Positions 1 through 64,000 of a stretch of DNA of 64,000 nucleotides are shown here, piece after piece. The stretch spans positions 512,001 through 576,000 of the forward strand of contig CP000067.1 in the NCBI GenBank assembly GCA_000002445.1, given 5' to 3'. Positions within the stretch are counted from its first letter, which is position 1, and the number at the start of each line of letters is the position of its first letter. A program made the translations under genes and the position numbers. Source of the stretch: Trypanosoma brucei (lineage: Eukaryota). The notes beneath the pieces are model-generated. The model was not told where the DNA came from. It made no database searches and worked only from the letters and a program-made list of their open reading frames with translations.

Positions 1-688
1 TGAGGAACTCCGGCATTTTCACTTATTTTACCTTATAATGTTTTACACCCACTTAAGTAAATAAATCTGCGAAAATAAAAATAAAGTATGAGCGAAATAG
101 ATGACAAAGGAACCATAGGAAAGAAGGGACACGGCAAAACCATCAACTCTACCACCAACACTGCCAAGCGTTGCACGACAACTACCACAGAGCTCGTCTC
201 TTAACTTCAATCGCTTCTATCCTGCGCTTCCTTTCTTGCCTGTGTTTTGTTGGTGGAAAACCAAACCTGACGGCGAGCATAGACTCCGCTTCATCCTCGT
301 AAGCAGTTTTGTCGGCCTTTCTTCCTTCCGTTTTTACTTTCTCCTTTTGACCTTCTTACATTCACAACCCGTTAGGTCTGTAGATAAGCGTGTACTCGCG
401 GCGTATGAGCGGTTCTCCACGGCCACCAACACAGTAAAGGGGTATGAGGGCCTCTCACTCTGATCCTTAGCTATCACCTTTTGTTCCTTTTGCACTTTTC
501 CCTTCCTCACTGCTATATCCTGATGCTATGTTGTCCCACTTTGCCCCTTTACTTTTAATATATCCTTCTTTTCACTTCTTCTCCCTCCTCCTCACCTCCC
601 TCCCTCATATAAGCTTCATGCTTTAACGAACATCAAAGACCACATATATCTCCCTTTGCTGCACTTCAAACAAATCGATTCTGATGCC

Positions 689-1261
689 TTACTCCTCATT
701 GCCACCACCCCGTCGGTCGTTGCCACCACGGCCACGACCACCACGGCTGCCACCTCGCCCAGCACCGCGACCGCCGCGGCCACCACGCCGACGCTCCACG
801 GGGTCCCGTTCCTCTTCCTCCTTCACCTCAGACTCGGGGAGCGGGGCCTGGTAACCAATGTGGTTCACATCCAGCGGCTTCAACGACAGCGTAATAAGAA
901 TCGTTGAAACTTTCCGCTCCACCTCCATCTTGTCCTTCTTCTCACCAATCCCTTCATACTCGTCGTGGATAACTTCAGACGAGATTTCGGTCGTCTGATG
1001 AAGGCCAGCCACACGGCGCTTCAGCACTTCCGCGACGCCGACCGCGCTGCGGATAGCAGCACCCATAGCACTGATCTTCACGGAGTCATACTTCGGTTTC
1101 CCCTCCTCACCACGTAGGAGCGCTAACGCATACGTGATGTAACCACGGCTTCCAGGCCTCGCAGTCACACGGATCTCATTCTCAGCACCCTGGCCCTTTT
1201 CCTTAGCACCCTCGTTTTTGCGAACACGGCGGTACTCGTCACGTGGCGGATATGAAGGCAT
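689..1261 (-). CDS. ALBA3: Alba-domain nucleic-acid-binding protein with C-terminal RGG/RG-rich tail (190 aa)
   Basis: The translation has an Alba (Sso10b-like) fold signature (…NEIRVTARPGSRGYITYALALL…ISAMGAAIRSAVGVAEVLKRRVAGLHQTTEI…KVSTILITL…). Its C-terminus is made of RGG repeats (RRRGGRGGRGAGRGGSRGGRGRGG). The ALBA3 symbol comes from recalled T. brucei chr4 synteny (ALBA3/ALBA4 next to CC2D). It could be the paralogue ALBA4 instead. Confidence 0.75.
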   Translation of the reverse strand: MPSYPPRDEYRRVRKNEGAKEKGQGAENEIRVTARPGSRGYITYALALLRGEEGKPKYDSVKISAMGAAIRSAVGVAEVLKRRVAGLHQTTEISSEVIHDEYEGIGEKKDKMEVERKVSTILITLSLKPLDVNHIGYQAPLPESEVKEEEERDPVERRRGGRGGRGAGRGGSRGGRGRGGNDRRGGGNEE

Positions 1262-2497
1262 CGTCAGCTTGTGCTTGAAAATACAAGTTTATGTTGGTAA
1301 GTCCTCGGCAGAAAAAATCCTAGGTCCCAAAACGTGAGACGCACGAACACCGGTGACAACAAACAGATAAACAGCAATGTTGACGTGACAATAAGAGGCA
1401 TAAAAGCAGCGGAACGAAGAATAAAGAGCGGTCGCTTCGACGGAAGGGAACCCTTGCAGGTGCAAATTGACAATGATAGCGGCACTCGAAAAATATGCCG
1501 TATTAACAACACATGGACGAAGAAAAAAAAGTAAGCATATTTACTTATAATAACCAGCTACAGCTAAATAAAGCGGAAAGGCTGATTGCGAAAGAACTTG
1601 GTAACATTGGACCCGTCCTCAAAAAAAAAGGTAAAAAGGTATCATTTGTGTTACATACACATACAAGAGGTACTTGTGCTGATTCCCATTACATCTCACG
1701 CACCTCTCGCTGTCGGTCAACGCGAAAGCACAATGCTTCGTTCCCTTTCTTCCTTCCCATTTGTGTCCCTTTTCTTTTCTTCGTTTTCCACCTTGGTCTC
1801 CCATTCTCGTCTCATTATTCCCTTTTGACGTGCTGTTGCACCACGTAAACAACAAGTGCAACGCCGAAACGCTCTATTGTGCTCACTCCCACCTTCCTCC
1901 TCGTTACACGGGCAGTAAGTGGGTTGTCGCTGTGGTCTCACGAATACACTGACCGATGGAAGGGTGTGAATACCGGCAAGAAAAATAAAAATAAGAGGTA
2001 CAACACCGATTAGCCAACGGAAAAGGCGAAGTAAGGGAAAAAGAGGGGGAAAGCAGCACAATCGTACGAGGTAATGACTCCTGCGGAGTGTGCCTGGGAC
2101 CTGCCTATCCACGCATAACATCGCCTCTCCTAACCATATGAGAGTCTTGCACACACGTCAGACGCACACAAGAGAGCATTCTGTACCGACACTCCAAGTC
2201 GTCACCAATAAACACAACAGTAACTGAATACGTGGCCTGTTGGCACCCCATCTCCCTCTACACCACAGTATCGTCGGCCGAAAATAATAAGTTCTCGAGG
2301 GCCCTCTCTCAAAATGATACATGTTAACTCTCCTCACATTTATCAATCTCTTTTTTCTTTTACTATTCAAGTAAATCATTCATTCTCTAGACAACCTTAT
2401 TCTGGACAGCATTGGAAGTGTCAAAGCGCAGCAACATTCCACCCCTCCCCCCGTTTTTGGCACCGCCCGTCACTCAAAACACCATTGGGCGCGAGAG

Positions 2498-4258
2498 TTA
2501 CGGAGCAGAAGGCAACCTCGCCGATTGTTCATTCATAAGAGAGAGCTGACGCTCAAACGCCCGTTTGTTCAACGTTCGCAACGATGTCATCAATTCCTCT
2601 AGGGCTTGCTGATGGGTCTCCATCCACTCCTTCTGCTCAACAAAAGACTGCAAGCGCGAGTCCAGCAGCGCCAGCGTCATCTTTACAGAAGCTCTCGATT
2701 TCTCTGAACAGGCCGCCGCATTATCTAACTCCGTAATTAGCGGAGGAACCTCGTCGTCCCGTGTACCCCAGAACACACGCTGCAATGTCAAAGAGACGGT
2801 ACGGAACGTCTGCCTGACGCGCTGGCTCTCCGCCTCATTCTCATTGAGGATGTCCCGCTCGTTTATGGTCTCCTTCTCGGAGACTTTTATGAAAGATGCA
2901 TGCTCTTCCCGCAGTATTGTGAGACGGTCTTGGAGCGTCCTAATGATATTCTCCAGTGCTGCTTCGTACTGTTTTACAATTGTCTCATTCGTCTTCTCCC
3001 CCCTCACGCCACTGGCACCGCGGCGTGCACGTGACTCTTCTTGCCGCTTCTGATGATCCTCAGCGAGTTTTGTGTCCCAGAACGACTGTAGCTGCTGCTT
3101 GAGCGCAAGTGTGTTATTCTCATAAATAACTGCATCAGATTGCCGAGCCTCTTCAGAGAGCTTTAGAGCCTCCGACAGCTTCTGGATTTCACTCCGCGCT
3201 TCCGTTTCCGATTCCTGAGTCTTCTCGAGCACTATTGCCATCTCTTCCATCCGCCCCATAAGCTTTGCAAATTCCTCCGCCCGATCAGGGTCGGCATTTG
3301 ACATCGGTGAGCGACCGGCATGGGGCACATCGCCGTTAGTAGCTTCGTTCTTGGTGCGCAGTTTGGCGCGCAAGTTCTCGATAACAACGTCCTTCTCCAG
3401 GAGCTGTTCCTCAAACTCACGCTCCTTCGCCTCCATCTCCTTCTTATTTTCCTGAATAATCGCGGCCACGAGTTCGCTGTTACGGTGGGCAAGTTTTTCA
3501 TTGCGCGCCCGCTCCCGCTTTATGGCCTCAATGGCCTTCTTCCGTTCCTCTTCAAGAGAGTTCTTCTGCTCCGTCATCTGCTGCAGTAATGCCTCAAGAT
3601 CATTGTTGATACCAACCAACTCCCGCTCCCTCTCATCAACCTTCTCCTGCAAATCTTTAAGCGCCTTCTCATGATCGCGAATCAGTTTCTCTATCCGCTT
3701 ATCATTCTCATCCTTCAATCTGGCGATCATCGCCTTGGTTTCTGCCTCCAGTTCTGCATTGCGCTTGAGTAACGCATCAACACCGTCAGGTGGTGCATCA
3801 CGATTTGCATAGAGGCGCATCACCTCGCGAAACGGGTACAAATCAACACGCTGCTGAATTTCTTCCTCGTCAATATCCGCGTCGTGAGTGACGTGAAATG
3901 TGACGTACAAACTGCCAAGTCGAAGCTCCCGCAGTGCGACATTTTCCAACGGCACATCACATGCAGCAGCGGCATCCTTCACAAACACGTCACAGAGTGC
4001 CACCATGTGGTTGTCAAGCACACACTTCCATCCGTCGCCGTCGAAACGCCTCGTGTGCTGTGTTGTAATCATTTCCACGGACGACAATGAGGTCGACGAA
4101 GACATTCCTTCAACCAGATCACTCGTGTTAGACGGAACCGCGTCAGACGCCACATCCACGGGTTGCGCTTGCTTCACAAGCTGCAAGTAACCGCCCACCT
4201 GAGGGCTACCCACAATTTCGGAAGACCATGCCACCTCCACTCCAACAGAAGCCTCCAT
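2498..4258 (-). CDS. Hypothetical coiled-coil protein (~586 aa from the Met at 4258; the six-frame ORF extends to 4336)
   Basis: A long minus-strand ORF whose C-terminal half is rich in heptad-like K/E/R/L sequence (…LEAETKAMIARLKDENDKRIEKLIRDHEKALKDLQEKVDERERELVGI…). The first in-frame ATG at 4336 lies inside a (TA)n tract and the following 'MRGYIYIRT' is not protein-like, so the start was moved to MEASVGVEV at 4258. Confidence 0.6.
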   Translation of the reverse strand: MEASVGVEVAWSSEIVGSPQVGGYLQLVKQAQPVDVASDAVPSNTSDLVEGMSSSTSLSSVEMITTQHTRRFDGDGWKCVLDNHMVALCDVFVKDAAAACDVPLENVALRELRLGSLYVTFHVTHDADIDEEEIQQRVDLYPFREVMRLYANRDAPPDGVDALLKRNAELEAETKAMIARLKDENDKRIEKLIRDHEKALKDLQEKVDERERELVGINNDLEALLQQMTEQKNSLEEERKKAIEAIKRERARNEKLAHRNSELVAAIIQENKKEMEAKEREFEEQLLEKDVVIENLRAKLRTKNEATNGDVPHAGRSPMSNADPDRAEEFAKLMGRMEEMAIVLEKTQESETEARSEIQKLSEALKLSEEARQSDAVIYENNTLALKQQLQSFWDTKLAEDHQKRQEESRARRGASGVRGEKTNETIVKQYEAALENIIRTLQDRLTILREEHASFIKVSEKETINERDILNENEAESQRVRQTFRTVSLTLQRVFWGTRDDEVPPLITELDNAAACSEKSRASVKMTLALLDSRLQSFVEQKEWMETHQQALEELMTSLRTLNKRAFERQLSLMNEQSARLPSAP

Positions 4259-5254
4259 GACTCTCCGGTAAGCTGACGTTGATAAAATGAATGCCCTTAG
4301 CTCGCTCTCTGTACGTATATATATATATCCTCTCACCTCCCTTCAGAGCACCTTTGAAACAAATACGCCAATGACAACAAACAACTGCCAACGAAAGATT
4401 TGAATGCACCTACAAAATGAGGTTACTCTAATATGACCAATAGGGTTACTGGGTGCTCATCGAAAAAAAAAAGCAGAGGAGTGTTAAACATACATATACA
4501 CCTTTTTCAAATGACTACAAAGTGCAAAGGTATCTGACAACTTCTCCCGACCAGCGTGGTATTATTATTATTATTTAAAAGCGCAAGAATTTGGGCGTAC
4601 TACCACAATATGTCGCACTCAGCATGCCCTGTGAACATATGTAATACGACAAAAGCACAAGCCATCACATGCCGCATCAACGGGGCGAAAAACCGAGTGC
4701 ACAAACGCAATCAATCACCCGATCAGTCCACCGTTTTTCAGGTGCCCCCCCCCCAAAAAACCACCTCATCACCAGAAGCATCAGAGACAGGAGGAAAGGC
4801 ATATATTACGCCTTCCAATAGCACTAAAATGCTGCCACCGCAGAATAGAGGCAGTTTGACCATACTGTTCCACTGGAGATTCAGTGGTAAACCGCCACGA
4901 ACTGATTTTGAAAGAAAAAACAAGCATTCGAACCCTTCCCCGACACCTACGTTAACAAATATAAGAGTAACGGAAAAACAGAAGAGTGCAACAGTGATAA
5001 GAAACACAATGCGCCACACCACCGTCAGATATTAGAAATGGCAAATTACACAGAAGTAAATGTTGATTCACTGAATAACAAAAAAAGGCTTCATACAGCA
5101 AAAACGTACATTGCAACGAAACACTGCACTTAAGTAAAAATAAAGGAACATCACCATACATCCAATAGAAAAAAATGTAAGTAGCAATAATACGTATTTA
5201 AAAATGTCAAAATTGTCAGCAACAAAGATGCTTACACGAACAGAAAAAAAAAGA

Positions 5255-8200
5255 CTACGCCTCATTTCCACGCAGTTCTTCACGAAGAGCTTTAACCTCA
5301 TCCTCTAGTCTCTTTATAACTAAGTCATTACACTTTCTCAGCTCCTCTTGAGACTCCACATAATACTTCATCGTCTCCTCCTGAACCCTTATAGACTCTC
5401 TCAGCTTTAGCACCCTCTTGGCCAGGACAGAACAAAGATGGCAATCATTAACATCGGACAGACTTGAAAGAAGAGAAGAACCTTCAAAAGCATCACCACT
5501 TCCACCACGATACGAAACACACAAAGACCCACAATCATCATTTATTTTGGACACAACAGCATCATCTTCTTCACAACGAGAAGCGGCAAGAGCCGAAGAA
5601 AGAGGAAAGCCAACTTCCTCCTTCACCTTAAGTGGGGGCACACAGGTACCCGCATCACCACCAGCACCCTCCGTGGCACCCCTTCGGTCGAGGTCAACTC
5701 CACCACCAAACAGGGAATTACTGCCATCCACAGGGCAAAGAACATTACTAGAAATCGCACCTCCAACGTTACCAGATTTTAAAAACACCACATCATGATC
5801 ATCGGAAACGACTCGACAACCCATAACTCTAAGAGCATCAGCAACACAATGACCAACTGTTTTTTCACAAAGAAAAGCACTATCCTTAGAAACCTTAACA
5901 TTCATATTATCCACAGTAGAATACGCAAAATCATTCACAGCACTCCCACAAACATTGGTACATTGCAGAGCTTCATACTTTTCATTCAAAGCCCGTAATG
6001 ATTTAAGTTCATCCTCCATGGCAGAATTCGAACGCCTCGCAGCTTCATACTGTTCATTCAAGGACCGTAATGATTTAAGTTCATCCTCCATTGCAGTATT
6101 ACTACGTTGTAGAGTTTCATACTGTTCATTCAAAGCTCGCAATGATTTAAGTTCATCCTCCATGTCAGAATTCGAACGTCTCGCAGCTTCATACTGTTCA
6201 TTCAAAGCTCGCAATGATTTAAGTTCATCCTCCATGGCAGAATTCGAACGCCTCGCAGCTTCATACTGTTCATTCAAGGACCGTAATGATTTAAGTTCAT
6301 CCTCCATGGCAGTATTACTACGTTGTAGAGTTTCATACTGTTCATTCAAAGCTCGCAATGATTTAAGTTCATCCTCCATGTCAGAATTCGAACGTCTCAC
6401 AGCTTCATACTGTTCATTCGCAGCTCGCAATGAATCAAGTTCTTCCTCCATGGCAGCATTGGTACGTTGCAGAGTTTCATACTGTTCATTCAAAGCTCGC
6501 AATGAATCAAGTTCTTCCTCCATGGCAGCATTGGTACGTTGAAGAGTTTCATACTGTTCATTCAAAGCTCGCAATGAATCAAGTTCATCCTCCATGGCAG
6601 CATTGGTACGTTGCAGAGTTTCATACTGTTCATTCAAAGCTCGCAATGAATCAAGTTCATCTTCCATGGCAGCATTGGTACGTTGCAGAGTTTCATACTG
6701 TTCATTCAAAGCTCGCAATGAATCAAGTTCATCTTCCATGGCAGCATTTAAATGCCGAAGTTCCTCAAGCTCCTCATTCACGGCCTTCTCTTCTTTAGAT
6801 TGCTCTCTTATACCCTCATCAAGTTCCTCAAGTCGGCTGAGATGTCGTTGAAGTGTTGATTCTTCTGTGGTTTCATGAGCTCCGCCAGCGGTGCCGCTAT
6901 TGTTAGCAGGCTTTTTATACTCCTCCATGACGCAATTGATTATTTCCCTTGATTTCTCCTTGATAAATTCGCAACGATATTCTGCCACTTCCTTGAGTCG
7001 TTCAATCTCCTTTAACTTCCTCTCTAGGTTGAGAATCTGCCCGGTCATTGTACTTATAACGTTCCCACTTTCATTGCATTCCCTCTTAAATTCCCTATAG
7101 ACGTTCAAGATATCTAGATCCTCAGCAACAACATCTCGCAATGAATCAAGTTCTTCCTCCATGGCAGCATTAGTACGCTGCAGAGTTTCATACTGTTCAT
7201 TCACAGCTCGCAATGAATCAAGTTCATCCTCCATAGCAGCATTAGTACGTTGCAGAGTTTCATACTGTTCATTCAAAGCTCGCAATGAATCAAGTTCTTC
7301 CTCCATGGCAGCATTGGCACGCTGCAGAGTTTCATACTGTTCATTCAAAGCTCGCAATGAATCAAGTTCTTCCTCCATGGCAGCATTAGTACGTTGCAGA
7401 GTTTCATACTCAGCAACAACATCTCGCAATGAATCGAGTTCATCCTCCATGGCAGCATTGGTACGTTGCAGAGTTTCATACTGTTCATTCACAGCTCGCA
7501 ATGAATCAAGTTCATCCTCCATGGCAGCATTGGTACGTTGCAGAGTTTCATACTGTTCATTCAAAGCTCGCAATGAATCAAGTTCTTCCTCCATGGCAGC
7601 ATTGGCACGCTGCAGAGTTTCATACTGTTCATTCACAGCTCGCAATGAATCAAGTTCATCCTCCATAGCAGCATTAGTACGTTGCAGAGTTTCATACTGT
7701 TCATTCACAGCTCGCAATGAATCAAGTTCATCTTCCATGGCAGCATTGGTACGTTGCAGAGTTTCATACTGTTCATTCACAGCTCGCAATGAATCAAGTT
7801 CATCCTCCATGGCAGCATTGGTACGTTGCAGAGTTTCATACTGTTCATTCAAAGCTCGCAATGAATCAAGTTCATCTTCCATGGCAGCATTAGTACGCTG
7901 CAGAGTTTCATACTGTTCATTCACAGCTCGCAATGAATCAAGTTCATCTTCCATGGCAGCATTGGCACGCTGCAGAGTTTCATACTGTTCATTCAAAGCT
8001 CGCAATGAATCAAGTTCATCCCCCATGGCAGCATTTAAATGCCGAAGTTCCTCAAGCTCCTCATTCACGGCCTTCTCTTCTTTAGATTGCTCTCTTATAC
8101 CCTCATCAAGTTCCTCAAGTCGGCTGAGATGTCGTTGAAGTGTTGATTCTTCTGTGGTTTCATGAGCTCCGCCAGCGGTGCCGCTATTGTTAGCAGGCTT

Positions 8201-11200
8201 TTTATACTCCTCCATGACGCAATTGATTATTTCCCTTGATTTCTCCTTGATAAATTCGCAACGATATTCTGCCACTTCCTTGAGTCGTTCAATCTCCTTT
8301 AACTTCCTCTCTAGGTTGAGAATCTGCCCGGTCATTGTACTTATAACGTTCCCACTTTCATTGCATTCCCTCTTAAATTCCCTATAGACGTTCAAGATAT
8401 CTAGATCCTCAGCAACAACATCTCGCAATGAATCGAGTTCTTCCTCCATGGCAGCATTAGTACGCTGCAGAGTTTCATACTGTTCATTCACAGCTCGCAA
8501 TGAATCAAGTTCATCCTCCATAGCAGCATTAGTACGTTGCAGAGTTTCATACTGTTCATTCAAAGCTCGCAATGAATCAAGTTCATCCTCCATGGCAGCA
8601 TTGGCACGCTGCAGAGTTTCATACTGTTCATTCAAAGCTCGCAATGAATCAAGTTCTTCCTCCATGGCAGCATTAGTACGTTGCAGAGTTTCATACTGTT
8701 CATTCAAAGCTCGCAATGAATCAAGTTCTTCCTCCATGGCAGCATGAGTACGTTGCAGAGTTTCATACTGTTCATTCAAAGCTCGCAATGAATCAAGTTC
8801 TTCCTCCATGGCAGCATGAGTACGTTGCAGAGTTTCATACTGTTCATTCAAAGCTCGCAATGAATCAAGTTCATCCTCCATAGCAGCGTTGGCACGCTGC
8901 AGAGTTTCATACTGTTCATTCACAGCTCGCAATGAATCAAGTTCATCTTCCATGGCAGCATTGGTACGTTGCAGAGTTTCATACTGTTCATTCACAGCTC
9001 GCAATGAATCAAGTTCATCCTCCATGGCAGCATTGGTACGTTGCAGAGTTTCATACTGTTCATTCACAGCTCGTAATGAATCAAGTTCATCTTCCATGGC
9101 AGCATTGGTACGTTGCAGAGTTTCATACTGTTCATTCAAAGCTCGCAATGAATCAAGTTCATCTTCCATGGCAGCATTTAAATGCCGAAGTTCCTCAAGC
9201 TCCTCATTCACGGCCTTCTCTTCTTTAGATTGCTCTCTTATACCCTCATCAAGTTCCTCAAGTCGGCTGAGATGTCGTTGAAGTGTTGATTCTTCTGTGG
9301 TTTCATGAGCTCCGCCAGCGGTGCCGCTATTGTTAGCAGGCTTTTTATACTCCTCCATGACGCAATTGATTATTTCCCTTGATTTCTCCTTGATAAATTC
9401 GCAACGATATTCTGCCACTTCCTTGAGTCGTTCAATCTCCTTTAACTTCCTCTCTAGGTTGAGAATCTGCCCGGTCATTGTACTTATAACGTTCCCACTT
9501 TCATTGCATTCCCTCTTAAATTCCCTATAGACGTTCAAGATATCTAGATCCTCAGCAACAACATCTCGCAATGAATCGAGTTCTTCCTCCATGGCAGCAT
9601 TAGTACGCTGCAGAGTTTCATACTGTTCATTCACAGCTCGCAATGAATCAAGTTCATCCTCCATAGCAGCATTAGTACGTTGCAGAGTTTCATACTGTTC
9701 ATTCAAAGCTCGCAATGAATCAAGTTCATCCTCCATGGCAGCATTGGCACGCTGCAGAGTTTCATACTGTTCATTCAAAGCTCGCAATGAATCAAGTTCT
9801 TCCTCCATGGCAGCATTAGTACGTTGCAGAGTTTCATACTGTTCATTCAAAGCTCGCAATGAATCAAGTTCTTCCTCCATGGCAGCATTAGTACGTTGCA
9901 GAGTTTCATACTGTTCATTCAAAGCTCGCAATGAATCAAGTTCTTCCTCCATGGCAGCATGAGTACGTTGCAGAGTTTCATACTGTTCATTCAAAGCTCG
10001 CAATGAATCAAGTTCTTCCTCCATGGCAGCATGAGTACGTTGCAGAGTTTCATACTGTTCATTCAAAGCTCGCAATGAATCAAGTTCTTCCTCCATGGCA
10101 GCATTAGTACGTTGCAGAGTTTCATACTGTTCATTCAAAGCTCGCAATGAATCAAGTTCATCCTCCATAGCAGCGTTGGCACGCTGCAGAGTTTCATACT
10201 GTTCATTCACAGCTCGCAATGAATCAAGTTCATCTTCCATGGCAGCATTGGTACGTTGCAGAGTTTCATACTGTTCATTCACAGCTCGCAATGAATCAAG
10301 TTCATCCTCCATGGCAGCATTGGTACGTTGCAGAGTTTCATACTGTTCATTCACAGCTCGTAATGAATCAAGTTCATCTTCCATGGCAGCATTGGTACGT
10401 TGCAGAGTTTCATACTGTTCATTCAAAGCTCGCAATGAATCAAGTTCATCTTCCATGGCAGCATTTAAATGCCGAAGTTCCTCAAGCTCCTCATTCACGG
10501 CCTTCTCTTCTTTAGATTGCTCTCTTATACCCTCATCAAGTTCCTCAAGTCGGCTGAGATGTCGTTGAAGTGTTGATTCTTCTGTGGTTTCATGAGCTCC
10601 GCCAGCGGTGCCGCTATTGTTAGCAGGCTTTTTATACTCCTCCATGACGCAATTGATTATTTCCCTTGATTTCTCCTTGATAAATTCGCAACGATATTCT
10701 GCCACTTCCTTGAGTCGTTCAATCTCCTTTAACTTCCTCTCTAGGTTGAGAATCTGCCCGGTCATTGTACTTATAACGTTCCCACTTTCATTGCATTCCC
10801 TCTTAAATTCCCTATAGACGTTCAAGATATCTAGATCCTCAGCAACAACATCTCGCAATGAATCGAGTTCTTCCTCCATGGCAGCATTAGTACGCTGCAG
10901 AGTTTCATACTGTTCATTCACAGCTCGCAATGAATCAAGTTCATCCTCCATAGCAGCATTAGTACGTTGCAGAGTTTCATACTGTTCATTCAAAGCTCGC
11001 AATGAATCAAGTTCATCCTCCATGGCAGCATTGGCACGCTGCAGAGTTTCATACTGTTCATTCAAAGCTCGCAATGAATCAAGTTCTTCCTCCATGGCAG
11101 CATTAGTACGTTGCAGAGTTTCATACTGTTCATTCAAAGCTCGCAATGAATCAAGTTCTTCCTCCATGGCAGCATTAGTACGTTGCAGAGTTTCATACTG

Positions 11201-14200
11201 TTCATTCAAAGCTCGCAATGAATCAAGTTCTTCCTCCATGGCAGCATGAGTACGTTGCAGAGTTTCATACTGTTCATTCAAAGCTCGCAATGAATCAAGT
11301 TCTTCCTCCATGGCAGCATGAGTACGTTGCAGAGTTTCATACTGTTCATTCAAAGCTCGCAATGAATCAAGTTCTTCCTCCATGGCAGCATTAGTACGTT
11401 GCAGAGTTTCATACTGTTCATTCAAAGCTCGCAATGAATCAAGTTCATCCTCCATAGCAGCGTTGGCACGCTGCAGAGTTTCATACTGTTCATTCACAGC
11501 TCGCAATGAATCAAGTTCATCTTCCATGGCAGCATTGGTACGTTGCAGAGTTTCATACTGTTCATTCACAGCTCGCAATGAATCAAGTTCATCCTCCATG
11601 GCAGCATTGGTACGTTGCAGAGTTTCATACTGTTCATTCACAGCTCGTAATGAATCAAGTTCATCTTCCATGGCAGCATTGGTACGTTGCAGAGTTTCAT
11701 ACTGTTCATTCAAAGCTCGCAATGAATCAAGTTCATCTTCCATGGCAGCATTTAAATGCCGAAGTTCCTCAAGCTCCTCATTCACGGCCTTCTCTTCTTT
11801 AGATTGCTCTCTTATACCCTCATCAAGTTCCTCAAGTCGGCTGAGATGTCGTTGAAGTGTTGATTCTTCTGTGGTTTCATGAGCTCCGCCAGCGGTGCCG
11901 CTATTGTTAGCAGGCTTTTTATACTCCTCCATGACGCAATTGATTATTTCCCTTGATTTCTCCTTGATAAATTCGCAACGATATTCTGCCACTTCCTTGA
12001 GTCGTTCAATCTCCTTTAACTTCCTCTCTAGGTTGAGAATCTGCCCGGTCATTGTACTTATAACGTTCCCACTTTCATTGCATTCCCTCTTAAATTCCCT
12101 ATAGACGTTCAAGATATCTAGATCCTCAGCAACAACATCTCGCAATGAATCGAGTTCTTCCTCCATGGCAGCATTAGTACGCTGCAGAGTTTCATACTGT
12201 TCATTCACAGCTCGCAATGAATCAAGTTCATCTTCCATGGCAGCATTGGTACGTTGCAGAGTTTCATACTGTTCATTCAAAGCTCGCAATGAATCAAGTT
12301 CTTCCTCCATGGCAGCATTAGTACGTTGAAGAGTTTCATACTGTTCATTCGCAGCTCGCAATGAATCAAGTTCATCTTCCATGGCAGCATTGGTACGTTG
12401 CAGAGTTTCGTACTGTTCATTCGCAGCTCGCAATGAATCAAGTTCATCTTCCATGGCAGCATTAGTACGTTGCAGAGTTTCATACTGTTCATTCAAAGCT
12501 CGCAATGAATCAAGTTCTTCCTCCATGGCAGCATTAGTACGTTGAAGAGTTTCATACTGTTCATTCGCAGCTCGCAATGAATCAAGTTCTTCCTCCATGG
12601 CAGCATTGGTACGTTGCAGAGTTTCGTACTGTTCATTCACAGCTCGCAATGAATCAAGTTCTTCCTCCATGGCAGCATTAGTACGTTGCAGAGTTTCATA
12701 CTGTTCATTCGCAGCTCGCAATGAATCAAGTTCTTCCTCCATGGCAGCATTAGTACGTTGCAGAGTTTCATACTGTTCATTCGCAGCTCGCAATGAATCA
12801 AGTTCTTCCTCCATGGCAGCATTGGCACGCTGCAGAGTTTCATACTGTTCATTCGCAGCTCGCAATGAATCAAGTTCATCTTCCATGGCAGCATTGGTAC
12901 GTTGCAGAGTTTCATACTGTTCATTCAAAGCTCGCAATGAATCAAGTTCTTCCTCCATGGCAGCATTAGTACGTTGCAGAGTTTCATACTGTTCATTCAA
13001 AGCTCGCAGCGAATCAAGTTCATCCTCCATAGCAGCATTGGTACGTTGTAGAGCTTCATACTGTTCATTCACAGCTCGCAGCGAATCAAGTTCTTCCTCC
13101 ATGGCAGCATTAGTACGTTGTAGAGTTTCATACTGTTCATTCACAGCTCGCAGCGAATCAAGTTCATCCTCCATAGCAGCATTGGTACGTTGTAGAGCTT
13201 CATACTGTTCATTCACAGCTCTCAGTGAATCAAGTTCTTCCTCCATGGCAGCATTGGTACGTTGTAGAGCTTCATACTGTTCATTCACAGCTCTCAGTGA
13301 ATCAAGTTCTTCCTCCATGGCAGCATTAGTACGTTGTAGAGTTTCATACTGTTCATTCACAGCTCGCAATGAATCAAGTTCTTCCTCCATGGCAGCATTG
13401 GTACGTTGCAGAGTTTCATACTGTTCATTCACAGCTCTCAATGAATCAAGTTCATCCTCCATGGCAGCATTGGTACGTTGCAGAGTTTCATACTGTTCAT
13501 TCAAAGCTCGCAATGAATCAAGTTCTTCCTCCATGGCAGCATTAGTACGTTGCAGAGTTTCATACTGTTCATTCAAAGCTCGCAGCGAATCAAGTTCATC
13601 CTCCATAGCAGCATTGGTACGTTGTAGAGCTTCATACTGTTCATTCACAGCTCGCAGCGAATCAAGTTCTTCCTCCATGGCAGCATTAGTACGTTGTAGA
13701 GTTTCATACTGTTCATTCACAGCTCGCAGCGAATCAAGTTCATCCTCCATAGCAGCATTGGTACGTTGTAGAGCTTCATACTGTTCATTCACAGCTCTCA
13801 GTGAATCAAGTTCTTCCTCCATGGCAGCATTGGTACGTTGTAGAGCTTCATACTGTTCATTCACAGCTCTCAGTGAATCAAGTTCTTCCTCCATGGCAGC
13901 ATTAGTACGTTGTAGAGTTTCATACTGTTCATTCACAGCTCGCAATGAATCAAGTTCTTCCTCCATGGCAGCATTGGTACGTTGCAGAGTTTCATACTGT
14001 TCATTCACAGCTCTCAATGAATCAAGTTCATCCTCCATGGCAGCATTGGTACGTTGCAGAGTTTCATACTGTTCATTCACAGCTCGCAATGAATCAAGTT
14101 CATCCTCCATGGCAGCATGAGTACGTTGCAGAGTTTCATACTGTTCATTCACAGCTCGCAATGAATCAAGTTCATCCTCCATGGCAGCATTGGTACGTTG

Positions 14201-17200
14201 CAGAGTTTCATACTGTTCATTCAAAGCTCGTAATGAATCAAGTTCTTCCTCCATGGCAGCATTAGTACGTTGTAGAGTTTCATACTGTTCATTCACAGCT
14301 CGCAATGAATCAAGTTCATCCTCCATAGCAGCATTGGTACGTTGCAGAGTTTCATACTGTTCATTCAAAGCTCGTAATGAATCAAGTTCTTCCTCCATGG
14401 CAGCATTAGTACGTTGAAGAGTTTCATACTGTTCATTCGCAGCTCGTAACGAATCAAGTTCATCCTCCATGGCAGCATTGGTACGTTGCAGAGTTTCATA
14501 CTGTTCCTTCAAAGCTCTCAGTGAATCAAGTTCATCCTCCATGGCAGCATTAGTACGTTGCAGAGTTTCATACTGTTCATTCGCAGCTCTCAGTGAATCA
14601 AGTTCATCCTCCATGGCAGCATTAGTACGTTGAAGAGTTTCATACTGTTCATTCAAAGCTCTCAGTGAATCAAGTTCATCCTCCATGGCAGCATGAGTAC
14701 GTTGAAGAGTTTCATACTGTTCATTCGCAGCTCTCAGTGAATCAAGTTCTTCCTCCATGGCAGCATTAGTACGTTGAAGAGTTTCATACTGTTCATTCAA
14801 AGCTCGCAATGAATCAAGTTCATCTTCCATAACAGCATTAGTACGTTGCAGAGTTTCATACTGCTCATTCAAAGCTCTCAGTGAATCAAGTTCTTCCTCC
14901 ATGGCAGCATTAGTACGTTGAAGAGTTTCATACTGTTCATTCGCAGCTCTCAGTGAATCAAGTTCTTCCTCCATGGCAGCATTAGTACGTTGTAGAGTTT
15001 CATACTGTTCATTCGCAGCTCTCAGTGAATCAAGTTCATTCTGTATTTTATCGTTTGTTGTTCTATCTTCTTTCAGTTGCTTTGGTGTAGCTTGCAGTGG
15101 TTGTTGTTCAATAGCTACTCTGGTGTCTTTATTGCTGTCTTCTTTATACTGTTCATTCAAAGCTCTCAGTGAATCGAGTTCATTTATTATATCTTCGTTG
15201 GTGCGGCGGAGATTTTCATATTGTTCATTCACAGCTCTCAGTGAATCAAGTTCTTCCTCCATGTTGGGGTCGAAGTGCCGCGTGCTTCTTCCTCTTTTTT
15301 TTAATGCCCGTAAATACTCGAGTTGAGCTTCTACTTCGGCATTCAGTTGCTGAAGTATTTTGTACTCTTCTGTGTATTTTCTTTTTTCTGCTATATCGCG
15401 TTCATCGTCAATAATCTTCTCTTTTGTGTTTTTTTCCTGTTTTTTCAGTATACGATGCGTAGGTTGATCTTTTTCGGCACTTATGTTTACATGCTGCAGA
15501 GTTTCACACTGTTCTTTGAAAGCTCGTAACAACTTAAGCTCATTCCCCATATCCTCATTTGTCCGTCTTGCTGCTTTAAGTTCCTTTTGAACGACCCACA
15601 GTGGTTGGTTGCCAACTCCAATATCAGCAGTGGTACGTTGCAGAGCTTCATACTGTTCATTCGCAGCTCGTAACGAATCAAGTTCATCCTCCATGGCAGC
15701 ATTGGTACGTTGCATAGCTTCATACTGTTCATTCACAGCTCGCAATGAATCAAGTTCATCCTCCATAGCAGCATTGGTACGTTGCATAGCTTCATACTGT
15801 TCATTCACAGCTCTCAATGAATCAAGTTCATCCTCTATGGCAGCATTGGTACGTTGCATAGCTTCATACTGTTCATTCACAGCTCTCAATGAATCAAGTT
15901 CATCCTCTATGGCAGCATTGGTACGTTGCATAGCTTCATACTGTTCATTCACAGCTCGCAACGAATCAAGTTCATCCTCCATGGCAGCATTGGTACGTTG
16001 CAGAGTTTCATACTGTTCATTCACAGCTCGCAATGAATCAAGTTCATCCTCCATAGCAGCATTGGTACGTTGCATAGCTTCATACTGTTCATTCACAGCT
16101 CTCAATGAATCAAGTTCATCCTCCATGGCAGCATTGGTACGTTGCAGAGTTTCATACTGTTCATTCAAAGCTCGCAATGAATCAAGTTCTTCCTCCATGG
16201 CAGCATTAGTACGTTGCAGAGTTTCATACTGTTCATTCACAGCTCGTAATGAATCAAGTTCATCCTCTATGGCAGCATTGGTACGTTGCATAGCTTCATA
16301 CTGTTCATTCACAGCTCTCAATGAATCAAGTTCATCCTCTATGGCAGCATTGGTACGTTGCGCGGTATCTTTGTTGACTGTGCTTTCAATGGAAATTATA
16401 CGCTGTTGTTGTTGCTGAGACTGGCTCTCTACGTCAGCGGCAAACTCTGTACAACATTGAGTTGGGTTTGACTCCTTCGTTTTTTTTATTTTTGGGGATG
16501 GCTGTTGTTTTTTGCTTCTTTTATGTGGTGTTTGGTCGGCTTTATACTTTGTTAACTTGAGGTGCTCTCGGGCCTCCTTACTGTCCGCTTGTGTTTTGCG
16601 TACTTTATGTGTTTTATCCTTTTCCTCTCTGCTTATTTTTGTTGCTACTTCTTTTTTACTCTTTTTGTGATCAACTGCCGTTCGTGCGGTAAGCTTTTTT
16701 GTAGTGCGTGCCCCTTCTTCCCTATCGCTTGTGACTGAATTGCTGCTAATGTTTGCTGCTGATGGCAACCTCTTTAGTATTTCTCCCCCCTCGTTTGTGT
16801 ATGTCTTGTCTTCATTTTCTTTGGGGAGGTGTGTGTCACTCTGGGAACGAGGGGAATCTGTGTGCTCTTGTGCTTCTGAAGAAATTATAGCTGTCCCCTT
16901 CCCTTTCTTCTTCGCTGCAGTTGCTTTGGTGGATGTCTTGGATAAACGTGACTGCTTACCGGTATCGTGATCCCCAGTAGCGTCGACATCCGTATTAGCT
17001 GCTGCCGTGTGTGTGTCTTTTGTATTTGTTACCCGACTGTGCGCTGACCGAGCCGCGTCGCTTTGCGAAAACCCGCACATCCCCTTGTCATCCTTTTCCT
17101 CATCAGCCGTAACAACCAGGGGGCCGTGCCGACCTGTGTGAATCGCTGCATTGGTGGACTTTCTTTCCTGATCGGGGACCATCCCGTGTCGGTCGTCCAA

Positions 17201-18622
17201 TCCCTCCTCCATACTGTTTCTCTCCTCCAGGAACCGTTGGAGTTCGATTGTATGCTTGAAGCTCCCTTCAGAACAAGGAAGTTGGTTATGTTGCGTGGAA
17301 ACATCCTCTCCTTGTGTAGCGACCAATAAACCTCCTTCATCGATAGCGTTTTGCAGCTTCTTTATTATTCCCTCCAACATATCATTGGTCCTTTGAAGCT
17401 CCTCAAGGGAATGGATCAACTCGCCCTGTCGCCTCGCAGACTCTTCCTCCGCCTTCTGAGCCTCTTCCAACTGGCCTCGGAGGACTTTGTTCTCTCTCTC
17501 ACAAATAGCCAACTGTTGCAGAAGCGTTCTGTTTTCACTCCGAATGTTCTCCATTTCTGTTCGAAGTTCAGCCGCATCCTTCTCCACAACCTTTATTCGT
17601 TCGTCCTCGTCGACACTGTGCTGACCACGTTCTAACGAAGCGTCACTGCACGCTCCCACAACATCCGGCTTACTAGAAGACAAGCCCACCTTGTTTTTGG
17701 AATTCACATACTTGAGGCTGTCGGATTGCAACGTGATGTACCTCCACAGCTCTGACCGGTGAATTGTCGCTATTTTGGGGATGCTGCCTTCTATCAACGC
17801 TGTCGGGATGATAGAAGATCGAAGAATGGTTTTCTCTGGCATCGGTAGGTCATCGAGGGCGTTCCCCCCTTCAACCGCCGCAAGACGATCCTGAATATCC
17901 CTGATAGCAAGGACAATACGTTCCAGATGTTCTTGGGAAGATGCAGCTAGCGTAGTGGCTGCCACATGGTTATGATTCACGTAGTTTAGCTGAGCCTTCA
18001 CCCATTGATGGAGTGGCCCCGCAGCACGTGACGCCACCGAAGCATCGTCGTCGCTGATATCGTTGCTCCTGCAGCGCTTGATGATCTCGTTTCGGCGCTC
18101 GGGAGGCAGCTTTGAAGGGTCAAAACTGAGGACACGTGCTATAAAGCCCGGTTGCCTGAGTTGTGCGCGCAGCTCAGCCCAAGTAGAGGTGGGTAAAGTG
18201 ATACCCAATATAATGAGAATGTCATCCAATATTTTCCTTACAATGGGCGGTGGTGACACATATGACTGAAGCTCTCGGAAGCAAGCACCTTCGATTCCTT
18301 CAACCATGGTGTTAGCACGCTCAACTTGGATTCTCAACGATGCGATACGCTCCTCCTCAACGGCTGCTCTTCCATTCCGTAGTTGTTGGCGTAGTGCAAG
18401 CAGTTGCTCTTTATATGCGGTTGCCCTCTCATCCACGTCTTGTGAAGGGCTATTGTTTGCTACGGAAACACGAGCCACATAATCGGAAAGAAATGTTACA
18501 TACCCCTTCTCGTAGCACCAAGAATCGTCTCTCAGCGTATCAAACGCAACTAAGTCACCGACAGAGACGACATCAGATTTCACTTGAGATAATACTGATT
18601 CATCAAACTCCAAGATCTCCAT
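5255..18622 (-). CDS. Giant repetitive coiled-coil protein (4455 aa) with an N-terminal dynein-stalk microtubule-binding-like domain and ~140 copies of a 24-aa repeat
   Basis: A single uninterrupted 13,368-nt ORF. The N-terminus (aa ~75–250) aligns by eye to dynein heavy chain CC1–MTBD–CC2 (YVSPPPIVRKILDDILIILG…TWAELRAQLRQPGFIARVLSFDPSKLPPERRNEIIKRCRSNDIS…ASRAAGPLHQWVKAQLNYV). The middle is a 24-aa repeat, consensus roughly AMEEELDSLRALNEQYETLQRTNA. The C-terminus is ~330 aa of unique sequence. This position between ALBA and CC2D matches my recollection of a T. brucei 'antigenic protein, putative'. Confidence 0.85.
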   Translation of the reverse strand: MEILEFDESVLSQVKSDVVSVGDLVAFDTLRDDSWCYEKGYVTFLSDYVARVSVANNSPSQDVDERATAYKEQLLALRQQLRNGRAAVEEERIASLRIQVERANTMVEGIEGACFRELQSYVSPPPIVRKILDDILIILGITLPTSTWAELRAQLRQPGFIARVLSFDPSKLPPERRNEIIKRCRSNDISDDDASVASRAAGPLHQWVKAQLNYVNHNHVAATTLAASSQEHLERIVLAIRDIQDRLAAVEGGNALDDLPMPEKTILRSSIIPTALIEGSIPKIATIHRSELWRYITLQSDSLKYVNSKNKVGLSSSKPDVVGACSDASLERGQHSVDEDERIKVVEKDAAELRTEMENIRSENRTLLQQLAICERENKVLRGQLEEAQKAEEESARRQGELIHSLEELQRTNDMLEGIIKKLQNAIDEGGLLVATQGEDVSTQHNQLPCSEGSFKHTIELQRFLEERNSMEEGLDDRHGMVPDQERKSTNAAIHTGRHGPLVVTADEEKDDKGMCGFSQSDAARSAHSRVTNTKDTHTAAANTDVDATGDHDTGKQSRLSKTSTKATAAKKKGKGTAIISSEAQEHTDSPRSQSDTHLPKENEDKTYTNEGGEILKRLPSAANISSNSVTSDREEGARTTKKLTARTAVDHKKSKKEVATKISREEKDKTHKVRKTQADSKEAREHLKLTKYKADQTPHKRSKKQQPSPKIKKTKESNPTQCCTEFAADVESQSQQQQQRIISIESTVNKDTAQRTNAAIEDELDSLRAVNEQYEAMQRTNAAIEDELDSLRAVNEQYETLQRTNAAMEEELDSLRALNEQYETLQRTNAAMEDELDSLRAVNEQYEAMQRTNAAMEDELDSLRAVNEQYETLQRTNAAMEDELDSLRAVNEQYEAMQRTNAAIEDELDSLRAVNEQYEAMQRTNAAIEDELDSLRAVNEQYEAMQRTNAAMEDELDSLRAVNEQYEAMQRTNAAMEDELDSLRAANEQYEALQRTTADIGVGNQPLWVVQKELKAARRTNEDMGNELKLLRAFKEQCETLQHVNISAEKDQPTHRILKKQEKNTKEKIIDDERDIAEKRKYTEEYKILQQLNAEVEAQLEYLRALKKRGRSTRHFDPNMEEELDSLRAVNEQYENLRRTNEDIINELDSLRALNEQYKEDSNKDTRVAIEQQPLQATPKQLKEDRTTNDKIQNELDSLRAANEQYETLQRTNAAMEEELDSLRAANEQYETLQRTNAAMEEELDSLRALNEQYETLQRTNAVMEDELDSLRALNEQYETLQRTNAAMEEELDSLRAANEQYETLQRTHAAMEDELDSLRALNEQYETLQRTNAAMEDELDSLRAANEQYETLQRTNAAMEDELDSLRALKEQYETLQRTNAAMEDELDSLRAANEQYETLQRTNAAMEEELDSLRALNEQYETLQRTNAAMEDELDSLRAVNEQYETLQRTNAAMEEELDSLRALNEQYETLQRTNAAMEDELDSLRAVNEQYETLQRTHAAMEDELDSLRAVNEQYETLQRTNAAMEDELDSLRAVNEQYETLQRTNAAMEEELDSLRAVNEQYETLQRTNAAMEEELDSLRAVNEQYEALQRTNAAMEEELDSLRAVNEQYEALQRTNAAMEDELDSLRAVNEQYETLQRTNAAMEEELDSLRAVNEQYEALQRTNAAMEDELDSLRALNEQYETLQRTNAAMEEELDSLRALNEQYETLQRTNAAMEDELDSLRAVNEQYETLQRTNAAMEEELDSLRAVNEQYETLQRTNAAMEEELDSLRAVNEQYEALQRTNAAMEEELDSLRAVNEQYEALQRTNAAMEDELDSLRAVNEQYETLQRTNAAMEEELDSLRAVNEQYEALQRTNAAMEDELDSLRALNEQYETLQRTNAAMEEELDSLRALNEQYETLQRTNAAMEDELDSLRAANEQYETLQRANAAMEEELDSLRAANEQYETLQRTNAAMEEELDSLRAANEQYETLQRTNAAMEEELDSLRAVNEQYETLQRTNAAMEEELDSLRAANEQYETLQRTNAAMEEELDSLRALNEQYETLQRTNAAMEDELDSLRAANEQYETLQRTNAAMEDELDSLRAANEQYETLQRTNAAMEEELDSLRALNEQYETLQRTNAAMEDELDSLRAVNEQYETLQRTNAAMEEELDSLRDVVAEDLDILNVYREFKRECNESGNVISTMTGQILNLERKLKEIERLKEVAEYRCEFIKEKSREIINCVMEEYKKPANNSGTAGGAHETTEESTLQRHLSRLEELDEGIREQSKEEKAVNEELEELRHLNAAMEDELDSLRALNEQYETLQRTNAAMEDELDSLRAVNEQYETLQRTNAAMEDELDSLRAVNEQYETLQRTNAAMEDELDSLRAVNEQYETLQRANAAMEDELDSLRALNEQYETLQRTNAAMEEELDSLRALNEQYETLQRTHAAMEEELDSLRALNEQYETLQRTHAAMEEELDSLRALNEQYETLQRTNAAMEEELDSLRALNEQYETLQRTNAAMEEELDSLRALNEQYETLQRANAAMEDELDSLRALNEQYETLQRTNAAMEDELDSLRAVNEQYETLQRTNAAMEEELDSLRDVVAEDLDILNVYREFKRECNESGNVISTMTGQILNLERKLKEIERLKEVAEYRCEFIKEKSREIINCVMEEYKKPANNSGTAGGAHETTEESTLQRHLSRLEELDEGIREQSKEEKAVNEELEELRHLNAAMEDELDSLRALNEQYETLQRTNAAMEDELDSLRAVNEQYETLQRTNAAMEDELDSLRAVNEQYETLQRTNAAMEDELDSLRAVNEQYETLQRANAAMEDELDSLRALNEQYETLQRTNAAMEEELDSLRALNEQYETLQRTHAAMEEELDSLRALNEQYETLQRTHAAMEEELDSLRALNEQYETLQRTNAAMEEELDSLRALNEQYETLQRTNAAMEEELDSLRALNEQYETLQRANAAMEDELDSLRALNEQYETLQRTNAAMEDELDSLRAVNEQYETLQRTNAAMEEELDSLRDVVAEDLDILNVYREFKRECNESGNVISTMTGQILNLERKLKEIERLKEVAEYRCEFIKEKSREIINCVMEEYKKPANNSGTAGGAHETTEESTLQRHLSRLEELDEGIREQSKEEKAVNEELEELRHLNAAMEDELDSLRALNEQYETLQRTNAAMEDELDSLRAVNEQYETLQRTNAAMEDELDSLRAVNEQYETLQRTNAAMEDELDSLRAVNEQYETLQRANAAMEDELDSLRALNEQYETLQRTHAAMEEELDSLRALNEQYETLQRTHAAMEEELDSLRALNEQYETLQRTNAAMEEELDSLRALNEQYETLQRANAAMEDELDSLRALNEQYETLQRTNAAMEDELDSLRAVNEQYETLQRTNAAMEEELDSLRDVVAEDLDILNVYREFKRECNESGNVISTMTGQILNLERKLKEIERLKEVAEYRCEFIKEKSREIINCVMEEYKKPANNSGTAGGAHETTEESTLQRHLSRLEELDEGIREQSKEEKAVNEELEELRHLNAAMGDELDSLRALNEQYETLQRANAAMEDELDSLRAVNEQYETLQRTNAAMEDELDSLRALNEQYETLQRTNAAMEDELDSLRAVNEQYETLQRTNAAMEDELDSLRAVNEQYETLQRTNAAMEDELDSLRAVNEQYETLQRANAAMEEELDSLRALNEQYETLQRTNAAMEDELDSLRAVNEQYETLQRTNAAMEDELDSLRDVVAEYETLQRTNAAMEEELDSLRALNEQYETLQRANAAMEEELDSLRALNEQYETLQRTNAAMEDELDSLRAVNEQYETLQRTNAAMEEELDSLRDVVAEDLDILNVYREFKRECNESGNVISTMTGQILNLERKLKEIERLKEVAEYRCEFIKEKSREIINCVMEEYKKPANNSGTAGGAHETTEESTLQRHLSRLEELDEGIREQSKEEKAVNEELEELRHLNAAMEDELDSLRALNEQYETLQRTNAAMEDELDSLRALNEQYETLQRTNAAMEDELDSLRALNEQYETLQRTNAAMEEELDSLRALNEQYETLQRTNAAMEEELDSLRAANEQYEAVRRSNSDMEDELKSLRALNEQYETLQRSNTAMEDELKSLRSLNEQYEAARRSNSAMEDELKSLRALNEQYEAARRSNSDMEDELKSLRALNEQYETLQRSNTAMEDELKSLRSLNEQYEAARRSNSAMEDELKSLRALNEKYEALQCTNVCGSAVNDFAYSTVDNMNVKVSKDSAFLCEKTVGHCVADALRVMGCRVVSDDHDVVFLKSGNVGGAISSNVLCPVDGSNSLFGGGVDLDRRGATEGAGGDAGTCVPPLKVKEEVGFPLSSALAASRCEEDDAVVSKINDDCGSLCVSYRGGSGDAFEGSSLLSSLSDVNDCHLCSVLAKRVLKLRESIRVQEETMKYYVESQEELRKCNDLVIKRLEDEVKALREELRGNEA
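5955..16420 (-). repeat. Tandem array of a 72-bp (24-codon) in-frame coding repeat, ~140 copies (~10.4 kb)
   Basis: The plus strand shows the 72-mer 'ccatggcagcattggtacgttgcagagtttcatactgttcattcacagctcgcaatgaatcaagttcatcctc' iterated. Copies near the centre are almost identical; copies at both edges are degenerate (E→K, A/V/L and T/A variants). Confidence 0.95.
6710..12140 (-). repeat. Higher-order tandem repeat: 5 copies of a ~1287-bp unit (one copy 1143 bp)
   Basis: Each unit is a ~130-aa unique block plus ~12 of the 72-bp repeats. Identical plus-strand 69-aa ORFs recur at 6891, 8178, 9321, 10608 and 11895 (spacing 1287, 1143, 1287, 1287). Identical 98/157-aa ORFs recur at 8932, 10219 and 11506. 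The units starting at 9321, 10608 and 11895 appear essentially base-identical. The protein shows the block 'DVVAEDLDILNVYREFKRECNESGNV…LEELRHLN' five times plus one truncated junction ('DVVAEYETLQ'). Confidence 0.9.
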
Positions 18623-20616
18623 CGCAAAAAGTATGCGGCACTTTATCAGAAAAAAAAATGTTTATTTTAGCGGAGATCTCAGTACACCCCGCACCTGGTT
18701 CCGGTTGTGCTCTGCCCTATTTTAATTTACTATGGCCCTTTTTCTCTTATTGTCACCCTCTAAATCATACAACTTGCCTGGCCGTTCTCACTCCCAACGC
18801 CTTATTTTCACCCTTACAGGAGCCTCCTCCGCCTCGACTTTTCCTTTCTCCCTTGTGTCCTTCCCGCAACTCTTCCGGCAACCTAATGTTTTGGCTACCT
18901 GTGGACAAGAGTTCTCGAATGCCGAGTATATTTGACACACAAACTACAATCTCCAATGGTTATGCGTAAATATTGTCACAGTATACCTTAGCTCTTAAAA
19001 TAAAAATCAAAGAAGATGGCAAGCGAACGTGAAGCGTTAAACAGCAACGTGATGCATCCATACCGAATATGCCAAGTTTTGTGCCAACAGCGCGGGTGAT
19101 CCCACCACTGCAACTGACTCCACGGTCAAGGGTGGTGCAAATAAATCAGCTCAAAAGCCAACAAAGGGGTCAGTGAGGGTAAAGACAAGATATCTTTTCG
19201 TCCCAACACAAAATTAGACGTTAAATACCGGCCTCTTGGCAGTCATTTACAGGAAATAACGACTGTTAAGCAGTAATGACACAGTGCAGTCCATATTTTC
19301 AGTCCCAAGAAATAATCACATAACTCATTTGAGCACGCGCCCCCGTAACACCTAATTTTAAGTGAGCAGACCATCCATAACTAGTTAGTAGTAGCGCCCA
19401 TATTATCCAATGGTAGTCGAGACAGGGTTGGAGGAGGGCGTCGCAAGACGAGGGAAAGCAGTTTAAAAAACGACATGCCATCCATGGTGACGAAGCAATC
19501 CCTCAACCCATCAAGCAATACCATGGAGAGCAAGAACAAAAGAAATTTTTAGCAGCGGACGAGCCAATAATTTGAGGCTTCGCCTCGTGGCGACAAGTGC
19601 CCAAACTGTACATAAAGCACGTGTCCATCATATCTTATTTAAGGAAACGGCAACACAAACCGCAAACAAAACAAAAGTAAAAACACAGAATATAAATGTA
19701 CACGAGTTCCCCCCCCCCCGCTCCCCGGTAGAGTCCGTCGCTTGATTGGAATTCCCGGGTAGTGACGGTTGGGATCCCCAACAAAAGCAGCACACGACTC
19801 TCTCATTCGCACTATCTCAACACCGTGCCTGCACCATGGAGCATTATGTCCAAATACTCCACCGTGGCACTAACGCGTCCCGCCACTCATATAAAAACAA
19901 ATGCAGCTGTGATACGCAGCGGTGACGATTCTCAACAGCACAGATGATGTATCGAGCCGCCGCGTTGTGCTTGAGTGATATTCCACAAGAGCTGTCCGCC
20001 CGCACGGATAATGTGGTACAAACGAACAAAAGAGGTAATGTACCTTGCATCTGAAAGAAGATATGGGGGATCACATGTCATCTACACCTTTTTCTTATAC
20101 AAAACAGAATAGAGTGGAAGAGTACAAAACCAATGGAAAACAATGAAAAATTATCCATCTTTGCACATGGAAATAATAATTCTCAGTCGATTTGGATCGA
20201 GGTCCCCATACGTAGGGAAAGCATTGCTGGAAAGTAGTGGAGTTGTCTGGTGAGCCACGACATACATATCGTCAGTTAAACTGAATTTCGAGTAGCACCA
20301 ATGCCATACTACCGATCTAGGAATTAATGTCCTGTTGCAAAATAAAAATAAAAAAGATGCACAAATAAACCTTCTTCTCTCCCTCCCATATATTAAAAGA
20401 TGGCATAGAAAGATAAATTCGCTCTCCTTTTCGTTCGGTTCGAAGAACTAAGAGATCAAATGATAATTTGAACAAGAACATAAGTAGTCCTAACTCTAAA
20501 CAATAAACAAATATATATATGTACCACAACCCCTCAAATTCTCTACTTTAAGAACGCATTATATATTAAAGGGTGGGAGCAAAAACTAAGGGGGGTTATC
20601 CCTGATTTTCCTTTCT

Positions 20617-23337
20617 CTAATGGGTATTCATAGCCATTAGAACATCAACGCAGTGGAGACTCTCTGGGCTGTTCATTTCCACCCTTTTTTGTAATTCTTT
20701 AAAGCGAATGTTATCTTCTTCTATTTGCGCCAAGGTTGGCGTGGATAGCATACCGAAGTCATCACTTTGTAAGGTGACCTCCACCTCCGCCGCCCGCCTT
20801 GCATCCCGTGTTCCTGGATTTTGAGCAACAATCGCGACGCGTTGACGAGGTACACCGCGGTGAAGGGTAGCCATGGTAAAAGCCGCGTCACCGACATGGT
20901 GCTCTCGTGAATTCCCCTTGGATTTGTAAAAAACGTGGAGTGTAATAACGTCTTCGTCAGGTTGAGCAAGATAAAAGTAAAAAGTCTCATTAAATCTTAT
21001 AGCAGAGCTTAATTCCTTGACAGAGGTTTTGTACTTTTCCTTCACGGATTTTACCTTTATAACGACGTATCCAGGCTCAATAATCGGACGTCCGTTCTTC
21101 ATTAAGTCCCTTAACTCAACAATCGTAACTGCGAGGTGGGCTCCGGCTGCAACGGCGTTCTTTTTTTTATCGGCTAGATGGGGAGACGCCGGCGGGTAGG
21201 CGAGTTGCTCCATAGATCGTCTCCGGGCACTGCGCCTGGTGCTTCTAGAATTTCTTCTTGATTGGTGGCGTTGACCCTCCTGTCGCTCATCTTTAATAGA
21301 AACAAGTTGCTTCCACAGTCCATCATTTGCCTCTCTCAAAGCGAACAGCTGATCATTTAATTCTTGAAGCTTCTTATCCCTCTTTTCTGCGACCTCGGAC
21401 TGCTCCTTTTGTGCGAGGGCCTCTTCAAGTCTTCTCATTCTACTCTCAATCCCACTCCCCCTCATTGGTTCACCTTGAACAATGCCCAGACCGTCATTGG
21501 TCAGATGCCTCTTTAAAACGCTTAAAGATTCCTGAAGCTCATGTATTCTATTCTCCTTACTTTTGTTAGCATGCCGCAAGTCAACGATCTCATTACTAAG
21601 GCGATTCTTCTCTGACTGAAGAAGCTGCAAGCTATTTTGTCGCTGTTCCGTCTCTTTGTAAAAGTCTTGCAGTGACATACGCCTCATTTTCCTTTTCGCT
21701 TCATCTTCCTCCGACCATGCTGTCTCCAGGGATCGCATAAAATCCTCAGTCGAGTCCAACTTATCTTTCAAAAACTTATCAATGACAGTTGCTTCAGAAA
21801 CTCCTCTCGTTCGGGGCCTCTGCTCATTTTCCCCATTTCCCAAATCATTGCTATCATGGGCCAACTCCCCCGCGGAATTATTCCTAGAGTTACGTAAAAG
21901 CAGACGCTGCTGAAGGGATTCGTTCTGCAAAAGTAGTTTGGCTATTTCCGCCTGATACTCACTCCTACTGGATTCACTCGCAGCCAGTTGCTCCTCATTC
22001 GCAGCTTTCAGAGAGGAAATTTGCCTTGTATACTCGAGCAATGAATCACGGAGTTGCTCATTCTCATCTAGAACCGCCTTCATTTCATGTACATCGTAGC
22101 ACCTGGAGTCTTTTTCTCTGTTGATATTGTATCCTTTCTGCAAGGAAAGCTCCTTCTCTGTGGAAACAAGGGCAATTTCTAGCTCCTTCACACGCACCTC
22201 AAGATCGTTGTATTCCTCTTCGGCACGCGAGTTCCGAAGGTGAAGGTGTTCGATTTCCTTATGGAGCTCTTCATTTTCCCTCATAAGTAATTCATTCTTT
22301 CTGCTAATGTTACCATTGAGCACTTCGAGTGATTGGATCCGGCTCTCCCTTGAGGCATCACTATCATCAATTTCGCTCACTTTGTCGTCAACATCATCCA
22401 CTGAGGGGTCGCCCAGGCGCAACTTATTCTTCATGCGGCCTGGTTTCCTCTCTTCCCGGAAGACGGTGACTTCGTGCTTGAAGGAATCCAACTGATGTTG
22501 TATTGCCCGGTAAACATCGCCCCCAGTTCCAATATTATTGCCTTGAAGTGTGCTTATCTCGACCCGTAACGCGGCCTCCATTTCCCGCCACTCACGCTCC
22601 TTCGCACGATAACGTTCCTCAGCAAGCTGTAGTTTCTCCTCGAGCTCGGCAATATCTTCCTTAAGAAGGGCCTGCTGAAGATGTTGATTGCTTCCACGGG
22701 TCTTCACGTCCCAGTTCTCTCTCTGTTGGGCAGTGCCATCGAATCGCTTTACGGACGCAAGCAGCTCTTCATAATCTTGAAGGTTTCGGGATCTTTCGTT
22801 TTCCCAAGTCTCTTTTGCAAGAAGCCATTGATGCTGCACTTCATGAAGTTGTTCCTCCAGCTCTGCGTTTCTTTTCTTTAGTAGTGACACTTGCAGGTCA
22901 TTTTTTTCCTGTTGTTCATTTATATTTTTACATCTTTGGTCAAGGTGGCTTTCACGCTGTTGAGCCTTATTAAGTAACCCCCGAAGCTCATGAACTTCCG
23001 AACGCAGAGAACTGTTTTCTTCAATTAGTTTAACTGCTTCGGCTCTAAATGAAGTTCCTGATGTATCAGCAGTTTCCCCAGATTTCAACTTCATGAGTAA
23101 AGCGTTATTTTCTTCCTCAAGGACCCTCGCATTTCTGTTCGCAAGAATCAGCTTTCCTTCAACATCGCTCAGTTCCTTTAGCTGTTGTCGTAAGTCCCTG
23201 AGGCGAACCTCTTGCTCATACTCGTTGAGCTCCTTGGCGGCAAGTTGTTCCTTCAGACTGGCACAAAGATCACTGAGCTCATCTATTGATTGTCTGTCAT
23301 CAAAGATAGGCTGCTGACCAAAATCAACCTGCTGCAT
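20617..23337 (-). CDS. CC2D: Coiled-coil and C2-domain protein (906 aa); flagellum attachment zone (FAZ) filament protein CC2D
   Basis: The N-terminal ~650 aa is coiled coil. The C-terminus has a C2-domain-like β-sandwich (…HLAVTIVELRDLMKNGRPIIEPGYVVIKVKSVKEKYKTSVKELSSAIRFNETFYFYLAQPDEDVITLHVFYKSKGNSREHHVGDAAFTMATLHRG…). This architecture and the ALBA3/4-adjacent position match T. brucei CC2D as I recall it. Confidence 0.75.
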   Translation of the reverse strand: MQQVDFGQQPIFDDRQSIDELSDLCASLKEQLAAKELNEYEQEVRLRDLRQQLKELSDVEGKLILANRNARVLEEENNALLMKLKSGETADTSGTSFRAEAVKLIEENSSLRSEVHELRGLLNKAQQRESHLDQRCKNINEQQEKNDLQVSLLKKRNAELEEQLHEVQHQWLLAKETWENERSRNLQDYEELLASVKRFDGTAQQRENWDVKTRGSNQHLQQALLKEDIAELEEKLQLAEERYRAKEREWREMEAALRVEISTLQGNNIGTGGDVYRAIQHQLDSFKHEVTVFREERKPGRMKNKLRLGDPSVDDVDDKVSEIDDSDASRESRIQSLEVLNGNISRKNELLMRENEELHKEIEHLHLRNSRAEEEYNDLEVRVKELEIALVSTEKELSLQKGYNINREKDSRCYDVHEMKAVLDENEQLRDSLLEYTRQISSLKAANEEQLAASESSRSEYQAEIAKLLLQNESLQQRLLLRNSRNNSAGELAHDSNDLGNGENEQRPRTRGVSEATVIDKFLKDKLDSTEDFMRSLETAWSEEDEAKRKMRRMSLQDFYKETEQRQNSLQLLQSEKNRLSNEIVDLRHANKSKENRIHELQESLSVLKRHLTNDGLGIVQGEPMRGSGIESRMRRLEEALAQKEQSEVAEKRDKKLQELNDQLFALREANDGLWKQLVSIKDERQEGQRHQSRRNSRSTRRSARRRSMEQLAYPPASPHLADKKKNAVAAGAHLAVTIVELRDLMKNGRPIIEPGYVVIKVKSVKEKYKTSVKELSSAIRFNETFYFYLAQPDEDVITLHVFYKSKGNSREHHVGDAAFTMATLHRGVPRQRVAIVAQNPGTRDARRAAEVEVTLQSDDFGMLSTPTLAQIEEDNIRFKELQKRVEMNSPESLHCVDVLMAMNTH

Positions 23338-26300
23338 TGTTAACCTTCTTGAATACTTCCTAATGTATTATTATTAACCTTCCGAAGACACAACAAAAAA
23401 ACAGGGCAATTTTTTTTAAAAAGGGACTCTTTTTTCGCTCAACACTCCTGAATATAACTTTTTCAATATTTGATAAACAAAGGCTTTATCCTTTTTCAAA
23501 TTAAAACGAATACACATAAATACCACACGCCTACATATGTTAAGACATAAATGAACAGCAGCGGATATGCTTGGGTAAAACGATAAAGACTTTTTACTAC
23601 TATACAAAAATGAGCAAGCTCATCAAACAAGTCATACCCGAACGCCGATGAGCATTTCTCGGCTGTCAAACCGGTTACAAAAATAAGTTGAGAAGGTATT
23701 TAAAAATGAAATAAGCAAAATTTTGGCAGGTAGGACACAAAAATATAAGAGAAAATGCCTCCACACGTACGCGTGCATGCATCCACATCCGCGGCAAATA
23801 ATAAAAAGAACAACGGGGGAAAAAGGTAGCAACACCCATCTATAACTAATAAACACCAAACAAATACTCTTAAATAGCAAATATTGTAACATCAAACGAA
23901 GCGATTACTCAATAAGCAACAATGCTTAAACAAATTCGCCAAATAGGTAAGTGCATTTATACTAATGTGACACTACAAAAAGCAAAAAAAAATGTACCAA
24001 GTTATGCCAAACACCTCTCAATGCGCTAAAAGCACCAAATTCCCACAAAGCAAGGAAACAGAGATGATAATAACAAATGCTACATTCAGTACTGTTTTTC
24101 GTATCCGCCAGCACAAGAAAGGCTTCACTGACAAAAATAATATACAACCACGGTAAATAAAGCAAAGGCTATATGTACAGAAGAACATCCACATCTTAGT
24201 ATTTTCATGTGAAAAAAAATGCTTGCAACAGCCTAAAACAATCAGGGACGCCACGGCCCATAGTGATCATCAAAACATTCCTTAGTACCTAGACAACAGT
24301 CAAAGGTTCAAAACAAAGCCAACACGGCCACAGCATCAAATGGAACATGAATGGGTTTAAATGAATTAAACAGTAACAAAAATAAGAAGGTATATCTCCC
24401 CATATCCTAACCAAAAAAAAAGAAGTGTAAAAAAGAAAAAGTGATCACAAAGTTGATATGCAATAACCGTATGTTTCTCTACCCTAACAAACTCGAGGTA
24501 AAACTACGGCACAGTTCGTCCGCACATCCAACGAACAAAAGAAGTACAAAATAAGACCCCACATACCTCCGTAGCTCCCGATACCTAATACAAGAAATGC
24601 GTCAGAGTTTTTCTCCATTTGCTGTGTAAAACGAAAACAGAAAAAACCCCGTAACAGCACCCAGATCTCATGCTTAGCGGCTATACAAAAGAGACAGCGA
24701 CAAGAAATACACCAACCCAAGCAACCTTACAGCTACCCTTCACCGCCAAGTGTCAGAATCCTTACGCACATCCCCCCAAGTAGCCCCTATGCCACGATCG
24801 CCCACTGGGAACCCCCAGTGGGATTGGCAGCGGCGCATACAAATCCCACCGCCCCCTTCCCGACGTCAGTCTAAATATAGCAAGAGTTGCGTCGAAAAAC
24901 AAACCAATGAGTTAAGGGATACCGACGCGGACTTTCCATCTCTTTCTCCTCCGGGCTCCTTTATACGCGGCCGGAAGCCACCCACTCTCCCCCCCCTCAC
25001 ATAAGCCTAAAGAAACTCAGCGTACACAACTGTCAATGCCGCCACCGCTCAAGCAATGCAGCACGCAGGCACAGACAGCACCACCTTCGCCACGCCAGAG
25101 AGCCAACAGACGCAGACCGCTGTCCCGGCGCACCTCTTCTGCTCCAGCGTTGCGTTGCGCCCTCAGAGGGAGGCGACAACATCCCGCTATGGGGAAGACA
25201 CCACACACATACAGAGCGACCACACCGGCAATGCGAGACGGCAGAACACGGTGGCACGTTGAGCCAGACACTATTACCACGAGTCGATGAGAGCCGACAG
25301 AATCAACAAACAAACGTCACCGCCGAACGCCACGGGGCGCCGCTCACGACCGCTGCCCAGCAGCTTGCGGAAAGACCATCAACGGCTACGTAAAGTAAAT
25401 CGAAACTAAAACCCTAGCCGAACGACCCTGGCGGCCGCCGTCCCAGAGAAGTGTGCGGCCCCATCACCTCGCGATCAGTGACAGGACAGGCCACGCGCCC
25501 ATGCACGGCACAGCAAAAAAAAAGCCAAATGTTCTATTGCGAGGGAAACCCAACATTGGAAAACTTGGCGTTCCAGATGTCTTAACCGCGACACGGCAAC
25601 GACAGGGACCCGGAAGCAGAGGCTCAACTCACGACCCTCCTGTGCAGCACCGACAAAGACGCACGGTCTCATCGCAACGGAAAACCCCGCAACAGCATAG
25701 GAGGTCGCCGCTCGTCACCAACCTAACGGAGGACGGCCCCAACACAGCGCGGTCCGTACTACCCAACCAGTGACTCCATTATGGCAGCGAGCCGCTCCCT
25801 TGGTTCTCGGTTACGAGGGGAAAACTCTCAGTTCTGGAGCACAAAGCCTCAGCAGAGAGTAACCCGGCCCAACGACGGCACTCCAGCCCCACAAGGAAGC
25901 AGCTGGCTGTCGTGGGTTGCGTGGATGTCCCTTTATGTCTCTTACCGTATAGGGTCTCACAAACACGTTCACAAGGGGGCGAAGGCATCTCCCTTGCATT
26001 TACTCCTCAGCATTCGCTCTGTCACAAAATGTAGTTTCACTTAGAAACCTGCTATGAGACCCGGGCCATCACTTCGGAATGTTTTTTTTGGGGGTGTGGA
26101 GAGCATTGTAGACTACGTTTACCGTGTTCTGCGGTTGGGTTTGGCGAAGCGGCTTCGAAAGAAGCTTTACCGCTGGGTAACAACAAGCAAAAAATAGCTT
26201 ACTGGCCGAAAGGTGGGCTAAGAAAGGTTCTTTCCGGGCCTTGCGCTAAAACAGTTATCTTCACTTGTGGCAAAAGATTTACGCAGCGCTTTTTACTGTA

Positions 26301-29300
26301 GAGGTTGAAAAAGCTTTGCAAACGGCACTGGATGGTATGGGTGTGATATTTCAAGTGCGGCAAAAGTTTGAGAGCGCCGAACAACGGTGGCAGTTTGTCC
26401 CCATTTTTTTTTCCACTTGAGGTGGCAGAGCACCAATAAAAAAAAGTTGTTGTTCCGTTCGGCCCTAGAAATATTTTAGCCTGCTAAAAAAGCACGCTGC
26501 GGAGCCACCAAAAATAAAAAATAAAAGACTGTCAGCATAAACATTTTATTTCTGTTCTACCTTTCAAAACACCAGAAAAAAGTTACTATCCCGGAGTCAG
26601 TGGTTCTCAATTTGCAGCGGACACCGTGCGACACCATTTTAAGGGCGGCGCATTGAAAAATTTCCGATATCCTCTCTCTGTTGCAGTCACCGCATTCCTC
26701 CTCATACAAACTAAAAACCAACGTTTACACGACTAACTGTTCAACAACCCTGGTGGGGCCAAACATCTCGCGGGATTTCAGTGTGCGCTAACTTGCTCAG
26801 GAAACAGAAGCAATTACTATAATTCCGAAGATTTTTGGAAAGCCAAACTTTGAGCTACCCTTCCCCCGAGTGGCACTGTCACTGCACTACCATCTCAAGG
26901 GTTGTGGGAGACAACTGTGGAAACATATGGCAACCGACGAGCCGGCGAAAGCCCCAGCAGCTTAGCAGTGACGCCATCCCCTTTATTACCTTTCTCAAGG
27001 GATTTGCTAGAGTGAACTGCAACAGGGTTTCGCGATAAATTCGAAAACTTTCCGTAGAAATGTCGCTCATCCCCCACCCACCTTCCGCTGTCAGAGGACA
27101 ATCGAGGGAAGCCCGTTCAGGAAAATCGCTCTCCCGCACAAAAAAAATTTAATTGAGGATAGGCACATCGTGCGACATCACCCGACCCTCCACTGTTAAT
27201 AACCATAGTGAACTTCCTTTTTAACAAGTGTCACAAGACGCAGGTTCCAACCCCCAATGTAGTTTCTTCGCAAGAGACCTAACGATTGGTAGGAGGTACA
27301 AAGATTGCCCAGCAAGGGGACAGAACGCCGCGGCTGCGCCGGAGACCCGCCATTATTTCAAAAGGGTCACCGCCAAGAAAGCAAGACATGGGGTGTTTTT
27401 TGGGGTGCTTGAAGAGCCACTTCACACTAGCACTCGGTGGCTCCCAACACGGGCAAAAGGAGAAATCCGGAAGTATTAGGAAACCACCCTTCTTCTACTG
27501 CAAAAGAATTCTCTAAGCACACAAAAAGTGTGCGAAAGGCTAAATATCCCCCCCTTCCATAACCGATGGCCACTTTCTCCACGTAATGGCGGCGAAATCA
27601 AGAGATTTTCCGGACGTCCTAACTTACCCTTGCTCGCAGCAAACACCTACAAACGACGGTCTGGCGTCATGAGACAGCGTCACAGCAGCAGAAAGTACTT
27701 CAGACGTCTCAGAGAAAGGCATGACAGGTAGTTTACGGAGTAATTAGGGACCGCCACGCACGCGCCGCCCCTCCGGGGACGACCTACCTTTCCTCTGCGA
27801 ATCGGTGATGGCCCTTGGCTCGTAGCAGATCCCTGCCTTTGGCGGTTGTAGCAGGCAATGCAAAAAAAAAAAAGAAAACGCCGGTACAGTCCACCGTGCA
27901 TCTGGCCCCGGAAGCACCTTTTTCCCCAGAGCCGTGCTGAACCATCCCTCCCCCAGGGAAGGACTCCCCACGCTCCCAACAGTCCTCTTTGACGGTGTTT
28001 CTGTTTCACGTTATTTTTTCACTTGTCGCAGATCTCGGTCAAGGAGGGGAAATGATGAGGAAGATTTAAGGGAAGTGGAAATCAAAACGCTCCTTCACCC
28101 TACTTTGTGAAAGTTTGCTTGTTCAGGGGTGTGATGTAAGGCTAATGTGTTCTATCCTGCAAGGGTGCATGTGTCACTGACACTAGTGGTGGACATGAGT
28201 CTGTGTGGTGTCAGTGGTTGCCGCCAGGTGAACTCACACCCAGGGGGAGGGTAAACGTTCCACATTGCCACCGTAGGTGCCTCGGCTACGCTGTTAAATG
28301 GCCACTGCGTCCTGCTGTGTTTGGGTACCCCCTCTTCTTCAAGGGTTGTCCGTTTGCTTTGCTCAGGAGGTGGTGCCGTATGGAAAAGGGGGAATTCCGT
28401 GAGTGAAAACTCATAAAACGAGCACTCCACACCGTGTTTTTCGGAGGCTGATATATCGGCTGGAAAGTCTCACCTTTTCAGCCTTCCCGAAACCGGTCTG
28501 ACTCGCTCGATGTTACTGCCACACCCCTCGTTTGTTGGCCGCTTCTTTCAGTGCCGCTCAAAGGAAATGGCCGGGGATCGGTTATGGGAAGACAGGAACA
28601 ATCGGTTCATAACGATTTTTGTCAGTGAGTGGGGTGGGGTGACGGCTCTTTCCACCTCCACGGCTGTCATTTGGTGTCTGCACTCAATTTATGGACTCAG
28701 GGCTTTGTGCCGATGTTACCCCTTTAGGACTGCGAACAAAACGCGTGTTAACACGAATATTTGTTTCATCCTACAGGTTTATAAGTGCTTCGCCATCTCT
28801 GCGCGCTGCCTCTATGTTTCTCCCTTTTGGATGTGTTGCTTTTCGGCCCCTGACTGCCAGCCAGTCGGGCCCCTTTGTGGTGTTGATTTCGTTGTCACGT
28901 GCACGGCAGAAGTGCCTCGGCTGGGCAGACGTTCGTGGGCTTTGATCGCTTTGTTTTTGGGCGTGTACGTCCTCGTAGTCCGGGGTCTCTTCTGCAGTTG
29001 GGGGGGGGGGACCTCCAGTATTTGACTTGGTGATAGCAGCTGGTTTGTGGGTGGAGCAGTGTTTGCCCGTTTAGTTGGGGTACTCGTAGTGTGAAAAGGG
29101 TCACTCCGTCTCTGAGCTCCTCCGATCGGCACCGCGCCGCATATGCTACGGAGGACTCGCCGTCACTATTGAGTTGGGAAGCTCCGCACGGCATTGCGAT
29201 TTTTGCCGCTTCGTAGCCGAGTCTAAGCGTCGATGAAATGAGGCCCTGGGAGGTGGGTCCAGTTTGGTTGGACCACTTCTTCTTCATTTTGGTCCTCACA

Positions 29301-32300
29301 GCACGTGAGTTGTGCACGGCTGCGGGGGGCGAAGTTCCACGTGCCTTGTTACGGGTGGTCGCCTGCGTCGTCGGCTGTGGCTCGATTTTCACTCCTTTTT
29401 GGCGAGGAAAGTCGGGGCGTATATTGTTTGAGTACCGGGTGGGGCACGTGCCTTTTCTCTAACCGCGGCACGCCAGCGGTTCGCGCGTCCCGGGCTCCAC
29501 ATTCGTAGCTGTGAATTTGGGCTCAAAGGTCACGCTGCTATTCTCCCATGCTGGGTGGTTTAGTTACTGTTGCAGCAATTTGCTTGTTTAGGACAGACAC
29601 AGGCGCCCATTTACGGTAGTTGTTGCCCTCGCCTCGCTTGCGTTTGTGGGGTACCGCCAGTGAGCAGCGATGGAGGTCCTGCGCAGTAGCAGGCGGGGGT
29701 GTGCTCTTGGCATTTGGTGTGATATGCGCGGGTGATTGCTGGGAGCGGTTTTCGTGACGTTTCCGAATGAAGCTATTTATTTCTGTCTGTTGAAGATTAT
29801 TTCCATTTTGCAACGACTAATAAAGTTGTTATCAAAATAGCCCAGGTAGAAGTGCTTTCAACCCTTTTAGGCGGCGGTGCGCGGTGCTTTGGATGCCAAG
29901 ACCAATGGAATTGTTGCCGCTAAGTTGCCAGGGCTCTGACGTACTTCATTGAGCGTCGCGCTTCCATATTTTTTTTGTTTCTTGCAGGGACCGGTGCCAA
30001 AGCATTGAAGCATTTGCCGCATAGTCCTGGATCGGTGCTGCATGCACCCGGGGGTTGCACCCTGTAGTTAGCGCGTGTTCCGAGAGGAGGTGGTCAGTGG
30101 TTTCCTTTTCCGTCTTGTGAGGGGAATTGAAGTTCCCATTTCCCATATGTAGTGTGGGTTAATGATGCTGTTGAATCTTGCCCACGGATTCTCCGACGAA
30201 TTTGTGGAGCACATTTTTTCAGTGGTTGTTCGTTGAAATAAAGGGGGTGTGGACATACGGTTTTGCTATTGGTGTTTCGGAAGACTGCTTCTCCATACTA
30301 GAAGTGGGCTGTTACAGAGTCGTTCCAGTTCTCTGCAAAACACGGGAATCGGTCAACATTCTGTTTCCGAACTGTGTTTACAACACTTGCGTGTTCGGAC
30401 TGGTCACTGGTTGTTTAGTTGCAGCGTTTACGAATGGGGTCGCGAGAAGTTGTGTCCCCGATCGTACTGCCGTGACGTGTAACGGGGCTGTGCTTCGATG
30501 CCCACCGCGGGAACCCTTCTGCATGGCGCAGGTAATACCCTTTTGCTTTTACTGGCGTCACGTTGTCGGCTGATTGAGCACCTTTAACAGATGTCCGCCC
30601 ATTCGAATTGAAAGGTTTTGGACACCCCCTAACCGATCAGTTTATGCAAACGAGCACAGGGGCGTAATGTGACTTTTCGGTTTGTGGAACCTTGGCTCAC
30701 CCGGGGGATATGGGCGACCAAGGCTATCAACGTATTCCACCGTTAAAGGGACAACAAAATTGCCTTTAATATATATTTTTTCACGTCCCTAGATAAATGA
30801 ATGTGTCGACAACTACCATTTACCTAGTGTAGAATACCCGTCTCTTTGGTTGCATGGGCTGTGAGGAGGGGGAGCTGTGCGTGGAAGGTGAAGCGACGGG
30901 CGCGCGCGCTAATAAACGTATTTCTGCCGGAATGAAGAGGATATTCACGCTGTCATCTAGCTCGGAGAGGGGGTTAAACAAGAGCAAATGAAGCTTAATT
31001 AAATCACCAGAGATCTGGAAGTTACAATCAATTATTCTGCTGAACCGCATCCAGTTGAAGTAACCTGCGAAGAGTTCTGGAGTTAGCCGGGAGTCGGCTG
31101 TCTTTGGGATGGGGACGGAACACCGAGGGCTTTACAGTATGCTATCTGGGTGATATGACCTAATTACTTTTGTACGTCGAGATGGTTTGGGGATGCCTGA
31201 TATGTTAACATGCCAATGTGATGGCTCCCTCGCTCCATTCTGCAGGGGAGATGTGGGTGAGTTTTGTTCCGGTGGAACAACTTGTATCTTTTTTTTTTTG
31301 CATTGTAAGGGAATGCCAGAAGCTACTTCCTCTGTGCATGGAATAGGATACCCCCGATTATGGACTGTGATGGGTATACTGTTGAGAACTGCAAGGGTGA
31401 CCCAGAAACAGCGAGGGGATGTTACAAATGTCTCCCCGTCCCCGTCCCGGAACGGTGAATTTTGGACCCTGACTGCAAAATCCTCCAGGGGGCGTGTTCG
31501 GGCCGGGGTTTGTTAGCGCCCACTGACATGTGTCAGATGAGATAGTTCGCCTGTTTCGTATTTTGCCATACGGCTGGACCTCTCTGACTGTGATACCGAT
31601 ATGATGGAGCTATTTCCATGTAGACACAACTGATCTGTGTTTCATCCGAACGTCTCGCTGAGTCAAGGGAGAGTTCAAGCGGATGACCGTAATTCATTTA
31701 TTTCTTTATGTGAAAATGTACTTCGTGGCATTGTGCTTTCCAATGCAGTTGGATGTCGTTATCACACAGGATTTTTGTTGCTGCGGAATTACACCTATTG
31801 GAGCTGTATTTCTTGTGCGACTTGATACGATCGATTTTGCGGTGACGCTACCCTTCCTCTCTGAGTATGGCGCCGCCTACGTAGATATTGTCGGCAGAAC
31901 GGGGGATTGTCGGAGGGAAAATGGTGTGGTCGGGGCATCTGCTGCGGAATACTTGAACGGGGCGCACCATGTTGATTCCGTTGTTTATGTTGGCAATGTC
32001 AGAACCCTGTGGATGCGATACAGATCCGCCACGCAGACTTTTGAACTTAGTTGCTTACTGTCTAGCCCCACCAAAATTGCGAGTTATCTGCTAGGTAAAG
32101 CCTGGAATTGTACTGCTAGCCAGAAAGAAAAAGGACGGTATTAAGCACCAAGTTGACCTTGCAAGTTATGAATCCGACCTATGCATAAAAGAATTATTAG
32201 GTACAAAAAATAATTCGAACTTTATACTTTTTTGGCACTGCCATTTCGTGGTTTGCTTACAAATTGTGTAAATGGATAATATGGGAGTTGTCACGGACCC

Positions 32301-34878
32301 ACCGCTGGTGGACGCGGTGATGTTGTTCCTCCGATCCTACATGTACTAGGAGAAGATACGTTGTTATTTCACGATTCGCCAAAGCCACTTTTTTTTTCCT
32401 TCATTGGTGTACCGGGTTTGTGTGAATGGCTACGGTGAGAAGGTGTGTGATGCTAAAGGGTGATCGCCTGAGGTGCAGTTGTGCGTGACGAGTCTCCCTG
32501 TTGGTATTTGTGAGGTTGAGCGTACGTGACGTTGCCTTTTCGCTTTGAGAAGTTTTCTGTTTGTTTTTCTGTATCCTTTAGCATTATTAGTATTTATCTA
32601 CCGTCTAATTCTGGCATGCTATAAAGATATTTAAGACATCATGGGGAGGGGAGCTTCACTCTTATTCTTATTTGCTAACCGAAGGACATCGGGTTTGTGA
32701 ATCCCGACCGGTGAATATCTCTTTTTATTTTACCCTATCGCGTTTGATACCTGATGTTTGGTTGAGGTGCCGCTTTCTGGGGGGGGGGGGGGATTTGTAC
32801 ATGATTTGAGGGTCGTTCTCGTACTGAGTGTAAAGTTCTGTGCGGGGTGAAAGATTGTGTGCACGGCGAGAGATGCAGTTGTCTGGGGCAACGATAATAT
32901 TTACGAACACTACGCTATTTTATTAAACTATGACGTTGTAGATCACGAACATGTTGACGAACATTTATGTGTCTGGGAGTTGATTGTAGAAGCACATGTA
33001 ACTTTGACAAATAATTGCATCGGTGACTTGATAGTTTGTTTTGAAATTATTGGCGTGAGGCGGCGTGTACAGATCTGAATTGTTTTCATTACGTAGTACC
33101 ATAACAACTGCGGGTACGGTTTAAGTGTTAGTGTGGAGCCACCATTGGCATTAGCTAGCTTTTCCGTGGCCTCCCCCGAACCCGCTGTTCAACCTGAGGA
33201 CGCGCAACATGTGGGCGTTGAACCTTGCGGCGATGCAGCGTAACAGAATCAAGCCGTGTGCGAATGACGATCATCAGGGTGGTCGGGAAAGGGGTGGTGA
33301 AGAGAGATCGCTTCAATGCTTCGTTGTGAGGAAAACAATAATGCTTTGTGGACGTCAATGTTTGAAGTCTTTATTCACGCTACGGTCAATTGTCCTTTAG
33401 CGGCTGCTGGGATATACATTGTTTACTTGGGGAGAGATCATTCTTAAAAATGAGCCATCGCATTTGCTGCCGTGGCCGGCGCCACGATTTTTTTTTCCAC
33501 TGTCGATCATGCCGATGCCGGTTCACTGGAGTCTTGTCATGTCTGTTCCAAATAACAAGGAACAGCTGTTTTCATGCGATATTTGCCGCTGCGATTTTTC
33601 ATGCTCCTGAAGGACGGTTGATATGTATGTAGGGTATCCGCAGATTATGCGGCTCACGCGTAAATGTTTGACTGCAACTCATGTGTTATTACTCTCATTA
33701 AATTGGATTTTTGTCGACATCACCAAAAGCGTTCGTGCAGAGGTGCGTCTACGAAGTCCAACTGTTTACTGCGTTGTGAAATACCCGAGAGAAGACTTCG
33801 TTTTCACTTTGACGCGTTTTTTTTTTTGGGGGGGGGGAGATGTGTATAAATTGGTAGCTTCTGTTGCCCAACGAGGCCAACTTCGTTGTCCCGTGCGAAA
33901 TGTGTCATTCTGAATAAGGTGGCATTCTTGAACTGGGGGTGTCTTGTTCCACCTTCATTGTGACCATGTTCCCCCGTTAAATGATTTTTTTTTTTTGAAA
34001 CCAAGCCATCGTCGACTGGGAAGGGTTGGAGGTCGGTATCGCGATAGGTTTGCTAGTGCCTGCGAGTTGTACGTTAGGTCTACCTGGGAGCGTACCTCTC
34101 AATAGATGATGTGGAATGGACATCTGAGGCGCTGGTATCGAGGGATTCTTCCGGTGGTATCAGCGCCCCTGAGTCATCATTATTGATGCCCCACCTATTT
34201 GTTGTTGAGTTTACTTTTCCTTTCCCCTCTTAAACTGTTTAATTAATTGTCAAGAAGTATTTTGGAGAGGAGTGTAAGTCCAGTGGTAAGGAAGTGAGAT
34301 GCAATGGTTCCTTCCCGCGAGCTGTCCATACCTCTCTATACTCGTGGAAGAAACAATCGGGCGGAGTAATTAACGCTTATTTTTTGCTTGTGCCATATTT
34401 TTTTTTTTGGTTCTGCACTTTCCCTCACCTAATCTAGGCCAGTGTTTACGTTGTTACCCGGACAGTTCAAAATTTTGCTATGTACTTCCTCCTTAGCCCT
34501 CGTGTTTCCCTTGTACCTATAACGGAACTGCTGTGGTGCCTATAGCTTTTCCTTTTTTCATATATACTTTTTAAGTTCGCCAACGTGTGCTCCAAAGCAC
34601 TTGTGGATCGACCCACAAGCGGTAGTAGCTGCCACGAACTCAGTAATTAAAGAAGAGGAGAGGTGATAACTGACCTTTAGTTCAAGTACGGGTAAGGTTT
34701 TGCTTCAGGAAAAAGCGGCCGGAGAGGGGAGATATAGCAGAGTGAAGGTTGGGGTGTCGCAACCCTAGGAAAAGATTGTGTTTGGCTTCGTTTGGAGGCT
34801 AGTCGTTTGTACCTGAGATCGATCGTGCGCTGCGGTAGAACCCTTTTTGTAGTGTTCTACGGTAGCTTGGGTTGAAAA
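23338..34878. promoter_or_regulatory. Divergent strand-switch region; putative RNA Pol II transcription start region for both flanking gene arrays
   Basis: The minus-strand array begins at 23337 and the plus-strand array at 34879. The ~11.5 kb between them has no convincing ORF. The left half is C/A-rich on the plus strand, so the leftward-transcribed strand is G/T-rich. The right half is G/T-rich on the plus strand. Long G-runs lie on the plus strand at 29000–29010, 32779–32792 and 33828–33837. A C-run lies at 24989–24996. Confidence 0.7.
32779..32792 (+). repeat. G14 homopolymer
   Basis: A direct read. It is one of four ≥10-nt G-runs on the plus strand in or next to the rightward-transcribed half of the strand-switch region. 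The others are 29000–29010, 33828–33837 (preceded by T11) and 35962–35973. Confidence 0.9.
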
Positions 34879-35823
34879 ATGCATCAACACGGCAAGACAT
34901 CGGGAACAGATGGTAGCGGGGCAACAGTTTCCCAGTCTTCCTCGGGTTTCATGGAGACTCCGTGGCGCATCTTTGAGTACGGTGTGGCATCGGAGCAGGG
35001 CTCCCGGAAGACGATGGAAGATCAACACGCCATGGTGGCAGAATCGTTTCCATTCTTTGCCGTTTACGATGGGCACGGCGGCACGCAATGCGCTGAATTT
35101 CTTCGGGACAATCTCCACACGTTCATTTTTGGCCAGCCGGAGATCGAGACCGACCCCGAGCGTGCAACACGTGCCGGGATAGCGGAGGCCGAAAATGCCT
35201 TCCTGACAAAGTGTGCTGATGAGAAAATTGAGTCGGGCAGTACTTGTGCTGTGGCCTTGGTAGTAGATGACACTCTGATCGCGGGGAATGTCGGCGACTC
35301 GGAGATAGTGCTGTGTCGTGCCGGCGCACCCATTGTTCTGTCAACAAAGCATAGCATTCAGGACAACGTGTCTGAGGGGGAGCGCGTGAAAGCCTGCGGT
35401 GGTAGGATAATAAGCAACCGTGTGGGGCACCCCAAATTTAACCCTCAGTTACTGAGCCTCGCCATCACACGTGCTATAGGTGATGCTGGTTTTAAGCTAC
35501 GCGAATTCACTGATGGCAAACCGTCCGGCGTTATTGCCGACGCGGAGACACGATCCACAAGATTGACGGATGACGACAAGTTTCTGATCATTGGTTGCGA
35601 CGGATTGTGGGATGTTATGTCGTACGAAGCGGCAGTGCAACTCTGCTCTCGCCTCGCCTCTGAGGGCGAAACCCCGAAGGCCATTGCTGGTAGTCTGTGT
35701 CAGGAGGCTTTAAGGCAAGGGAGTACAGATAATGTCACATGCATCTACATTAATATAAGAGCAAAGAGCTCAGCCCCGGGCTGTGGACAGCTCGGCAGTG
35801 GCGACCCTCTACACAATATGTAG
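34879..35823 (+). CDS. Protein phosphatase 2C (PPM family), 314 aa
   Basis: Contains PP2C motifs: FFAVYDGHGG (metal-binding motif 1/2), GDSEIVLCRAG, DGLWDVMS, and the acidic GSTDNVTCIYI tail motif. Confidence 0.85.
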   Translation: MHQHGKTSGTDGSGATVSQSSSGFMETPWRIFEYGVASEQGSRKTMEDQHAMVAESFPFFAVYDGHGGTQCAEFLRDNLHTFIFGQPEIETDPERATRAGIAEAENAFLTKCADEKIESGSTCAVALVVDDTLIAGNVGDSEIVLCRAGAPIVLSTKHSIQDNVSEGERVKACGGRIISNRVGHPKFNPQLLSLAITRAIGDAGFKLREFTDGKPSGVIADAETRSTRLTDDDKFLIIGCDGLWDVMSYEAAVQLCSRLASEGETPKAIAGSLCQEALRQGSTDNVTCIYINIRAKSSAPGCGQLGSGDPLHNM

Positions 35824-38490
35824 TGAGGAAATGTGCAGAGGGCACTGCATGCATTATATGTGTCTTTGTACCCGTTGAGGACGTTCACATAACAGTGGCA
35901 ATCTAATCGTCGTCGCATTTGAGTGACTTCTTCCAAAAAAGGGGCGTCTACATGTCGATACGGGGGGGGGGGGTGGAGGCCGTAGGGCGTCAGGGCTTGT
36001 GGAGGTGTGCATGCCGTGTGTGGGTTGCTGTCGATTGGTGATGAGGAGGGTGAGACAGAAGTTAAGAGGACCGGAGGTAATGTGCTTGTGGGGAGAAACA
36101 ACGGAAGAAGAGGAGCTCTCACTCTTTTTTCTCTTCCCCATCGCGAGAAGGACCGTGCATGAGTTGTACGTGTCAACCGGGCGCTGGGCGGCGAGTTGTG
36201 TGCCGTGCAACCTATTCATGCTGTGAGAAACGATATCGACAGCAAAAAAAAAAGAAGCAACAGGACAATAAGAGAGGAAGTAGCAAGTGCCAACGATCAC
36301 CGTGCACCACCTCTCCAAGATACTTTTTATCCCTCCCCCTCTCTGGCGGCGTGTGATGCAGTGGAACATGTACCAGTGTGTTTGGGAGTTTCATACATTT
36401 TTTTACCCGTGGTGGTGGGAGTTTGGATTTACGTACCGTTTCGGTCATGACGGGACAGGAAAGGCGATGCTGAGGAGGGGTCATCATGATTAAATGCCCT
36501 CCTGCTGTGTGGACACGTCTTGACACCCGGTGTCACTTGTTACAAGAATTTATTACTACTCGCACAAGCGGCGTTGATACGAGAGCCGTCAGTGGATGAA
36601 GAGTCAAGGGAGAGGGAACGGGGGAGTCACTGGACGGAACATAGAAAAAAAAAAGACAAGACAAAAGGGAGAGTGCTACCAGTAAGGGAGAAAGGAGGGT
36701 GCCGACAGGAAAAAGCAAAAGGGAGGATCAGAGAAAGCGGAAGCGCGCGATGCTAGGCAAAGCAAACAAGACGAAATTACCTGCGTGGGTTTGTTCTCGT
36801 CTCTAATACCTTGCTGTTTTACTTGTTTTTTTCAGCCTCCTTTCAGCGCGGTTCCCCATAGCTTTCTCTCCATTCGGACCGTTTCCTCACGCTCCTCCGC
36901 GATCCTTGCACGGAGCCACAAAGAAGTGAATCATAACAAAAGTGAACGGGCAAACGAGGAGAATATCGGAAGCGCAACTCCGAAGAAGAGAGAGCGAAAA
37001 CAGCGAACGAACGCAGACACGTACATGAAAAAGGTGGAAGACTTAGTGCCCGTGCAAGGTTCGCAACTGGCTGTCCATGTATACGCATGCTTGCAGTTGC
37101 GTTTGAAAAGACAGTTAAGTGGGAGAGAAAGGGATAGCAGGGAGGGAATAGGCAAAAAGGAGGCGCACAGGGGAAAGGGATCATACAGCCGCAGAATATA
37201 GAGGAAAATCCAGGGACCCACACGCGGCCTCCGTGCGCTGTGGCAACAAAGGCAGGTTGCGCATGTTTGTGTGCTTGGTGAACTGTTGGCGCTTCAAGCG
37301 CATGAGCGTTCAGGAGGTAAAGGATGTACAAGTGGGGCTACGCGGTTGGTATATGTGGGGAGGGGGGCGGCGTGGAGGTGAAGGTTGCTGTTGAAGTGTA
37401 TATGAGGCAAAGGTTGGGCGAAAACGTGTTTGTGTGCTTAGGGGAAGAAAAAATACTTCTGAGTAATGTAAGGATGTACGCGTATACACATGCATATGTA
37501 TATACATATACGTTCTATGTATCTCTGCATGTTTATGCGTTCCGTGAGTGAACAACGGGTCTCTGGCACCAAGGGATTGCATGCGAATTAGAAAGAAATA
37601 AAAGTGAAAAATGATAGAGTGTGAGTTGCAGGGGCATGTAAAAGAGCTGAGGGGAAGTGTGGAAGGTGAAGGGGTGTGAGTGCGTGTTCAAAATGGGAAG
37701 AAATTGAAAAAAAAAGTAACACAAGAGAGCAACGACAATGCGGTTAGGGAAGTGTTTTGCCAGTGATATTACGCTGTAGCTGTGGCCATATCAGTACTGC
37801 TTCGTTTTTTTTCTTTATTTTCGGCTTGCTTTTTTTGTTTTGATTTAAACTTACCTGCTATCTATTTATTATTTTCCTTTCGTGTCTGTGTGTCTGTGTG
37901 TGTGCTCTTGTGCGTTAGGGATGTTGGTTCTTCAGTGTAAAGCGTTCTGTGGGCTGCGATTCCTTGTGCTGCGTATACATATATATATATATCTCCATTA
38001 TTTGTATGTGTTCGTGTATGTGTTTTTGTGTCCTTTTCTCCCTTTCCACATCCTCTTCCGGCCCTTAGTGTGTTCCCTACGGTGGTGCACTTGAACGGCA
38101 TTGGAAATGAGCGTATACATTTTTTGAACTGTTGGAGACGTGTGAGCTGGCTGTTGTTCCTTGTAGGAGTGCTGTACCCGTTGATGTGTTCTTATGTTGC
38201 GAACTGCACTCTTCTTTTCTACCTTATTCTATGGTCGTTTGTATGTGTGTGTTAAATTTCTATAGTGATTGTAGGGCTCCCAGTATTCCCTCTCTTTCGA
38301 TTTTACTGCCGTACATTCAATTAATACCTTTATCACGCCGCTGGCTGTCGCCGACGCAGTTCTGGTTTTTACTTTTTTTCAAGCTTTGATCGTGGTGGGT
38401 CGGCTTCATTTGTGCTGGTGGTCGTTGCTCGCCGCTGCTTGGGCCTTTTTTTCCTGGTAACTCGCAACATTGCGCGGGACACCTTGGCAA

Positions 38491-38516
38491 TATATATATA
38501 TATATATATATATATA
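38491..38516. repeat. (TA)13 microsatellite
   Basis: A direct read of tatatatata… It sits in the 5' leader region of the WD40-like gene. Shorter (TA)n tracts also occur at ~4316–4328, 37979–37992 and 61287–61304. Confidence 0.95.
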
Positions 38517-38540
38517 GATTCGTCCTGTGAGGTCCTCATA

Positions 38541-39767
38541 ATGGAATCACCAACGTGCGGCGACGCAGTGGGGAGTGTGGATGCTGGTCGTGAAACGTCG
38601 TGCCCAGGTTCATCTTCCGGGGTGCCGTATCCTCTTTTTCATTTGATAGCGGGTGACACTGTTATCCTTGCCATGGAGCACAACAATCACAGCAAGTTGC
38701 TCGCTTTATCGACATCAAGAAATGAAATTTTTGTAACAAATACGCAGAGCCTGCCGATGGAGGCGGTGCAGATGTCGGATGGGGAGAAAGAGAGGTGGGA
38801 CCCCGCCGCTGCAACCACGTTAGTTGACCGGCTGCGCCACGCGTGTACGCAGCTTGTTTGGGCGCCTTGGCAATACGGCAACCGCCTTGCGTGTATATCC
38901 CGCGGGAAGCACATACGGATATACCGTTTATCACACAACCGCTGGGCGTTAGATGAGGCGGTACCCGTACAAGATTGCAACGCAGCCGCCTTTTCCCCCT
39001 ACCTCACCATGGCGTGCGCCTGTGCAAAAGGGAAAGTACTGATATTCGCCCAGTCGAATTCCGATGGAAACAGTGCGTGGTCTTGCTGCAGCACATACTC
39101 CTTGGAATCCGAAAGTAGCAGCTCATTTAACCAGCCTATTGGTAGGAACCGTACCACCAAGGGCTGTACATGTGTAAGCTGGGACGAAAGTGGTAGTTTG
39201 CTGGCTGTGGGAGACGGTGCAGGGAGCTTTCGTGTCATGTACGTCACCGGTGAGAGTCGACGCGTTGTCGGCACTGCGTATGGCCCCAGGGTAACCACCG
39301 ACCGCGCGGCTGTACGCCATCTGTCATGGGCTCCAGGTGCAGGCCGTAGCTTTCTTATACTCGCTGTCGTCACTTTGGAGAGCGTGACGCTTTTGTTTTT
39401 TAAGCGGCCTTCCGGGGGTGCTGTAGCTACAGGCGGAGCACACGCCCTCGTTCCTGATCGGCTACAATTGATGACTGAGACAAGTATGGAAAAGCAAGAT
39501 GTAGTGGGACTTATTTGGAATTCGAATGGGACACGTTTTGTGACTAATCACACCGCCGGTACTTTGGGCGTGTGGACGATTGTGGTTTCGTTTGTGCGGC
39601 CAGTGCGACGAGCTGTGAGCGATATGGGAGATAGGGGAATGGGCTTGCCTCATGCCGGTGAGCCGTGTGAAGACCAGTCTCCCGTTCTGGTGGCGCAAAT
39701 GAGACAGATATCAGTGGTACATCTATTTCAGAATGGAGGATATTGGTGGCGGGGAGGGGGTTCGTAG
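38541..39767 (+). CDS. Hypothetical protein, WD40/β-propeller-like (~408 aa from the Met at 38541)
   Basis: The six-frame ORF starts at 38412, but its first 43 codons run through a (TA)13 microsatellite. The start was therefore placed at MESPTCGD (38541). WD-like strand motifs recur (SWDESGSLLAVGD, LSWAPGAG, LIWNSNGTRFVT…GTLGVWT). Confidence 0.55.
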   Translation: MESPTCGDAVGSVDAGRETSCPGSSSGVPYPLFHLIAGDTVILAMEHNNHSKLLALSTSRNEIFVTNTQSLPMEAVQMSDGEKERWDPAAATTLVDRLRHACTQLVWAPWQYGNRLACISRGKHIRIYRLSHNRWALDEAVPVQDCNAAAFSPYLTMACACAKGKVLIFAQSNSDGNSAWSCCSTYSLESESSSSFNQPIGRNRTTKGCTCVSWDESGSLLAVGDGAGSFRVMYVTGESRRVVGTAYGPRVTTDRAAVRHLSWAPGAGRSFLILAVVTLESVTLLFFKRPSGGAVATGGAHALVPDRLQLMTETSMEKQDVVGLIWNSNGTRFVTNHTAGTLGVWTIVVSFVRPVRRAVSDMGDRGMGLPHAGEPCEDQSPVLVAQMRQISVVHLFQNGGYWWRGGGS

Positions 39768-40093
39768 TTGCGTTTACGTGATACGCAGGAGACAATGCAA
39801 GTCCATGAGGTGCCGGCGAAGTTCCCAGGTGACAAGGCGCACACCTCAGGTGGATTGTGTGTGTGCGTGGTGGTAACCCATTTGCGTACTACTATTATTT
39901 ATATGTCTTTTGTTAGGTATGGTTGTTGATATGGCACACTTCACCCACTTTTTGACCCTCCTCGGTAGGTAGGACTTTGTGGCCCGGCTGGCGGAAGCTG
40001 CTACATCCGTATCGGACAGCAGCTAGAGATATCTAGGGTCGAGCAGCTGCACGTACGCATACATCTATTCCTTTCCCGCGGTAGAATCGCCAT

Positions 40094-41050
40094 ATGGGTA
40101 GTGACGTTGATTTGAGGAATGAAACCGAAGCGAAGAACAGCAACCATTTTGGGAAAAGGACAAATTTGGATCGTAGCTCGGTGAAGCGTCAGCGTGATGG
40201 CAAAGGTGGCGATTCTCTCCATAGAGCATGCCCAAATGCTGCGGATGTCCAACGTGCTGTGGCATGTGGAGGGGGAGAGGCGAAGGACGCAGCAGATGGT
40301 GGAAAACTCTCTCGGACCCGGGTCGGTCGGCTCTCTGATCCGGTATATCGAATCATGCACATGCTGCCTCGTTCTGACGTCCTTGAAGTGGTTAAATGTC
40401 GCTTTGGTCCCGAGGAGTGCCAGCGAGCGGCCTCGTACTTCGACAAATCTTTCATGGAGAACCCTCTGAGGCATCTACGATTGCAGATCGGGTGCGATCG
40501 CGCGACGGGGCTTAACCTCTTCTTTCCGAAGTTGCAGCATCACCGGGGAACGCTGCGGCACCTTGACCTATCTCGTAACCGTTTAGATGAGGACGATGTG
40601 GCAACATTGGTGCAGGTACTTGATATCCGTAGGGATGAAACAAACAACAATTCCTCGGCCCTTGAGGTTTTAGACTTGAGTTATAATCGCCATATCGGTG
40701 ACCGTGGCGGTGTGATGCTTCTCAGCGCCCTGCGCGGCAATGACCGTATTCGTGCTGTAATTCTCAAAGGTATTTCTCTGAGCGACGCTGGTGCATTTGG
40801 GATAGCGGCGTTGTTGCCGCAGCGACCCAAGCCACTTCTGTGCGGCGAGGGAGGTGGTTGTGATTATCCCTTGTCCTCATCAGCTAGCGTGTCACAAAAC
40901 CCCACGTTTTTCTTGAATCTAAATGAAAACATTATCGGTGTTAAAGGGATTGGCGCCCTAGGGAAGGGGATCCCTTCTTACGTCTCTGTCACTGCTAGTA
41001 GACAATATCCTTCGTTTTCATCGCGACGTTCGGCACGCGTGATTCGGTGA
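40094..41050 (+). CDS. Leucine-rich repeat protein, RNI-like (318 aa)
   Basis: Ribonuclease-inhibitor-type LRRs: LDLSRNRLDEDDVATLVQVL, LDLSYNRHIGDRGGVMLLSALRGNDRIRAVILKGISLSDAGAFGIAALL, LNLNENIIGVKGIGALGKG. Confidence 0.65.
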   Translation: MGSDVDLRNETEAKNSNHFGKRTNLDRSSVKRQRDGKGGDSLHRACPNAADVQRAVACGGGEAKDAADGGKLSRTRVGRLSDPVYRIMHMLPRSDVLEVVKCRFGPEECQRAASYFDKSFMENPLRHLRLQIGCDRATGLNLFFPKLQHHRGTLRHLDLSRNRLDEDDVATLVQVLDIRRDETNNNSSALEVLDLSYNRHIGDRGGVMLLSALRGNDRIRAVILKGISLSDAGAFGIAALLPQRPKPLLCGEGGGCDYPLSSSASVSQNPTFFLNLNENIIGVKGIGALGKGIPSYVSVTASRQYPSFSSRRSARVIR

Positions 41051-41390
41051 GCGAGTTGAGGTCGTTGTTCGGTGTGCCTGCGTTGGTGTTTCACGTTGCC
41101 TCATAACATAACAAATCCCCCTTCTTTCTTGGTCGCTATGCATCTATTGTGAACAGTTTCGTCAGGCAGACATTTTTGTGCCGGTGTACGTTTGGTTATT
41201 TTCTTCACTCGCCGCTAGTATTCCTTCGTCTTTGCTTAGGAGGGACCAAGAGACGGTAACTAGGAAATTGAGCGAAAATCACTAGAATTAGGCGCTTACC
41301 GTTAGGTTTGCTTCGTTTCTCCTCTGAAGTGTCGTGTACGGCGCCGCTCGGCGGAGTTGATAATATACTAGCGCGTTCTGCAGCTGTGTT

Positions 41391-44300
41391 GTGGGTGAAA
41401 CCAACCCCCTTATCACAGCTGGTATGGCAGATACCTTGCAACTTCTGGGGGATGTCACAGATGTGTCAAATGCGGCTGCCATAGTCGGGCTCGACACACT
41501 TGTGGAGGAGGGGCGTCTTATCGAAGAGCGAGCCGATTATCTGAAAGAAAAATTCAAAGAGCTCCACAATCGTGTTCTGGTAGTGTACAAACGGGACTTT
41601 TTTCTTTTGAAGAGGGCACGGCAGCTGCGAAAGGAGCTTGATGCCCAGAAGGAGCGGATGGCGGCGCGCGGGAAGATTGCCCAGGATGATGACGCGGAGA
41701 TCCAGCGCTTGAATAAGTTGCTCATGGATACTGAGGAAGAGCTCTCAGATGCCCAGGAGCGCGAGAGTATTCTTCAGGTGGAGGTGCTAGAATTAGATAG
41801 GAAGAAATTTACTGTAGCGCTAGAACGTGAGGATGCTATCGCAGCTGAGGAGGCTCAGTTGAGACCTCGCATGGAGGCTATGCGGCAGGAGGTATCGTCA
41901 ACTGGAAAGGAGCTCGAGGACATGGTGGAACAATGCAAGACCCTTTCTGCGAAGCGCGACGTTTTACTAGCACAGGAAGCGGAGGCTACGGAGGCCCTCG
42001 CTAAGTTTAAAACAACGATGGCGGAGACTACAAGGCAGCTTGCCAACATCGAACGGTTGCCAGAACATTCCCTTAGACAGGCACAGGTGATTCTGAAGAG
42101 TTACGAAGCTGCGTTGCTTGAGGCGAAGGCCCTGGACGAGAAGTTGGCCGCTCAAGCTGACATGATAGCAAAGCTAGAGTTGAAGAAGAACAATCGCAAC
42201 TTGGACTACGAGCAGGCTGTGGCCAACCTGCAGAAACTCAAATCCAAGATAGACTCAAAACGCGTCACCATTGCCACCCTCAACACTTCATTAGAGATGG
42301 AGCAGGAGGCACGTCTGGGGTATCAACAACGAATAGCTCAAATAGAAGATCTCATTAACACCACCAATGCCACAAGGGCCAAACAGTGTGAAGACGTGGA
42401 ACAGGCGAGACGGGATCTAGAGCAGGCTCGGGAGGAGTATGCGGAACTTGACATTGCGCTCTGCAAAATTATAAAAGAGCAGAAGGATGTAAAGGACAAC
42501 ATAACCAGTGTAATGAAAACTATCGAGCGTGTGGAAACTACGCGCAAAAGAAACGCACAACGCTTAGACGACGCGAAACGGGATGCAGAGAGACGAAATC
42601 AACTTTTCTTGAAGGAGCAAGGCTATGAGAAGGAGTTTACCGCAAAGGTTGGAGCGGTTAGCGCTGATATCAAGGTGATAGAGAAGGAGATCATAAACCG
42701 AACGCTGCAGGAGGAGACAAAACGTCGTGAGATCAAAGCCTTGGTCGTTCGTCTACAGGAACTCAGTAAGGAGAAAGCTAAGGGCAAGAGCCGTATCATC
42801 ATAGGGAAACATGAGCTACGGATGAAGGAGATGTACGTGAGCGATGCCCGGAAGCGTCTCTCCGACTTAGAACTTCGACTTGATTCTATCATCGATACGT
42901 TCCAGAGCATCAAGCATGAACGGACTCACAAGGCTGCGCAGATACAGGCTATAACACAAAAGATGACTGAGATGACTGAGAAAAAGGCCATTCTTGAGAA
43001 TGAGCTTGTTGTCCTATGCCGAGAGTCCGCTGTAAAGGAGGCTGAGTTGGTGAAGAAGCGAAGGCAAATTCACAAACTCCGACAATCATGCAGGGCGCTC
43101 CGGTTGGAGAAAAACAATCAGCGAAAATGCTTGGAAAAAAGGAGTTTGGAAGAACGTAATATAAAGGCTCAAGCCCGGCGGGTGGCCAGCCGCATTGCCA
43201 CCATGGAGGAGGAGATGGGAGGCGCGAAGCGGAACTATCAAAACATTATCGAGAACCGTGACGGTGCTGGCATTCAGCTTCTTGACAGGAACGATGAGTT
43301 GTGTGTGTTGTACGAACGCTTCAAGACGCAAGAGAAGGTTATCCGCGATGGAATCACCGTGGACAATGCTCGTGAGGAGGAGATACGGGCGCTGCGCATA
43401 AAATTTACTGATGTCCGTCGTCAGGTTGACCTTGTTCGCGCTTCGGTGCCTCAGGTGAAGGAACTGGAGGACCGGCTGGCAAAAATCCTGAATGACATTG
43501 ATGATGAAAAGTGGAAGGTGGAGGTTCTAGAAAATGACCTCACAAATCCAAAGAACGCGCACCGCTGGCGGCTTCTTAAAAGACAAAACGCGGGGAGGAG
43601 CGTCGCCTCAGGCGTCACCGCCCCCCAGCAGGCACACTCCGACGTCGTTGCTACTGCCTCCCCTGGTGAGGCAGCACCGAGCGCCATTGTGACTGCGTCT
43701 GACAGCTGCTCGGACGACGTCGTTGACTTGCAGCAGCGATATCAGCAGTTGGAGGAACGCGTCAGAAATGTCAACGAGCGTATCCGTGAAAAGGAGCTCA
43801 TTCTCGAGGAGGTGACTGAGTTGTCGACGCGTTTAGCTGAGCAAGTTAAGAACGGGCGTGAGTTTACCCTAGCACTCACGAAACAGGTGAATTCTCACCA
43901 TCACAGCATTCGGGCAAAGACGAGGCAGATGATGGCTACCGTTTCCGAACTCTCTGTTTTTCAGGCATCCGCAATTCAGTTGCAACAAGACGTGCAGCGT
44001 CTTGAAGGCATCGTTGAGGAAGCGGAGCGGCTGATGGCGGAGGGTGAGGCTCCTTTCGCTGAGGCAGAGGAGCGGTACATTAGAGAAGTTGAGGGCAAGG
44101 CGCGGTACAGGAACGTTCTGCGGCGCAAAAAAGAGGAATTGGAATCGGAGAAATCCAAGGGTCCCAAGGTTTACGTCGAGCAACGGCCGAATGCTTACAT
44201 CCCGGATGACGGTTTGAGTGTTCCGAAACCATTTGGGGCCCTAATGCCCTTCAAACCGACGCCGGCAGTTCAAACATCGCGGTATTACAGGAGTAAATCC

Positions 44301-44426
44301 GAACGTTCTCGAGATAGCGATGGGCCGAAACGAGGCCCATACTCGGAGTCTTATAGCGGTGGGGGTAGCTTAAAGGGCAACGACAATGGGCCCCCTAAAA
44401 CCAACCACTTTTCGCTGACGCAGTGA
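41391..44426 (+). CDS. Large coiled-coil protein (1011 aa), hypothetical; possibly axonemal/cytoskeletal
   Basis: K/E/R/L-rich heptad-like sequence runs almost throughout, followed by a short basic S/G-rich tail. An alternative start is MADTLQ at 41424. It is the same size class as CCDC39/40-type proteins, but no motif-level support for that. Confidence 0.6.
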   Translation: MGETNPLITAGMADTLQLLGDVTDVSNAAAIVGLDTLVEEGRLIEERADYLKEKFKELHNRVLVVYKRDFFLLKRARQLRKELDAQKERMAARGKIAQDDDAEIQRLNKLLMDTEEELSDAQERESILQVEVLELDRKKFTVALEREDAIAAEEAQLRPRMEAMRQEVSSTGKELEDMVEQCKTLSAKRDVLLAQEAEATEALAKFKTTMAETTRQLANIERLPEHSLRQAQVILKSYEAALLEAKALDEKLAAQADMIAKLELKKNNRNLDYEQAVANLQKLKSKIDSKRVTIATLNTSLEMEQEARLGYQQRIAQIEDLINTTNATRAKQCEDVEQARRDLEQAREEYAELDIALCKIIKEQKDVKDNITSVMKTIERVETTRKRNAQRLDDAKRDAERRNQLFLKEQGYEKEFTAKVGAVSADIKVIEKEIINRTLQEETKRREIKALVVRLQELSKEKAKGKSRIIIGKHELRMKEMYVSDARKRLSDLELRLDSIIDTFQSIKHERTHKAAQIQAITQKMTEMTEKKAILENELVVLCRESAVKEAELVKKRRQIHKLRQSCRALRLEKNNQRKCLEKRSLEERNIKAQARRVASRIATMEEEMGGAKRNYQNIIENRDGAGIQLLDRNDELCVLYERFKTQEKVIRDGITVDNAREEEIRALRIKFTDVRRQVDLVRASVPQVKELEDRLAKILNDIDDEKWKVEVLENDLTNPKNAHRWRLLKRQNAGRSVASGVTAPQQAHSDVVATASPGEAAPSAIVTASDSCSDDVVDLQQRYQQLEERVRNVNERIREKELILEEVTELSTRLAEQVKNGREFTLALTKQVNSHHHSIRAKTRQMMATVSELSVFQASAIQLQQDVQRLEGIVEEAERLMAEGEAPFAEAEERYIREVEGKARYRNVLRRKKEELESEKSKGPKVYVEQRPNAYIPDDGLSVPKPFGALMPFKPTPAVQTSRYYRSKSERSRDSDGPKRGPYSESYSGGGSLKGNDNGPPKTNHFSLTQ

Positions 44427-45006
44427 AGACCTGGGAGAACGCACGTGGTAATTGCACTATCGCATCGCTTACGGTCCTCTTCTACTTCCTTTCTGTTCTG
44501 TTATTTGAGAGTTAGGACCTACTCGACATTTTTGTGTTCTTACCCTTTGTCTAAGGTGGTTTGTAGGTGCATGGTGAGGGCGATCGTATGTACTACTATT
44601 GGTTTGCGAAGATGTCCGAGATCTCTACCCTCGTGTGTAATGTATATGAATGCTTTCACGATTATATGTATCCTTCTCTTTATTATTGCGCCTGTGTGAT
44701 TTCATAACTCACTGGCTCATCAAGGCGCGCGTACGTACGTACGCACGCGTCTATGTGCCGCAATTATTCAATTTCTCAGTAGTCTCTATGATGCGGGATG
44801 CCTTCAACCTGTATTGCGTATGCGAGGGGTTGTAGAGAATTACTCCACCAGTCTTCCTCCCTTGTCACACCTGACTGTTTTGGTTACCGCAACTCATCTA
44901 CGATGTCCGAGGCGTTTTGCTTTTGTTGTTGTATCTTTTCTCTTTCTCTTTTGTGCGTGCGTTTTGGTTCTTGCCCGTTTCACCGTAAAAGCGTTTTCCT
45001 ATAGTT

Positions 45007-45531
45007 ATGATTGTCGGCCAAATGAGAAGGGCATCAGTCGCCGGTAGCTCCGACAGCGTCCTTGCCATTCGGTCCTGTTTTGACAATAGAGATGCCGTAT
45101 TGTTTATTCAACCTGGAGATGGGGCACTTCTGGTAGCGGACGGCCACCGCTATGTTCAAGTTATTTTACACTTCCATGGTGTTACGAGGTTTCCAAGCCT
45201 GATAGTGCTCCCATGGGAACAACATCGATTTTCTGTACGAGTTAACAATGTGCTGTATGACGATGGGCCGATTAGCTTGGATGTGGGTGATGAAATTGAA
45301 CTCATGGACTCAAGATCCCGCTTGACTGCCGATAGGTGCGTGTTTCGAGTAGAGCTGCTCACCACAGGATGCGGTCCTTATGTTTCTGAGCTGTTGGCTA
45401 ATGGTAATCGCACAGATAATGCGGTGCCTGCTCACAAGCCGTATAAAGTTGGACAGGGGAGCTGTTGGGCCGAGTTTGTGAACCACCGCGTAGGGAAGCT
45501 GGACAAGGTCCTTTCCCGTGTGAAAAGGTAA
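45007..45531 (+). CDS. Hypothetical protein (174 aa)
   Basis: A non-repetitive ORF on the coding strand of the plus-strand array with protein-like composition. No recognisable motif. Confidence 0.4.
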   Translation: MIVGQMRRASVAGSSDSVLAIRSCFDNRDAVLFIQPGDGALLVADGHRYVQVILHFHGVTRFPSLIVLPWEQHRFSVRVNNVLYDDGPISLDVGDEIELMDSRSRLTADRCVFRVELLTTGCGPYVSELLANGNRTDNAVPAHKPYKVGQGSCWAEFVNHRVGKLDKVLSRVKR

Positions 45532-45827
45532 CATGTATATGCGAGTTTTGTGCCCATGACCCAGAACATGGCATGTAGTGAGGATAAAGGGGGGAAATCG
45601 ACTATCTTGAAAATATTTTCCCTTTGTATATGTACGTGCACAACATTTTCTCTGCTATTTCCTCGTGAGTGTGCATTTGCCTTTGTTTGCATTTCCCCCG
45701 CCCAACAGGTTCACTCATTTACTTCGACCCTTCCTTTTCACCTTCCCCCGCGTCCAAGTGACCAAGCAGGAGGGTCACAGTACGATTTGTAGGACCTAGC
45801 TTCCCCTACCGTGCGTGGCGCCACCAC

Positions 45828-45891
45828 CATTTCCTCTCCTCTCCTCTCCCTTCCCCCCTTTTCCCATTTCCCCCCTCCCTTGTGGCGTTGT
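45828..45891 (+). promoter_or_regulatory. Polypyrimidine tract (trans-splicing / polyadenylation signal) upstream of the small membrane-protein gene
   Basis: ~60 nt of uninterrupted C/T (ttcctctcctctcctctcccttcccccctttt…ccccctccctt) followed by AG and then an ATG at 45910. Confidence 0.6.
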
Positions 45892-45909
45892 ACATATCTC
45901 GGGCGGGAA

Positions 45910-46311
45910 ATGACCGAGTCGTACCGATCGTCGATGTACCTCTTCCAGCACTCGTTTTGCAGTTCGGTTGTATTGGCTTTTTGTTTGCTCAACGGCACGC
46001 TTGCGTTCTTATTCGCATTCATGATAGATTCTGGCGCACTTGCAGCGTTCGCAGTACCTGCAGTGGAGCGGGGGTGGGTGGTAAGTGAAAAGGCCACGGC
46101 GTGCCGACGAGCCGGGGGTTTGTTCATGTTGTTGTCGGTATTGGTGTTAGTAGCACCGTCTTTGAGGTGGCTGCGCGGGCCGTGTCGTCTTCTTTCCTCA
46201 CGGTTACGGTACCGTCTGCACTGGGGTTATCGAACTTTTCTATCGAATGATTGCCAAGATGTTGCAAGCAGTAGGTGCAGTGATGGTGATTGCGAGATGC
46301 TTGAAGTGTAG
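45910..46311 (+). CDS. Small hydrophobic (2-TM-like) membrane protein, paralogue 1 (~133 aa)
   Basis: Start set at MTESYRSS (45910), just after the polypyrimidine tract. The six-frame ORF begins at 45811 inside that tract. Two hydrophobic segments flank GWVVSEKATACRRAGGLFMLL. It is paralogous to the ORF at 47051. Confidence 0.5.
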   Translation: MTESYRSSMYLFQHSFCSSVVLAFCLLNGTLAFLFAFMIDSGALAAFAVPAVERGWVVSEKATACRRAGGLFMLLSVLVLVAPSLRWLRGPCRLLSSRLRYRLHWGYRTFLSNDCQDVASSRCSDGDCEMLEV

Positions 46312-47050
46312 TTTCGTTGTGTTTGTTCCGCGGTCTTCCTCTGCGATTTTTTTTTTCACATTTCCTCGCGTACGTGAGTATACAGGGCTTACTCTCTCTA
46401 AAGGCACCTTTGGTGTGTTGGTGGGTGTCTCAGCCCAATGCTACCTGCGCTAAGTGAACAAGGCCGCTTTGCTTTTTTCACGCTTCTATACCTTTTCTCT
46501 ACGTCTTTGCGCTGCAACTGGGATACACAAATCGCTGATTCTATTTGCTGTTCATGTTCTGGCACCCCACCACCAGCGTCAGCGTGCCAGTTTCACCACC
46601 TGATCTAGGAGCAATGAGGTGAAGACTTTCCTCCCCCTCCCCCCGCGCACGTCACTACGGCGACACATGTTGTTTTCCTTTCGGTTTTGCAACATGAGGG
46701 ATTGGGATGTTGCCGAGATGATCAACGATGAGTGGGGAGGAGGTAATTCGTCGTGTTCGCGAATGCAACCGATGAGGTTTAAGAAGGCCGTTGATGAAAT
46801 GAGCATGTATGTGAGCTTGTGTTTGTGGACACGTATACGCATACATCTCTAAAGCTTGTGGTTGCTAACTTTGTGCCTTGCTTAGCTTTTCCCCCTCCTT
46901 TTAGATTCTGATTCCATCTCTACACGTTGCCCTACAGTGTTATCCCTCTTTGTTTTTATGCTATGCTTGTGCGTTATTATTATTTTTGTTACCATACATA
47001 CACATCTTCGAAGGTGAGATTAGGTGGTAAACGTTTGCTTCGCTACGACG

Positions 47051-47446
47051 ATGTCTCCCAAACTGTATGTTTGCATAGCTTTCTCTTTTGTGAACGCAGT
47101 GACAGCATTTGTCATTTCGTGGTTGATGCAGGCTCGTATCACGACATTTGATATTACTGCGTTTACGCATGGGTGGGATATGCCCCAAAAGACAGAGGCA
47201 TGTCGAAGTGCTGGGGTGCTCTACCTGATCCTGGGCGCGTGTTTCTCCGCATACGCTCTCTACTTGCGCTATGCTACGCGCGCAGAACAGTTAAGGCGCT
47301 ACGAAATGGAGCTTGCGGGAATGCCAGAGGGGACGCCGCTCTTACGCGGCCCGGTCACTAACGGGAGTTTCCCACAGAGTAAACAAAATCAGGGAGCCAC
47401 CGGGCCCCGCTCCAAAGAAAGTTATGGAGCAGACAGTAGCAATTGA
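47051..47446 (+). CDS. Small hydrophobic (2-TM-like) membrane protein, paralogue 2 (~131 aa)
   Basis: Start set at MSPKLYVCIAF. It shares the motif GWDMPQKTEACRSAGVLYLIL with the 45910 gene (GWVVSEKATACRRAGGLFMLL) and the same hydrophobic-segment arrangement. Confidence 0.5.
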   Translation: MSPKLYVCIAFSFVNAVTAFVISWLMQARITTFDITAFTHGWDMPQKTEACRSAGVLYLILGACFSAYALYLRYATRAEQLRRYEMELAGMPEGTPLLRGPVTNGSFPQSKQNQGATGPRSKESYGADSSN

Positions 47447-48643
47447 GAGGTGTTGCGGGCAATGCAGGACCCGAAGAGGGAGGAAAGAAAAAAGTATGGT
47501 TACCGTTTCGTGACACTTGTTTGCATCCTCGTGTAAATTACCTGAGGAGGACGCGTCCGTTTCTCTTTCCATGCGCGGGTGTGTTTGCGTTTGTTTGTTT
47601 GCAGTGGGAGGAGAACATTTTATGGAATAGGCGGGGTCACATCAAATGATAGGAACAAATGTGAACGGAGAAGGGTCGTTGTGCATGTGTATTGTTTGTG
47701 TGTGTGTGCGTGAGTACTGGATGGATATATGTGCAGAAGTGATGATGCTTACAGGGCGTTTGAATTTTGCATCGTGGAATATTTGGTGGCTTCTCTTTTC
47801 CCCTTTACTTTTCCCTTTACGTGTGCGTGTGGCGCGTTTTCCGTCTCTTTACAAATTTAACGCATTATGGGAAAACTGGTAATCATCAGTGGGCATCACA
47901 CACATACTCATCGTGCGGTCAATATGATTCCTTCTCCGTTGAATAGCGATCGGACGCCCGCCTAGCAACAAATGCCTCCGTGAAAGCCTCTGCGGAGAAA
48001 CGCGGTAGCGATAGTGGATGATGATGTGGGAGAATCTTCCGTTTGGAATAGCGTTTGCGTTAGCTGGACTCGAGCTTAACCATCGAACCGACTTGTCGCG
48101 TTTGTTATTCTTTATATTTTTCACAGCGTTTTGGTCTTCTCTTTTCATTCGCTAGACTGGACATTGCACCTGTCCTTATGCCGGTACTTTCTTTCTGTGT
48201 GTGGAGGGGGCAAGCGTTGAAGGTAATTAGAGGACTTTTGCTTGTGTTTGTATCCATGGAGGTGTACCTACCGTTCCCTTCTGCTGTTTTCATTTTGTTT
48301 GACTGCTCCGTTGACGCTCCTTCTACACTGTTTTGCGTCCGTTGCTCTTTCGGGTTGTGCGAACTTTCTCCTTGTACTGTTACTTTGTGGCTATTGTGAA
48401 AGGAGAAAAAAATATAACGACAACGCCTATTATGCTCATTGATATCTAACCATCCGGAGAAATGTGTGCTATTATCGTTACGTGTCCACCTCCAAAGTGT
48501 CCATGTGTACTATTGTGCATTTGATAGTAAGTGTCACTTCAACCTCCTCTTTTGTTTGACGCCCTCGTCGCTGTACATCTAATAGCCAGGCTTACGCGTT
48601 TACACGACACCAACAGTCTTCGAAAACAGACTAGCACGACAAA

Positions 48644-49093
48644 ATGGCTCTTGTGAAGAAGTTCTCCGGCTCCGTCGCTGCCAACCGCAGCAAGAAGATA
48701 CACCAGCTGACGAAGAAGACCACCAGGGTGAAGCGTGACCGCAAATCTCCTCGCCTCTACATGAAGGGGACTCTCGCCGGATACACCCGGGGGCTGCACG
48801 GGCAGAACAAAAACACTGCACTCGTCCGCATTGAGAACGTGAACACAACTGAGGATGCCAAGTGGTACGTTGGCAAGCGCGTTTGCTATGTTTACCATGG
48901 CTACAAGATTAAGCGTTGTGTGCGTTGGTCGAAAGCGCCTGCCCGCCGCAGCAACACCCGCGCCATCTGGGGCCGCATCACCCGGCCACACGGCACGTCT
49001 GGAACCGTTCGCGTTAAGTTCAATGGAAGCTCCGTTCCCGCATCGGCCATTGGCAGGCGCATTCGCGTGTATCTGTACCCCAGCCGCATCTAA
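48644..49093 (+). CDS. RPL35A: 60S ribosomal protein L35a (eL33), 149 aa
   Basis: A clear L35Ae family sequence: …RLYMKGTLAGYTRGLHGQNKNTALVRIENVNTTEDAKWYVGKRVCYVYH…IWGRITRPHGTSGTVRVKF…. Confidence 0.9.
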   Translation: MALVKKFSGSVAANRSKKIHQLTKKTTRVKRDRKSPRLYMKGTLAGYTRGLHGQNKNTALVRIENVNTTEDAKWYVGKRVCYVYHGYKIKRCVRWSKAPARRSNTRAIWGRITRPHGTSGTVRVKFNGSSVPASAIGRRIRVYLYPSRI

Positions 49094-51586
49094 AATGCAC
49101 CGAGTGAAAGAGTGGGGACGTTCTGAGAAACGATGTGGTCACAGGTGAGGAGGCCAATAGCCTTAGCAATTAAGTAATTCGATTCTTTTTTTTATTGATT
49201 CCCTCTCTTTTTTTATTTTACTCTGAAAGCAAAAAGAAGAAAAACTAATAATAATATGTTTTCATATGGAACGGGGTGTCATGTGACTGCCGGCTGACCG
49301 TTCTGTGTTGTATGGTGTTTCGCCATCAGCGGGACTATTGCCGTTACACTTGATAGTGGAGGTCGAAATTAATACTCTTTTCCCCCATTCATTCTTCTAC
49401 CTTTGGTTATGGCAGTTTGATCCGCAAGAACCCCAACTAGTGCGATGTGCACCCTAACTTTTAACCTATTTGTTCAGTGATTTGGGTTGGTTTGCCCTGT
49501 TATAACAATCCAATGAAAGGAGGGCCCCTTTAGTTGAACGATCCGCCACTGTGGATGCCTTTATTTTCTATCACTCCAATGTCACACAGTGGTGTGGGTA
49601 ATGTGCTGCCGACCCTAGTGTTGGGATGGGGAGAGCATCTGAATGCATCCACTCTGTACGTCCCCTGTGAAGGATATCGCGAGCATCCGAGGGCTGCACA
49701 TGCGCAAATGTTCACTCGTTGGTGTTGTCACGAATGAAACGGCGCAATGGGTTCCTGTGGAGCGGCACCTGCGGTAGCGCTGGAGAGCCCTTCAGGCCCT
49801 CCATTAGTTGCGAATCGTATGCAAAGGGGTAATGCGAACTTATTGTCACATACTCCTGCAACAGTTTTTGGGTAGTGCTTCGAACACTATGACGCCCCGA
49901 TTGCGCTGTTGCGACCATATCGTCTGCGTGAAGCTTTTGCACGACGAGTAGCACGCACCAAGTCTTATTGTGGAGTCTGCGGCGGCCCGCGCCCGTCCCG
50001 ATGACGCTTTAAAGATGCAGGGTGCTACTTGAAGGGATGAGTAATAATGTCGCTGTGAGGTGTTCGCGTCCAATCAGTGGCAATGAATTGCGTGGGTGCA
50101 CAGCAAGGGCGTCCTGTGTAATGCGGTGGATGTCGGCTGTCCCTATCTCGTGCGTGTGGATAGCAGAGCCCTCCTTGTTGTATGATGTCGTTGGTTCGGT
50201 ATCAACGCGACGGTTTGGCGCTCATTTGGGGTGCGACGTTATTGCACATATCGCTACCGACAGAAGCGAATTCAGACGTGTGAACCTCCTAATGTGTGGG
50301 GTGAGGAGCGTTACCATCCTAAGAATCGGCCGGCGGACGGAGCGGAATGTCGCTAAAAGGGGGTAGGATTACATGTGAAGCCCGTGTCACCATGGCGCAA
50401 TAAAATGTGGAGACAACTGGAGGATAACGCCTCTTCGGTTACAGGAGCGGTGGTGTGAAAATTGCTGCAGTGTAGGGTGTGATACTGCAGCTGAGGGTGA
50501 AAGACTCGTGGGTGTAGGGGTACCAAAACTGCCTGCGGTGCCGCAAGCGACACGATGTGCAGTCCTGAGGGGGCGAGGCTCAGATACATCGATGGAGGCA
50601 CCGTTGGATTTGAGGTGCATCTGAGAGGTGTGCCTATGTTTCAGGGCATCATAAGTGGTTACAATGGGCGGGTGGCAGCAGCTACTGTTAGCTTAATAGG
50701 GCAGGAGGAGGGGTGAGTGGATGGGCTCGACAAGCCATCCCAGCAAAAGATGGAGCGGGACGGGTGCTGACGTCAGCTTGAAGATTCTTCCCGGTATGCA
50801 AGTTGGACAGCCTGGGTCCCCGCTATCGAAAGGCATGCCCAGCGAGGGGCATGCTGCTGTTAGCGAGGGAAATTCTGTTTTCCCTTTGATGGGAATGACG
50901 GTGTCATCGGCGATATGGGGCCAAAGGCACCGTGTGTGCACAGTCACACACCACTTGGGGCTTCGTCAGATCCACTTCTACTGGCTTCGACAACTGCGCC
51001 CGCCGACCTTTGCTCGGCCACCCGTAATCCGCTCGGGTCTGAGTTTACTTCTGCGGTTACGGCTGACGCATGCTGCGACGAGCCTGCAAGCGCGGGTGGA
51101 TGAGTGATGTGCAAATTACTCATTGCATTTTTTTGGTAGTATGGTGGCGTAGTGAAACGACAATATTTGTGAAACGACGCTGAAGCTGATTTGTTCCTGT
51201 GGGTGAATAGTGATATATGATAGTCGCGGTTGGGAAGAAATTATTTAGCGCAACGTATACGTGACCCTGTTTGGCCGCTTTCTGAAGGTGTTCCACCACG
51301 GGAGTGGTTTCGAGTGTTGTGGAGGATACGATGGCTCGTGGTATTTGCATTGCTGTCTATCTGCCTGACTTCTGTTGCAGCGACTACCGTCACTCACCAA
51401 CACGTTTCCTTTTCCTTTTCACCGCACGTGGTTACGTGCAAGTGAGCGATTGTTACCCGCTAAGACAACTTTATTACTTTTGCATCTTTGTGGACTAGTC
51501 AGGGTAGTGGTATTCACTTTTAGGTTGCACGCCGCTAGTGGATTTCAAAGTGTCTGCGCGCGTGGTCGGAGCAGGCCGCGGTCAGC

Positions 51587-53371
51587 TTGCCCCTAATGGA
51601 AACTAAAGAGAAATCACCAATGTTGGACGATTTGCGGGACGATTGTCCAGCATTCTCAAGGTTGGACTGCTTGGGCAACCTGACAGGAGAGGGCGAGGGG
51701 CCAGCGGTGGGGCTGAAGGAACATGCGCTCCAACAGCGTGCTGAATCCTCCTTCGATAGGGATAGACGACTTGCGGGGATATTTTCGTTAGATGGCGTGA
51801 GAGGACGCAACCGCCTTGTCAAGGAAGATGATAATGGAAATGTAGAATACAAGTGGCGCCTAACGGGCGTCAGCGCGGGCCGCTTAGAGCACCTGATAAC
51901 TCAGATGAGATTTCGGGTGGGAGAGGGAAACGGTCAATGCCTGTACGAATTGGGTGTTGCTGATGACGGCACACCACGAGGGCTTTCCGCCGCCGATTAC
52001 CAGGAGTCTGTAGAAACACTTCTGCGCATGGCGAAGGCGCTCGGGCTTGACACAACCGTTTTACAAGAGTTTGCAGTTCAAGAGACTCCCGTACCGCTGT
52101 GGTGCGGTGAGATTCTTGTTACGCAGCGGCAAGCGAAGCAGCAGGATTGCAGGGTGGCCTTCTGTGGCACCACAGGGAGTGGGAAGTCCACCTTGATGGG
52201 CGTTCTCCTCACAGGACTCCGCGATGACGGAGTTGGCAGTGCGCGTCAGCTCATATTTAATCACAAACACGAAATCACCACGGGGAAGACGTCGTCCATT
52301 GTGACGCGTGTGCTTCCTGTTACCGAATCAAGAGTAGAAGAAATGCCGTTTGCGTATCGGCCTGAAAGTAGTGAGCGGCCATGTCGCTCTATTACGATGA
52401 TCGACCTCGGTGGGGATGTGACTAAACAGATGCTCTTTGGATTGATGAGCCGGCGGCCGGACTTCACGGGGATAACAATTGCTGTTGATCAGTCTGTTAA
52501 CGAGATAGCGAGGTACGCCCAGGTTTGCTGTGCAATGAAATTTCCGTTCTTTGTCGTTGTGACGAAGATAGACACAGTGGTTGAGTTTGAAGTTGATGCG
52601 TTTTTGCTGGAGCTGGCCGCGAAACTGTCGACTATTGGATGCAGTTCACTTGTGCTAGCAACTTCAAGTGATGTGGTGGCATTTCAAAAGACGTGGAGGA
52701 AGAATAAGCAGGTTCCTCTGCTCTCTTTGTCTTCCGTGAGTAACGATGGCATCGAAGTGTTTCAGCAGTTTCTTTCCTCCCTACCGCATGTAGAGATACC
52801 TCCAACTCCGAACTCTATGTTTGAGGTTCTTCTTGATGGTTGTTTTCTCGTTCGGGGAGTTGGCCCAGTTGTGAAAGGACATGTGTCGAAGGGATCTGTT
52901 GAGTTGGGGTGCCGCTGTAACATTGGACCGGATGCAGAGGGAAAGTTTCACGCCGTTACCGTAAGAGGAATTCATGTGGATGGATCCCACGTCACACGTG
53001 CGCAGCAGAGTGACGAGGGAACATTCGCTCTTTCCGAACTTCCTAACGGCATTGATATGTCACAGAAGGGTAAGATGCTGATTCCCAACTCGGTGGAAGT
53101 CTGTTGGGAGTTTGAGGCGCTCATAAAGGTACTCGCACAATCCATAACGCCGCAGCTGGAGCCGATTCTTTATTCGGGTAACCTTCGACAGGCCGTAAAA
53201 ATAGTACCTTCTGGTGTGGAGACCCAGCAACTTATTGATGAAAAGGTATTAGTTCGCTTTCGGTTTTTATACCACCCAGAGGTGATGCGCGAGGGTGCCA
53301 GTATTATTCTCCAGTGGCAACCGAGCGGGATCGCTGTCGGTGAGGTGCAATCGGTATTTGCAAATGTGTAG
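51587..53371 (+). CDS. GTP-binding protein, GTPBP1 / EF-Tu-like family (594 aa)
   Basis: Has a P-loop (CGTTGSGKSTLMGVLLTG), the GTPBP1-like stretch (ARQLIFNHKHEITTGKTSSI), DLGG (G3) and VVVTKID (G4, the TKxD variant typical of GTPBP1). These are followed by EF-Tu-like β-barrel domains. The start may be METKEK at 51596. Confidence 0.75.
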   Translation: MPLMETKEKSPMLDDLRDDCPAFSRLDCLGNLTGEGEGPAVGLKEHALQQRAESSFDRDRRLAGIFSLDGVRGRNRLVKEDDNGNVEYKWRLTGVSAGRLEHLITQMRFRVGEGNGQCLYELGVADDGTPRGLSAADYQESVETLLRMAKALGLDTTVLQEFAVQETPVPLWCGEILVTQRQAKQQDCRVAFCGTTGSGKSTLMGVLLTGLRDDGVGSARQLIFNHKHEITTGKTSSIVTRVLPVTESRVEEMPFAYRPESSERPCRSITMIDLGGDVTKQMLFGLMSRRPDFTGITIAVDQSVNEIARYAQVCCAMKFPFFVVVTKIDTVVEFEVDAFLLELAAKLSTIGCSSLVLATSSDVVAFQKTWRKNKQVPLLSLSSVSNDGIEVFQQFLSSLPHVEIPPTPNSMFEVLLDGCFLVRGVGPVVKGHVSKGSVELGCRCNIGPDAEGKFHAVTVRGIHVDGSHVTRAQQSDEGTFALSELPNGIDMSQKGKMLIPNSVEVCWEFEALIKVLAQSITPQLEPILYSGNLRQAVKIVPSGVETQQLIDEKVLVRFRFLYHPEVMREGASIILQWQPSGIAVGEVQSVFANV

Positions 53372-54452
53372 TTCACTTTATCCTTCTGTCCCCCCCTTTT
53401 TAATGGCTGACCCCGAGGTAATTAATGAAAAGAACGTTCAATAGGGCCTCGCAGGGACGTCGCTTCGTGCCGACGGCCATTTTTTCCTTAGTTAACTTCG
53501 CTGCGGGTCGGTTTTGCCATCGTTGCGGATCCGAACAAATGTGCTTATTTTTTTGTTCCCCACCCTCTCTGTTGTGTTGCAGTACTGTATGGGCGACACG
53601 CACAGGACAGAGGTTATGGTGGGCGCTACTCTCCGTACTGCGCTTTGAAGGATGCCTTCAAATTCCTTATCTTGTTGTATCTCTTGCATCCAGAAACGGG
53701 TGAAGTGAAGAGCGGTGAGGGAAGTTCTGAACGTTCCCGAGTCGACTTGCTTCATGGTACGCAGAAGGCGGGAAAACTTACATGTGTGTTTTACATCTGT
53801 TTATTACTGTGCTCTGCTGCTCATCCAGCCGGTCACTTGCCTTTGGTTCTTGAGGAAGATAGGGACTCACTCACCGATTTTGCACAGCGGCTGCGACGAA
53901 AATTGCGGAGTAAATGTTGTCGGTGGTGTGCGAAGTTGTATTATTAAAATTTGATGCAGCAACTGCTCGGGACACGTGTGGTTTTATGTGTTAATGGGGG
54001 GGGGGCATATGTGTGAATGACGTGCTATATTAGACTGTTCTTTCGAGGTCATTTGTTGTTTTCCCCGTATCTAAGTCTCCTAATCGGGGCACCTTTTTTT
54101 TTTTTCATGAATGCTCTGCTTCACTGTTGGTACTTGTGGTTGCTGGTCGTTGGGGGAAAAGTCTCCCCGTTTTTCCTCCTATTTTCCTCTTCCTGAGTAA
54201 TCACATCCACACTTTGTTAAGCTCATCTTTCTCATACCTCAGGAACAATACCCCCACCAACGACGTTAGGGCAAGGCAACGTTTTTTGTCTTTTTTTTTT
54301 CGGGGGTGGCGTGATCGCATAACCTCACAGACCTTTCACCGTATATCCCAGATACGTACGCATTGGTTATCAAATTGGAGAGACGCAAGTGACCGTAATT
54401 CCAGGGTTGATTGTGTACTTTTTTTTTTTTAAAAGAGGTTGCCGACTGCCTC

Positions 54453-57400
54453 ATGATAGGGTCTTCTGCGACCACCGTGTCATGCTCAAATGATGTTTGT
54501 AGTCGTGCCAACGAGCGCTGGGACGAGGACCGCCTCGCCGTTGCCACTCACGTGCAGAGTTTGTTGGTTGCGATCCGCTCCAATGAGAGGTTTGGCGCCA
54601 AGGCGCGTTTCTTAGGATCGAGTGACGTGGTAGAACATGTGCTGCTGCGCCGTCTCCGGGCTTTACAACGCAAGATCGTGACTCCATGTTTGGTGCGCCC
54701 GATCACGGAGGAGGCGATTCTGCTCCCGTTCTGCGACATATGGATAAGTGAGGAGATGAGTTACACCATAATTGGCACGGCAATGACTTCTTTATCGAAC
54801 TTGATTGATCTTAGGTGCACCTTCATTACAGTGAAGGGGATCCAGAGGGTGTTGGAGCTGGCCCAGCGGTCTGTTGGTGGTTCCGAAGATGACCTTACCT
54901 ATGAGGATCTGTTGCTGAGGAAGCTGAAGTTGTGCGTGAGTTGTGTGAAGCATCCGTGCGCGCGTGCGCTTCCTGAGACCTTCTTTGTCGACGTCGTACG
55001 CCTGGCATTCGTGATAGCCATGCATCCGGACACGAGCTTGCTGCTCCGTTGTATTGCTAAGGAGGCTATGAAAGACACTGCGACGGCGATGTACGGCTTT
55101 ATAATTGAGAATATTTCTTCGTATAATTTGGGTCAAGGCAGCACCGATGGCGTTGAGAACTTTCAAGCCCACGAAAGTTGTGTCGATTTTCAGCTCACGG
55201 GCGTTCCCATGCTTCGCTATGTATGTAGTCTCATCGATGGAACTGTCAGTGAGATCAAGGAGGGCCGTTTTAGTCCGGGTATGTTTGGTTCGGCAGCGGA
55301 TTCCTCACTCGTCAGGAAGGTTCAACTGGAAGGCCTGCATTTAGCGCAGTCTATTCTTTTCGTCGTCAAGGATCATTTGTGCATGCCGGAGTGCGGGAAT
55401 TTGCTTTACAGCGTGCAGCACAATCTTTGTAGGGCTTTGTTGGTTGCTGGAGTGGGGACGGAGGACATCGGTCTTCTTTCTCAGATATTTCCAACGGTGC
55501 ACACCGTCGTGAAGGTAGCTTCATTTCACCTGCTTCCGCAAACCTATTCGTTTTTGAAGGTGCTTCATCTGGATCCGCTTGTGCGCATTGGCAGCGATCT
55601 AAACACAAATTCGACGTCCAGCCGAGTTGGCTCCGTCACAACATCCTCTCAGCGGCCGAGTCCGGCTGCTCAAATGAGCGTGTCAAAGATGCTGGATCTT
55701 TGTGAGAAGCGGGAGCTTATTTTGGAAAGTCTAGTGGGGTTCTGCACGGACGCGAACTTTGCCGTATTTTGCTACGCACAGTATGATCTTTCGCGACGCT
55801 TTCTTCCACTTCTAGAGCATATGTGTAGCTTGTTGGTGGAGAACTGTTTCAATATCACTAACTCGAACGTGCCCCTGGAGGGTGGAAAGCCTGGTCACAA
55901 CGGGCTTACAAATGATGTAGAGGTTGGGACACCGTTGACGAGGATGGATGCGCTTGCCCTCGAGGCAATCAAGGGGCTGTTGTGGCAGGTGTCGCAGGTT
56001 GCTCCACCACAGCGGTTTCATGGGGACTCAAATATGGCGGCCATGATTAACGCGCGTATAACCGAGAAGAATATGCTCGTAGAGCTCGCATCTCTTTTTC
56101 GCACTAACGCTCTAAAGAGCGGCATCCCTTTTCTTCTTGAGAAAGCCATCCGCTTGCCAGCTGGATCCTTGAAAGGGGTTGAAACGGGCAGTATTGGCTG
56201 TGATGTGCCAATGCTGATCCTCGAAGAACCTGCTGGTGGGCGTGAGGTTGGCGCCTGTCTGTACCGTTTGAGTGGTCTTCTTGATAAGCGTGCGCTAGGC
56301 GACTACCTGGGGGAGTTGGGCCGGGAACCACCCGAGCCGGATCCGGATGAAGGTGAGCATTACCAAGCGGCCCTAGCGGCTTGGATGGAAGACCGAAAGG
56401 ACGACCACTTGAAGCTTGGCACAGTACGCTATCACCAAGAGCAATTAAAGGGTTTCCTCCAGTCATTTGATTTCCGTGGCAAGTCCCTGTTGTCATCGAT
56501 ACGTGAGACAGCCTATCATATGTGCATGCCAGGCGAGGCCCAGAAGATCGATCGGGTTATGGAAGTGTTTTCCAGAACCTGGTTGGAAGCCAACCGCGGG
56601 GAGGGGAAGGATATCAATCCCTTTCAGAGCGAACAAGGGCCATTCATTTTAGGTTTTTCACTCATCATGCTTAACACCGATCAACACTCAGGGAAAATGA
56701 GTAAACCAATGACCCAAGAGGACTTCCGACGCATGCACCGTGATAGTGACGGTGGAGGCAGCCTCCCCGAAGAGTACCTGAGGGCCGTGTTTGAGGATGT
56801 GAAGGCGCATCCAATTATCATGGCGGAGATGATGGATGTCGGCTTTTCAAATGACGTCACGTGGCGCTTAGAGATGCGGCCATCCGAAGCTGTTGAGTCA
56901 AGGAAATCGGACCCGTTTACGAGGGTATCAATGCAGGCAGTGTCGCCAAACGCTCTTGAATCTTGCGAGGTGGAGGCACTTCGGCCGTTTATCTTACGTA
57001 TGATATGGAGTTATTGCCTTACCGCCTTCGGCAATACTTTAGTGGGTTGCACAAAGTCGGTGTTCGCCACCCAAAAGGATAGCACGCAGGAGACTGGCGC
57101 CGAAGGCGGCGACGTGATTCCCCAGCTTGCCACGCCTGAGTACGCGTACAACTGTGCACTGGACGGATTATGTCTTCTGGCTAAGGCAGCGAGGGACCGT
57201 GGCATGGCCTCCGTCGTTGATCGCGTCATCCTCACCATTCTGTCCCAGTTGCCGCTTGACTTGGAGAACGTTGGGAGCACAATTCCACAACTTTCCACTC
57301 AGCCTTCCGCCCTACTCTGCCTTGAAAAGGTGTTTCGTGTGCTCGATGAGTGTGTTCACGACGTCCTCGATGCTTGGGAGAAGTTGGGCCGGCTTTTTTC

Positions 57401-59468
57401 AAACTTCTTTCTTCTTGGCATGTTTTCCCGCGATGTAGTCGACTCGCCGGAGACTGTAACGCTTCGGGCTGAGTTGTACGCTAATCCCTGTGCTGGTGCC
57501 GAGGAAATCGGTGACACACAACCAGATGGCGGGTGGCTCTCCACACTGTGGGGCTCCCCAAACACTCAGAACCGCACGAAGGAGCTTCGTTTGCAGAGGG
57601 AACAGGAAACCATGGAACGTGTAAAGGCTCTTCTCCCAACTTTGGAAGAACTTCTGAATATGATTGATGGGCTTGATGTCGACTCACACGGGAGGTTTTT
57701 TTCTGTGCTTTGCGAAGAAGTGCGACATAAGCTGAGGCAGAAAGATGGCGGGAGGTTATCCACTCATTTGTTGGTACTCATTACAGAAATTGCCGTGCGC
57801 CGTCCTGCGGAGCAGACCATATTGGATCGCTACATAAAATTATGCCAACAAACAGCTTCACATTACTTTACTGCCCACGAACATCTTGACGATGCTGATT
57901 TGTATCGCAACAACATCAGTGAAGACGGTGAGAGCAGTAGCCGTCTCTATGCCCCGACCACCGAGAGGTTTGGGGTTTCTTTCGGAGCCGGTGCCTCTCC
58001 CGCGAGTTTTGACTTCTTTGAGGAGTGGTTGACATCGACAACGCGCGTCGTCAAGGCAGTACTCAGAGCTCTTGTCTGCTTCGCGTCCAATGCGGAATCT
58101 CGGCATGTTTTTTCACCCCTTCTTGACTTGCTGATGGCCGCACCACCGAACGTATTCAAGGTTGCCGTCGCCGCTGACCTCTCACTTACTCTACTGGAGT
58201 TAACTCAGGAGGCCCCTCGGCTGGTTAACCCACCATATAACCTTTCGCTTAATGGAGTACTTTCTGCGCTCTCCCTTTCCTTTACCACGTGCCCCAGCCC
58301 CGTTGTCCAAAAGCGCGTTCAGAGTGCTCTCTCCTTTGTGGTGAGGGAGGCACTTTATGATTCGTTAAGTGAGAGTGATGATATTGTGAATGTGTTAGTG
58401 ACGTGTGCTCTTCAGTCGTCCAGGATGCAGGAGGAATATCCTGCTTCTGCCGATACAACATGGCCCCGGACAAATGTGAAACCCTCCGATGTACCTGAAC
58501 AAGGTGAACTCGTAGAAAGTTTTATTGGGAGCCTGGTGACTGTGTGCCATCGCTTCGCGATAAATCACGCGTTAAGAGATGCCCCGGCTGACAACGCGAA
58601 AGGACCTGCTGTGTGGATTATTGCACTGAAGGGGCTCTCCAACTTGGTTGTTATGTCTCGTCACAGCAGGGACCGGAACATGGCCCTGTTGTGCCTACAA
58701 CGTTGTTTACTAGACTTGGAAATTGGTTCGCTGTCCGCGGATACGGTGGTCCTGGTGTACGAGAACGTAATATTCCCCCTCGTGGAGCAGACTTGCGCAT
58801 CACCTTCAGACTCCCCTGCAACTCTCGGGGAACGGTGTGATCAAAATGATGGGTGCCAAGGTGGTCACGCCACCGATAAGGTTCTTCCTCAAATTCTACC
58901 CAAACAGTTTTCGGTAACTAGTATACTAAGTTCCCTTGCCCCAGCTCCGCCGTCGCGCCGGGCTGCACAGTCCGCTGCTGCTGCTGCCGCCCAGCGATCA
59001 CAAGGCGGCAGGGACAAACACCGGGAAGTGGTTGATTTGAAGTGTCGTGTTGTGTCTCTACTTTCGAAAGTGTTCCTCCACTATGCAAAGTTAATGGGAG
59101 AAAATCCCGTAGTCCTACGGGATTTGTGGCAGCGCGTGTTGGGAACGCTGTGCGCCCTCTACACATCTTTATCTGAGGAGTCAGGGACTGGTTTACCCGG
59201 CGGCGAGGCCGCGACTTTGGATGTGCCGGCTTTTAACGGGCCGCGAAGGATTGGAGCTATGGCGGAGGATAACGCTGTGCTGCGTGAAGCCATACAGGAG
59301 GCAGTGAAGAACATGATCTACGTTCTTGCCTCTATTCTGGTAGGGACGGGATCAACTTTGGAGGCAGTAGAGGCACAGCAGTTTTGGACGTCTACGAAGA
59401 ATCTTCTGCGCACCTTTGACTTTGCAGAGCAGTTGCTAGTTTTCATTGACAACCTTGAGGGTACTTGA
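54453..59468 (+). CDS. Sec7-domain ARF guanine-nucleotide exchange factor, BIG/GBF1-like (≈1670 aa)
   Basis: Sec7 catalytic motifs are present: AYHMCMPGEAQKIDRVMEVFSRTW (glutamic finger) and FILGFSLIMLNTDQHSGKMSKPMTQEDFRRMHR. The long α-helical flanks look like the HUS/HDS regions of large ARF-GEFs. The six-frame ORF starts at 54411 inside a T-run, so the start is more likely MIGSSATT at 54453. Confidence 0.8.
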   Translation: MIGSSATTVSCSNDVCSRANERWDEDRLAVATHVQSLLVAIRSNERFGAKARFLGSSDVVEHVLLRRLRALQRKIVTPCLVRPITEEAILLPFCDIWISEEMSYTIIGTAMTSLSNLIDLRCTFITVKGIQRVLELAQRSVGGSEDDLTYEDLLLRKLKLCVSCVKHPCARALPETFFVDVVRLAFVIAMHPDTSLLLRCIAKEAMKDTATAMYGFIIENISSYNLGQGSTDGVENFQAHESCVDFQLTGVPMLRYVCSLIDGTVSEIKEGRFSPGMFGSAADSSLVRKVQLEGLHLAQSILFVVKDHLCMPECGNLLYSVQHNLCRALLVAGVGTEDIGLLSQIFPTVHTVVKVASFHLLPQTYSFLKVLHLDPLVRIGSDLNTNSTSSRVGSVTTSSQRPSPAAQMSVSKMLDLCEKRELILESLVGFCTDANFAVFCYAQYDLSRRFLPLLEHMCSLLVENCFNITNSNVPLEGGKPGHNGLTNDVEVGTPLTRMDALALEAIKGLLWQVSQVAPPQRFHGDSNMAAMINARITEKNMLVELASLFRTNALKSGIPFLLEKAIRLPAGSLKGVETGSIGCDVPMLILEEPAGGREVGACLYRLSGLLDKRALGDYLGELGREPPEPDPDEGEHYQAALAAWMEDRKDDHLKLGTVRYHQEQLKGFLQSFDFRGKSLLSSIRETAYHMCMPGEAQKIDRVMEVFSRTWLEANRGEGKDINPFQSEQGPFILGFSLIMLNTDQHSGKMSKPMTQEDFRRMHRDSDGGGSLPEEYLRAVFEDVKAHPIIMAEMMDVGFSNDVTWRLEMRPSEAVESRKSDPFTRVSMQAVSPNALESCEVEALRPFILRMIWSYCLTAFGNTLVGCTKSVFATQKDSTQETGAEGGDVIPQLATPEYAYNCALDGLCLLAKAARDRGMASVVDRVILTILSQLPLDLENVGSTIPQLSTQPSALLCLEKVFRVLDECVHDVLDAWEKLGRLFSNFFLLGMFSRDVVDSPETVTLRAELYANPCAGAEEIGDTQPDGGWLSTLWGSPNTQNRTKELRLQREQETMERVKALLPTLEELLNMIDGLDVDSHGRFFSVLCEEVRHKLRQKDGGRLSTHLLVLITEIAVRRPAEQTILDRYIKLCQQTASHYFTAHEHLDDADLYRNNISEDGESSSRLYAPTTERFGVSFGAGASPASFDFFEEWLTSTTRVVKAVLRALVCFASNAESRHVFSPLLDLLMAAPPNVFKVAVAADLSLTLLELTQEAPRLVNPPYNLSLNGVLSALSLSFTTCPSPVVQKRVQSALSFVVREALYDSLSESDDIVNVLVTCALQSSRMQEEYPASADTTWPRTNVKPSDVPEQGELVESFIGSLVTVCHRFAINHALRDAPADNAKGPAVWIIALKGLSNLVVMSRHSRDRNMALLCLQRCLLDLEIGSLSADTVVLVYENVIFPLVEQTCASPSDSPATLGERCDQNDGCQGGHATDKVLPQILPKQFSVTSILSSLAPAPPSRRAAQSAAAAAAQRSQGGRDKHREVVDLKCRVVSLLSKVFLHYAKLMGENPVVLRDLWQRVLGTLCALYTSLSEESGTGLPGGEAATLDVPAFNGPRRIGAMAEDNAVLREAIQEAVKNMIYVLASILVGTGSTLEAVEAQQFWTSTKNLLRTFDFAEQLLVFIDNLEGT

Positions 59469-60176
59469 GGGGTAACGAAGAAACTACAGTGTGAATCAAG
59501 CGATTAATGGTAGACGTAGAGCCTCCCGCTGAAGCATGTCGCAGCACTAACTGTCCTGACATCGGGCGCGGTCAAAAACAAAGAGACAAGCAAACATCAG
59601 CATCATCAGCGAATTAACTATTTCTAACAAGCTGCCGGTTTTATTCCCCTACTCCACTTTTCTTCTCTTGTCTGATGCCCACGTAGTTCCACTGGAAATG
59701 CGTATGATGGTTGCTGACAGTTAGTTGGTGACCGTGGTAGTGTTCCTATTCTCATTCCCATTCTCTACCTCATGTCTTTTAACCTCCGTTCGAGCCGTGC
59801 ACCTCAACAGGTGTTTGGTTGGTATTGTTTGTGTGTTGCGCCGCTTTGTACAGTAAAAATACCAATAGCGAAGGGGAAAGTCGTGTAAGGGAGGCGATTT
59901 GGATTTTTTTTTGCAGTCACCCGGTAGTGTCTCTTCGCTACTTTTTTCTTCGTTGCTTCATCATTCCCACAGTTTCTGTCCGTTACTGTTTGCGGAGGCG
60001 CCGGTACCTCCTTCTCTGATCACGCTCAAGTGGCTGTTGTACAAACAGGGGAGCGCCTTGATTCTCGCCGCTTGAAAGTATTTTGCGAAAGTACAGAAAA
60101 GATAACAGCAAAGGCGGCAGCGAGGGAGGCACAGACACACACACACAAAAAAAAAAGAGATTGAGGAGGCCGCTGC

Positions 60177-60656
60177 ATGAAGGCGACAATTATAACACCA
60201 GGGGAGACGTATCGCATTTTAGCGCCCGCATCGTCGTTGCACAAATACTTGACAGACAGCTACTGGTGCTCTGCGATGGAAGAGGTATGCGAGGGAAAAC
60301 TAGACGGTGTTGCAGTGCGTTATACCGGGCAGCAGTTGGTGCTTCTGCAGTTCCGCCCAAAGCAACTGTCCCCTGCAGGCTACCGGTATCCCATTTCCAT
60401 GTCTATTCCTGTGGAGTATTTGGTCCCCATATCTACTGAGGAATCGACGGAGGATCACAATATTTGCAAACATGATACCAATTACGGTACAAAGGAGTCA
60501 ACTTTTTTGGGCTCGGGGTTTGCGCCACTGTGTGTTGTTTGCGGGAGATATAATGTACCGGGTATGGTGTTGAGGCACCATGGCTATAAATGCCCCGAAT
60601 GCGTGGGCCACAAGTCGACACGCAAATTGCGCATGGAGGGTGCACGGCGGCGCTGA
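60177..60656 (+). CDS. Hypothetical protein with C-terminal CxxC…CxxC zinc-ribbon (159 aa)
   Basis: An ORF on the array's coding strand. The C-terminus reads CVVCGRYNVPGMVLRHHGYKCPEC. Confidence 0.4.
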   Translation: MKATIITPGETYRILAPASSLHKYLTDSYWCSAMEEVCEGKLDGVAVRYTGQQLVLLQFRPKQLSPAGYRYPISMSIPVEYLVPISTEESTEDHNICKHDTNYGTKESTFLGSGFAPLCVVCGRYNVPGMVLRHHGYKCPECVGHKSTRKLRMEGARRR

Positions 60657-62675
60657 TTTGTGAAGCTTACGGAGCCAGTGGAAGTTACGTAGGAGAGGGG
60701 AATGTGTGGAAACGGGGAAGACGAAAACGGAGAGCAGAGAGAACCGGATGCGTGGGGCGTGTCTGTTGAACCACAGTGGGAAGAATGATGATTTAAGCAG
60801 AGTATCGAAGAGTGTGTGTGATGCATGCCCACGTTTGTATTGATGTATTTAACGTCACGTACATGCACATCGTATTAGTTTTGCGTTGTTCGTGCGTTAC
60901 GTTGAAAGTGATTTTGGCTGGCGTTGGGAAGGGGAGGAGGGCTTGTCAGCTCCCCATCTACACCTATGCACTCCTCATGCTCGGCTTGTGCGTGCACGTG
61001 TGCGCTTTGGTTTGTATCGTCCCACCCGATACACATCTTCACTGAACGCTTCTGTGCTGTAGTTGTTGGCACATCAGCATTAGGCCCATCCATCTGTTTA
61101 TGTGTGTTTGTGTATGTGTACAGCTAAATGTGTCTCTATTACGAGAGGGTCTGAATGGACACCTCATGTCTCATCATCACTTTCCCTCCCCCCCCCCCAA
61201 TGACACGAGAAGCCCTGTGACTGCCGATGTGAAGTACCATGTGAAGAAGTTTATTTGGTGAGTTAAGGTGCATATATACATATGTCTATATATATATATA
61301 TATACTGGGCAAGGCTTGATGCTGCTACTCGTCACGAAATGTTTGATCGTTAAGCGGTGTGAATGCACTTGGAGAGTGCTGCGGCTTTACACCACGCGAC
61401 GAGGTTTCCGTCGGAAGAGTGGTTTCGTGTTTGGAGGTTCCTCGCCGTGGCAGGTGTGATGCTTTGGGAGGTTTTTTTTTTTACTTCTCTGCTTACTCAC
61501 TTATGCCCTATGTGCATTTCGAATGTTTTCTTTTCTTTCTTTGATTCCTATGGCGTGCACATTACACATTTATAAATGTTGTGCTACCGTATGGCTGTCT
61601 GAGGTTGAAGTCAACCCCCTCCCCTCCCCTACTCCCACATGCGTGCCAAAATCCTTTTCCGCATCTGTGAGTGGAGTGCTGATGGAGCACGGGCTTGAGT
61701 TTTGTGTACACTGCTTTTAGCTGGCGTTGATGGAGGGATTCGCTTTCACCAAAAACGCGCGGGAGTGGGTGCCGGAGGTTTATCTTTTCGCCAAACTGCA
61801 CTCCTCATACTAACACCACTGATTTGTTTTCCAATGAGGAAGTTATGATTACATGTTTGCGGTGCTGTTCACCTGAGGCGGGTTTGGTAAGGAGGGGAGA
61901 GTTAAAAATGTGGATGAGTGAATATGGTTTGTGTGCGCGAAACGGAACGGTTAAGAGAAGACGAGATATTCCAACTTTTACTTCCTTCGTTTGCTTGTTT
62001 AGTTGTTTAATATGTTCAAACGAGCCGTTGCCTCCCTATTGCTTTCCTTCCCTCCGAGCGTACGAGATACGTCAGCGTGATTTTGTTTTTCTTTGTTTTT
62101 TACTATCCTTTCCACCACCTTGCTTCTTTAAGGTGCCTTTTGCTTGCTTGTTTGTTTTTACGTCTTTGAGAGCTTTTGTTTGTATGTGTGGACAAAAATA
62201 TATATATCTCGTTTTAATAATCGTGACGTCCTTCCCTTCCTTAACTCATTCTCAACTCTTTATTCCACCTTTCGGCGTCACCCTAAAACGCCGTGACCAC
62301 CATGTAAGAGGTTTAGAGCAGAGAAAAGCTGGAGAAAAGGAAGCGACGAAGCAAAGCTACAAGAAGAAAAAAGACGAAAGCACCAACAGCAACAGTAACA
62401 GCGACATCAACGAAAAGCAAAAGCAAATAATTATTGAGGACGTTCGTGTCGCACAGGGGTTGTTTGGGGTTGCGGTATATTGATATATAAACATATTTGT
62501 TGATTACCTTCCTTGCCTCAACTAGAGGCAAGGCGGTTGCATGTGTCTTCATGGCACGTTCACATTTTAAAAAATCCTTTGTTTGTCTTCTGTACTATGT
62601 CAGCTACGTTGTTCTACTTTACTTTTTTTTCCCTTACCTGAACCCTCCACCCAAAGGTGAGTTTTAGCCTCCACA

Positions 62676-64000
62676 ATGGAGACGACATGCAAGGAGGATG
62701 TTCCTCAAGTACGTTTCCCATCACCTACTTCTTCCAAGTCGATGACGACCTCGCCGCAAAAACTGTCGATCTTGGGCGACATCACCGCCGAGCCCTTGTC
62801 TGCACGCCGTTCATTTAACGATGTGTCAAAGGTGAGGGAACCTGATGGACGCTGGTGCCGGAAGTTTCTTTCAACGTACTTCCGGTGTGAACTCTGTCAG
62901 AATGTAGTGACGGACCCTGTGCAGATTTTACCGAATGTGCTGTTGGTGTGCAGGCGATGCGCCCTCTCGAGGCGTGTGCCATCAAAGGACCTGCAAGAAC
63001 TTCCAGTTAGCTTGACGAGGGCTTTTGAGGATTTGTACGAGGGACAGAGGGAAGTCCAGCTGCCGTCAGCCAGCCGAATGAGTGAGATAGGAAGGGCGAG
63101 CACAACCTCGGATGAAGCCATATGCAAGAGAAGAATGGTACGAGTGAAGCGCCCGGATGCGGTGCAGGAGGGTAGTGACCATAGTCAAACTTTCCCGCTA
63201 GCAGCTTCTATTAACGGTACACTGAATGCCTCAGGGCGGTCATCAGTGCCTCTTCTACTTAACAAGGCGCTGTGCGAACTGGAAAACAAAGAATACTGTA
63301 TGCGGGTAGAAATAGAGTCTGCTGAGGCTTCTGGTGCACTGGAGCTGAAGAAGAGCTACAACTCCGATATGCGAAAGATAACCGCACGCAGCTGCGGGAC
63401 CAGCAAAACATTGAAAACGGACGCAGATCAAAAGTATGAACAGGCTGAATATACCCTGGCGCTGGAGCTGTACACGAAGGCAATTGAGCTTCAGCCCCGT
63501 GATCGCCTCACTCGTCTTACCGCTTTGTATGGAAACAGGAGTTCTGCCTACTTCATGGCCATGCGGTATGCTGAGTGTATAGCGGATTGCATGAAGGTGG
63601 TTGAGCTGGACCCGAACAATGTGAAATTGTTCGCTCGTGCAGCAAAGGCTGCAGCCATCATGGGTGACCTCACCGCGGCTGTGTCCCACATGGAATCGAT
63701 TCCGGAGGAACGTGTTACACCCAATATCATTAGTGAAAGGGAAAAGTATAAAAATGGACTTGACACGTACAAACGCGCTGAGTCATCCTTTGGAAAATCT
63801 GATAGTGACGATGCTTGGCAGATGCTTGTTGCCCAATTCAGTGACACCATCTTTTTTCGCATCCGCTACGCTGAGTCGTTGCAAAACCAGAAACGATTTT
63901 TGAAGGCAGTTGAGGTGCTTGACGTCGTTCCGCAGGAACGCAGGACCCCCAAACTCCTGTACATTATGGCTGCTTGTCTTTTTATGTGCGGGTTTGAACA
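62676..64000 (+). CDS. TPR-repeat protein with N-terminal Cys-rich (RING/U-box-like) motif; 5' partial, continues beyond the window
   Basis: An ATG at 62676 opens a frame with no stop up to the window end. It is absent from the ORF track because no stop codon falls in the window. It shows FRCELCQNVVTDPVQILPNVLLVCRRC followed by TPR-like helices (KYEQAEYTLALELYTKAIELQP…ALYGNRSSAYFMAMRYAECIADCMKVVELDPNNVKLFARAAKAAAIMGDL). Confidence 0.6.
   Translation, partial: METTCKEDVPQVRFPSPTSSKSMTTSPQKLSILGDITAEPLSARRSFNDVSKVREPDGRWCRKFLSTYFRCELCQNVVTDPVQILPNVLLVCRRCALSRRVPSKDLQELPVSLTRAFEDLYEGQREVQLPSASRMSEIGRASTTSDEAICKRRMVRVKRPDAVQEGSDHSQTFPLAASINGTLNASGRSSVPLLLNKALCELENKEYCMRVEIESAEASGALELKKSYNSDMRKITARSCGTSKTLKTDADQKYEQAEYTLALELYTKAIELQPRDRLTRLTALYGNRSSAYFMAMRYAECIADCMKVVELDPNNVKLFARAAKAAAIMGDLTAAVSHMESIPEERVTPNIISEREKYKNGLDTYKRAESSFGKSDSDDAWQMLVAQFSDTIFFRIRYAESLQNQKRFLKAVEVLDVVPQERRTPKLLYIMAACLFMCGFE

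What the first reader, a model, noticed from the sequence alone, without database searches (positions are those of the whole stretch)
5955..16420. ~10.4 kb in-frame 72-bp tandem array with homogenised centre and decayed edges
About 140 copies of a 24-aa unit (consensus AMEEELDSLRALNEQYETLQRTNA) form what must be an extremely long, charged coiled coil of roughly 3,400 residues. Central copies are nearly identical at the DNA level. The C-terminal-side copies (5955–6420) carry E→K, T→S and L→A substitutions arranged in a 3-unit (216-bp) super-period: ARRSNSDMEDELKSLRAL / TLQRSNTAMEDELKSLRSL / AARRSNSAMEDELKSLRAL. The N-terminal-side copies (14400–16400) carry A→V/I, R→L and T→A variants. Long tandem-repeat proteins of trypanosomes are classically immunodominant antigens, and the copy number is probably polymorphic between alleles and strains. 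A 24-residue period does not fit a heptad phase (24 is not a multiple of 7). Each repeat should therefore introduce a regular stutter, which may be structurally meaningful.
Basis: seen in the sequence. Interest (0 to 1): 0.6.

Follow-up and report, generated by a model that had tools for sequence, protein, structure and literature searches.

The report
Giant repeat rod of trypanosome microtubule protein
The 10-kb repeat array is real and encodes the rod of an already annotated 511-kDa Trypanosoma brucei protein (Tb927.4.2070) found at the cell's microtubule skeleton; it is not one uniform array but is broken by five near-identical hinge modules, and the protein starts with a motor-less copy of dynein's microtubule-binding domain.

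Summary
The 72-bp array is real (TRF 5953-16361). It lies in one minus-strand ORF, 5255-18622, 4455 aa. Published tagging primers match the ORF's 3' end, so the gene is T. brucei Tb927.4.2070 ('antigenic protein'/AGP). Its 24-aa repeats are already noted in print, and TrypTag places it in the anterior-dorsal cortical microtubule cytoskeleton.

- There are 110 full units, not about 140. They cover 76% of the interval.
- Five near-identical 141-aa modules interrupt the array and form a 1287-bp higher-order repeat, with a 2127-nt exact run at that offset.
- The most decayed zone is internal (aa 1000-1191). The N-terminal edge is not decayed.
- The C-terminal 216-bp super-period is confirmed.

AlphaFold2 predicts one continuous helix through repeats and module, broken only by a 17-residue Pro/Gly hinge.

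Hydrophobic periodicity is 24/7 = 3.43, which is a stammer per unit, not a stutter. The T. vivax and T. cruzi orthologues also repeat every 24 aa, with different sequences.

Residues 59-255 are a dynein stalk-tip microtubule-binding domain without a motor (PDB phmmer 1.5e-10; Foldseek top 48 hits all dynein). Pfam misses it. T. theileri Gb4 has the same domain.

Verdict: a known gene, with new architectural detail and modest interest.

The parts
5255..18622 (-). Complete CDS of Tb927.4.2070 (4455 aa, 511 kDa, pI 4.4), stop codon included
   Evidence: Single ORF. The published C-terminal tagging primer matches 5258-5344(-) with 0 mismatches, and the 3'UTR primer matches 5162-5255 with 1 mismatch. 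Mass and pI.
18449..18622 (-). aa 1-58: small N-terminal segment conserved in orthologues and in Gb4-like proteins (V21, G22, V25 and W35 invariant in the alignment); fold unresolved
   Evidence: Alignment A1 lists invariant V21, G22, V25 and W35. AlphaFold2 pLDDT is below 50 here.
17858..18448 (-). aa 59-255: dynein-type stalk tip. Helix CC1 (59-108), six-helix microtubule-binding knob (about 109-218, window 17969-18298), helix CC2 (227-251). No AAA+ motor anywhere in the ORF.
   Evidence: phmmer against PDB gives 1.5e-10 to 6rzb_C and similar values to 3err, 5ayh and 3wuq. 606 library hits at E<=1e-3, including full-length dyneins that match at about residue 3000-3500. AlphaFold2 pLDDT is about 90. 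The top 48 Foldseek PDB hits are all dynein stalk/MTBD; isolated MTBDs give TM 0.69-0.74 and rmsd 2.7-3.2 A. Pfam PF12777 is not hit even at E<=10.
17603..17857 (-). aa 256-340: segment with the motif EKTILRSSII, near-identical in the four Trypanosoma orthologues; structure unresolved
   Evidence: Alignment A1. Low pLDDT.
17213..17602 (-). aa 341-470: non-repeat, E/L-rich stretch; coiled coil inferred from composition only
   Evidence: Composition (E 18%, L 12%). Only weak, sub-threshold hits to coiled-coil Pfam families (GAS, APG6_N). No structure prediction was run on this stretch.
16370..17212 (-). aa 471-751: K/T/S-rich low-complexity linker (net charge +10). It sits where the T. cruzi orthologue carries a FAZ1_cons domain.
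   Evidence: Composition. Pfam on orthologues: FAZ1_cons at 525-610 in P0152 and P0004, none in the T. brucei, T. vivax or T. theileri proteins.
15626..16369 (-). N-terminal repeat block: one partial unit plus 10 full 24-aa units (aa 752-999), 1-5 mismatches per 72 nt to consensus
15050..15625 (-). Internal degenerate zone, aa 1000-1191: three badly decayed units among proline-containing non-repeat stretches; probable flexible region
   Evidence: 11-29 mismatches per 72 nt. Almost the same peptide, a few substitutions apart, is present in T. equiperdum.
12170..15049 (-). Longest uninterrupted block: 40 units (aa 1192-2151). It contains an exact 8-unit (576-bp) duplication, 13466-14041 = 12890-13465.
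   Evidence: DNA identity of the two copies verified.
7166..12169 (-). Four complete copies of the higher-order repeat: 141-aa module plus 12 units (429 aa, 1287 bp). HOR1 10883-12169, HOR2 9596-10882, HOR3 8453-9595 (10 units instead of 12, so 1143 bp), HOR4 7166-8452 (rearranged; contains a hybrid unit at 7382-7453).
   Evidence: Exact run of 2127 nt at offset 1287. The five modules differ by at most 1 nt. Unit-type strings, coordinates.
6743..7165 (-). Fifth copy of the 141-aa module (aa 3820-3960)
11870..11920 (-). Predicted flexible hinge KKPANNSGTAGGAHETT inside module 1. The same hinge lies at 10583-10633, 9296-9346, 8153-8203 and 6866-6916.
   Evidence: In the AlphaFold2 model of aa 2080-2364 this is the only non-helical, low-confidence stretch (residues 156-172 of the segment, pLDDT about 32). 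Continuous helices run on both sides. Coordinates.
5951..6742 (-). C-terminal repeat block, 11 units (aa 3961-4224). The last seven are diverged; six of them form two copies of a 3-unit (216-bp) super-period, and five of those six carry D7->K (6023-6454).
5258..5950 (-). aa 4225-4455: non-repeat C-terminal region (Cys/Gly/Ser/Val-rich, then a short terminal charged, heptad-like stretch). No known domain and no transmembrane segment.
   Evidence: No Pfam family above threshold. No PDB sequence match. At most 13 of 19 hydrophobic residues in any window.

Best explanation
The array encodes the rod of Tb927.4.2070, a 511-kDa protein of the T. brucei subpellicular (cortical) microtubule cytoskeleton.

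**Shown**
- Gene identity.
- One intact 4455-aa reading frame.
- A two-level repeat: 72-bp units nested in a 1287-bp higher-order repeat.
- An N-terminal domain (aa 59-255) homologous in sequence and predicted fold to the tip of the dynein stalk, meaning an antiparallel helical hairpin plus the six-helix microtubule-binding knob, with no motor.
- The same domain heads T. theileri Gb4. GB4 is a known giant repeat protein of cortical microtubule plus ends.
- Published tagging places Tb927.4.2070 in the anterior-dorsal sub-domain of the cortical microtubule array.

**Inferred**
- The dynein-like domain docks the protein on microtubules.
- The 3,465-residue acidic repeat region forms an alpha-helical, probably parallel two-stranded, coiled coil.
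  - It has seven core positions per 24 residues (M2, L6, L9, V/L12, Y16, L19, N23).
  - That amounts to one 3-residue stammer per unit and an average periodicity of 3.43.
- The rod is segmented by flexible points: the proline-containing zone at aa 1000-1191, and five identical 17-residue Pro/Gly hinges spaced 429 residues (381 for one interval) apart, about 61-64 nm.
- Fully extended, the rod would be about 0.5 um long. It would act as a long, jointed linker or spacer on or between cortical microtubules.

**DNA level**
- The array is maintained by unequal recombination or gene conversion at both repeat levels.
- The evidence is perfect 1287-bp copies, an exact 8-unit duplication, a copy with two units deleted, and a hybrid module/unit junction.
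For: **Identity**
- Primer matches.
- Neighbours are a C2-domain CC2D-like gene and a FAZ1_cons gene, in the same order as in T. equiperdum.

**Microtubule-binding domain**
- phmmer against PDB gives 1.5e-10.
- 606 library hits, including full-length dyneins aligned at their stalk tips.
- AlphaFold2 pLDDT is about 90 for aa 59-255.
- Foldseek: the top 48 PDB hits are all dynein stalk/MTBD, with isolated MTBDs at TM 0.69-0.74 and rmsd 2.7-3.2 A.
- The domain is conserved at 39-50% identity in the T. vivax, T. theileri and T. cruzi orthologues, with invariant Y121, PP124-125, G140, W148, F160, D168, S198, A200, G202, W207 and Q211.
- It is 31% identical, E 2e-19, to the N-terminus of T. theileri 'microtubule-associated protein Gb4'.
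- GB4 marks cortical microtubule plus ends (PMC13544905, PMC5397161).

**Localisation and fraction**
- It was recovered only from the BioID 'P' fraction of TbPLK, which I read as the detergent-insoluble pellet (PMC4551316).

**Rod**
- AlphaFold2 gives one helix through three repeats plus 73 aa of module, a 17-residue break, then helix again.
- The hydrophobic power peak is at 3.429.
- The best 7-position core scores 0.86 per position, against 0.59 for a 48/13 pattern and at most 0.28 for 24/6.
- E5, L6, S8, L9, Y16 and E17 are invariant and R10 is invariant but for one decayed unit. Variation is confined to conservative changes at a few positions.
- The 24-aa period is kept in T. vivax and T. 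cruzi while the sequence diverges.

**Repeat dynamics**.
Against: - No binding experiment exists. Several basic residues in the dynein sequence of that alignment, in the stretch I take to be helix H1, are not conserved in position (alignment).
- Pfam's own dynein-stalk model does not detect the domain.
- N-terminal Ty1 tagging gave 'primarily cytoplasmic' labelling (PMC4551316), although a tag next to the binding domain could itself cause that.
- The protein co-purifies with EIF4E3/EIF4G4 and is proximal to ALBA4, which hints at an mRNP link.
- The coiled-coil state is inferred from a monomer prediction made without an alignment (pTM 0.28).
- A net charge of about -4 per unit per chain is unfavourable for self-association.
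- The T. vivax and T. cruzi units contain Gly, and position 23 of the T. brucei unit is Asn (His in 8 units). The unit alignment between species is ambiguous, so the Gly cannot be mapped to that position. Regular helix breaks therefore cannot be excluded.
- The FFT peak at 24/7 is partly forced, because a strictly 24-periodic sequence has power only at harmonics of 24.
- The copy number of perfect 1287-bp repeats may be mis-assembled.
Confidence: 0.6

Rival explanations
1. The protein is mainly a cytoplasmic mRNP or translation-associated scaffold, or a cytoskeleton-to-mRNP tether. The cortical signal would then be secondary.
For: - It is enriched with both EIF4E3 and EIF4G4 in pull-downs (PMC9585242).
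- It is a constant ALBA4 proximity partner (PMC10998879).
- 'CYTO' labelling with an N-terminal Ty1 tag (PMC4551316).
Against: - No RNA-binding domain was found.
- The only recognisable domain is a microtubule-binding one.
- A 13.4-kb mRNA carries many nascent chains of a highly repetitive, abundant-peptide protein. Co-purification with the cap-binding complex that translates it is therefore an expected artefact (inference).
- TrypTag places the protein in a cortical sub-domain.
Confidence: 0.12
2. The protein is a flagellum attachment zone (FAZ) component, like its two genomic neighbours, or is FAZ10 itself.
For: - The gene lies between a FAZ1_cons-domain gene (2501-4336) and a C2-domain gene matching CC2D (20620-23337).
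- Both neighbours are 'Whole FAZ' in TrypTag.
- The T. cruzi orthologue carries a FAZ1_cons domain.
Against: - FAZ10 is Tb927.7.3330 on chromosome 7, with 35-aa repeats and a 13,005-bp ORF (PMC5358337). It is a different gene.
- TrypTag lists Tb927.4.2070 under cortical cytoskeleton, not FAZ.
- The legend of the same paper's Extended Data Fig. [quoted passage not shown]
- The T. brucei protein has no FAZ1_cons domain.
Confidence: 0.05
3. The repeats have no precise structural role. They are an expandable, immunodominant 'smoke-screen' antigen, and the 24-aa period and copy number are evolutionary accidents.
For: - The database name is 'antigenic protein' in T. brucei, T. cruzi, T. theileri and T. 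conorhini.
- Many trypanosomatid tandem-repeat proteins are B-cell antigens (general knowledge).
Against: - No serological data were found.
- The protein is intracellular and cytoskeletal.
- The 24-aa period is kept in three species while the sequence changes.
- Core positions are invariant and substitutions are conservative. The synonymous to nonsynonymous ratio of about 1:1 indicates constraint.
Confidence: 0.08
4. The size and the perfect 1287-bp copies are partly an assembly product, so the true number of modules and units differs from that in the window.
For: - 3.4 kb of perfectly periodic sequence is longer than Sanger or Illumina reads.
- The T. equiperdum OVI contig stops exactly where the array begins.
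- The T. equiperdum IVM-t1 assembly has about 6.2 kb here, with an N gap and frameshifts.
- Another giant repeat protein, FAZ10, migrates far above its annotated size (PMC5358337).
Against: - The frame is intact over 13.4 kb.
- Higher-order copies 3, 4 and 5 carry individual differences: a two-unit deletion, a hybrid unit and a single-nucleotide difference. A purely computational expansion would not create these.
- This rival changes the size of the array, not its nature.
Confidence: 0.35

Closest known systems
GB4 (microtubule-associated protein Gb4) of T. brucei and its relatives in T. theileri, Angomonas and Phytomonas
   Same: - A giant kinetoplastid cytoskeletal protein with a short unique N-terminus followed by a huge near-perfect tandem array. 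GB4 has 37 x 600 nt (PMC5397161).
- It localises to a sub-domain of the cortical microtubule array.
- The T. theileri Gb4 N-terminus carries the same dynein-like microtubule-binding domain (31% identity, E 2e-19; Pfam PF12777 at marginal score).
   Different: - GB4-type repeats are globular FAZ1_cons domains (7-14 copies in the sequences scanned). They are not 24-aa helical units.
- GB4 sits at the posterior (plus-end) tip, while Tb927.4.2070 is anterior-dorsal.
- I could not retrieve T. brucei GB4 itself, so the domain was shown in the T. theileri protein only.
Dynein heavy chain stalk and microtubule-binding domain (Pfam PF12777; PDB 3err, 5ayh, 6rzb, 6kio)
   Same: Sequence homology and predicted fold of aa 59-255: CC1, a six-helix knob and CC2.
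   Different: - There is no AAA+ ring, linker or tail.
- The stalk helices are short (about 50 and 25 residues).
- The domain lies at the N-terminus of a structural repeat protein.
- Several basic residues of the dynein sequence, in the stretch I take to be helix H1, are not conserved in position.
- The Pfam model does not reach any score.
FAZ10 (Tb927.7.3330) and NUP-1 (Tb927.2.4230), other giant repeat proteins of T. brucei
   Same: - Proteins of about 400 kDa or more (FAZ10 at least 502 kDa predicted), built of near-perfect tandem repeats and predicted to form extended coiled coils (PMC5358337, PMC3313915).
- Copy number is hard to assemble.
- They were studied alongside Tb927.4.2070 by DuBois et al., who published tagging, RNAi and qRT-PCR primers for all three.
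   Different: - The repeat lengths differ: 35 aa in FAZ10 and 144 aa in NUP-1, against 24 aa here.
- The locations differ: FAZ staples and the nuclear lamina.
- No Pfam family or similar recognisable motif is reported for the FAZ10 N-terminus.
Coiled coils with regular heptad discontinuities (stutters and stammers)
   Same: Hydrophobic core spacing of 4-3-3-4-3-4-3 per 24 residues contains one 3-3 step, which is a stammer. A stammer-stutter pair has been modelled in the FAZ10 central region (bioRxiv 10.64898/2026.05.05.722045).
   Different: Here the discontinuity would recur 110 times at a fixed 24-residue interval. That gives a global periodicity of 3.43 rather than an isolated local defect. 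No structure of such a regular stammer array was examined here.

Membership tests
Tb927.4.2070 ('antigenic protein'/AGP) of T. brucei | DNA identity with published gene-specific primers at the 3' end of the ORF and in the 3'UTR | tested here: met
   87/87 nt at 5258-5344(-) and 93/94 nt at 5162-5255(+).
Tb927.4.2070 ('antigenic protein'/AGP) of T. brucei | Very large protein consisting mainly of 24-aa repeats, as described in print | tested here: met
   110 units of 24 aa. Description in PMC9585242.
Tb927.4.2070 ('antigenic protein'/AGP) of T. brucei | Chromosome-4 synteny between the C2-domain gene (CC2D, Tb927.4.2080) and the FAZ1_cons gene (Tb927.4.2060) | tested here: met
   Pfam on the neighbours. 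The same gene order is found in T. equiperdum locus L001.
Dynein heavy chain stalk/MTBD (PF12777) | Significant sequence similarity to solved dynein microtubule-binding domains | tested here: met
   1.5e-10 to 6rzb_C. 39 of the 43 PDB sequences at E<=1 are named as dynein chains; the rest are mostly unnamed chains from axonemal entries.
Dynein heavy chain stalk/MTBD (PF12777) | Fold: six-helix knob at the tip of an antiparallel helical hairpin | tested here: met
   AlphaFold2 helices 59-108, 112-218 (six or seven short helices) and 227-251 at pLDDT about 90. Foldseek TM 0.69-0.74 to isolated MTBDs.
Dynein heavy chain stalk/MTBD (PF12777) | Reaches the Pfam gathering score | tested here: not met
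   No PF12777 match even at E<=10. Relatives score 31.3, 22.3 and 16.1 bits against a cut-off of 24.
Dynein heavy chain (the motor) | AAA+ ring, linker and tail in the same polypeptide | tested here: not met
   No AAA or dynein motor family in any part of the ORF scanned. Everything after aa 760 is repeats, modules and a 231-aa tail.
Dynein heavy chain stalk/MTBD (PF12777) | Binds microtubules | not testable with these tools
   Only indirect evidence: cortical microtubule-array localisation in TrypTag.
GB4-like kinetoplastid giant microtubule-associated proteins | N-terminal dynein-like MTBD followed by a giant tandem array | tested here: met
GB4-like kinetoplastid giant microtubule-associated proteins | Repeats made of FAZ1_cons (PF23398) domains | tested here: not met
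   None in the T. brucei protein. One copy in the T. cruzi orthologue. 7-14 copies in P0030 and P0128 and 2 in P0017.
Canonical heptad coiled coil | Hydrophobic a/d positions with 7-residue (3.5) periodicity | tested here: not met
   The period is 24, with 7 core positions (3.43) and a 3-3 step in each unit.
Canonical heptad coiled coil | Continuous alpha-helix | tested here: met
   AlphaFold2 monomer: helix 2-155 and 173-284 of the 285-aa segment. This was a single-sequence prediction.
Canonical heptad coiled coil | Defined oligomer (two or more strands) | not testable with these tools
   Only monomer prediction was available.
FAZ10 | 35-aa repeats; chromosome 7; 13,005-bp ORF | tested here: not met
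   PMC5358337, against 24-aa repeats and a 13,368-bp ORF here.
Giantin/golgin (label used by Koumandou 2008) | C-terminal transmembrane anchor; Golgi location | tested here: not met
   No hydrophobic segment in the last 231 aa (at most 13/19). Cortical localisation. Label.
Immunodominant tandem-repeat antigens of trypanosomatids | Recognition of the repeat by infection sera | not testable with these tools
   Name only. No paper with the peptides was found.

The most novel reading that the evidence does not exclude
Tb927.4.2070, GB4 and their relatives may form a kinetoplastid family of motor-less proteins that reuse the dynein stalk-tip domain to dock giant repeat rods on cortical microtubules.

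In this member the 24-residue 'stammer' coiled coil and the hinges every 429 residues would make a jointed ruler. The hinge spacing is about 61-64 nm, close to eight tubulin dimers, but this match is numerology at present. The segment length and copy number of the ruler would then help define the anterior-dorsal sub-domain of the corset.

I found no paper describing a dynein-type microtubule-binding domain outside dynein in these proteins. Database annotations such as the Angomonas protein name show that the similarity has been seen automatically for some relatives.
Probability: 0.15. Interest if true: 0.6.

Novelty: already known. Interest (0 to 1): 0.33.

Why it matters
The array itself is not news. 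The gene is annotated, its 24-aa repeats are mentioned in print, and its localisation is in TrypTag. What this analysis adds could guide experiments on a protein whose function is unknown.

1. **A testable microtubule anchor.** The protein has a concrete candidate binding module, a dynein-type domain without a motor, which Pfam misses. The domain is shared with GB4-like proteins, so giant cortical proteins of trypanosomes may dock by a common module.
2. **A jointed rod.** The rod is cut by near-identical hinge modules. Each ~129-aa non-repeat module sequence is absent from the 24-aa units, so it is a potential target for probes, antibodies or editing inside an otherwise repetitive gene, although it recurs five times.
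3. **A conserved period.** The 24-residue period is kept across Trypanosoma species while the sequence drifts. This points to a constraint on geometry. The protein is a natural candidate for studying a coiled coil with a stammer in every repeat.
4. **A caution for annotators.** The perfect 1287-bp copies mean that copy number in short-read assemblies is unreliable.

Tried and rejected
- **FAZ10 identity.** This was my first guess from size and organism. I rejected it because FAZ10 has 35-aa repeats, lies on chromosome 7 and has a different ORF length.
- **Pfam on the N-terminus, module, repeats and C-terminus.** It returned only low-complexity coiled-coil noise such as DASH_Duo1 and Spectrin at or below threshold, which I do not interpret. 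The dynein-stalk model PF12777 is not hit at all.
- **Globular module idea.** I expected the 129-aa module to be a globular domain. AlphaFold2 instead shows helix, a 17-residue hinge, then helix.
- **Helix-capping idea.** The Asn at position 23 and the Gly in the orthologue units suggested a helix break after each unit, giving hairpins. AlphaFold2 does not support this for T. brucei (continuous helix, pLDDT 92-96). It is not excluded, because the prediction is a monomer made without an alignment.
- **Residue-by-residue homology of the units between species.** The alignment is ambiguous: 7/24 identities in my register, but 7-8/24 at a shift of 14. Only conservation of the period is claimed.
- **Literature search for the repeat peptides.** No papers.
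- **Search for 'dynein MTBD-like' domains in non-motor proteins.** Nothing relevant.
- **Exact-sequence look-ups.** The 4455-aa protein and the 612-aa neighbour are not on record, so the source assembly of the window was not identified.
- **Profile search with alignment A1 in the word-indexed database.** It returned only the T. equiperdum fragment.
- **Copy number from other strains.** Both reachable T. equiperdum assemblies are broken or gapped at the array.
- **DuBois et al. 2012.** The paper gives primers for tagging, RNAi and qRT-PCR of Tb927.4.2070 but reports no result for it in the main text.
- **Other checks.** There are no tRNA genes in the window and no notable repeats in the strand-switch region.

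Full report

Yes in outline. Tandem Repeats Finder reports a 72-bp array at 5968-16351 with 144.9 nominal copies, but only 74% matches and 8% indels. The same array scores higher at period 144 (5953-16351, score 8662) and is also seen at period 216. The array lies inside a single minus-strand ORF, 5255-18622, of 4455 codons. The long plus-strand 'ORFs' inside the array (for example 12597-14120) are stop-free antisense frames of the repeat and nothing more.

**2.

I parsed the protein in 24-residue register.
- There are 110 full units (at least 12/24 identical to consensus) in nine blocks, with 58 distinct DNA types and 31 peptide types. They cover 7,920 nt, or 76% of the stated interval.
- The remainder is of two kinds.
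  - An internal degenerate zone at aa 1000-1191 (window 15050-15625). Three badly decayed units sit among proline-containing non-repeat stretches.
  - Five copies of a 141-aa interruption at aa 2152, 2581, 3010, 3391 and 3820. Each is a truncated unit AMEEELDSLR, about 129 aa of unrelated sequence, then NA.
- The five interruptions are identical at the DNA level apart from one nucleotide.
- Together with the 12 units that follow, each interruption forms a 1287-bp (429-aa) higher-order repeat. The sequence matches itself exactly for 2127 nt at an offset of 1287.
- Copy 3 has 10 units instead of 12 (1143 bp). Copy 4 is rearranged and holds a hybrid unit, AMEDELDSLRDVVAEYETLQRTNA, at 7382-7453. 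Copy 5 is only the module.
- The 40-unit block also contains an exact 576-bp (8-unit) duplication.

Homogenisation therefore acts mainly on large blocks.
- At the 72-bp level, central units are 93.2% identical to each other.
- The N-edge block is 91.8% identical to them, so it is not decayed.
- Only the last seven C-terminal units are clearly diverged (82.7%).

The characteristic change is D7->K, not E->K.

**3. Which gene is it?**

- The C-terminal in-situ tagging primer published for Tb927.4.2070 by DuBois et al. (PMC3313915) matches 5258-5344 on the minus strand without mismatch.
- The 3'UTR primer matches 5162-5255 with one mismatch at its last base.
- The upstream neighbour (20620-23337, 906 aa) has a C2 domain, as expected for CC2D/Tb927.4.2080.
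- The downstream neighbour (2501-4336) has the FAZ1_cons domain.
- The same gene order is seen in T. equiperdum.
- The closest database protein is 'antigenic protein [T. brucei equiperdum]', 98-99% identical over the N-terminus.

My first guess, FAZ10, was wrong. FAZ10 is on chromosome 7 and has 35-aa repeats.

**4. What is already published on it.**

- Bezerra et al. [quoted passage not shown]
- It is a constant ALBA4 proximity partner.
- It was labelled 'giantin' and found 3.1-fold differentially expressed between life stages in a 2008 array study.
- It was recovered in the 'P' fraction of a TbPLK BioID screen, which I read as the detergent-insoluble pellet. With an N-terminal Ty1 tag it was scored 'CYTO'.
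- The TrypTag source data for Extended Data Fig. [quoted passage not shown] Its two neighbours are 'Whole FAZ'.
- I found no functional study.

**5. The N-terminus: the best clue to function.**

- Pfam finds nothing.
- phmmer against PDB sequences matches aa 65-216 to dynein microtubule-binding domains at 1.5e-10 (6rzb_C; also 3err, 5ayh, 3wuq). 39 of the 43 matches are named as dynein chains.
- A full scan of 1.84 billion representatives gives 606 hits at E<=1e-3.
  - The best five are Trypanosoma orthologues.
  - Many of the rest are 4,000-5,000-aa dyneins matched at about residue 3,000-3,500.
- AlphaFold2, with a six-sequence alignment, predicts aa 59-255 at pLDDT about 90. The model has a 50-residue helix, six or seven short helices, and a 25-residue return helix.
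- The top 48 Foldseek hits in the PDB are all dynein stalk or microtubule-binding domains. Isolated domains superpose at TM 0.69-0.74 and rmsd 2.7-3.2 A.
- There is no AAA+ motor anywhere in the ORF.
- The same domain heads T. theileri 'microtubule-associated protein Gb4' (31% identity, E 2e-19), an Angomonas protein named 'Microtubule-binding stalk of dynein motor', and a Phytomonas protein.
- In those three proteins it is followed by repeated FAZ1_cons domains.
- The T. cruzi orthologue of our gene keeps one FAZ1_cons domain at 525-610. The T. brucei, T. vivax and T. theileri orthologues have none.
- GB4 is an established marker of cortical microtubule plus ends, with 37 x 600-nt repeats.

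The protein is therefore best viewed as a relative of the GB4 type: a dynein-like microtubule-binding head on a giant repeat body.

**6. The rod.**

- The repeat region has 3,465 residues and a net charge of -485. The whole protein is 511 kDa with pI 4.4.
- AlphaFold2 on aa 2080-2364 gives one uninterrupted helix through three units and the first ~73 residues of the module. It then gives a 17-residue low-confidence break (KKPANNSGTAGGAHETT), then helix again through the rest of the module and three more units. This was a single sequence, with pLDDT 88.5 and pTM 0.28, as expected for a rod.
- The module is therefore a stretch of different helical sequence with a flexible hinge, not a globular domain. 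Its two ends still resemble units: DVVAE...Y and AVNEELEELRHLNA (read).
- Hinges recur every 429 residues (381 for one interval). That is about 412 helical residues, or about 61 nm at an assumed rise of about 0.148 nm per residue, the usual value for coiled coils.
- The whole repeat region would span about 0.5 um if extended (inference).

**7. Register.**

- Positions E5, L6, S8, L9, Y16 and E17 are invariant in the 107 units counted, and R10 is invariant in all but one of the 110. Position 12 varies only among L, V and A.
- The hydrophobic power spectrum peaks at 3.429 = 24/7.
- An exhaustive search of 3/4 spacing patterns gives M2-L6-L9-V/L12-Y16-L19-N23(T22), scoring 0.86 per position. A 48/13 pattern scores 0.59 and 24/6 scores at most 0.28.
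- The 3-3 step is a stammer (24 = 21 + 3), not a stutter. It implies overwinding relative to a heptad coil.
- Caveat: a strictly 24-periodic sequence can only show power at harmonics of 24, so the FFT result is partly forced.

**8. Comparison with other species.**

- The T. vivax orthologue (unit AELKAAGASAKELEKLRGDNARLE) and the T. cruzi orthologue (unit LDALQRQNEELQSQLKESRRGEEK) also repeat every 24 residues.
- The T. theileri fragment shows a 14-residue period instead.
- Their best core patterns are x-L6-L9-N13-L16-L20-x.
- The unit-to-unit alignment between species is not unique, so I claim conservation of the period only.
- Among 55 distinct T. brucei units, synonymous and nonsynonymous codon differences from consensus are 112:116. 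This indicates constraint on the peptide.

**9. Reliability of the copy number.**

- The exact 4455-aa product is not in the gene-position collection.
- One T. equiperdum contig ends exactly where the array starts.
- The other assembly has only about 6.2 kb here, with an N gap, frameshifts, two modules and no K-type units.
- These say the locus is hard to assemble. They do not show that alleles differ.
- The individual differences among higher-order copies 3-5 argue that the window's sequence is resolved rather than invented. Even so, the number of perfect copies should be checked with long reads.

**10. Verdict.**

- The feature is an already annotated and partly described gene, so novelty is low.
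- This analysis adds the hierarchical hinge-module architecture, the correction from stutter to stammer, conservation of the period across species, and the dynein-type microtubule-binding head shared with GB4-like proteins.
- The head fits the published cortical microtubule localisation and gives a direct experimental handle.

Noticed in passing
window 2501-4336 (-) and 20620-23337 (-): Both genes flanking the giant gene look like flagellum attachment zone proteins. One has a FAZ1_cons domain (E 8.5e-30) and the other a C2 domain (CC2D-like). TrypTag lists Tb927.4.2060 and Tb927.4.2080 as 'Whole FAZ'. With Tb927.4.2070 this makes three cytoskeletal genes in a row, although the TrypTag paper's Extended Data Fig. 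[quoted passage not shown]
   Followed up: partly
P0030, P0017, P0128 (relatives); P0152 and P0004 residues 525-610: The Pfam domain FAZ1_cons (PF23398) is the repeat unit of GB4-like proteins that also start with the dynein-like domain. The T. cruzi orthologue of Tb927.4.2070 keeps one copy, while the T. brucei, T. vivax and T. theileri orthologues have none. This suggests an ancestral architecture of dynein-like domain plus FAZ1_cons, with domain loss in some lineages.
   Followed up: partly
window 7382-7453 (-), aa 3724-3747: A hybrid unit, AMEDELDSLRDVVAEYETLQRTNA, carries the first five residues of the 129-aa module (DVVAE) inside an otherwise normal unit. It is either a scar of module deletion or gene conversion, or a hint that the module start evolved from a unit.
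   Followed up: partly
window 692-1261 (-): A 190-aa ORF with an Alba domain (E 2.5e-17) lies about 4 kb downstream of the giant gene. An ALBA4 proximity study lists Tb927.4.2070 as a constant partner. The genomic closeness is probably coincidence.
   Followed up: no
window about 23400-28500: This is a divergent strand-switch region. ORFs and GC skew are minus-oriented up to about 23.3 kb and plus-oriented from about 28.5 kb, and the skew changes sign at 26-28 kb. There are no tRNA genes and no notable repeats.
   Followed up: partly
window 18449-18622 (aa 1-58) and 17603-17857 (aa 256-340): Two segments flanking the dynein-like domain are conserved in the orthologues: invariant V21/G22/V25/W35, and the motif EKTILRSSII. 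AlphaFold2 gives them low confidence, with one predicted strand each (45-53 and 263-271). They might pair into a small domain at the base of the hairpin.
   Followed up: no
L001 12261-16226; L002 end of contig: Public T. equiperdum assemblies break at this array. One contig ends at its first unit. The other holds an N gap and frameshifts that split the gene into 658-, 488- and 302-aa gene models.
   Followed up: yes
representative-library hits P0013 (746 aa, 5 stretches), P0014 (1150 aa, 4 stretches), P0006 (Picozoa), P0008 (Cyanophora): Some short non-kinetoplastid proteins match the dynein-like domain in several separate stretches. They may be proteins with tandem MTBD-like domains or fragments of dynein gene models. 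I did not examine them.
   Followed up: no
window 38490-38516: (AT)13.5 dinucleotide microsatellite, overlapping the 5' end (from a GTG start) of a mechanically listed WD40-repeat ORF (38412-39767).
   Followed up: no
window 41391-44423, 54411-59465, 34879-35820, 51587-53368 (+): Other genes of the plus-strand unit: a CFAP58-like coiled-coil protein, a Sec7-domain GEF (1685 aa), a PP2C phosphatase and a GTP_EFTU-domain GTPase.
   Followed up: no

What the first reader, a model, noticed from the sequence alone, without database searches (positions are those of the whole stretch)
6710..12140. Five near-identical 1.29 kb higher-order units nested inside the coding repeat
A ~130-aa unique block (DVVAEDLDILNVYREFKRECNESGNV…CEFIKEKSREIINCVMEEYKKPANNSGTAGGAHETTEE…LEELRHLN) is regularly spaced every 429 aa (1287 bp). 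It occurs five times, plus one truncated junction (DVVAEYETLQ). The three upstream units (9321, 10608, 11895) look base-identical. The two downstream units are 1143 and 1287 bp and carry single substitutions such as MEDELD→MGDELD. Identity at this level over 1.3 kb units implies either very recent unequal-crossover or gene-conversion expansion, or mis-assembly. Either way the true unit number is uncertain and could differ between haplotypes. The unique block has two Cys pairs and a G/S/T-rich linker, so it may be a periodic docking module along the coiled coil.
Basis: seen in the sequence. Interest (0 to 1): 0.55.

Follow-up and report, generated by a model that had tools for sequence, protein, structure and literature searches.

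The report
Nested super-repeat in trypanosome giant protein
The region is a real nested super-repeat inside the 24-amino-acid repeat array of a known giant Trypanosoma brucei cytoskeletal protein (Tb927.4.2070, "AGP"); it is an ordinary product of recent unequal recombination, its copy number cannot be trusted from one assembly, and the repeated "unique block" looks like a helix-loop-helix interruption of the rod, not a globular docking domain.

Summary
The minus-strand ORF 5255..18622 (4455 aa, about 511 kDa) is T. brucei Tb927.4.2070: published tagging primers match its 3' end and UTR. It contains 112 monomers of 24 aa (72 nt). Five copies of a 390-nt block are base-identical, spaced 1287, 1287, 1143 and 1287 nt. 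Units 1 and 2 are identical, and window 8819-12232 is exactly periodic. Unit 3 lacks 144 nt and has one mismatch. Unit 4 has reshuffled monomers (96.9%). "Unit 5" is only the block. Monomers within a unit average 92% identity, so this is a classic higher-order repeat. Two block copies in a T. equiperdum assembly share four substitutions against all five copies here, which indicates concerted evolution or amplification after the lineages split. Other assemblies break or have gaps in this array, so the copy number stays unverified. The docking-module idea is weak: the block has 3 Cys, not two pairs. AlphaFold gives two long helices joined by a roughly 15-residue disordered loop, with no globular fold. 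Spacing is not constant. In passing, the N-terminus is a dynein stalk/microtubule-binding-domain homologue (E=5e-11; Foldseek top hits all dynein). Overall this is a new example of a known kind, of low to moderate interest.

The parts
5255..18622 (-). Whole gene: Tb927.4.2070 ('antigenic protein, putative' / AGP), 4455 aa, predicted 511 kDa, pI 4.4
   Evidence: ORF listed and translated. The C-terminal tagging primer of PMC3313915 matches 5258-5344(-) with 0 mismatches. The 3'UTR primer matches 5162-5255 with 1 mismatch at its last base.
5957..16351 (-). Array of 24-aa (72-nt) monomers, consensus NAAMEDELDSLRAVNEQYETLQRT: 112 monomers, 56 distinct nucleotide variants, hydrophobic period 3.43 (=24/7)
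   Evidence: TRF reports period 72/144/216. Monomer map. Periodicity. PMC9585242 describes the protein as mainly 24-aa repeats.
10853..12139 (-). Higher-order unit U1 (1287 nt): block plus 12 monomers (nt035,36,37,38,39,30,40,40,30,41,42,43)
   Evidence: identical to U2 (0/1287).
9566..10852 (-). Higher-order unit U2 (1287 nt), base-identical to U1
8423..9565 (-). Higher-order unit U3 (1143 nt): U1 lacking two monomers (144 nt), plus 1 mismatch
7136..8422 (-). Unit U4 (1287 nt): identical block, then 12 monomers in a different order (nt044,33,35,37,45,46,02,37,47*,41,30,43). It is 96.9% identical to U1 in ungapped register.
7388..7459 (-). Chimeric 'solo junction' monomer NAAMEDELDSLRDVVAE|YETLQRT. 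It has a block-type head (including the CTC Leu codon seen in four of the five block-bearing heads) joined in register to an ordinary tail. It is either a block deletion or an empty site.
6746..7135 (-). Fifth copy of the 390-nt block (B5). It is not followed by the higher-order unit. The exact match to the other copies covers 6645-7147.
11750..12139 (-). Block B1. The other copies are 10463-10852, 9176-9565 and 8033-8422. Composition: 117-aa non-repeat insert plus 13-aa diverged monomer tail. Predicted as helix (block residues 1-74), loop KPANNSGTAGGAHET (residues 75-89; for B1, window 11873-11917), then helix (90-130).
8819..12232 (-). Stretch that is exactly periodic at 1287 nt (2127-nt exact run plus offset). 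This is the part whose copy number cannot be determined without spanning reads.
17870..18448 (-). N-terminal dynein-stalk/microtubule-binding-domain-like module (aa 59-251; MTBD core aa 112-215 = window 17978-18289). It gives context for how the protein works.
   Evidence: phmmer against PDB: 49 matched chains (E<=10), all dynein or dynein-containing, best E=5.1e-11. AF2 model. Foldseek against PDB: the top 44 hits are all dynein stalk/MTBD.

Best explanation
The region is a higher-order tandem repeat inside the coding repeat array of the T. brucei giant protein Tb927.4.2070 (AGP).

Proposed history:
1. An ancestral monomer acquired a 117-aa non-repeat insert.
2. A 1287-nt segment (that monomer plus 12 ordinary 72-nt monomers) was then amplified in register by unequal sister-chromatid or homologous recombination, and kept homogeneous by gene conversion.
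3. Later small events followed: loss of two monomers (U3), monomer reshuffling and one block deletion (U4), and truncation at the array edge (B5).

Shown here: the anatomy, the identity pattern, and homogenisation within a genome relative to a sister lineage.

Inferred, at the protein level: a dynein-like microtubule-binding head is followed by a roughly 3465-residue acidic alpha-helical rod. In its distal third, short flexible G/S/T/P loops break the helix about every 381-429 residues (about 57-64 nm if extended). These loops most likely act as hinges or exposed (phospho-)sites. The regular spacing is mainly a by-product of how the DNA was duplicated, not a selected ruler.
For: - Gene identity: primers match. 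Neighbours are Alba, a FAZ1_cons protein and a C2-domain protein, in the same order as in T. equiperdum.
- Higher-order signature: 56 nucleotide variants among 112 monomers, with mean monomer identity 92.2%. Against that, U1=U2 at 100%, U3 at 99.9%, and all five blocks at 100%.
- A 2127-nt exact run at offset 1287.
- Two other, block-free super-repeats in the same gene (576-nt exact duplication at 12896-14047; 216-nt K-type super-repeat) show that segmental duplication is a general habit of this array.
- The variants U3, U4 and the chimeric monomer are what unequal exchange leaves behind.
- Concerted evolution: the T. equiperdum blocks A and B share 4 substitutions against all 5 copies here, and carry lineage-specific YESLQ monomers that are absent here.
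- Orthologues in T. vivax and T. cruzi keep the 24-aa period with unrelated repeat sequences. [quoted passage not shown]
- Block structure: AF2 gives pLDDT 89, helices 2-110 and 126-212, a loop of about 15 residues whose core (query residues 114-124) has pLDDT below 50, and pTM 0.32.
Against: - No raw reads or phased assembly could be examined, so the exact identity of U1 and U2, and the number of units, could partly reflect assembly choices.
- The only long-read comparison (T. equiperdum) has a gap and frameshifts, so its block number (at least 2) and spacing are unreliable.
- The hinge function is inferred from a single-sequence AF2 monomer model. Coiled-coil oligomer state was not modelled.
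- Conservation of the block outside the T. brucei group could not be tested, because every orthologue found is truncated within the repeats.
- Perfect conservation of all five blocks (0 differences in 390 nt x 5) is also what purifying selection on a functional module would give.
Confidence: 0.78

Rival explanations
1. Assembly artefact: the super-repeat exists, but the number and perfect identity of the units (especially U1=U2) result from how reads were tiled or polished. The true gene has more or fewer units, possibly differing between the two alleles.
For: - Window 8819-12232 is exactly periodic over 3.4 kb. That is longer than Sanger or Illumina reads, so any count of 2 or more fits local overlaps.
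- Other assemblies fail here: the T. equiperdum PacBio assembly has a 100-N gap and three broken ORFs, and the Illumina contig ends at the repeats.
- The full-length protein is absent from the protein collection.
Against: - The array is not uniformly homogenised. There are 56 monomer variants, and U3, U4 and B5 are distinct variants with clean in-frame junctions, which argues against wholesale consensus polishing.
- The ORF stays open for 13.4 kb.
- Multiple block copies also occur in an independent assembly.
- This rival concerns the count only, not the existence of the structure.
Confidence: 0.3
2. Selected periodic module: the block is a functional binding or docking site (for example for mRNP, kinase or cytoskeletal partners). 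Its roughly 64-nm spacing along a microtubule-anchored rod is maintained by selection, as in a molecular ruler or scaffold.
For: - All five blocks are identical, while the surrounding monomers vary.
- Three of four intervals are exactly 429 aa, about 63.7 nm at 0.1485 nm per residue, close to 8 tubulin dimers (inference).
- The head is a dynein-type MTBD.
- The protein is recovered with EIF4E3/EIF4G4 (PMC9585242), in ALBA4 proximity labelling (PMC10998879) and in TbPLK BioID (PMC4551316), so it does have partners.
- The loop is S/T-rich.
Against: - Spacing is not conserved: 381 aa in U3, a block-less junction in U4, and about 237 aa between the two T. equiperdum blocks.
- No globular fold is predicted, there is no Pfam hit above threshold, and no homologue was found.
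- The N-terminal two thirds of the rod has no such block.
- Identity of the blocks extends to synonymous sites and into flanking monomers, as expected from recent duplication and not from selection.
Confidence: 0.15
3. The blocks are independent insertions of a mobile or foreign sequence into the repeat array.
For: The 117-aa core has no detectable similarity to the monomers (z<1 against shuffles). A block-less 'empty-site-like' monomer exists.
Against: - Every block lies at the same position of a monomer.
- Identical flanking sequence extends hundreds to thousands of bases (503-2127-nt exact runs).
- The insert is in frame and helical, continuous with the rod.
- No repeats or transposase-like features were seen, and there were no Rfam hits in the window.
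Confidence: 0.02

Closest known systems
NUP-1 (Tb927.2.4230) and FAZ10 (Tb927.7.3330): giant near-perfect-repeat coiled-coil proteins of T. brucei
   Same: All are kinetoplastid-specific proteins over 400 kDa, made almost wholly of near-identical helical repeats flanked by unique N- and C-terminal regions. Repeats are nearly identical within a species and diverged between species (PMC3313915). Repeat number is suspected to be under-assembled or allelic (PMC5358337). FAZ10 also has a structured non-repeat region interrupting its repeats (bioRxiv 10.64898/2026.05.05.722045).
   Different: This is a different gene: chromosome 4 neighbourhood, 24-aa monomers versus 144-aa (NUP-1) or 35-aa (FAZ10), and its own primers match. 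Here the interruption is itself repeated five times as part of a 429-aa super-repeat. FAZ10 has a single central region.
Higher-order repeats of satellite DNA (e.g. primate alpha-satellite) and super-repeats or segmental triplication of nebulin (own knowledge)
   Same: There are two levels of periodicity. Diverged monomers (about 92% identity here) are grouped in a multi-monomer unit whose copies are 99-100% identical. This pattern is generated by unequal crossing-over and is prone to copy-number variation and assembly collapse. Nebulin shows the same at protein level: about 35-aa modules in 7-module super-repeats, with a near-identical triplicated block that varies in copy number.
   Different: The array is coding and in frame, unlike satellites. 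Unlike nebulin, no evidence links the super-repeat length to a filament periodicity, and the spacing is not constant.
Dynein heavy chain stalk / microtubule-binding domain (Pfam PF12777 'MT')
   Same: The N-terminal aa 59-251 align to dynein MTBDs, including the PP..V...ILLG...W and AAGPL..WV.AQL.Y motifs (E=5e-11). The predicted fold superposes on yeast dynein MTBD at 2.7 A over 127 columns. The same module heads other kinetoplastid non-motor proteins: FAZ1_cons/Gb4-like proteins and an Angomonas protein already annotated 'Microtubule-binding stalk of dynein motor'.
   Different: There are no AAA+ motor domains. The module sits at the N-terminus of a repeat rod. It falls below the Pfam reporting threshold for this protein. 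Microtubule binding is untested.

Membership tests
Higher-order tandem repeat (HOR) generated by unequal exchange | Monomers within a unit are clearly diverged from each other | tested here: met
   88 ordinary monomers average 5.6 differences per 72 nt (92.2% identity). The 12 monomers of U1 comprise 10 distinct nucleotide variants.
Higher-order tandem repeat (HOR) generated by unequal exchange | Multi-monomer units are far more similar to each other than monomers are, head to tail without spacer | tested here: met
   U1=U2 at 100%, U3 at 99.9% (with a 144-nt gap), U4 at 96.9%. Units abut directly. There is a 2127-nt exact run at offset 1287.
Higher-order tandem repeat (HOR) generated by unequal exchange | Copies homogenised within a genome relative to a related genome (concerted evolution) | tested here: met
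   Four substitutions are shared by both T. equiperdum block copies and absent from all five copies here. Lineage-specific monomer variants are also seen. Caveat: that assembly is error-prone.
Higher-order tandem repeat (HOR) generated by unequal exchange | Copy-number polymorphism between haplotypes or strains | not testable with these tools
   No reads or phased assemblies were available. The T. equiperdum assemblies have a gap or are broken in the array.
Tb927.4.2070 / AGP orthologue group | Sequence identity to the published gene-specific primers, and conserved neighbourhood | tested here: met
   The 87-nt C-terminal primer matches with 0 mismatches. The 94-nt 3'UTR primer has 1 mismatch. 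Neighbours are Alba / FAZ1_cons / C2 proteins, in the same order in T. equiperdum. The 24-aa repeats agree with PMC9585242.
FAZ10 (Tb927.7.3330) | 35-aa repeats, 13,005-bp ORF on chromosome 7, single central region | tested here: not met
   Repeats here are 24 aa, the ORF is 13,368 nt, and the Tb927.4.2070 primers match (PMC5358337). Considered and rejected.
Dynein stalk/MTBD fold (PF12777) | Significant sequence similarity to dynein MTBDs | tested here: met
   phmmer against PDB: mouse dynein MTBD 6rzb_C E=5.1e-11, with 49 matched chains (E<=10), all dynein or dynein-containing. 548 library proteins at E<=1e-3, including full dynein heavy chains.
Dynein stalk/MTBD fold (PF12777) | Passes the Pfam model's gathering score | tested here: not met
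   hmmscan of aa 1-755 returned no family at E<=1. Homology therefore rests on pairwise and fold evidence.
Dynein stalk/MTBD fold (PF12777) | Helical bundle flanked by two antiparallel stalk helices | tested here: met
   AF2 gives helix 59-108, bundle 112-215 and helix 227-251, with pLDDT about 72-91 across aa 61-220. Foldseek: 5ayh E=1.2e-9; 6kjn TM 0.73, rmsd 2.7 A.
Dynein heavy chain (motor) | AAA+ ring domains | tested here: not met
   There are no AAA or dynein motor Pfam hits in the unique regions, and the rest of the protein is 24-aa repeats. It is not a dynein.
Canonical heptad coiled coil | Hydrophobic periodicity of 3.5 residues | tested here: not met
   The dominant period is 3.43 (= 24/7, i.e. 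three heptads plus three residues per monomer). The protein is helical and amphipathic, but the register is non-canonical. Oligomer state was not tested.
   AF2 gives two long helices plus a disordered loop, pTM 0.32. The block has 3 Cys. No Pfam hit reaches its cut-off.

The most novel reading that the evidence does not exclude
AGP is a microtubule-anchored molecular scaffold. A dynein-type MTBD head fixes it to subpellicular or other microtubules. The five identical helix-loop-helix blocks, spaced about 57-64 nm along the distal rod, would be periodic attachment or phospho-regulated hinge sites that position mRNP or translation complexes (EIF4E3/EIF4G4, ALBA) or PLK substrates on the cytoskeleton. 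Block number, set by unequal recombination, would tune valency between strains.
Probability: 0.1. Interest if true: 0.6.

Novelty: new member of a known kind. Interest (0 to 1): 0.27.

Why it matters
The practical value is for annotation.
- The length, mass and repeat count of Tb927.4.2070 in any single assembly should be treated as provisional.
- Short-read mapping, RNAi or CRISPR targeting, and peptide quantification in window 6645-12232 are ambiguous.

For biology, the map gives defined reagents. The 117-aa insert is the only unique sequence within the distal rod. With the dynein-like head, it offers a testable picture of an uncharacterised 0.5-MDa protein that recurs in translation-factor, ALBA and PLK proximity datasets.

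For evolution, it is a clean coding example of higher-order repeat formation and concerted evolution. The 24-residue period is conserved across Trypanosoma while the repeat sequence turns over.

Tried and rejected
- FAZ10 was my first guess for the gene. I rejected it because FAZ10 has 35-aa repeats, lies on chromosome 7 and has different primers.
- Protein-database searches with the N-terminus, the block and the C-terminus returned only two T. equiperdum fragments. An exact look-up of the full protein found nothing. Strain comparison was therefore limited to one gapped PacBio locus and one Illumina contig end.
- I tested whether the 117-aa core is a degenerate run of monomers. It scores no better than shuffles.
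- I looked for block-like or C-terminal-like segments in 151 retrieved proteins, including the T. vivax, T. theileri, T. cruzi and T. conorhini orthologues. None were found, but all of these are truncated in the repeats.
- Pfam on the N-terminus, block and C-terminus gave nothing above cut-off.
- An Rfam scan of the whole window gave no hits.
- The repeat finder on the gene only re-described the 72-nt ladder with its 423-nt steps.
- Literature searches for a described dynein-MTBD-like head in FAZ1 or AGP, or for a described super-repeat in this gene, found nothing specific.

Full report
**What the window is**

The finding lies in a 13,368-nt minus-strand ORF, 5255..18622, encoding 4455 aa.
- The C-terminal in-situ tagging primer published for Tb927.4.2070 (PMC3313915) matches 5258-5344(-) without mismatch.
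- The paired 3'UTR primer matches 5162-5255 with one terminal mismatch.
- The N-terminal 431 aa are 99% identical to a T. equiperdum 'antigenic protein' fragment.
- The neighbours are an Alba protein, a FAZ1_cons-domain protein and a coiled-coil C2-domain protein. The same order is seen on the T. equiperdum chromosome.

The gene is therefore Trypanosoma brucei Tb927.4.2070. [quoted passage not shown] It was also found in ALBA4 proximity labelling (PMC10998879) and in TbPLK BioID, where tagging gave a cytoplasmic signal (PMC4551316). My first guess, FAZ10, is wrong: FAZ10 has 35-aa repeats and is a different locus.

**Checking the observation**

The 130-aa block starts at aa 2162, 2591, 3020, 3401 and 3830. 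In window coordinates the copies are 11750-12139, 10463-10852, 9176-9565, 8033-8422 and 6746-7135. Spacings are 429, 429, 381 and 429 aa. The truncated DVVAEYETLQ junction is at aa 3734. All five 390-nt blocks are base-identical, and the first two 1287-nt intervals are identical. The longest exact self-match in the gene is 2127 nt at offset 1287, so 8819-12232 is exactly periodic. TRF independently sees the 72/144/216-nt ladder across 5953-16361.

**Anatomy**

I cut the array into monomers, giving 112 monomers of 24 aa with 56 different nucleotide versions.

| Unit | Composition | Relation to U1 |
|---|---|---|
| U1 | block-bearing monomer (141 aa) + monomers nt035,36,37,38,39,30,40,40,30,41,42,43 | reference |
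| U2 | same as U1 | 0/1287 differences |
| U3 | lacks the two nt030 monomers | one 144-nt gap plus 1 mismatch |
| U4 | identical block, then 44,33,35,37,45,46,02,37,47*,41,30,43 | 40 mismatches in register, 96.9% |
| After block 5 | about 100 nt matches the other units, then ordinary monomers, then six K-type (ELKSLR) monomers | not a unit |

Background identity between ordinary monomers is 92.2%. Diverged monomers combined with near-identical multi-monomer units are the textbook signature of a higher-order repeat.

Monomer 47* (7388-7459) is chimeric, NAAMEDELDSLRDVVAE|YETLQRT. Its head carries the CTC leucine codon seen in four of the five block-bearing heads, where ordinary monomers have CTT, and it joins an ordinary tail exactly in register. 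Only 2 nt of microhomology flank the junction. It is either a block-bearing monomer that lost its insert or a relic of the pre-insertion state.

At the block's far end, AVNEELEELRHLN is a diverged copy of the monomer tail AVNEQYETLQRTN. The truly foreign part is therefore 117 aa, inserted between monomer positions 12 and 13. That core is no more similar to the monomers than its shuffles are.

The same gene holds two further, block-free super-repeats: an exact 8-monomer (576-nt) duplication at 12896-14047 and a 3-monomer K-type unit. Segmental duplication is evidently the norm in this array.

**Origin**

An independent T. equiperdum PacBio assembly carries at least two blocks. Both share four substitutions, and the resulting IS>VG change, against all five copies here. 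Each also has private differences. That assembly also has YESLQ monomers that do not occur here, and it lacks the K-type monomers. Copies thus resemble each other within a genome more than they resemble their counterparts across genomes. This means concerted evolution or amplification after the lineages split.

Orthologues in T. vivax and T. cruzi (named) keep a 24-residue period with unrelated repeat sequences. This is the behaviour described for NUP-1 (PMC3313915). The best explanation is in-register unequal recombination plus gene conversion, followed by small deletions and rearrangements.

**How far the count can be trusted**

I could not see reads. The 3.4-kb exactly periodic stretch cannot be counted without spanning reads.
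- The T. equiperdum long-read assembly has a 100-N gap and frameshifts in the array.
- The Illumina assembly stops at the array.
- The full-length protein is missing from the protein collection.
- FAZ10 is a precedent for a T. brucei giant whose gel size greatly exceeds the annotated repeats (PMC5358337).

Against a pure artefact:
- The array is not homogenised overall.
- U3, U4 and B5 are distinct in-frame variants.
- The ORF stays open.

I conclude that the structure is real and the number of identical units is provisional.

**What the block is**

It has three cysteines, not two pairs. Pfam gives only sub-threshold noise, and no homologue was found among 5.8 billion proteins. AlphaFold2 on the block with 36- and 47-residue flanks gives the following (mean pLDDT 89):
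- one helix running from the upstream monomers through block residue 74;
- a loop of about 15 residues, KPANNSGTAGGAHET, whose core is low-confidence (pLDDT below 50);
- a second helix running into the downstream monomers.

pTM is only 0.32, meaning no defined tertiary packing. This is a single-sequence monomer model, so it cannot say how chains pair.

The array's hydrophobic period is 3.43 (24/7), i.e. three heptads plus three residues per monomer. This is helical and amphipathic but not a canonical heptad register.

I therefore read each block as a stretch of non-repeat helix with a flexible G/S/T/P loop. It is a hinge or an exposed, possibly phosphorylatable site in the rod, not a globular docking domain. 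The regular 429-aa spacing (about 64 nm if extended) is what duplication of a fixed DNA unit gives automatically. The 381-aa interval, the block-less junction and the roughly 237-aa spacing in T. equiperdum argue against a strict ruler.

Residues 59-251 are a homologue of the dynein stalk and microtubule-binding domain.
- phmmer against PDB gives E=5.1e-11 to the mouse dynein MTBD, with 49 matched chains (E<=10), all dynein or dynein-containing.
- An AF2 model built with five orthologues shows helix, helical bundle, helix.
- Its 44 significant Foldseek hits are all dynein stalks or MTBDs, e.g. 5ayh at E=1.2e-9, and 6kjn at 2.7 A over 127 columns.
- There are no motor domains.
- A whole-library HMMER search shows the same head on kinetoplastid FAZ1_cons/Gb4-type proteins and on PH-domain inositol-phosphatase proteins. 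One Angomonas entry is already auto-annotated 'Microtubule-binding stalk of dynein motor'.

AGP is thus best pictured as a microtubule-binding head, an acidic rod of about 3465 residues (pI 4.4), and a 233-aa C-terminal domain. Microtubule binding is inferred, not shown.

**Verdict**

The recombination and assembly-uncertainty reading is supported. The docking-module reading is not. The gene and its 24-aa repeats are known. The nested super-repeat does not appear in the papers I could search, but it belongs to a well-known kind (higher-order repeats, nebulin-like super-repeats, perfect-repeat giants of trypanosomes). Interest is low to moderate and mainly practical.

Noticed in passing
window 17870-18448 (-), protein aa 59-251: The N-terminus of the giant protein is a dynein stalk/microtubule-binding-domain homologue with no motor domains. 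PDB phmmer gives E=5e-11, and the 44 significant Foldseek hits are all dynein. Pfam misses it in this protein. The same head occurs on kinetoplastid FAZ1_cons/Gb4-like proteins and on PH + inositol-phosphatase proteins. I found no paper that discusses it.
   Followed up: partly
window 18458-18568 (-), protein aa 19-55: A small three-stranded beta domain is predicted ahead of the stalk helix (AF2 pLDDT about 60). It is conserved across Trypanosoma orthologues (invariant S20 V21 G22 ... W35 Y37 G40 V42 T43 F44 L45 S46). Its identity is unknown.
   Followed up: no
window 12896-14047 (-): A second higher-order repeat without any block: eight 72-nt monomers (576 nt) are duplicated exactly, with an exact run of 622 nt covering 12882-14079.
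   Followed up: partly
window 5957-6388 (-): The last six monomers are a distinct K-type (ELKSLR, RRS/QRS) arranged as a 3-monomer (216-nt) super-repeat. They are absent from the T. equiperdum assembly, which goes from the last block through 3 monomers straight into the C-terminal domain.
   Followed up: partly
window 14984-15631 (-), protein aa 998-1213: An irregular, degenerate stretch interrupts the N-terminal part of the array. It has diverged monomer remnants such as NELKLLRAFKEQCETLQ and QLEYLRALKK, plus non-repeat linkers. It looks like an older, decayed counterpart of the block-type interruption.
   Followed up: no
orthologues P0003 (T. vivax), P0005/P0153 (T. cruzi): The repeat length of 24 aa is conserved across Trypanosoma, while the repeat sequence is unrelated (AELKAAGASAKELEKLRGDNARLE; LDALQRQNEELQSQLKESRRGEEK). 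This points to a constraint on period, not sequence. All database orthologues are truncated within the repeats.
   Followed up: partly
window 689-4336 and 20617-23337 (-): The gene sits in a run of cytoskeleton and mRNP genes: Alba-domain protein (689-1261), FAZ1_cons-domain protein (2498-4336, probably FAZ8) and C2-domain coiled-coil protein (20617-23337, probably CC2D). ALBA4 proximity labelling recovers Tb927.4.2070 (PMC10998879), whose gene lies a few kb from this Alba-domain gene.
   Followed up: partly
window 23338-34878: An ORF-poor stretch of about 11.5 kb lies between minus-strand and plus-strand gene runs, with the GC-skew sign changing near 28 kb. This is a divergent strand-switch (transcription start) region. 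No Rfam family was detected anywhere in the window.
   Followed up: no
window 7161-8138, 12597-14120, 15609-16418 (+): Long antisense ORFs (325, 507 and 269 aa) run through the repeat array. They are by-products of the periodic sequence lacking stop codons in one antisense frame, not genes.
   Followed up: no

Follow-up and report, generated by a model that had tools for sequence, protein, structure and literature searches.

A dynein stalk-tip module without its motor at the N-terminus of the giant repetitive protein Tb927.4.2070 of Trypanosoma brucei

Introduction

In dynein, the AAA+ ring holds the base of the stalk and slides one stalk helix (CC1) against the other (CC2), leading to the switch of microtubule affinity. 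In a window of 64,000 nucleotides of Trypanosoma brucei DNA, the whole stretch that was analysed here, a preliminary description pointed to a dynein-type stalk and microtubule-binding domain (MTBD) at 17870-18420, corresponding to aa ~68-251 of the 4455-aa repetitive protein Tb927.4.2070. The question raised by this locus is whether a genuine stalk tip of dynein is carried by such a protein, and what a stalk tip could do there without the motor.

Results

Organization of Tb927.4.2070

The gene occupies 5255..18622 on the minus strand as a continuous ORF, and all 87 of the 87 bases of a published primer for C-terminal tagging of Tb927.4.2070 (PMC3313915) match 5258-5344(-). The name given in the annotation is "AGP", antigenic protein. 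The N-terminal head, encoded like all the following segments on the minus strand, starts with a small β-domain (aa ~18-57; 18452..18571) with the motif VGDxVAxD/E...WxW/Y.xG.V, recognized by the alignment (A1) of 31 family members and by AF2. It continues with CC1, the outgoing stalk helix (aa 59-108; 18299..18448), an unbroken AF2 helix with pLDDT >90 that aligns with dynein CC1, and with the MTBD core of six short helices (aa 112-218; 17969..18289), in which P124, W148, S198, and W207 are unchanged in 31 of the 31 family members. After a short break at aa 219-226, located at the site of the CC2 proline of dynein, the returning stalk helix CC2 (aa 227-256; 17855..17944) leads to returning β-strands, referred to as the clasp (aa 263-273, EKTILRSSIIP; 17804..17836), which were predicted by AF2 and of which the motif is present in the T. 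vivax, T. theileri, and T. cruzi orthologues.

The non-repetitive linker (aa 274-755; 16358..17803), as defined by translation and composition, gave no Pfam match; it contains a short acidic coiled coil at aa ~341-440 as well as low-complexity sequence rich in lysine (aa ~561-790, net charge +8). The repeat array (5953..16357) consists of ~145 copies of a 72-nt or 24-aa unit, RTNAAMEDELDSLRAVNEQYETLQ (TRF period 72, 144.9 copies), the number of which may be affected by assembly in a 10-kb tandem array. It is broken five times by a unique insert of ~130 aa, at aa 2162, 2591, 3020, 3401, and 3830 (regex). Repeats unrelated in sequence but of the same 24-aa period were found in the orthologues of T. 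vivax and T. cruzi. The translated C-terminal non-repeat region (aa ~4224-4455; 5258..5952), with a short coiled coil at its end, showed no significant Pfam match and no PDB sequence match. Neither AAA+ nor any other dynein domain was detected by Pfam across all 4455 aa, in agreement with the preliminary description, and the dynein-like module is present in a single copy within the window.

Homology of the head to the dynein stalk tip

In its first 275 residues, Tb927.4.2070 carries a genuine copy of the stalk tip of dynein, from which the motor is absent. By phmmer screening of 177,635 PDB sequences with aa 1-300, mainly dynein heavy-chain stalk/MTBD chains were recovered; all the matches with E<0.3 were dynein chains, and a few unrelated chains appeared only at E 0.3-1.2. 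The top matches, 6rzb_C (E=9.8e-11), 3err_A (1e-10), and 5ayh_A (1.3e-10), covered the query span 68-216. A phmmer search of 1.84 billion representatives with aa 1-270 gave 628 matches (E<=1e-3), including full-length dyneins at E~1e-14 aligned exactly at their stalk tips, and the family profile matched dynein-1 at E=2e-47. The closest dynein matches were, in order, cytoplasmic dynein-1, dynein-2, and axonemal dyneins. Only ~200 residues, corresponding to the stalk tip alone, align to dynein, and the strongest match is to the globular MTBD, not to the coiled coil. The sequence is thus homologous to the dynein heavy-chain stalk/MTBD (mouse DYNC1H1 aa ~3260-3450; PDB 3ERR, 5AYH, and 6RZB; yeast 6KIO/6KJN), keeping the PP motif with which H1 opens, the conserved tryptophans W148 and W207, and the H6 signature "AAGP..W..AQLNY".

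The peptide strings quoted in the preliminary description were found as written in the translation, and its claim of an alignment without gaps in the core was nearly right, because the HMMER alignment contains two gaps, one of 2 residues and one of 1 residue. As a caveat, the MT model of Pfam itself (PF12777) did not match Tb927.4.2070 (at E<=1 for aa 1-400 and at E<=0.01 for aa 1-275); the same model matches 22 of the 31 family members.

An independent T. brucei record (P0001) has the same N-terminus with 100% identity, and the domain is kept in the orthologues of T. vivax, T. theileri, T. cruzi, and T. conorhini, which excludes a fusion artefact. Between the five Trypanosoma species the head is 43-56% identical, and all that the repeats have in common is the 24-aa period; as judged from these sequence comparisons, no other part of the protein is conserved as well as the head within Trypanosoma.

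Predicted fold of the head

The AF2 model (pLDDT 88.6, pTM 0.70) shows an antiparallel CC1/CC2 hairpin bearing a six-helix head, the same fold as in dynein, and dynein stalk/MTBD structures accounted for 49 of the 49 best Foldseek matches. The stalk and MTBD with flanking CC1 and CC2, as first proposed from the letters, are therefore supported by phmmer, AF2, and Foldseek together. Of two yeast MTBD structures, the high-affinity one (6kjn, 3.1 Å) lies slightly nearer to the model than the low-affinity one (6kjo, 4.8 Å), which is weak evidence.

Several differences from dynein were recognized. The linker, buttress, and tail are missing together with the AAA+ ring; each strand of the short stalk has ~30-50 residues in the model; and the base of the stalk would be closed by the small β-domain instead of AAA4. 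The strands of the β-domain were predicted at 24-31, 34-45, and 49-55 (pLDDT ~90) and the returning strands at 263-267 and 271-273 (pLDDT 75-88). The latter come after CC2, appear to return to the hairpin base, and would complete the β-domain, a packing suggested by the order of the secondary-structure elements. Such a combination of β-domain and clasp on a stalk hairpin would be a new finding. By a β-domain-only profile, the sole PDB match was 7aih_BG, "mL100" (E=1.6e-9). The β-domain closing the hairpin, seen in the A1 alignment and by AF2, had been missed in the preliminary description.

A family of giant kinetoplastid proteins

Giant cytoskeletal proteins of kinetoplastids, in multiple paralogues, form a family defined by the module: the arrangement of β-domain, CC1, MTBD, and CC2 was found in at least 26 further non-dynein proteins. 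Some members bear FAZ1_cons domains, which occur together with the MTBD in P0018 and P0047, and others an inositol 5-phosphatase. Outside kinetoplastids, motor-less MTBD arrays were found in Picozoa, Cyanophora, Gefionella, and Fabomonas. The preliminary statement that a stand-alone MTBD is not a described architecture was overstated, in view of these protists, of paralogues annotated as GB4 or auto-annotated as "Microtubule-binding stalk of dynein motor, putative", of mL100 in PDB, and of the Phyre2 matches to "dynein motor/stalk" templates at the N-terminus of FAZ1 and of FAZ10 (Trépout 2020, PMC7394968 and supplement). FAZ1 and FAZ10 of the FAZ filament are likewise giant repetitive kinetoplastid cytoskeletal proteins; they are likened to Tb927.4.2070 by the published Phyre2 results, and differ in that the published reading is an active motor domain.

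The same design is seen in GB4, a giant microtubule-associated protein of T. brucei that marks the subpellicular corset at its posterior (plus) ends (Rindisbacher et al. 1993, as cited in PMC13544905 and PMC5397161) and in which a unique N-terminal head of a few hundred residues precedes a very long tail of tandem repeats. The head of β-domain, CC1, MTBD, and CC2 is shared by the T. theileri protein P0029, annotated as "microtubule-associated protein Gb4" with seven FAZ1_cons copies, and by its Phytomonas relative P0132; this link is drawn from the T. theileri database name and domain content, not from the T. brucei GB4 sequence, and to that extent lends less weight to microtubule anchoring by Tb927.4.2070. 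FAZ1_cons copies are reported for GB4 (PMC4406125), and GB4 is in experimental use as a marker of the microtubule plus end and cell posterior (PMC13544905). GB4 differs from Tb927.4.2070 in belonging to a separate paralogue clade, in its 200-aa repeats with FAZ1_cons, which Tb927.4.2070 lacks, and in its established localization. The shared dynein-type head on these giant proteins probably explains the microtubule grip of the family.

Discussion

Proposed static binding to microtubules

With a probability of roughly 0.6, Tb927.4.2070 is proposed to be a non-motor microtubule-associated protein, of which the head, a self-contained dynein stalk tip, is predicted to bind the lattice statically. 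The order of β-domain, ~50-residue CC1, six-helix MTBD, CC2, and two β-strands that apparently rejoin the β-domain implies that the base of the antiparallel coiled coil would be clasped, and this passive clasp would take the place of the AAA+ ring of dynein. With the ring replaced by a clasp and the stalk prolines lost in the Trypanosoma clade, the head is most likely fixed in one registry, and such a head would bind the tubulin lattice statically. Behind it, a partly basic linker of ~480 residues would lead to 24-aa repeats spanning ~3,450 residues; should they make up one continuous coiled coil, a rod of about 0.5 µm would result, and a parallel dimer would show two heads at one end. The function is most likely that of a static microtubule-attachment head on this coiled coil. 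Because the module is common to paralogous giant cytoskeletal proteins including the Gb4-annotated one, its role in the family may be that of a portable microtubule anchor, which would serve long structural or enzymatic tails.

The surface of the head bears on this proposal in both directions. The net charge of the MTBD core is +2 (dynein range, +1 to +5), and at ten positions basic in dynein-1-type MTBDs, which we take to map to the dynein-tubulin interface, four basic residues are kept (R129, R152, R156, and R199) and six are replaced by non-basic residues (E111, G112, Q119, Q157, V196, and Q206). Both of the conserved stalk prolines, one in CC1 and one in CC2, are absent in the Trypanosoma clade, with I98 and T223 presumably standing for mouse P3285 and P3409 by the PDB phmmer alignment and the mouse numbering. 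In TbPLK BioID, the NP-40-insoluble cytoskeletal pellet was the only fraction to yield Tb927.4.2070 (PMC4551316), in favour of microtubule attachment. Of the earlier suggestion that the module is the attachment end of a giant coiled coil, the N-terminal position of the head stands; attachment to microtubules is what we infer, against the lost basic positions and the cytoplasmic signal on tagging.

Large repetitive acidic antigens associated with the corset, the classical repeat-based MAPs of trypanosomes such as MARP-1/2, I/6, WCB, and CAP5.5, are already described (PMC8625193). The repeats of MARP themselves bind microtubules (PMC8625193), whereas here the folded head is the candidate binder, and the acidic 24-aa repeats of Tb927.4.2070 would be unlikely to bind the acidic tubulin tails.

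Alternative explanations

The head might instead have been repurposed for a non-microtubule partner such as ribosomes, mitoribosomes, or mRNP granules, within a giant scaffold for translation or mRNA storage, a possibility that we regard as rather unlikely. It is raised by "mL100" of the Leishmania tarentolae mitoribosome LSU (PDB 7AIH, 7AM2, and 7ANE, chain BG), which alone among the non-dynein sequences of PDB has the complete head (chain residues 5-272 against positions 9-287 of the family profile, E=1.1e-41). mL100 corresponds to P0144 of Angomonas (E=2e-111), forms in a rough tree the sister to the Trypanosoma clade, with a FAZ8-like gene as neighbour, and matches T. brucei aa 21-214 by BLASTP with 24% identity (E=4e-10); from these sequence relationships it is likely the Leishmania orthologue of Tb927.4.2070. 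Acidic coiled-coil repeats follow the head in both proteins; mL100 differs in its label as a mitochondrial ribosomal protein, in PSP replacing PPP, in its much shorter length (1347 aa), and in an acidic MTBD core (net -4, as in Leishmaniinae), which together with the six lost basic positions of T. brucei speaks against microtubule binding. In the same direction, Tb927.4.2070 is enriched with EIF4E3/EIF4G4 (PMC9585242), included in the Alba4 proximity proteome (PMC10998879), and scored "CYTO", not corset or FAZ, upon endogenous tagging (PMC4551316). Big, abundant, sticky coiled-coil proteins, however, often contaminate pull-downs and gradients, and mL100 is not mentioned in the main text of the 7AIH paper. 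The T. brucei N-terminus, being acidic and apparently folded into the β-domain, would provide no obvious mitochondrial presequence, and the recovery in the cytoskeletal pellet and the cytoskeletal annotation of other paralogues likewise favour static microtubule attachment.

It is improbable that the head is a degenerating relic without specific binding, left as a folded cap or oligomerization element of a protein with immunogenic repeats as its main feature. The failure of PF12777 on the T. brucei copy, the loss of the two prolines and several basic surface positions, and "antigenic protein" as the sole annotation would fit such decay, but the head is the best-conserved part against fully diverged repeats, its four invariant residues are retained in all 31 members, and AF2 gives a well-packed domain.

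Spurious matches to dynein, myosin, and spectrin are common for coiled-coil proteins, such noise was seen in the repeats on the whole-protein Pfam scan, and the "dynein stalk" assignments made earlier by Phyre2 for FAZ2 and FAZ8 may be further cases; nevertheless, an origin of the Tb927.4.2070 match in chance coiled-coil resemblance, in a frameshift fusing a piece of dynein to the protein, or in chimeric assembly is hardly credible, being refuted by the phmmer matches centred on the globular MTBD, the AF2 fold, and Foldseek, together with the uninterrupted ORF, the same N-terminus in P0001 and four other species, and the window free of other dynein-like sequence. A force-generating motor that would pull structures over the subpellicular microtubules, like the one in the "alternative pull" model in which predicted "dynein motor domains" within FAZ1 and FAZ10 were proposed to drive FAZ elongation (PMC7394968), is contradicted for Tb927.4.2070, in which no AAA+ module, linker, or ATPase motif was detectable by Pfam in 4455 aa and only the stalk tip aligns to dynein.

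Neighbouring genes

Trypanosome genomes are polycistronic, and gene neighbourhood is weak evidence; the cytoskeletal context earlier read from the CC2D neighbour carries little weight in this respect, although the genes themselves agree with it. The upstream neighbour on the minus strand (20617..23337) encodes a coiled-coil protein with a C2 domain (Pfam E=1.9e-10, aa 734-829), at the place expected for Tb927.4.2080, named CC2D (PMC4551316). On the other side, the downstream neighbour (2498..4336, minus strand), with FAZ1_cons (PF23398, E=8.5e-30), is Tb927.4.2060, which received the name FAZ8 (PMC4406125). A FAZ8-like gene also adjoins the Angomonas counterpart.

Dynein Stalk Tip at the N-Terminus of Tb927.4.2070

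The minus-strand open reading frame (ORF) at 5255-18622 of the window runs for 4455 codons without interruption, and was identified as Tb927.4.2070 (AGP, "antigenic protein") because the primer published for C-terminal tagging of this gene matches it at 87 of 87 bases (window 5258-5344, minus strand). The segment in which the preliminary description had recognized a motor-less dynein stalk and microtubule-binding domain (MTBD), window 17870-18420, corresponds to aa ~68-251 of this ORF, and the peptides quoted in that description are present there. The translated N-terminus is acidic.

Upon phmmer search of all PDB sequences with aa 1-300, mostly stalk/MTBD chains of dynein heavy chains were recovered; all the matches at E<0.3 were dyneins, and a few unrelated chains appeared only at E 0.3-1.2. 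The top matches were mouse and yeast cytoplasmic dynein-1 (E~1e-10, over aa 68-216), followed by dynein-2 (~1e-8) and axonemal dyneins (1e-6 to 1e-3). Among 1.84 billion representative proteins, a total of 628 matched the first 270 aa at E<=1e-3, and the full-length dyneins within this set were aligned exactly at their stalk tips, the alignment with Tb927.4.2070 being limited to ~200 aa. Pfam scan of all 4455 aa gave neither AAA+ nor other dynein domains, the only signal being coiled-coil noise that adds up over the repeats, in agreement with the claimed lack of an AAA+ ring; the six AAA+ modules with P-loops, the linker, and the tail by which a dynein heavy chain is recognized were not found in Tb927.4.2070. 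The expectation that the Pfam MT model PF12777 would detect the head did not hold, as no match was obtained at E<=1 (aa 1-400) or at E<=0.01 (aa 1-275). The same model matches 22 of the 31 head-family members at E<=0.01 (best E=8e-24), and Tb927.4.2070 is not annotated with this domain because PF12777 misses this copy.

Two other readings of the ORF were rejected. An active motor is ruled out by the scan of the whole protein, in which no motor domain was detected. A frameshift or fusion artefact is ruled out by the continuity of the ORF, by the relatives sharing the head, and by the single copy of the head module in the window, as identified by search of the six-frame translation with the HMM of A1 (the 31-sequence alignment of the head family; 242 bits on the window ORF).

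Predicted Structure of the Head

AF2 prediction from the single sequence was uninformative (pLDDT 42.8), and a model of aa 1-275 based on the A1 alignment was used instead (pLDDT 88.6, pTM 0.70). In this model, β-strands (aa 24-55) are followed by one long helix (CC1, aa 59-108), six short helices of the MTBD (aa 112-218), a break (aa 219-226), the CC2 helix (aa 227-256), and two returning β-strands (aa 263-273). The best Foldseek matches to the model in PDB, 49 out of 49, were dynein stalks or MTBDs, such as 8ptk_e (E=9e-10) and 6kio_M (TM 0.73, 2.6 Å over 124 columns). The sequence homology, the AF2 model, and the Foldseek matches altogether bear out the proposal of a stalk with a six-helix MTBD on an antiparallel coiled coil.

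The motif EKTILRSSII of the returning strands is kept in the Trypanosoma orthologues within A1. Judging from the order of secondary structures, the returning strands would complete the N-terminal β-domain, and the resulting small β "clasp" would close the base of the hairpin. Dynein carries AAA4 at the stalk base, whereas the head of Tb927.4.2070 is predicted to carry the β clasp at the same place.

Head-Family Proteins of Kinetoplastids and Other Protists

The same head is retained in T. vivax, where it is 56% identical to that of T. brucei, and at 43-44% identity in T. theileri, T. cruzi, and T. conorhini, as examined following the preliminary description, and all these head-bearing orthologues are named "antigenic protein" or hypothetical. 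Since the repeats of the orthologues are unrelated in sequence (the 24-aa period is retained in T. vivax and T. cruzi, and the period is 28 aa in Angomonas) and the head is kept, the head is the conserved part of the protein.

The 150 best matches included 27 full-length dyneins, and BLAST of the whole set against these sorted dynein fragments from proteins that are dynein-like over ~200-300 residues only. At least 26 non-dynein proteins carry an N-terminal β-domain motif and then CC1-MTBD-CC2, and Tb927.4.2070 bears this family motif (VGDxVAxE/D...WxWxLGxV) directly before CC1-MTBD-CC2 as seen in A1, the HMM, and the AF2 model. Four residues, P124, W148, S198, and W207, are invariant across the head family. 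Its members include P0029 (T. theileri "microtubule-associated protein Gb4, partial"; seven FAZ1_cons domains), P0132 (the Phytomonas relative of P0029; 14 FAZ1_cons domains), P0018 (Angomonas "Microtubule-binding stalk of dynein motor, putative"; two FAZ1_cons domains), P0047 (from Lotmaria; two FAZ1_cons domains), and P0037 (an 853-aa T. theileri protein misnamed "dynein heavy chain, cytosolic"). FAZ1_cons (formerly Pfam-B 506) was not found by Pfam in the whole of Tb927.4.2070, and is a trait of some family clades only. By source names and Pfam content, these head proteins are linked to kinetoplastids and to the cytoskeleton. GB4 is among the proteins with the former Pfam-B 506 domain, alongside FAZ1, FAZ8, and others (PMC4406125), is composed of a unique 752-aa head and 37 repeats of 200 aa (PMC5397161), the function of which is called unknown (PMC8625193), and serves as a marker of microtubule plus ends and the posterior (PMC13544905).

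In two related proteins, P0012 and P0044 (L002:6001-10149), the head with β clasp and MTBD is joined to a PH domain and an inositol polyphosphate 5-phosphatase, which suggests a lipid phosphatase that may be tethered to microtubules. These fusions come from metagenome contigs on which genes are dense and mostly on the same strand.

Another group of proteins carries two to five bare tandem MTBDs, without coiled-coil stalk or motor: P0011 (L003:6001-8241), P0006, P0007, P0013, P0014, P0015, P0020, and P0028. Their sources are Picozoa, Cyanophora paradoxa, Gefionella okellyi, Fabomonas tropica, and marine metagenomes or transcriptomes. These arrays represent a second way in which the dynein MTBD is used without a motor, apparently not described before.

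Stalk Prolines, Surface Charge, and Possible Microtubule Anchoring

In dynein, CC1 and CC2 carry conserved staggered prolines at the stalk/MTBD junction, which are tied to registry communication. On the phmmer alignment, Tb927.4.2070 has I98 and T223 at the mapped positions, which we take to be those of mouse P3285 and P3409. Both prolines are absent in the Trypanosoma clade, and are kept in several other family clades (P0009, P0012, P0055, P0060, and P0130). The loss fits a head that may no longer need registry switching. Of the 10 basic positions of the dynein-1-type MTBD, four are basic in Tb927.4.2070 (R129, R152, R156, and R199) and six are lost; the net charge of the MTBD core, +2, is inside the dynein range.

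The head of Tb927.4.2070 would probably act as a static microtubule anchor, because the motor-less stalk tip is conserved as a unit and is common to a set of proteins including one named after an established microtubule-associated protein (MAP). The charge of the core, the four retained basic residues, and the loss of the stalk prolines speak for this role. Against it stand the loss of six of the 10 basic positions and the sole published tag pattern, in which tagged Tb927.4.2070 was scored as cytoplasmic (PMC4551316). The protein was detected by TbPLK BioID only in the NP-40-insoluble, cytoskeletal pellet (PMC4551316), and is also listed as an Alba4 proximity match (PMC10998879).

Prior Claims and Proposed Exaptation of the Stalk Tip

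The preliminary description held this architecture to be undescribed. The claim stands insofar as a literature search for motor-less dynein MTBD proteins as a MAP module identified no paper describing them, but it needs restriction in two respects: database pipelines have already put the Pfam dynein-stalk label on some paralogues, and "dynein motor" templates were assigned with Phyre2 to the N-termini of FAZ1 and FAZ10 by Trépout (2020), who built on them a model of active pulling. The head domain in Tb927.4.2070 itself appears to be unreported so far. What is new here is a known dynein domain in a family-wide non-motor context, together with a new, predicted closing element. The reading of FAZ proteins as carrying "dynein motor domains" should be corrected, as there is no motor, at least in the head family.

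We tentatively propose, with a probability of about 0.4, that exaptation turned the tip of the dynein stalk into a portable module that binds microtubules independently of a motor. In kinetoplastids, this module would serve as the common β-clasped, registry-locked docking head of giant repetitive cytoskeletal proteins (GB4 at plus ends, AGP, and possibly FAZ1 and FAZ10), and would also carry enzymes such as inositol 5-phosphatase; in Picozoa, glaucophytes, malawimonads, and ancyromonads, bare tandem MTBDs would act as MAPs. If true, this exaptation would give a structural account of microtubule binding by long-known trypanosome MAPs, and would supply dynein MTBDs that are naturally "frozen" in their affinity states. 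The attachment to microtubules of giant repetitive proteins of the cortex and FAZ is a long-standing question, for which a dynein-type N-terminal head is a concrete and mutable candidate binding element. A stalk tip without ATPase, passively clasped and devoid of hinge prolines, would be a natural experiment for telling the MTBD features that serve binding from those that serve allostery.

Relationship to mL100 of the Leishmania Mitoribosome

When the head-family profile was searched against PDB, dynein-1 was matched at E=2e-47, and one non-dynein sequence was matched over the full length: mL100 (chain BG of 7AIH, 7AM2, and 7ANE) of the mitoribosomal large subunit of Leishmania tarentolae (E=1.1e-41, profile 9-287 to residues 5-272). 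With the profile of the β-domain alone, the mL100 chain was the sole PDB match. Assignment of this match to P0044, P0079 (another related protein), or P0029 as the source subfamily turned out to be wrong upon querying each against PDB. The clear counterpart of mL100 is P0144 of Angomonas deanei (E=2e-111; L001:10001-12373 is noted together with mL100), which is the sole match of the T. brucei head having the β-domain yet too diverged for a BLAST match to dyneins.

A rough neighbour-joining tree places mL100 together with P0144 as the sister group of the Trypanosoma AGP clade, and the motifs VA(F/Y)D and LH.W are common to both groups; the pairwise identity of mL100 to the T. brucei head is just 24%. 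A FAZ8-like gene adjoins the AGP/mL100-like gene in Angomonas, but on the upstream side, while FAZ8 is located downstream in T. brucei. Based on the sister placement, the common motifs, and the FAZ8-like neighbour in Angomonas, mL100 is probably the Leishmaniinae orthologue of Tb927.4.2070. In Angomonas deanei, two tandem genes encode the same N-terminal head (1308 and 790 aa; L001:4646-8572 and L001:10001-12373); either the gene was recently duplicated, or one giant gene has been split by a repeat-collapse artefact.

The mL100 chain was not among the best structural matches to the head model by Foldseek in PDB, and none of the T. brucei mitoribosome chains in PDB was matched by the head of Tb927.4.2070 (phmmer, aa 1-300). 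The main text of the 7AIH paper makes no mention of mL100, and a literature search for mL100 by name gave unrelated papers only. The net charge of the MTBD core is -4 in mL100 versus +2 in T. brucei. For a mitoribosomal protein, an acidic giant coiled coil headed by a dynein MTBD is unusual, and the mL100 assignment deserves re-inspection.

Repeat Tail and Linker

The tail of Tb927.4.2070 consists of ~145 copies of an acidic 24-aa unit (window 5953-16357, minus strand). The array is broken five times by a unique insert of ~130 aa (DVVAEDLDILNVYREFKRE...), at aa 2162, 2591, 3020, 3401, and 3830, and the spacings of 429, 429, 381, and 429 aa imply recent amplification of super-repeats of ~1.3 kb. 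Taking ~0.15 nm per residue, the tail would reach roughly 0.5 µm as a continuous α-helical coiled coil. Search of PDB sequences with the C-terminal 326 aa gave no relative.

Between the head and the repeats lies a lysine-rich low-complexity stretch (KKKGKG, KKSKK, and HKRSKKQQPSPKIKKTKE; net charge +8; window 16358-16900, minus strand; aa ~561-790), which could be a second, electrostatic element for binding of microtubules or RNA.

Genomic Surroundings in the Window

The neighbour named in the preliminary description, CC2D, was located as a gene with a C2 domain by Pfam at window 20617-23337, flanking Tb927.4.2070 on the same minus strand. On the other side, FAZ8 with a FAZ1_cons domain by Pfam is located at 2498-4336, also on the minus strand. 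Thus CC2D, AGP, and FAZ8 are three consecutive same-strand genes for large coiled-coil proteins with cytoskeletal links. The FAZ1_cons domain of FAZ8 is also present in the tails of several MTBD-head paralogues (GB4-type, P0018, and P0047).

Beyond ~34.9 kb, unrelated genes follow on the plus strand, encoding PP2C, WD40, LRR, a CFAP58-like coiled coil, a GTPase, and a Sec7 GEF. Among these, the ORF of 1011 aa at 41391-44426 (plus strand), with a CFAP58-type central coiled coil (Pfam E=2.2e-12), is likely to be a flagellar protein gene. Neither a tRNA nor an Rfam match was found in the window. The 11.5-kb segment at 23338-34878 lacks any ORF of at least 200 aa, with the minus-strand block on its left and the plus-strand block on its right, and resembles a divergent strand-switch region; the sign of GC skew flips at about 28 kb.

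What the first reader, a model, noticed from the sequence alone, without database searches (positions are those of the whole stretch)
23338..34878. Divergent strand-switch region with strand-oriented GT-richness and G-runs (putative Pol II start sites)
Both gene arrays point away from this 11.5 kb interval. In T. brucei, divergent strand-switch regions are the RNA Pol II transcription start regions. They are marked by H2A.Z/H2B.V and acetylated H4, carry strand-specific G-runs, and contain GT-rich elements that can drive transcription. Here the strand composition flips near 27–28 kb: the plus strand is C/A-rich to the left and G/T-rich to the right. That makes each outgoing sense strand GT-rich. 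G-runs of 10–14 nt sit on the plus strand at 29000, 32779, 33828 and 35962. A C8 run sits on the plus strand at 24989–24996; the C10 (4745–4754) and C11 (19719–19729) runs lie in intergenic regions inside the minus-strand array, outside this interval. The 28.1–29.5 kb segment is unusually GC-rich and has overlapping 100–170-aa ORFs on both strands that do not look protein-like. This is a candidate for a decayed retroelement, or simply promoter-proximal GC-rich DNA.
Basis: partly seen in the sequence, partly recalled or inferred. Interest (0 to 1): 0.5.

Follow-up and report, generated by a model that had tools for sequence, protein, structure and literature searches.

The report
Known trypanosome transcription-start region with dead gene
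This is the already-mapped divergent transcription start region on Trypanosoma brucei chromosome 4 (between CC2D and a PP2C phosphatase). It is ordinary except that its right-hand part carries the decayed, still-transcribed remnant of a BIG-type ARF-GEF gene that other trypanosomes keep intact.

Summary
The window is T. brucei TREU927 chromosome 4, Tb927_04_v4:512001-576000. The interval lies between Tb927.4.2080 (CC2D, minus strand) and Tb927.4.2110 (PP2C, plus strand).

The gene arrays diverge, both skews flip at about 28.0 kb, and the G-runs are where stated. One C-run coordinate is off by 10.

Kolev et al. 2010 already list this locus as a pair of divergent Pol II transcription units, so the core interpretation is supported and already known.

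Caveats:
- Sense-strand GT-richness here falls within the range of ordinary intergenic DNA in the same units.
- Three of the four G-runs lie inside processed transcripts.
- No retroelement signature exists.

New detail: T. cruzi, T. melophagium, T. theileri and T. rangeli have a switch region of only 0.8-1 kb here. It is followed by a 1,905-aa BIG-type Sec7 ARF-GEF and a second PP2C copy. In T. brucei, two collinear plus-strand blocks (32920-33144 and 34045-34236) still match that gene beyond shuffle controls. Both fall inside the published low-abundance transcript Tb4.NT.17 (32582-34468).

So about half of the "gene-free" interval is probably a dead first gene. The 4.7 kb left arm remains unexplained.

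The parts
20617..23337 (-). Tb927.4.2080 (CC2D; coiled-coil and C2 domain FAZ protein). First gene of the minus-strand unit. Published splice-acceptor site at 23378 (5' UTR 41 nt).
   Evidence: ORF and Pfam C2. Identity and coordinates from PMC2936537 Tables S3/S12 and PMC4827413. AG at 23380-23379 on the minus strand.
23338..28036 (-). Left arm of the strand-switch region. Non-coding and GT-rich on the minus (sense) strand. Presumed minus-strand transcription start region. Origin of its 4.7 kb length unknown.
   Evidence: Sense GT skew 0.170. Wedel 10-mers: 24 on the minus strand against 4 on the plus strand in 23-28 kb. No Pfam domain in six frames. No tRNA, Rfam hit or repeat. No match to orthologous loci.
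24989..24996 (-). C8 on the plus strand (G8 on the minus sense strand). It is the longest sense-strand G-run in the left arm.
   Evidence: The orthologous T. melophagium region has a C24 run at the equivalent side.
27981..28036 (.). Compositional switch point: the minima of the cumulative GT-AC and G-C skews.
27765..27776 (-). 12-mer CCGGAGGGGCGG in the GC-rich core next to the switch. Also present on the plus strand in the T. melophagium and T. cruzi cores. Probably coincidental.
   Evidence: One match against 0.01 expected in the window. Absent from T. theileri and T. rangeli.
28510..29025 (+). ORF annotated Tb927.4.2090 ('hypothetical'). Most likely not a gene.
   Evidence: The 516-nt length matches the CDS length implied in PMC4022737. 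No Pfam hit. The G-run inside it varies (G11/G11/G15/G10), giving ORF lengths of 516/516/521/504 nt across strains. No splice site is listed between Tb927.4.2080 and Tb4.NT.17 in Kolev Table S12.
29000..29010 (+). G11 run. It is the only G-run at the 5' edge of the plus arm and a candidate marker of the 5' end of the plus-strand start region.
   Evidence: GGGGGGGGGG is by far the most coding-strand-enriched 10-mer in the 5'-most fifth of start regions (132 against 17; Wedel Dataset EV1).
29035..34750 (+). Projected footprint of the decayed BIG-type Sec7 ARF-GEF gene. This is extrapolated from the diagonal of the two matching blocks. Only the C-terminal third is detectable.
   Evidence: Diagonal offsets of 29011-29041 for full-length orthologues. 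Synteny in T. cruzi, T. melophagium, T. theileri and T. rangeli. Pfam finds no Sec7/HUS/HDS here.
31683..32144 (+). 153-aa ORF, presumably Tb927.4.2100 ('hypothetical'). It is the first annotated ORF of the plus unit in Kolev Table S14. Probably not coding.
   Evidence: no Pfam. Called in the T. b. gambiense and T. equiperdum assemblies. No splice site listed. The gene-number assignment is inferred.
32582..34468 (+). Published novel transcript Tb4.NT.17 (1886 nt, 0.4 RNA per cell). Trans-spliced at 32582/32627 and polyadenylated at 34468. It is the first processed RNA of the plus unit.
   Evidence: PMC2936537 Tables S7 and S12, coordinates 544582-546468. Polypyrimidine tract and AG precede both acceptor sites.
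32920..33144 (+). BIG relic block 1. Matches residues of about 1297-1371 of trypanosome BIG (just after the HDS domain) and is interrupted by stop codons.
   Evidence: tblastn 36.2-38.5 bits, E about 1e-4. Profile hit with independent E-value 1e-4. No shuffle out of 200 reached it. Reciprocal hits to T. theileri and T. melophagium BIG.
34045..34236 (+). BIG relic block 2. Matches residues of about 1665-1737 and is collinear with block 1.
   Evidence: Profile hit with independent E-value 0.045. Spacing is 1098 nt observed against 1083 nt expected. HSPs from 6 of the 7 orthologues used as queries. Chain score 53.1 against a null maximum of 46.2.
32779..32792 (+). G14 run inside Tb4.NT.17. In the L001 and T. 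b. gambiense assemblies it reads GGGGGTGGGTGGGTGGGAGGG, a canonical G-quadruplex motif.
33817..33837 (+). T11 followed by G10, inside Tb4.NT.17. Length varies between strains.
34576..35823 (+). 5' UTR and CDS of Tb927.4.2110 (PP2C; CDS 34879-35823). Splice-acceptor site at 34576.
   Evidence: Pfam PP2C 2.6e-54. The acceptor site is 546576 in Kolev Table S12. Six short Logan contigs begin within about 90 nt of it, and L004 begins at 34575.
35962..35973 (+). G12 run in the PP2C 3' UTR, outside the interval.
   Evidence: Contig L004 runs from 34575 to about 38089.

Best explanation
The interval is the divergent strand-switch region of T. brucei chromosome 4 between Tb927.4.2080 (CC2D) and Tb927.4.2110 (PP2C).

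Shown by published experiments: RNA polymerase II starts transcription here in both directions, and the locus is catalogued as two divergent units. The first splice-acceptor sites are at 23378 (minus strand) and at 32582/32627 then 34576 (plus strand).

Inferred: initiation is dispersed over two start regions that meet at the compositional switch near 28.0 kb. Each has a G/T-rich sense strand. The plus one begins around the GC-rich core and the G11 run (28.0-29.0 kb).

The unusual 11.5 kb size is largely historical. In T. cruzi, T. melophagium, T. theileri and T. rangeli the switch region is 0.8-1 kb, and the plus unit opens with a 1,905-aa BIG-type Sec7 ARF-GEF and then two PP2C copies. In T. 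brucei that first gene has decayed. Its projected footprint is about 29.0-34.75 kb, and only two C-terminal blocks are still recognisable.

Polymerase still reads through the footprint. The old 3' part is trans-spliced and polyadenylated into the rare RNA Tb4.NT.17. Polyadenylation at 34468 sits about 110 nt upstream of the PP2C acceptor site, so it may be coupled to PP2C trans-splicing (inference). RNA from upstream of 32.58 kb has no acceptor site and is presumably degraded.

The two annotated 'hypothetical' ORFs in the interval are chance ORFs.
For: Identity and coordinates: PP2C is 100% identical in T. b. gambiense and T. equiperdum assemblies. Subtracting 512000 reproduces the CDS ends and puts an AG before every published acceptor site.

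Start sites: Kolev Table S14 and text; Kelly 2012.

Polarity. The same layout (CA-rich, GC-rich core, GT-rich) appears in the 0.8-1 kb orthologous switch regions of other trypanosomes, including a C24 run in T. melophagium.

Dead gene:
- Synteny in four species.
- tblastn E about 1e-4 and a profile E of 1e-4, plus a second block within 15 nt of the expected 1083-nt spacing.
- The top nine HSPs are all on the plus strand, at the two block positions; the full-length orthologues put them on one diagonal.
- Nulls: reversed queries reach at most 23.9 bits, 60 shuffles at most 30.8 bits, 200 shuffles at most 29.6 bits (single) and 46.2 (chain). Observed values are 36.2 and 53.1.
- Reciprocal hits. 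The same relic is present in three other T. brucei-group assemblies.
- Stop codons sit inside the aligned blocks.
- No BIG orthologue from T. brucei, T. congolense or T. vivax appears in a 5.8-billion-protein search that found T. cruzi, T. rangeli and Angomonas orthologues among others. PP2C and CC2D of T. congolense and T. vivax are in that database.

Transcription of the relic: Tb4.NT.17 at 32582-34468.

Non-coding character: the interval diverges at 9-15 substitutions per kb against 4-5 per kb in the PP2C CDS. A frameshifting G-run polymorphism lies inside 'Tb927.4.2090'.
Against: - I did not see TSS, H2A.Z or H4K10ac tracks for this locus. The exact start positions are inferred from a table that names only flanking ORFs.
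- The relic is detectable in about 140 of 1,905 codons. Pfam finds no Sec7, HUS or HDS domain in the right arm. After removing the two blocks, the diagonal is not enriched for weak hits.
- T. vivax (and, judging by its proteome, T. congolense) also lacks the gene, and no relic is detectable in T. vivax. A single ancient loss would be expected to erase all similarity. Either the losses were independent or we are seeing the luckiest surviving blocks.
- There is no room for the second PP2C copy, so extra deletions must be assumed.
- The 4.7 kb left arm has no counterpart in other species and is unexplained.
Confidence: 0.8

Rival explanations
1. The interval is a plain, unusually long promoter or strand-switch region with no gene remnant. 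The similarity to BIG is a chance match in G/T-rich DNA.
For: Only two short blocks match. Profile bit scores are low (7.8 and -0.9). Pfam sees no domain. No signal remains on the diagonal once the blocks are removed. T. vivax shows nothing.
Against: The match is at the syntenic position, on the expected strand and in the expected order and spacing. It exceeds all 200 shuffles for both single and chained scores and exceeds reversed-query controls. It is reciprocal. Most of the 7 orthologues used as queries reproduce each block.
Confidence: 0.12
2. The GC-rich 28.1-29.5 kb segment, or the left arm, is a decayed retroelement (ingi/RIME/DIRE-like) inserted into the switch region.
For: The 24.5-26 kb and 28-29.5 kb stretches are GC-richer than their surroundings. 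The left arm is 4.7 kb against about 0.5 kb in other species and has no explanation. In T. vivax the orthologous interval does contain a duplicated GC-rich element.
Against: No reverse transcriptase, endonuclease or any other Pfam domain in six frames of 23338-29337 at E up to 1. No direct, inverted or tandem repeats. No similarity to the T. vivax element. I could not search a T. brucei repeat library.
Confidence: 0.08
3. Tb927.4.2090 and/or Tb927.4.2100 are real protein-coding genes, so the switch region is shorter (23.3-28.5 kb) and the rest is ordinary gene-plus-intergenic DNA.
For: Both ORFs are annotated and intact in four T. brucei-group assemblies. Kolev Table S14 names Tb927.4.2100 as the first ORF of the unit. 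Tb927.4.2090 appeared as a low-confidence RNAi-screen hit.
Against: No Pfam family. No similarity to any orthologous locus. No splice-acceptor site is listed for either. The Tb927.4.2090 tail is frameshifted by a polymorphic G-run (521 nt in T. b. gambiense). Substitution density equals that of the surrounding non-coding DNA, 12.6-13.6 per kb against 4-5 per kb in PP2C. Antisense ORFs of the same size overlap.
Confidence: 0.05
4. The interval's main role is something other than transcription initiation, for example an early replication origin or a chromosome-architecture element that co-localises with the switch region.
For: From my own knowledge, ORC1/CDC6 sites and origins in T. brucei map to unit boundaries. 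The G-runs, and a G-quadruplex motif in some strains, could matter for that.
Against: Nothing in the sequence speaks specifically for it. There are no AT-rich tandem repeats like those at centromeres. This reading would add to the start-site function rather than replace it.
Confidence: 0.15

Closest known systems
T. brucei divergent strand-switch regions / Pol II transcription start regions (Siegel 2009; Kolev 2010, PMC2936537; Wedel 2017, PMC5579346)
   Same: Divergent units. G-to-C and T-to-A skew flip. G-runs and GT-rich 10-mers on the sense strand. Listed by name in Kolev Table S14. Roughly 5-7 kb per arm, like the roughly 10-kb H2A.Z domains described.
   Different: Nothing in kind. The minus arm lacks a G-run of 10 or more (only G8). 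The plus arm overlies a dead gene, and its first processed RNA is a pseudogene transcript.
Orthologous CC2D|BIG strand-switch regions of T. cruzi, T. melophagium, T. theileri and T. rangeli
   Same: Same flanking gene on the left. Same polarity layout (CA-rich, GC-rich core, T/GT-rich).
   Different: They are 0.77-0.98 kb long and are followed by an intact 1,905-1,916-aa BIG-type ARF-GEF and two PP2C copies. The T. brucei interval is 11.5 kb, with the gene decayed and a single PP2C.
Transcribed unitary pseudogenes / pseudogene-derived long non-coding RNAs
   Same: A formerly coding gene with no intact copy at the locus, disrupted by stop codons, still transcribed and processed (Tb4.NT.17, 0.4 copies per cell).
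   Different: In a polycistronic genome, transcription of the relic needs no promoter of its own. It is a by-product of position, so persistence of the RNA says nothing about function.
Mammalian CpG-island dispersed bidirectional promoters (a comparison drawn by Kolev 2010 and Wedel 2017)
   Same: Broad, bidirectional initiation without a focused core promoter, and a GC-richer core at the divergence point.
   Different: The units are polycistronic, mRNA 5' ends are made by trans-splicing, and strand choice is associated with GT-rich sense strands.
   Same: Only that degenerate copies can give GC-richer patches with non-protein-like ORFs.
   Different: No RT or endonuclease similarity and no repeats. 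Not supported.

Membership tests
T. brucei divergent Pol II transcription start region pair | Two gene arrays transcribed away from a common non-coding interval | tested here: met
   First acceptor sites at 23378 (minus) and 32582/34576 (plus) from Kolev Table S12.
T. brucei divergent Pol II transcription start region pair | G-over-C and T-over-A excess on each sense strand, flipping inside the interval | tested here: met
   Flip at 27981-28036. Arm skews of 0.16-0.17. However, ordinary intergenic DNA of the same units reaches 0.02-0.26.
T. brucei divergent Pol II transcription start region pair | Runs of 10 or more G on the coding strand, concentrated at the 5' end of each start region (Wedel Dataset EV1) | tested here: inconclusive
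   Plus arm: G11 at 29000, 1 kb from the switch, plus G14 and G10 further in. Minus arm: only G8 (C8 at 24989). Enrichment over other non-coding DNA is not significant in this window.
T. brucei divergent Pol II transcription start region pair | Strand-asymmetric GT-rich 10-mers (Wedel 2017 list) | tested here: met
   24 minus-strand against 4 plus-strand hits in 23-28 kb, and 27 plus against 2 minus in 28-36 kb. Similar densities occur at 37-39, 46-48 and 61-63 kb.
T. brucei divergent Pol II transcription start region pair | Enrichment of 5'-triphosphate (primary) transcripts | not testable with these tools
   No read data are available here. The literature lists the locus as two 'Divergent' units defined with such data (PMC2936537 Table S14).
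T. brucei divergent Pol II transcription start region pair | H2A.Z/H2B.V, H4K10ac and BDF3 chromatin domain | not testable with these tools
   No ChIP tracks or start-region coordinate tables were held in the library.
T. brucei divergent Pol II transcription start region pair | Sequence-specific promoter element of Cordon-Obras et al. 2022 | not tested
   The paper is not held and I do not recall the motif reliably.
Pseudogene of the trypanosome BIG-type Sec7 ARF-GEF | Position orthologous to the intact gene (between CC2D and PP2C, plus strand) | tested here: met
   The projected footprint of 29.03-34.75 kb fits between the switch and PP2C.
Pseudogene of the trypanosome BIG-type Sec7 ARF-GEF | Sequence similarity to orthologues beyond chance, in collinear order | tested here: met
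   Two blocks. No shuffle out of 200 reached the observed scores. Reciprocal hits. This covers the C-terminal third only.
Pseudogene of the trypanosome BIG-type Sec7 ARF-GEF | Recognisable catalytic Sec7 domain or HUS/HDS domains | tested here: not met
   Pfam on the three plus frames of 29000-34878 found nothing at E up to 1. The BIG profile finds nothing before position 1304.
Pseudogene of the trypanosome BIG-type Sec7 ARF-GEF | Reading frame disrupted | tested here: met
   Stop codons lie within both aligned blocks. The longest ORF in the footprint is 153 aa.
Pseudogene of the trypanosome BIG-type Sec7 ARF-GEF | No intact orthologue elsewhere in the genome (unitary loss) | tested here: inconclusive
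   No T. brucei, T. congolense or T. vivax protein appears among BIG hits. Only annotated proteins were searched. A paralogous large Sec7 protein, Tb927.4.2200, is retained.
Non-LTR retroelement relic (ingi/RIME/DIRE) | Reverse transcriptase or endonuclease similarity | tested here: not met
   Six-frame Pfam of 23338-29337 and plus frames of 29000-34878 gave no hit.
Non-LTR retroelement relic (ingi/RIME/DIRE) | Multiple copies in the genome, poly(A) tail, target-site duplication | not testable with these tools
   No T. brucei genome or repeat library is searchable. No repeats occur within the window.

The most novel reading that the evidence does not exclude
The BIG-type ARF-GEF that opens this transcription unit in other trypanosomes was lost in African (salivarian) trypanosomes. 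T. brucei, T. congolense and T. vivax would then retain only the divergent Tb927.4.2200-type large Sec7 GEF. Pipaliya et al. 2019 describe loss of BIG as rare outside highly reduced parasites. The dead gene now serves as a roughly 5.7 kb transcribed leader and start-region platform for a 294-kb transcription unit. Its 3' remnant is the RNA Tb4.NT.17.
Probability: 0.45. Interest if true: 0.5.

Novelty: already known. Interest (0 to 1): 0.25.

Why it matters
As a transcription start region it adds nothing new. The locus is in the published catalogue and has been used as a model unit.

The side result has modest value in three ways:
- It explains why this switch region is more than ten times longer than its orthologues.
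- It gives an origin for an orphan "novel transcript".
- It shows that start-region-like sequence features (sense-strand GT-richness, G-runs) can sit on what used to be coding DNA. That bears on whether these features are selected promoter elements or a by-product of transcription-associated mutation.

It also flags a possible lineage-specific loss of a normally indispensable trans-Golgi ARF-GEF. African trypanosomes have a highly specialised endocytic and recycling system, which cell biologists could test.

Tried and rejected
- **tRNA and Rfam** (gathering threshold on the whole window; E-value mode on the interval): nothing except one chance bacterial sRNA hit at E 0.21.
- **Tandem, direct and inverted repeats** in 19-38 kb: nothing meaningful.
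- **Bacterial promoter/terminator scan:** no different from shuffles and irrelevant to this organism.
- **Retroelement hypothesis:** six-frame Pfam negative.
- **Canonical G-quadruplex motifs:** none in the interval in this strain apart from the homopolymer runs.
- **Conserved promoter-core motif:** the 12-mer CCGGAGGGGCGG is shared by the T. brucei, T. melophagium and T. cruzi cores. It is absent from T. theileri (sister of T. melophagium) and T. rangeli, and inverted in T. brucei, so I treat it as coincidence.
- **BIG relic in T. vivax:** none found in the 18.6 kb orthologous interval.
- **Further relic blocks in the N-terminal two thirds:** weak collinear HSPs exist (e.g. 30264-30350), but the diagonal is not an outlier without the two main blocks.
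- **Spliced-leader sequence** in short Logan contigs L004-L009: not present.
- **Look-ups for transcripts carrying the 153-aa and 171-aa ORFs:** genome assemblies only, or no record.
- **Exact TSS or start-region coordinates:** the Kelly 2012 supplements do not list these genes, Wedel's supplements hold no coordinates, Staneva 2021 gives none in the text, and Cordon-Obras 2022 and the Pipaliya 2019 supplements are not held.
- **T. congolense DNA for the locus:** could not be fetched. Its proteins are present in the database without contigs.

Full report
**1. What the window is**

The flanking proteins are kinetoplastid (Pfam):
- a FAZ1-conserved-domain protein at 2498-4336 (minus strand);
- a 4,455-aa repeat protein at 5255-18622 (minus);
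- a 906-aa coiled-coil and C2 protein at 20617-23337 (minus);
- a PP2C phosphatase at 34879-35823 (plus).

The PP2C is 100% identical to genes in T. b. gambiense (FN554967.1), T. equiperdum and a third T. brucei-group assembly.

Kolev et al. 2010 (PMC2936537) give Tb927.4.2080 as 535337-532617 and Tb927.4.2070 as 530622-517255 on Tb927_04_v4. Both equal the window ORFs after subtracting 512000. The window is therefore TREU927 chromosome 4, 512001-576000. An independent check agrees. Every published splice-acceptor site I converted is preceded by AG and a polypyrimidine tract. The sites are 23378 on the minus strand, and 32582, 32627 and 34576 on the plus strand.

Tb927.4.2080 is CC2D and Tb927.4.2060 is FAZ8 (PMC4827413).

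**2. Checking the observation**

- The arrays diverge as stated.
- GC skew changes sign between 27 and 29 kb. The cumulative G-C and GT-AC minima are at 28036 and 27981.
- All homopolymer runs are as reported, except that C11 is at 19709-19719.
- Runs of 10 or more are far beyond chance. Seven of eight put G on the sense strand; the exception is C11 at 61188.
- The runs are not significantly concentrated in the interval relative to other non-coding DNA of the plus unit.
- Sense-strand GT skew is 0.161 (right arm) and 0.170 (left arm). Other non-coding DNA of the same units gives 0.109 and 0.144 pooled, with single segments from 0.02 to 0.26.
- I mapped the 157 10-mers that Wedel et al. 2017 found enriched on the coding strand of start regions (Dataset EV1). 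Minus-strand against plus-strand hits are 24 to 4 in 23-28 kb, and plus against minus are 27 to 2 in 28-36 kb. Equal densities occur at 37-39, 46-48 and 61-63 kb.

The polarity is real. It is mostly the generic composition of transcribed non-coding DNA. The one 10-mer specific to the 5' end of start regions is G10 (132 against 17 in Wedel's table). In the interval, only G11 at 29000 sits at such an edge.

**3. Is it a transcription start region?**

I could not view read tracks. The literature answers for this exact locus:
- Kolev Table S14 lists "Tb927.4.2080 to Tb927.4.1220, minus, Divergent" and "Tb927.4.2100 to Tb927.4.3190, plus, Divergent".
- The text states that 5'-triphosphate reads were enriched "at every divergent transcription unit", with sense and antisense initiation.
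- Kelly et al. 2012 chose Tb927.4.2110-3190 (about 294 kb) as a cleanly delimited unit for reporter insertions.
- Table S14 starts the plus unit at Tb927.4.2100, not Tb927.4.2090. This suggests the mapped plus-strand starts lie between about 29.0 and 31.7 kb. That is an inference: I matched Tb927.4.2090 to 28510-29025 by its 516-nt length and Tb927.4.2100 to 31683-32144 by position.

**4. What else is in the interval**

There are no tRNAs, no Rfam families and no repeats. No Pfam domain appears in six frames of 23338-29337 or in the plus frames of 29000-34878. The retroelement idea finds no support.

The two annotated hypothetical ORFs look spurious:
- neither has a Pfam family;
- neither matches any orthologous locus;
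- no acceptor site is listed between Tb927.4.2080 and Tb4.NT.17, or between Tb4.NT.17 and Tb927.4.2110, in Kolev Table S12;
- substitution density between strains equals that of the surrounding non-coding DNA (12.6-13.6 per kb against 4-5 per kb in PP2C);
- the polymorphic G-run inside Tb927.4.2090 (G11, G11, G15, G10) changes its length to 516, 516, 521 and 504 nt.

**5. The unexpected part: a dead first gene**

I fetched the PP2C neighbourhood in other trypanosomes. T. cruzi, T. melophagium, T. theileri and T. rangeli share one arrangement:
- the CC2D orthologue on the minus strand;
- a switch region of only 0.77-0.98 kb;
- a 1,905-1,916-aa protein with HUS, Sec7 and HDS domains;
- two PP2C copies.

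The large protein's best solved relative is a full-length Sec7/BIG-type protein (8ucq, E 2.6e-49), and it is much further from Gea2/GBF1.

The evidence that T. brucei carries a remnant of this gene:
- A profile of seven orthologues, searched against the six-frame translation of the T. brucei interval, hits only the plus strand. Positions 1304-1369 match 32947-33144 (independent E-value 1e-4) and positions 1665-1729 match 34045-34230 (0.045).
- The spacing is 1098 nt against 1083 nt expected.
- With tblastn, the nine best HSPs all fall at these two places on the plus strand; the full-length orthologues place them on one diagonal.
- The best score is 36.2 bits. Reversed queries reach 23.9, 60 shuffles reach 30.8 and 200 shuffles reach 29.6. 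The best collinear pair scores 53.1 against a null maximum of 46.2.
- The search is reciprocal. The window's ORF fragment at 32851 hits the BIG genes of T. theileri and T. melophagium at residue about 1297.
- The relic is present in the other T. brucei-group assemblies and contains stop codons.
- The diagonal projects a gene start near 29.03 kb, just right of the G11 run and 1 kb from the skew switch. It projects an end near 34.75 kb, just before PP2C.

**6. The relic is transcribed**

Kolev Table S7 lists a "novel transcript", Tb4.NT.17, at 544582-546468 on the plus strand. It is 1886 nt long at 0.4 RNA per cell. That is window 32582-34468, which encloses both relic blocks. Its poly(A) site is about 110 nt upstream of the PP2C acceptor site at 34576. 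This fits coupled polyadenylation and trans-splicing, but the coupling is my inference.

Six short Logan contigs begin within about 90 nt of 34576. One runs 3.5 kb to about 38.09 kb. Their ends look like RNA-seq assemblies of the PP2C mRNA, though I did not verify the run type.

**7. Limits of the dead-gene reading**

- Only about 140 codons are recognisable. The Sec7, HUS and HDS domains are not.
- With the two blocks removed, the diagonal shows no excess of weak hits.
- No BIG orthologue from T. brucei, T. congolense or T. vivax appears in the protein database. T. cruzi, T. melophagium, T. rangeli, Angomonas and three further trypanosome orthologues do appear (T. theileri confirmed). CC2D and PP2C of T. 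congolense and T. vivax are present.
- In T. vivax the CC2D-PP2C interval is 18.6 kb, without detectable BIG similarity.
- If the gene died once in the salivarian ancestor, surviving similarity in T. brucei is surprising. The options are independent, later decay in the T. brucei lineage, or survival of the luckiest two of about 25 blocks.
- T. brucei keeps a paralogous large Sec7 protein 20 kb downstream (Tb927.4.2200, 54411-59468; HUS, Sec7 and a weak GBF1-like TPR). It is 26% identical to BIG in the Sec7 domain only. I therefore call the lost gene "BIG-type" and do not claim T. brucei lacks all such activity.
- Pipaliya et al. 2019 report that BIG is rarely lost in eukaryotes. I found no paper in the held library describing this loss.

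**8. Conserved architecture**

The short orthologous switch regions share a layout:
- CA-rich on the left, with C24 followed by A17 in T. melophagium;
- a GC-rich core;
- T/GT-rich on the right.

The T. brucei interval repeats this pattern on a larger scale. In Angomonas, the FAZ-type gene, BIG and the PP2Cs are all on one strand, so there is no switch.

**9. Mechanism, with status**

Shown by published experiments:
- bidirectional Pol II initiation in this region;
- the acceptor sites;
- Tb4.NT.17.

Shown here:
- polarity and the switch point;
- absence of genes, RNA genes and retroelement domains;
- synteny and the relic.

Inferred:
- the plus start region begins at about 28-29 kb;
- polymerase runs through about 3.5 kb of acceptor-less dead gene, whose RNA is discarded;
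- it then produces Tb4.NT.17 and then the PP2C mRNA;
- the minus start region occupies 23.4-28.0 kb and feeds CC2D at 23378.

**10. Verdict**

The finding is correct and already known as a start region. The added value is the explanation of its length and of an orphan transcript. The left arm (4.7 kb against about 0.5 kb in relatives) remains unexplained.

Noticed in passing
window 5953-16361 (inside ORF 5255-18622, minus strand; Tb927.4.2070): The 4,455-aa 'antigenic protein' gene is mostly a tandem array of a 72-nt (24-aa) unit with 144/216-nt higher-order periods. There are about 145 copies at 74-85% match. This explains the flat composition over 6-16 kb.
   Followed up: partly
L018:1-3977 and L010:804-2695 (T. 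vivax SOPI01000559.1, record about 13.2-18.5 kb): The centre of the 18.6 kb T. vivax CC2D-PP2C interval holds an inverted pair of GC-rich elements. Each carries two ORFs (278/259 aa at 100% identity, 244/262 aa at 99.6%), arranged head to head with no Pfam match. This could be a recent inverted duplication, a mobile element or an assembly artefact.
   Followed up: partly
window 27765-27776 (minus strand); L013:1720-1731 and L012:1126-1137 (plus strand): The exact 12-mer CCGGAGGGGCGG sits in the GC-rich core of the switch region in T. brucei, T. melophagium and T. cruzi (expected 0.01 per window). It is missing in T. theileri and T. rangeli, and inverted in T. brucei.
   Followed up: yes
window 32779-32792: The G14 run of TREU927 reads GGGGGTGGGTGGGTGGGAGGG in the L001 and T. 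b. gambiense assemblies and G10 in T. equiperdum. G-richness and G-quadruplex potential are kept while the exact sequence drifts. All four G-runs vary in length between strains.
   Followed up: partly
window about 25367-25390: L001 and T. b. gambiense align as two pieces that overlap by 24 nt on the window. This suggests a short tandem duplication or indel polymorphism in the GC-rich part of the left arm.
   Followed up: no
L017 (Angomonas deanei LR877148.1): A FAZ1-domain gene, a 1356-aa gene, BIG and two PP2C genes all lie on the same strand. The strand switch at this locus is therefore not shared by all trypanosomatids.
   Followed up: no
window 54411-59468 (Tb927.4.2200): A second large Sec7-domain GEF lies in the same transcription unit, 20 kb downstream of the relic. 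It has HUS, Sec7 and a sub-threshold GBF1-like TPR, and is only 26% identical to the lost BIG-type gene within the Sec7 domain.
   Followed up: partly
window 61184-61198 and 61615-61636: A C11 run and C-rich G-quadruplex-type motifs lie on the plus strand within the plus-strand unit, which puts G-runs on the antisense strand. This is the one exception to the sense-strand G-run rule in this window.
   Followed up: no
L014 near window 35974: The T. equiperdum assembly has a run of N directly after the G12 homopolymer. Homopolymer lengths in these assemblies should therefore be read with caution.
   Followed up: no
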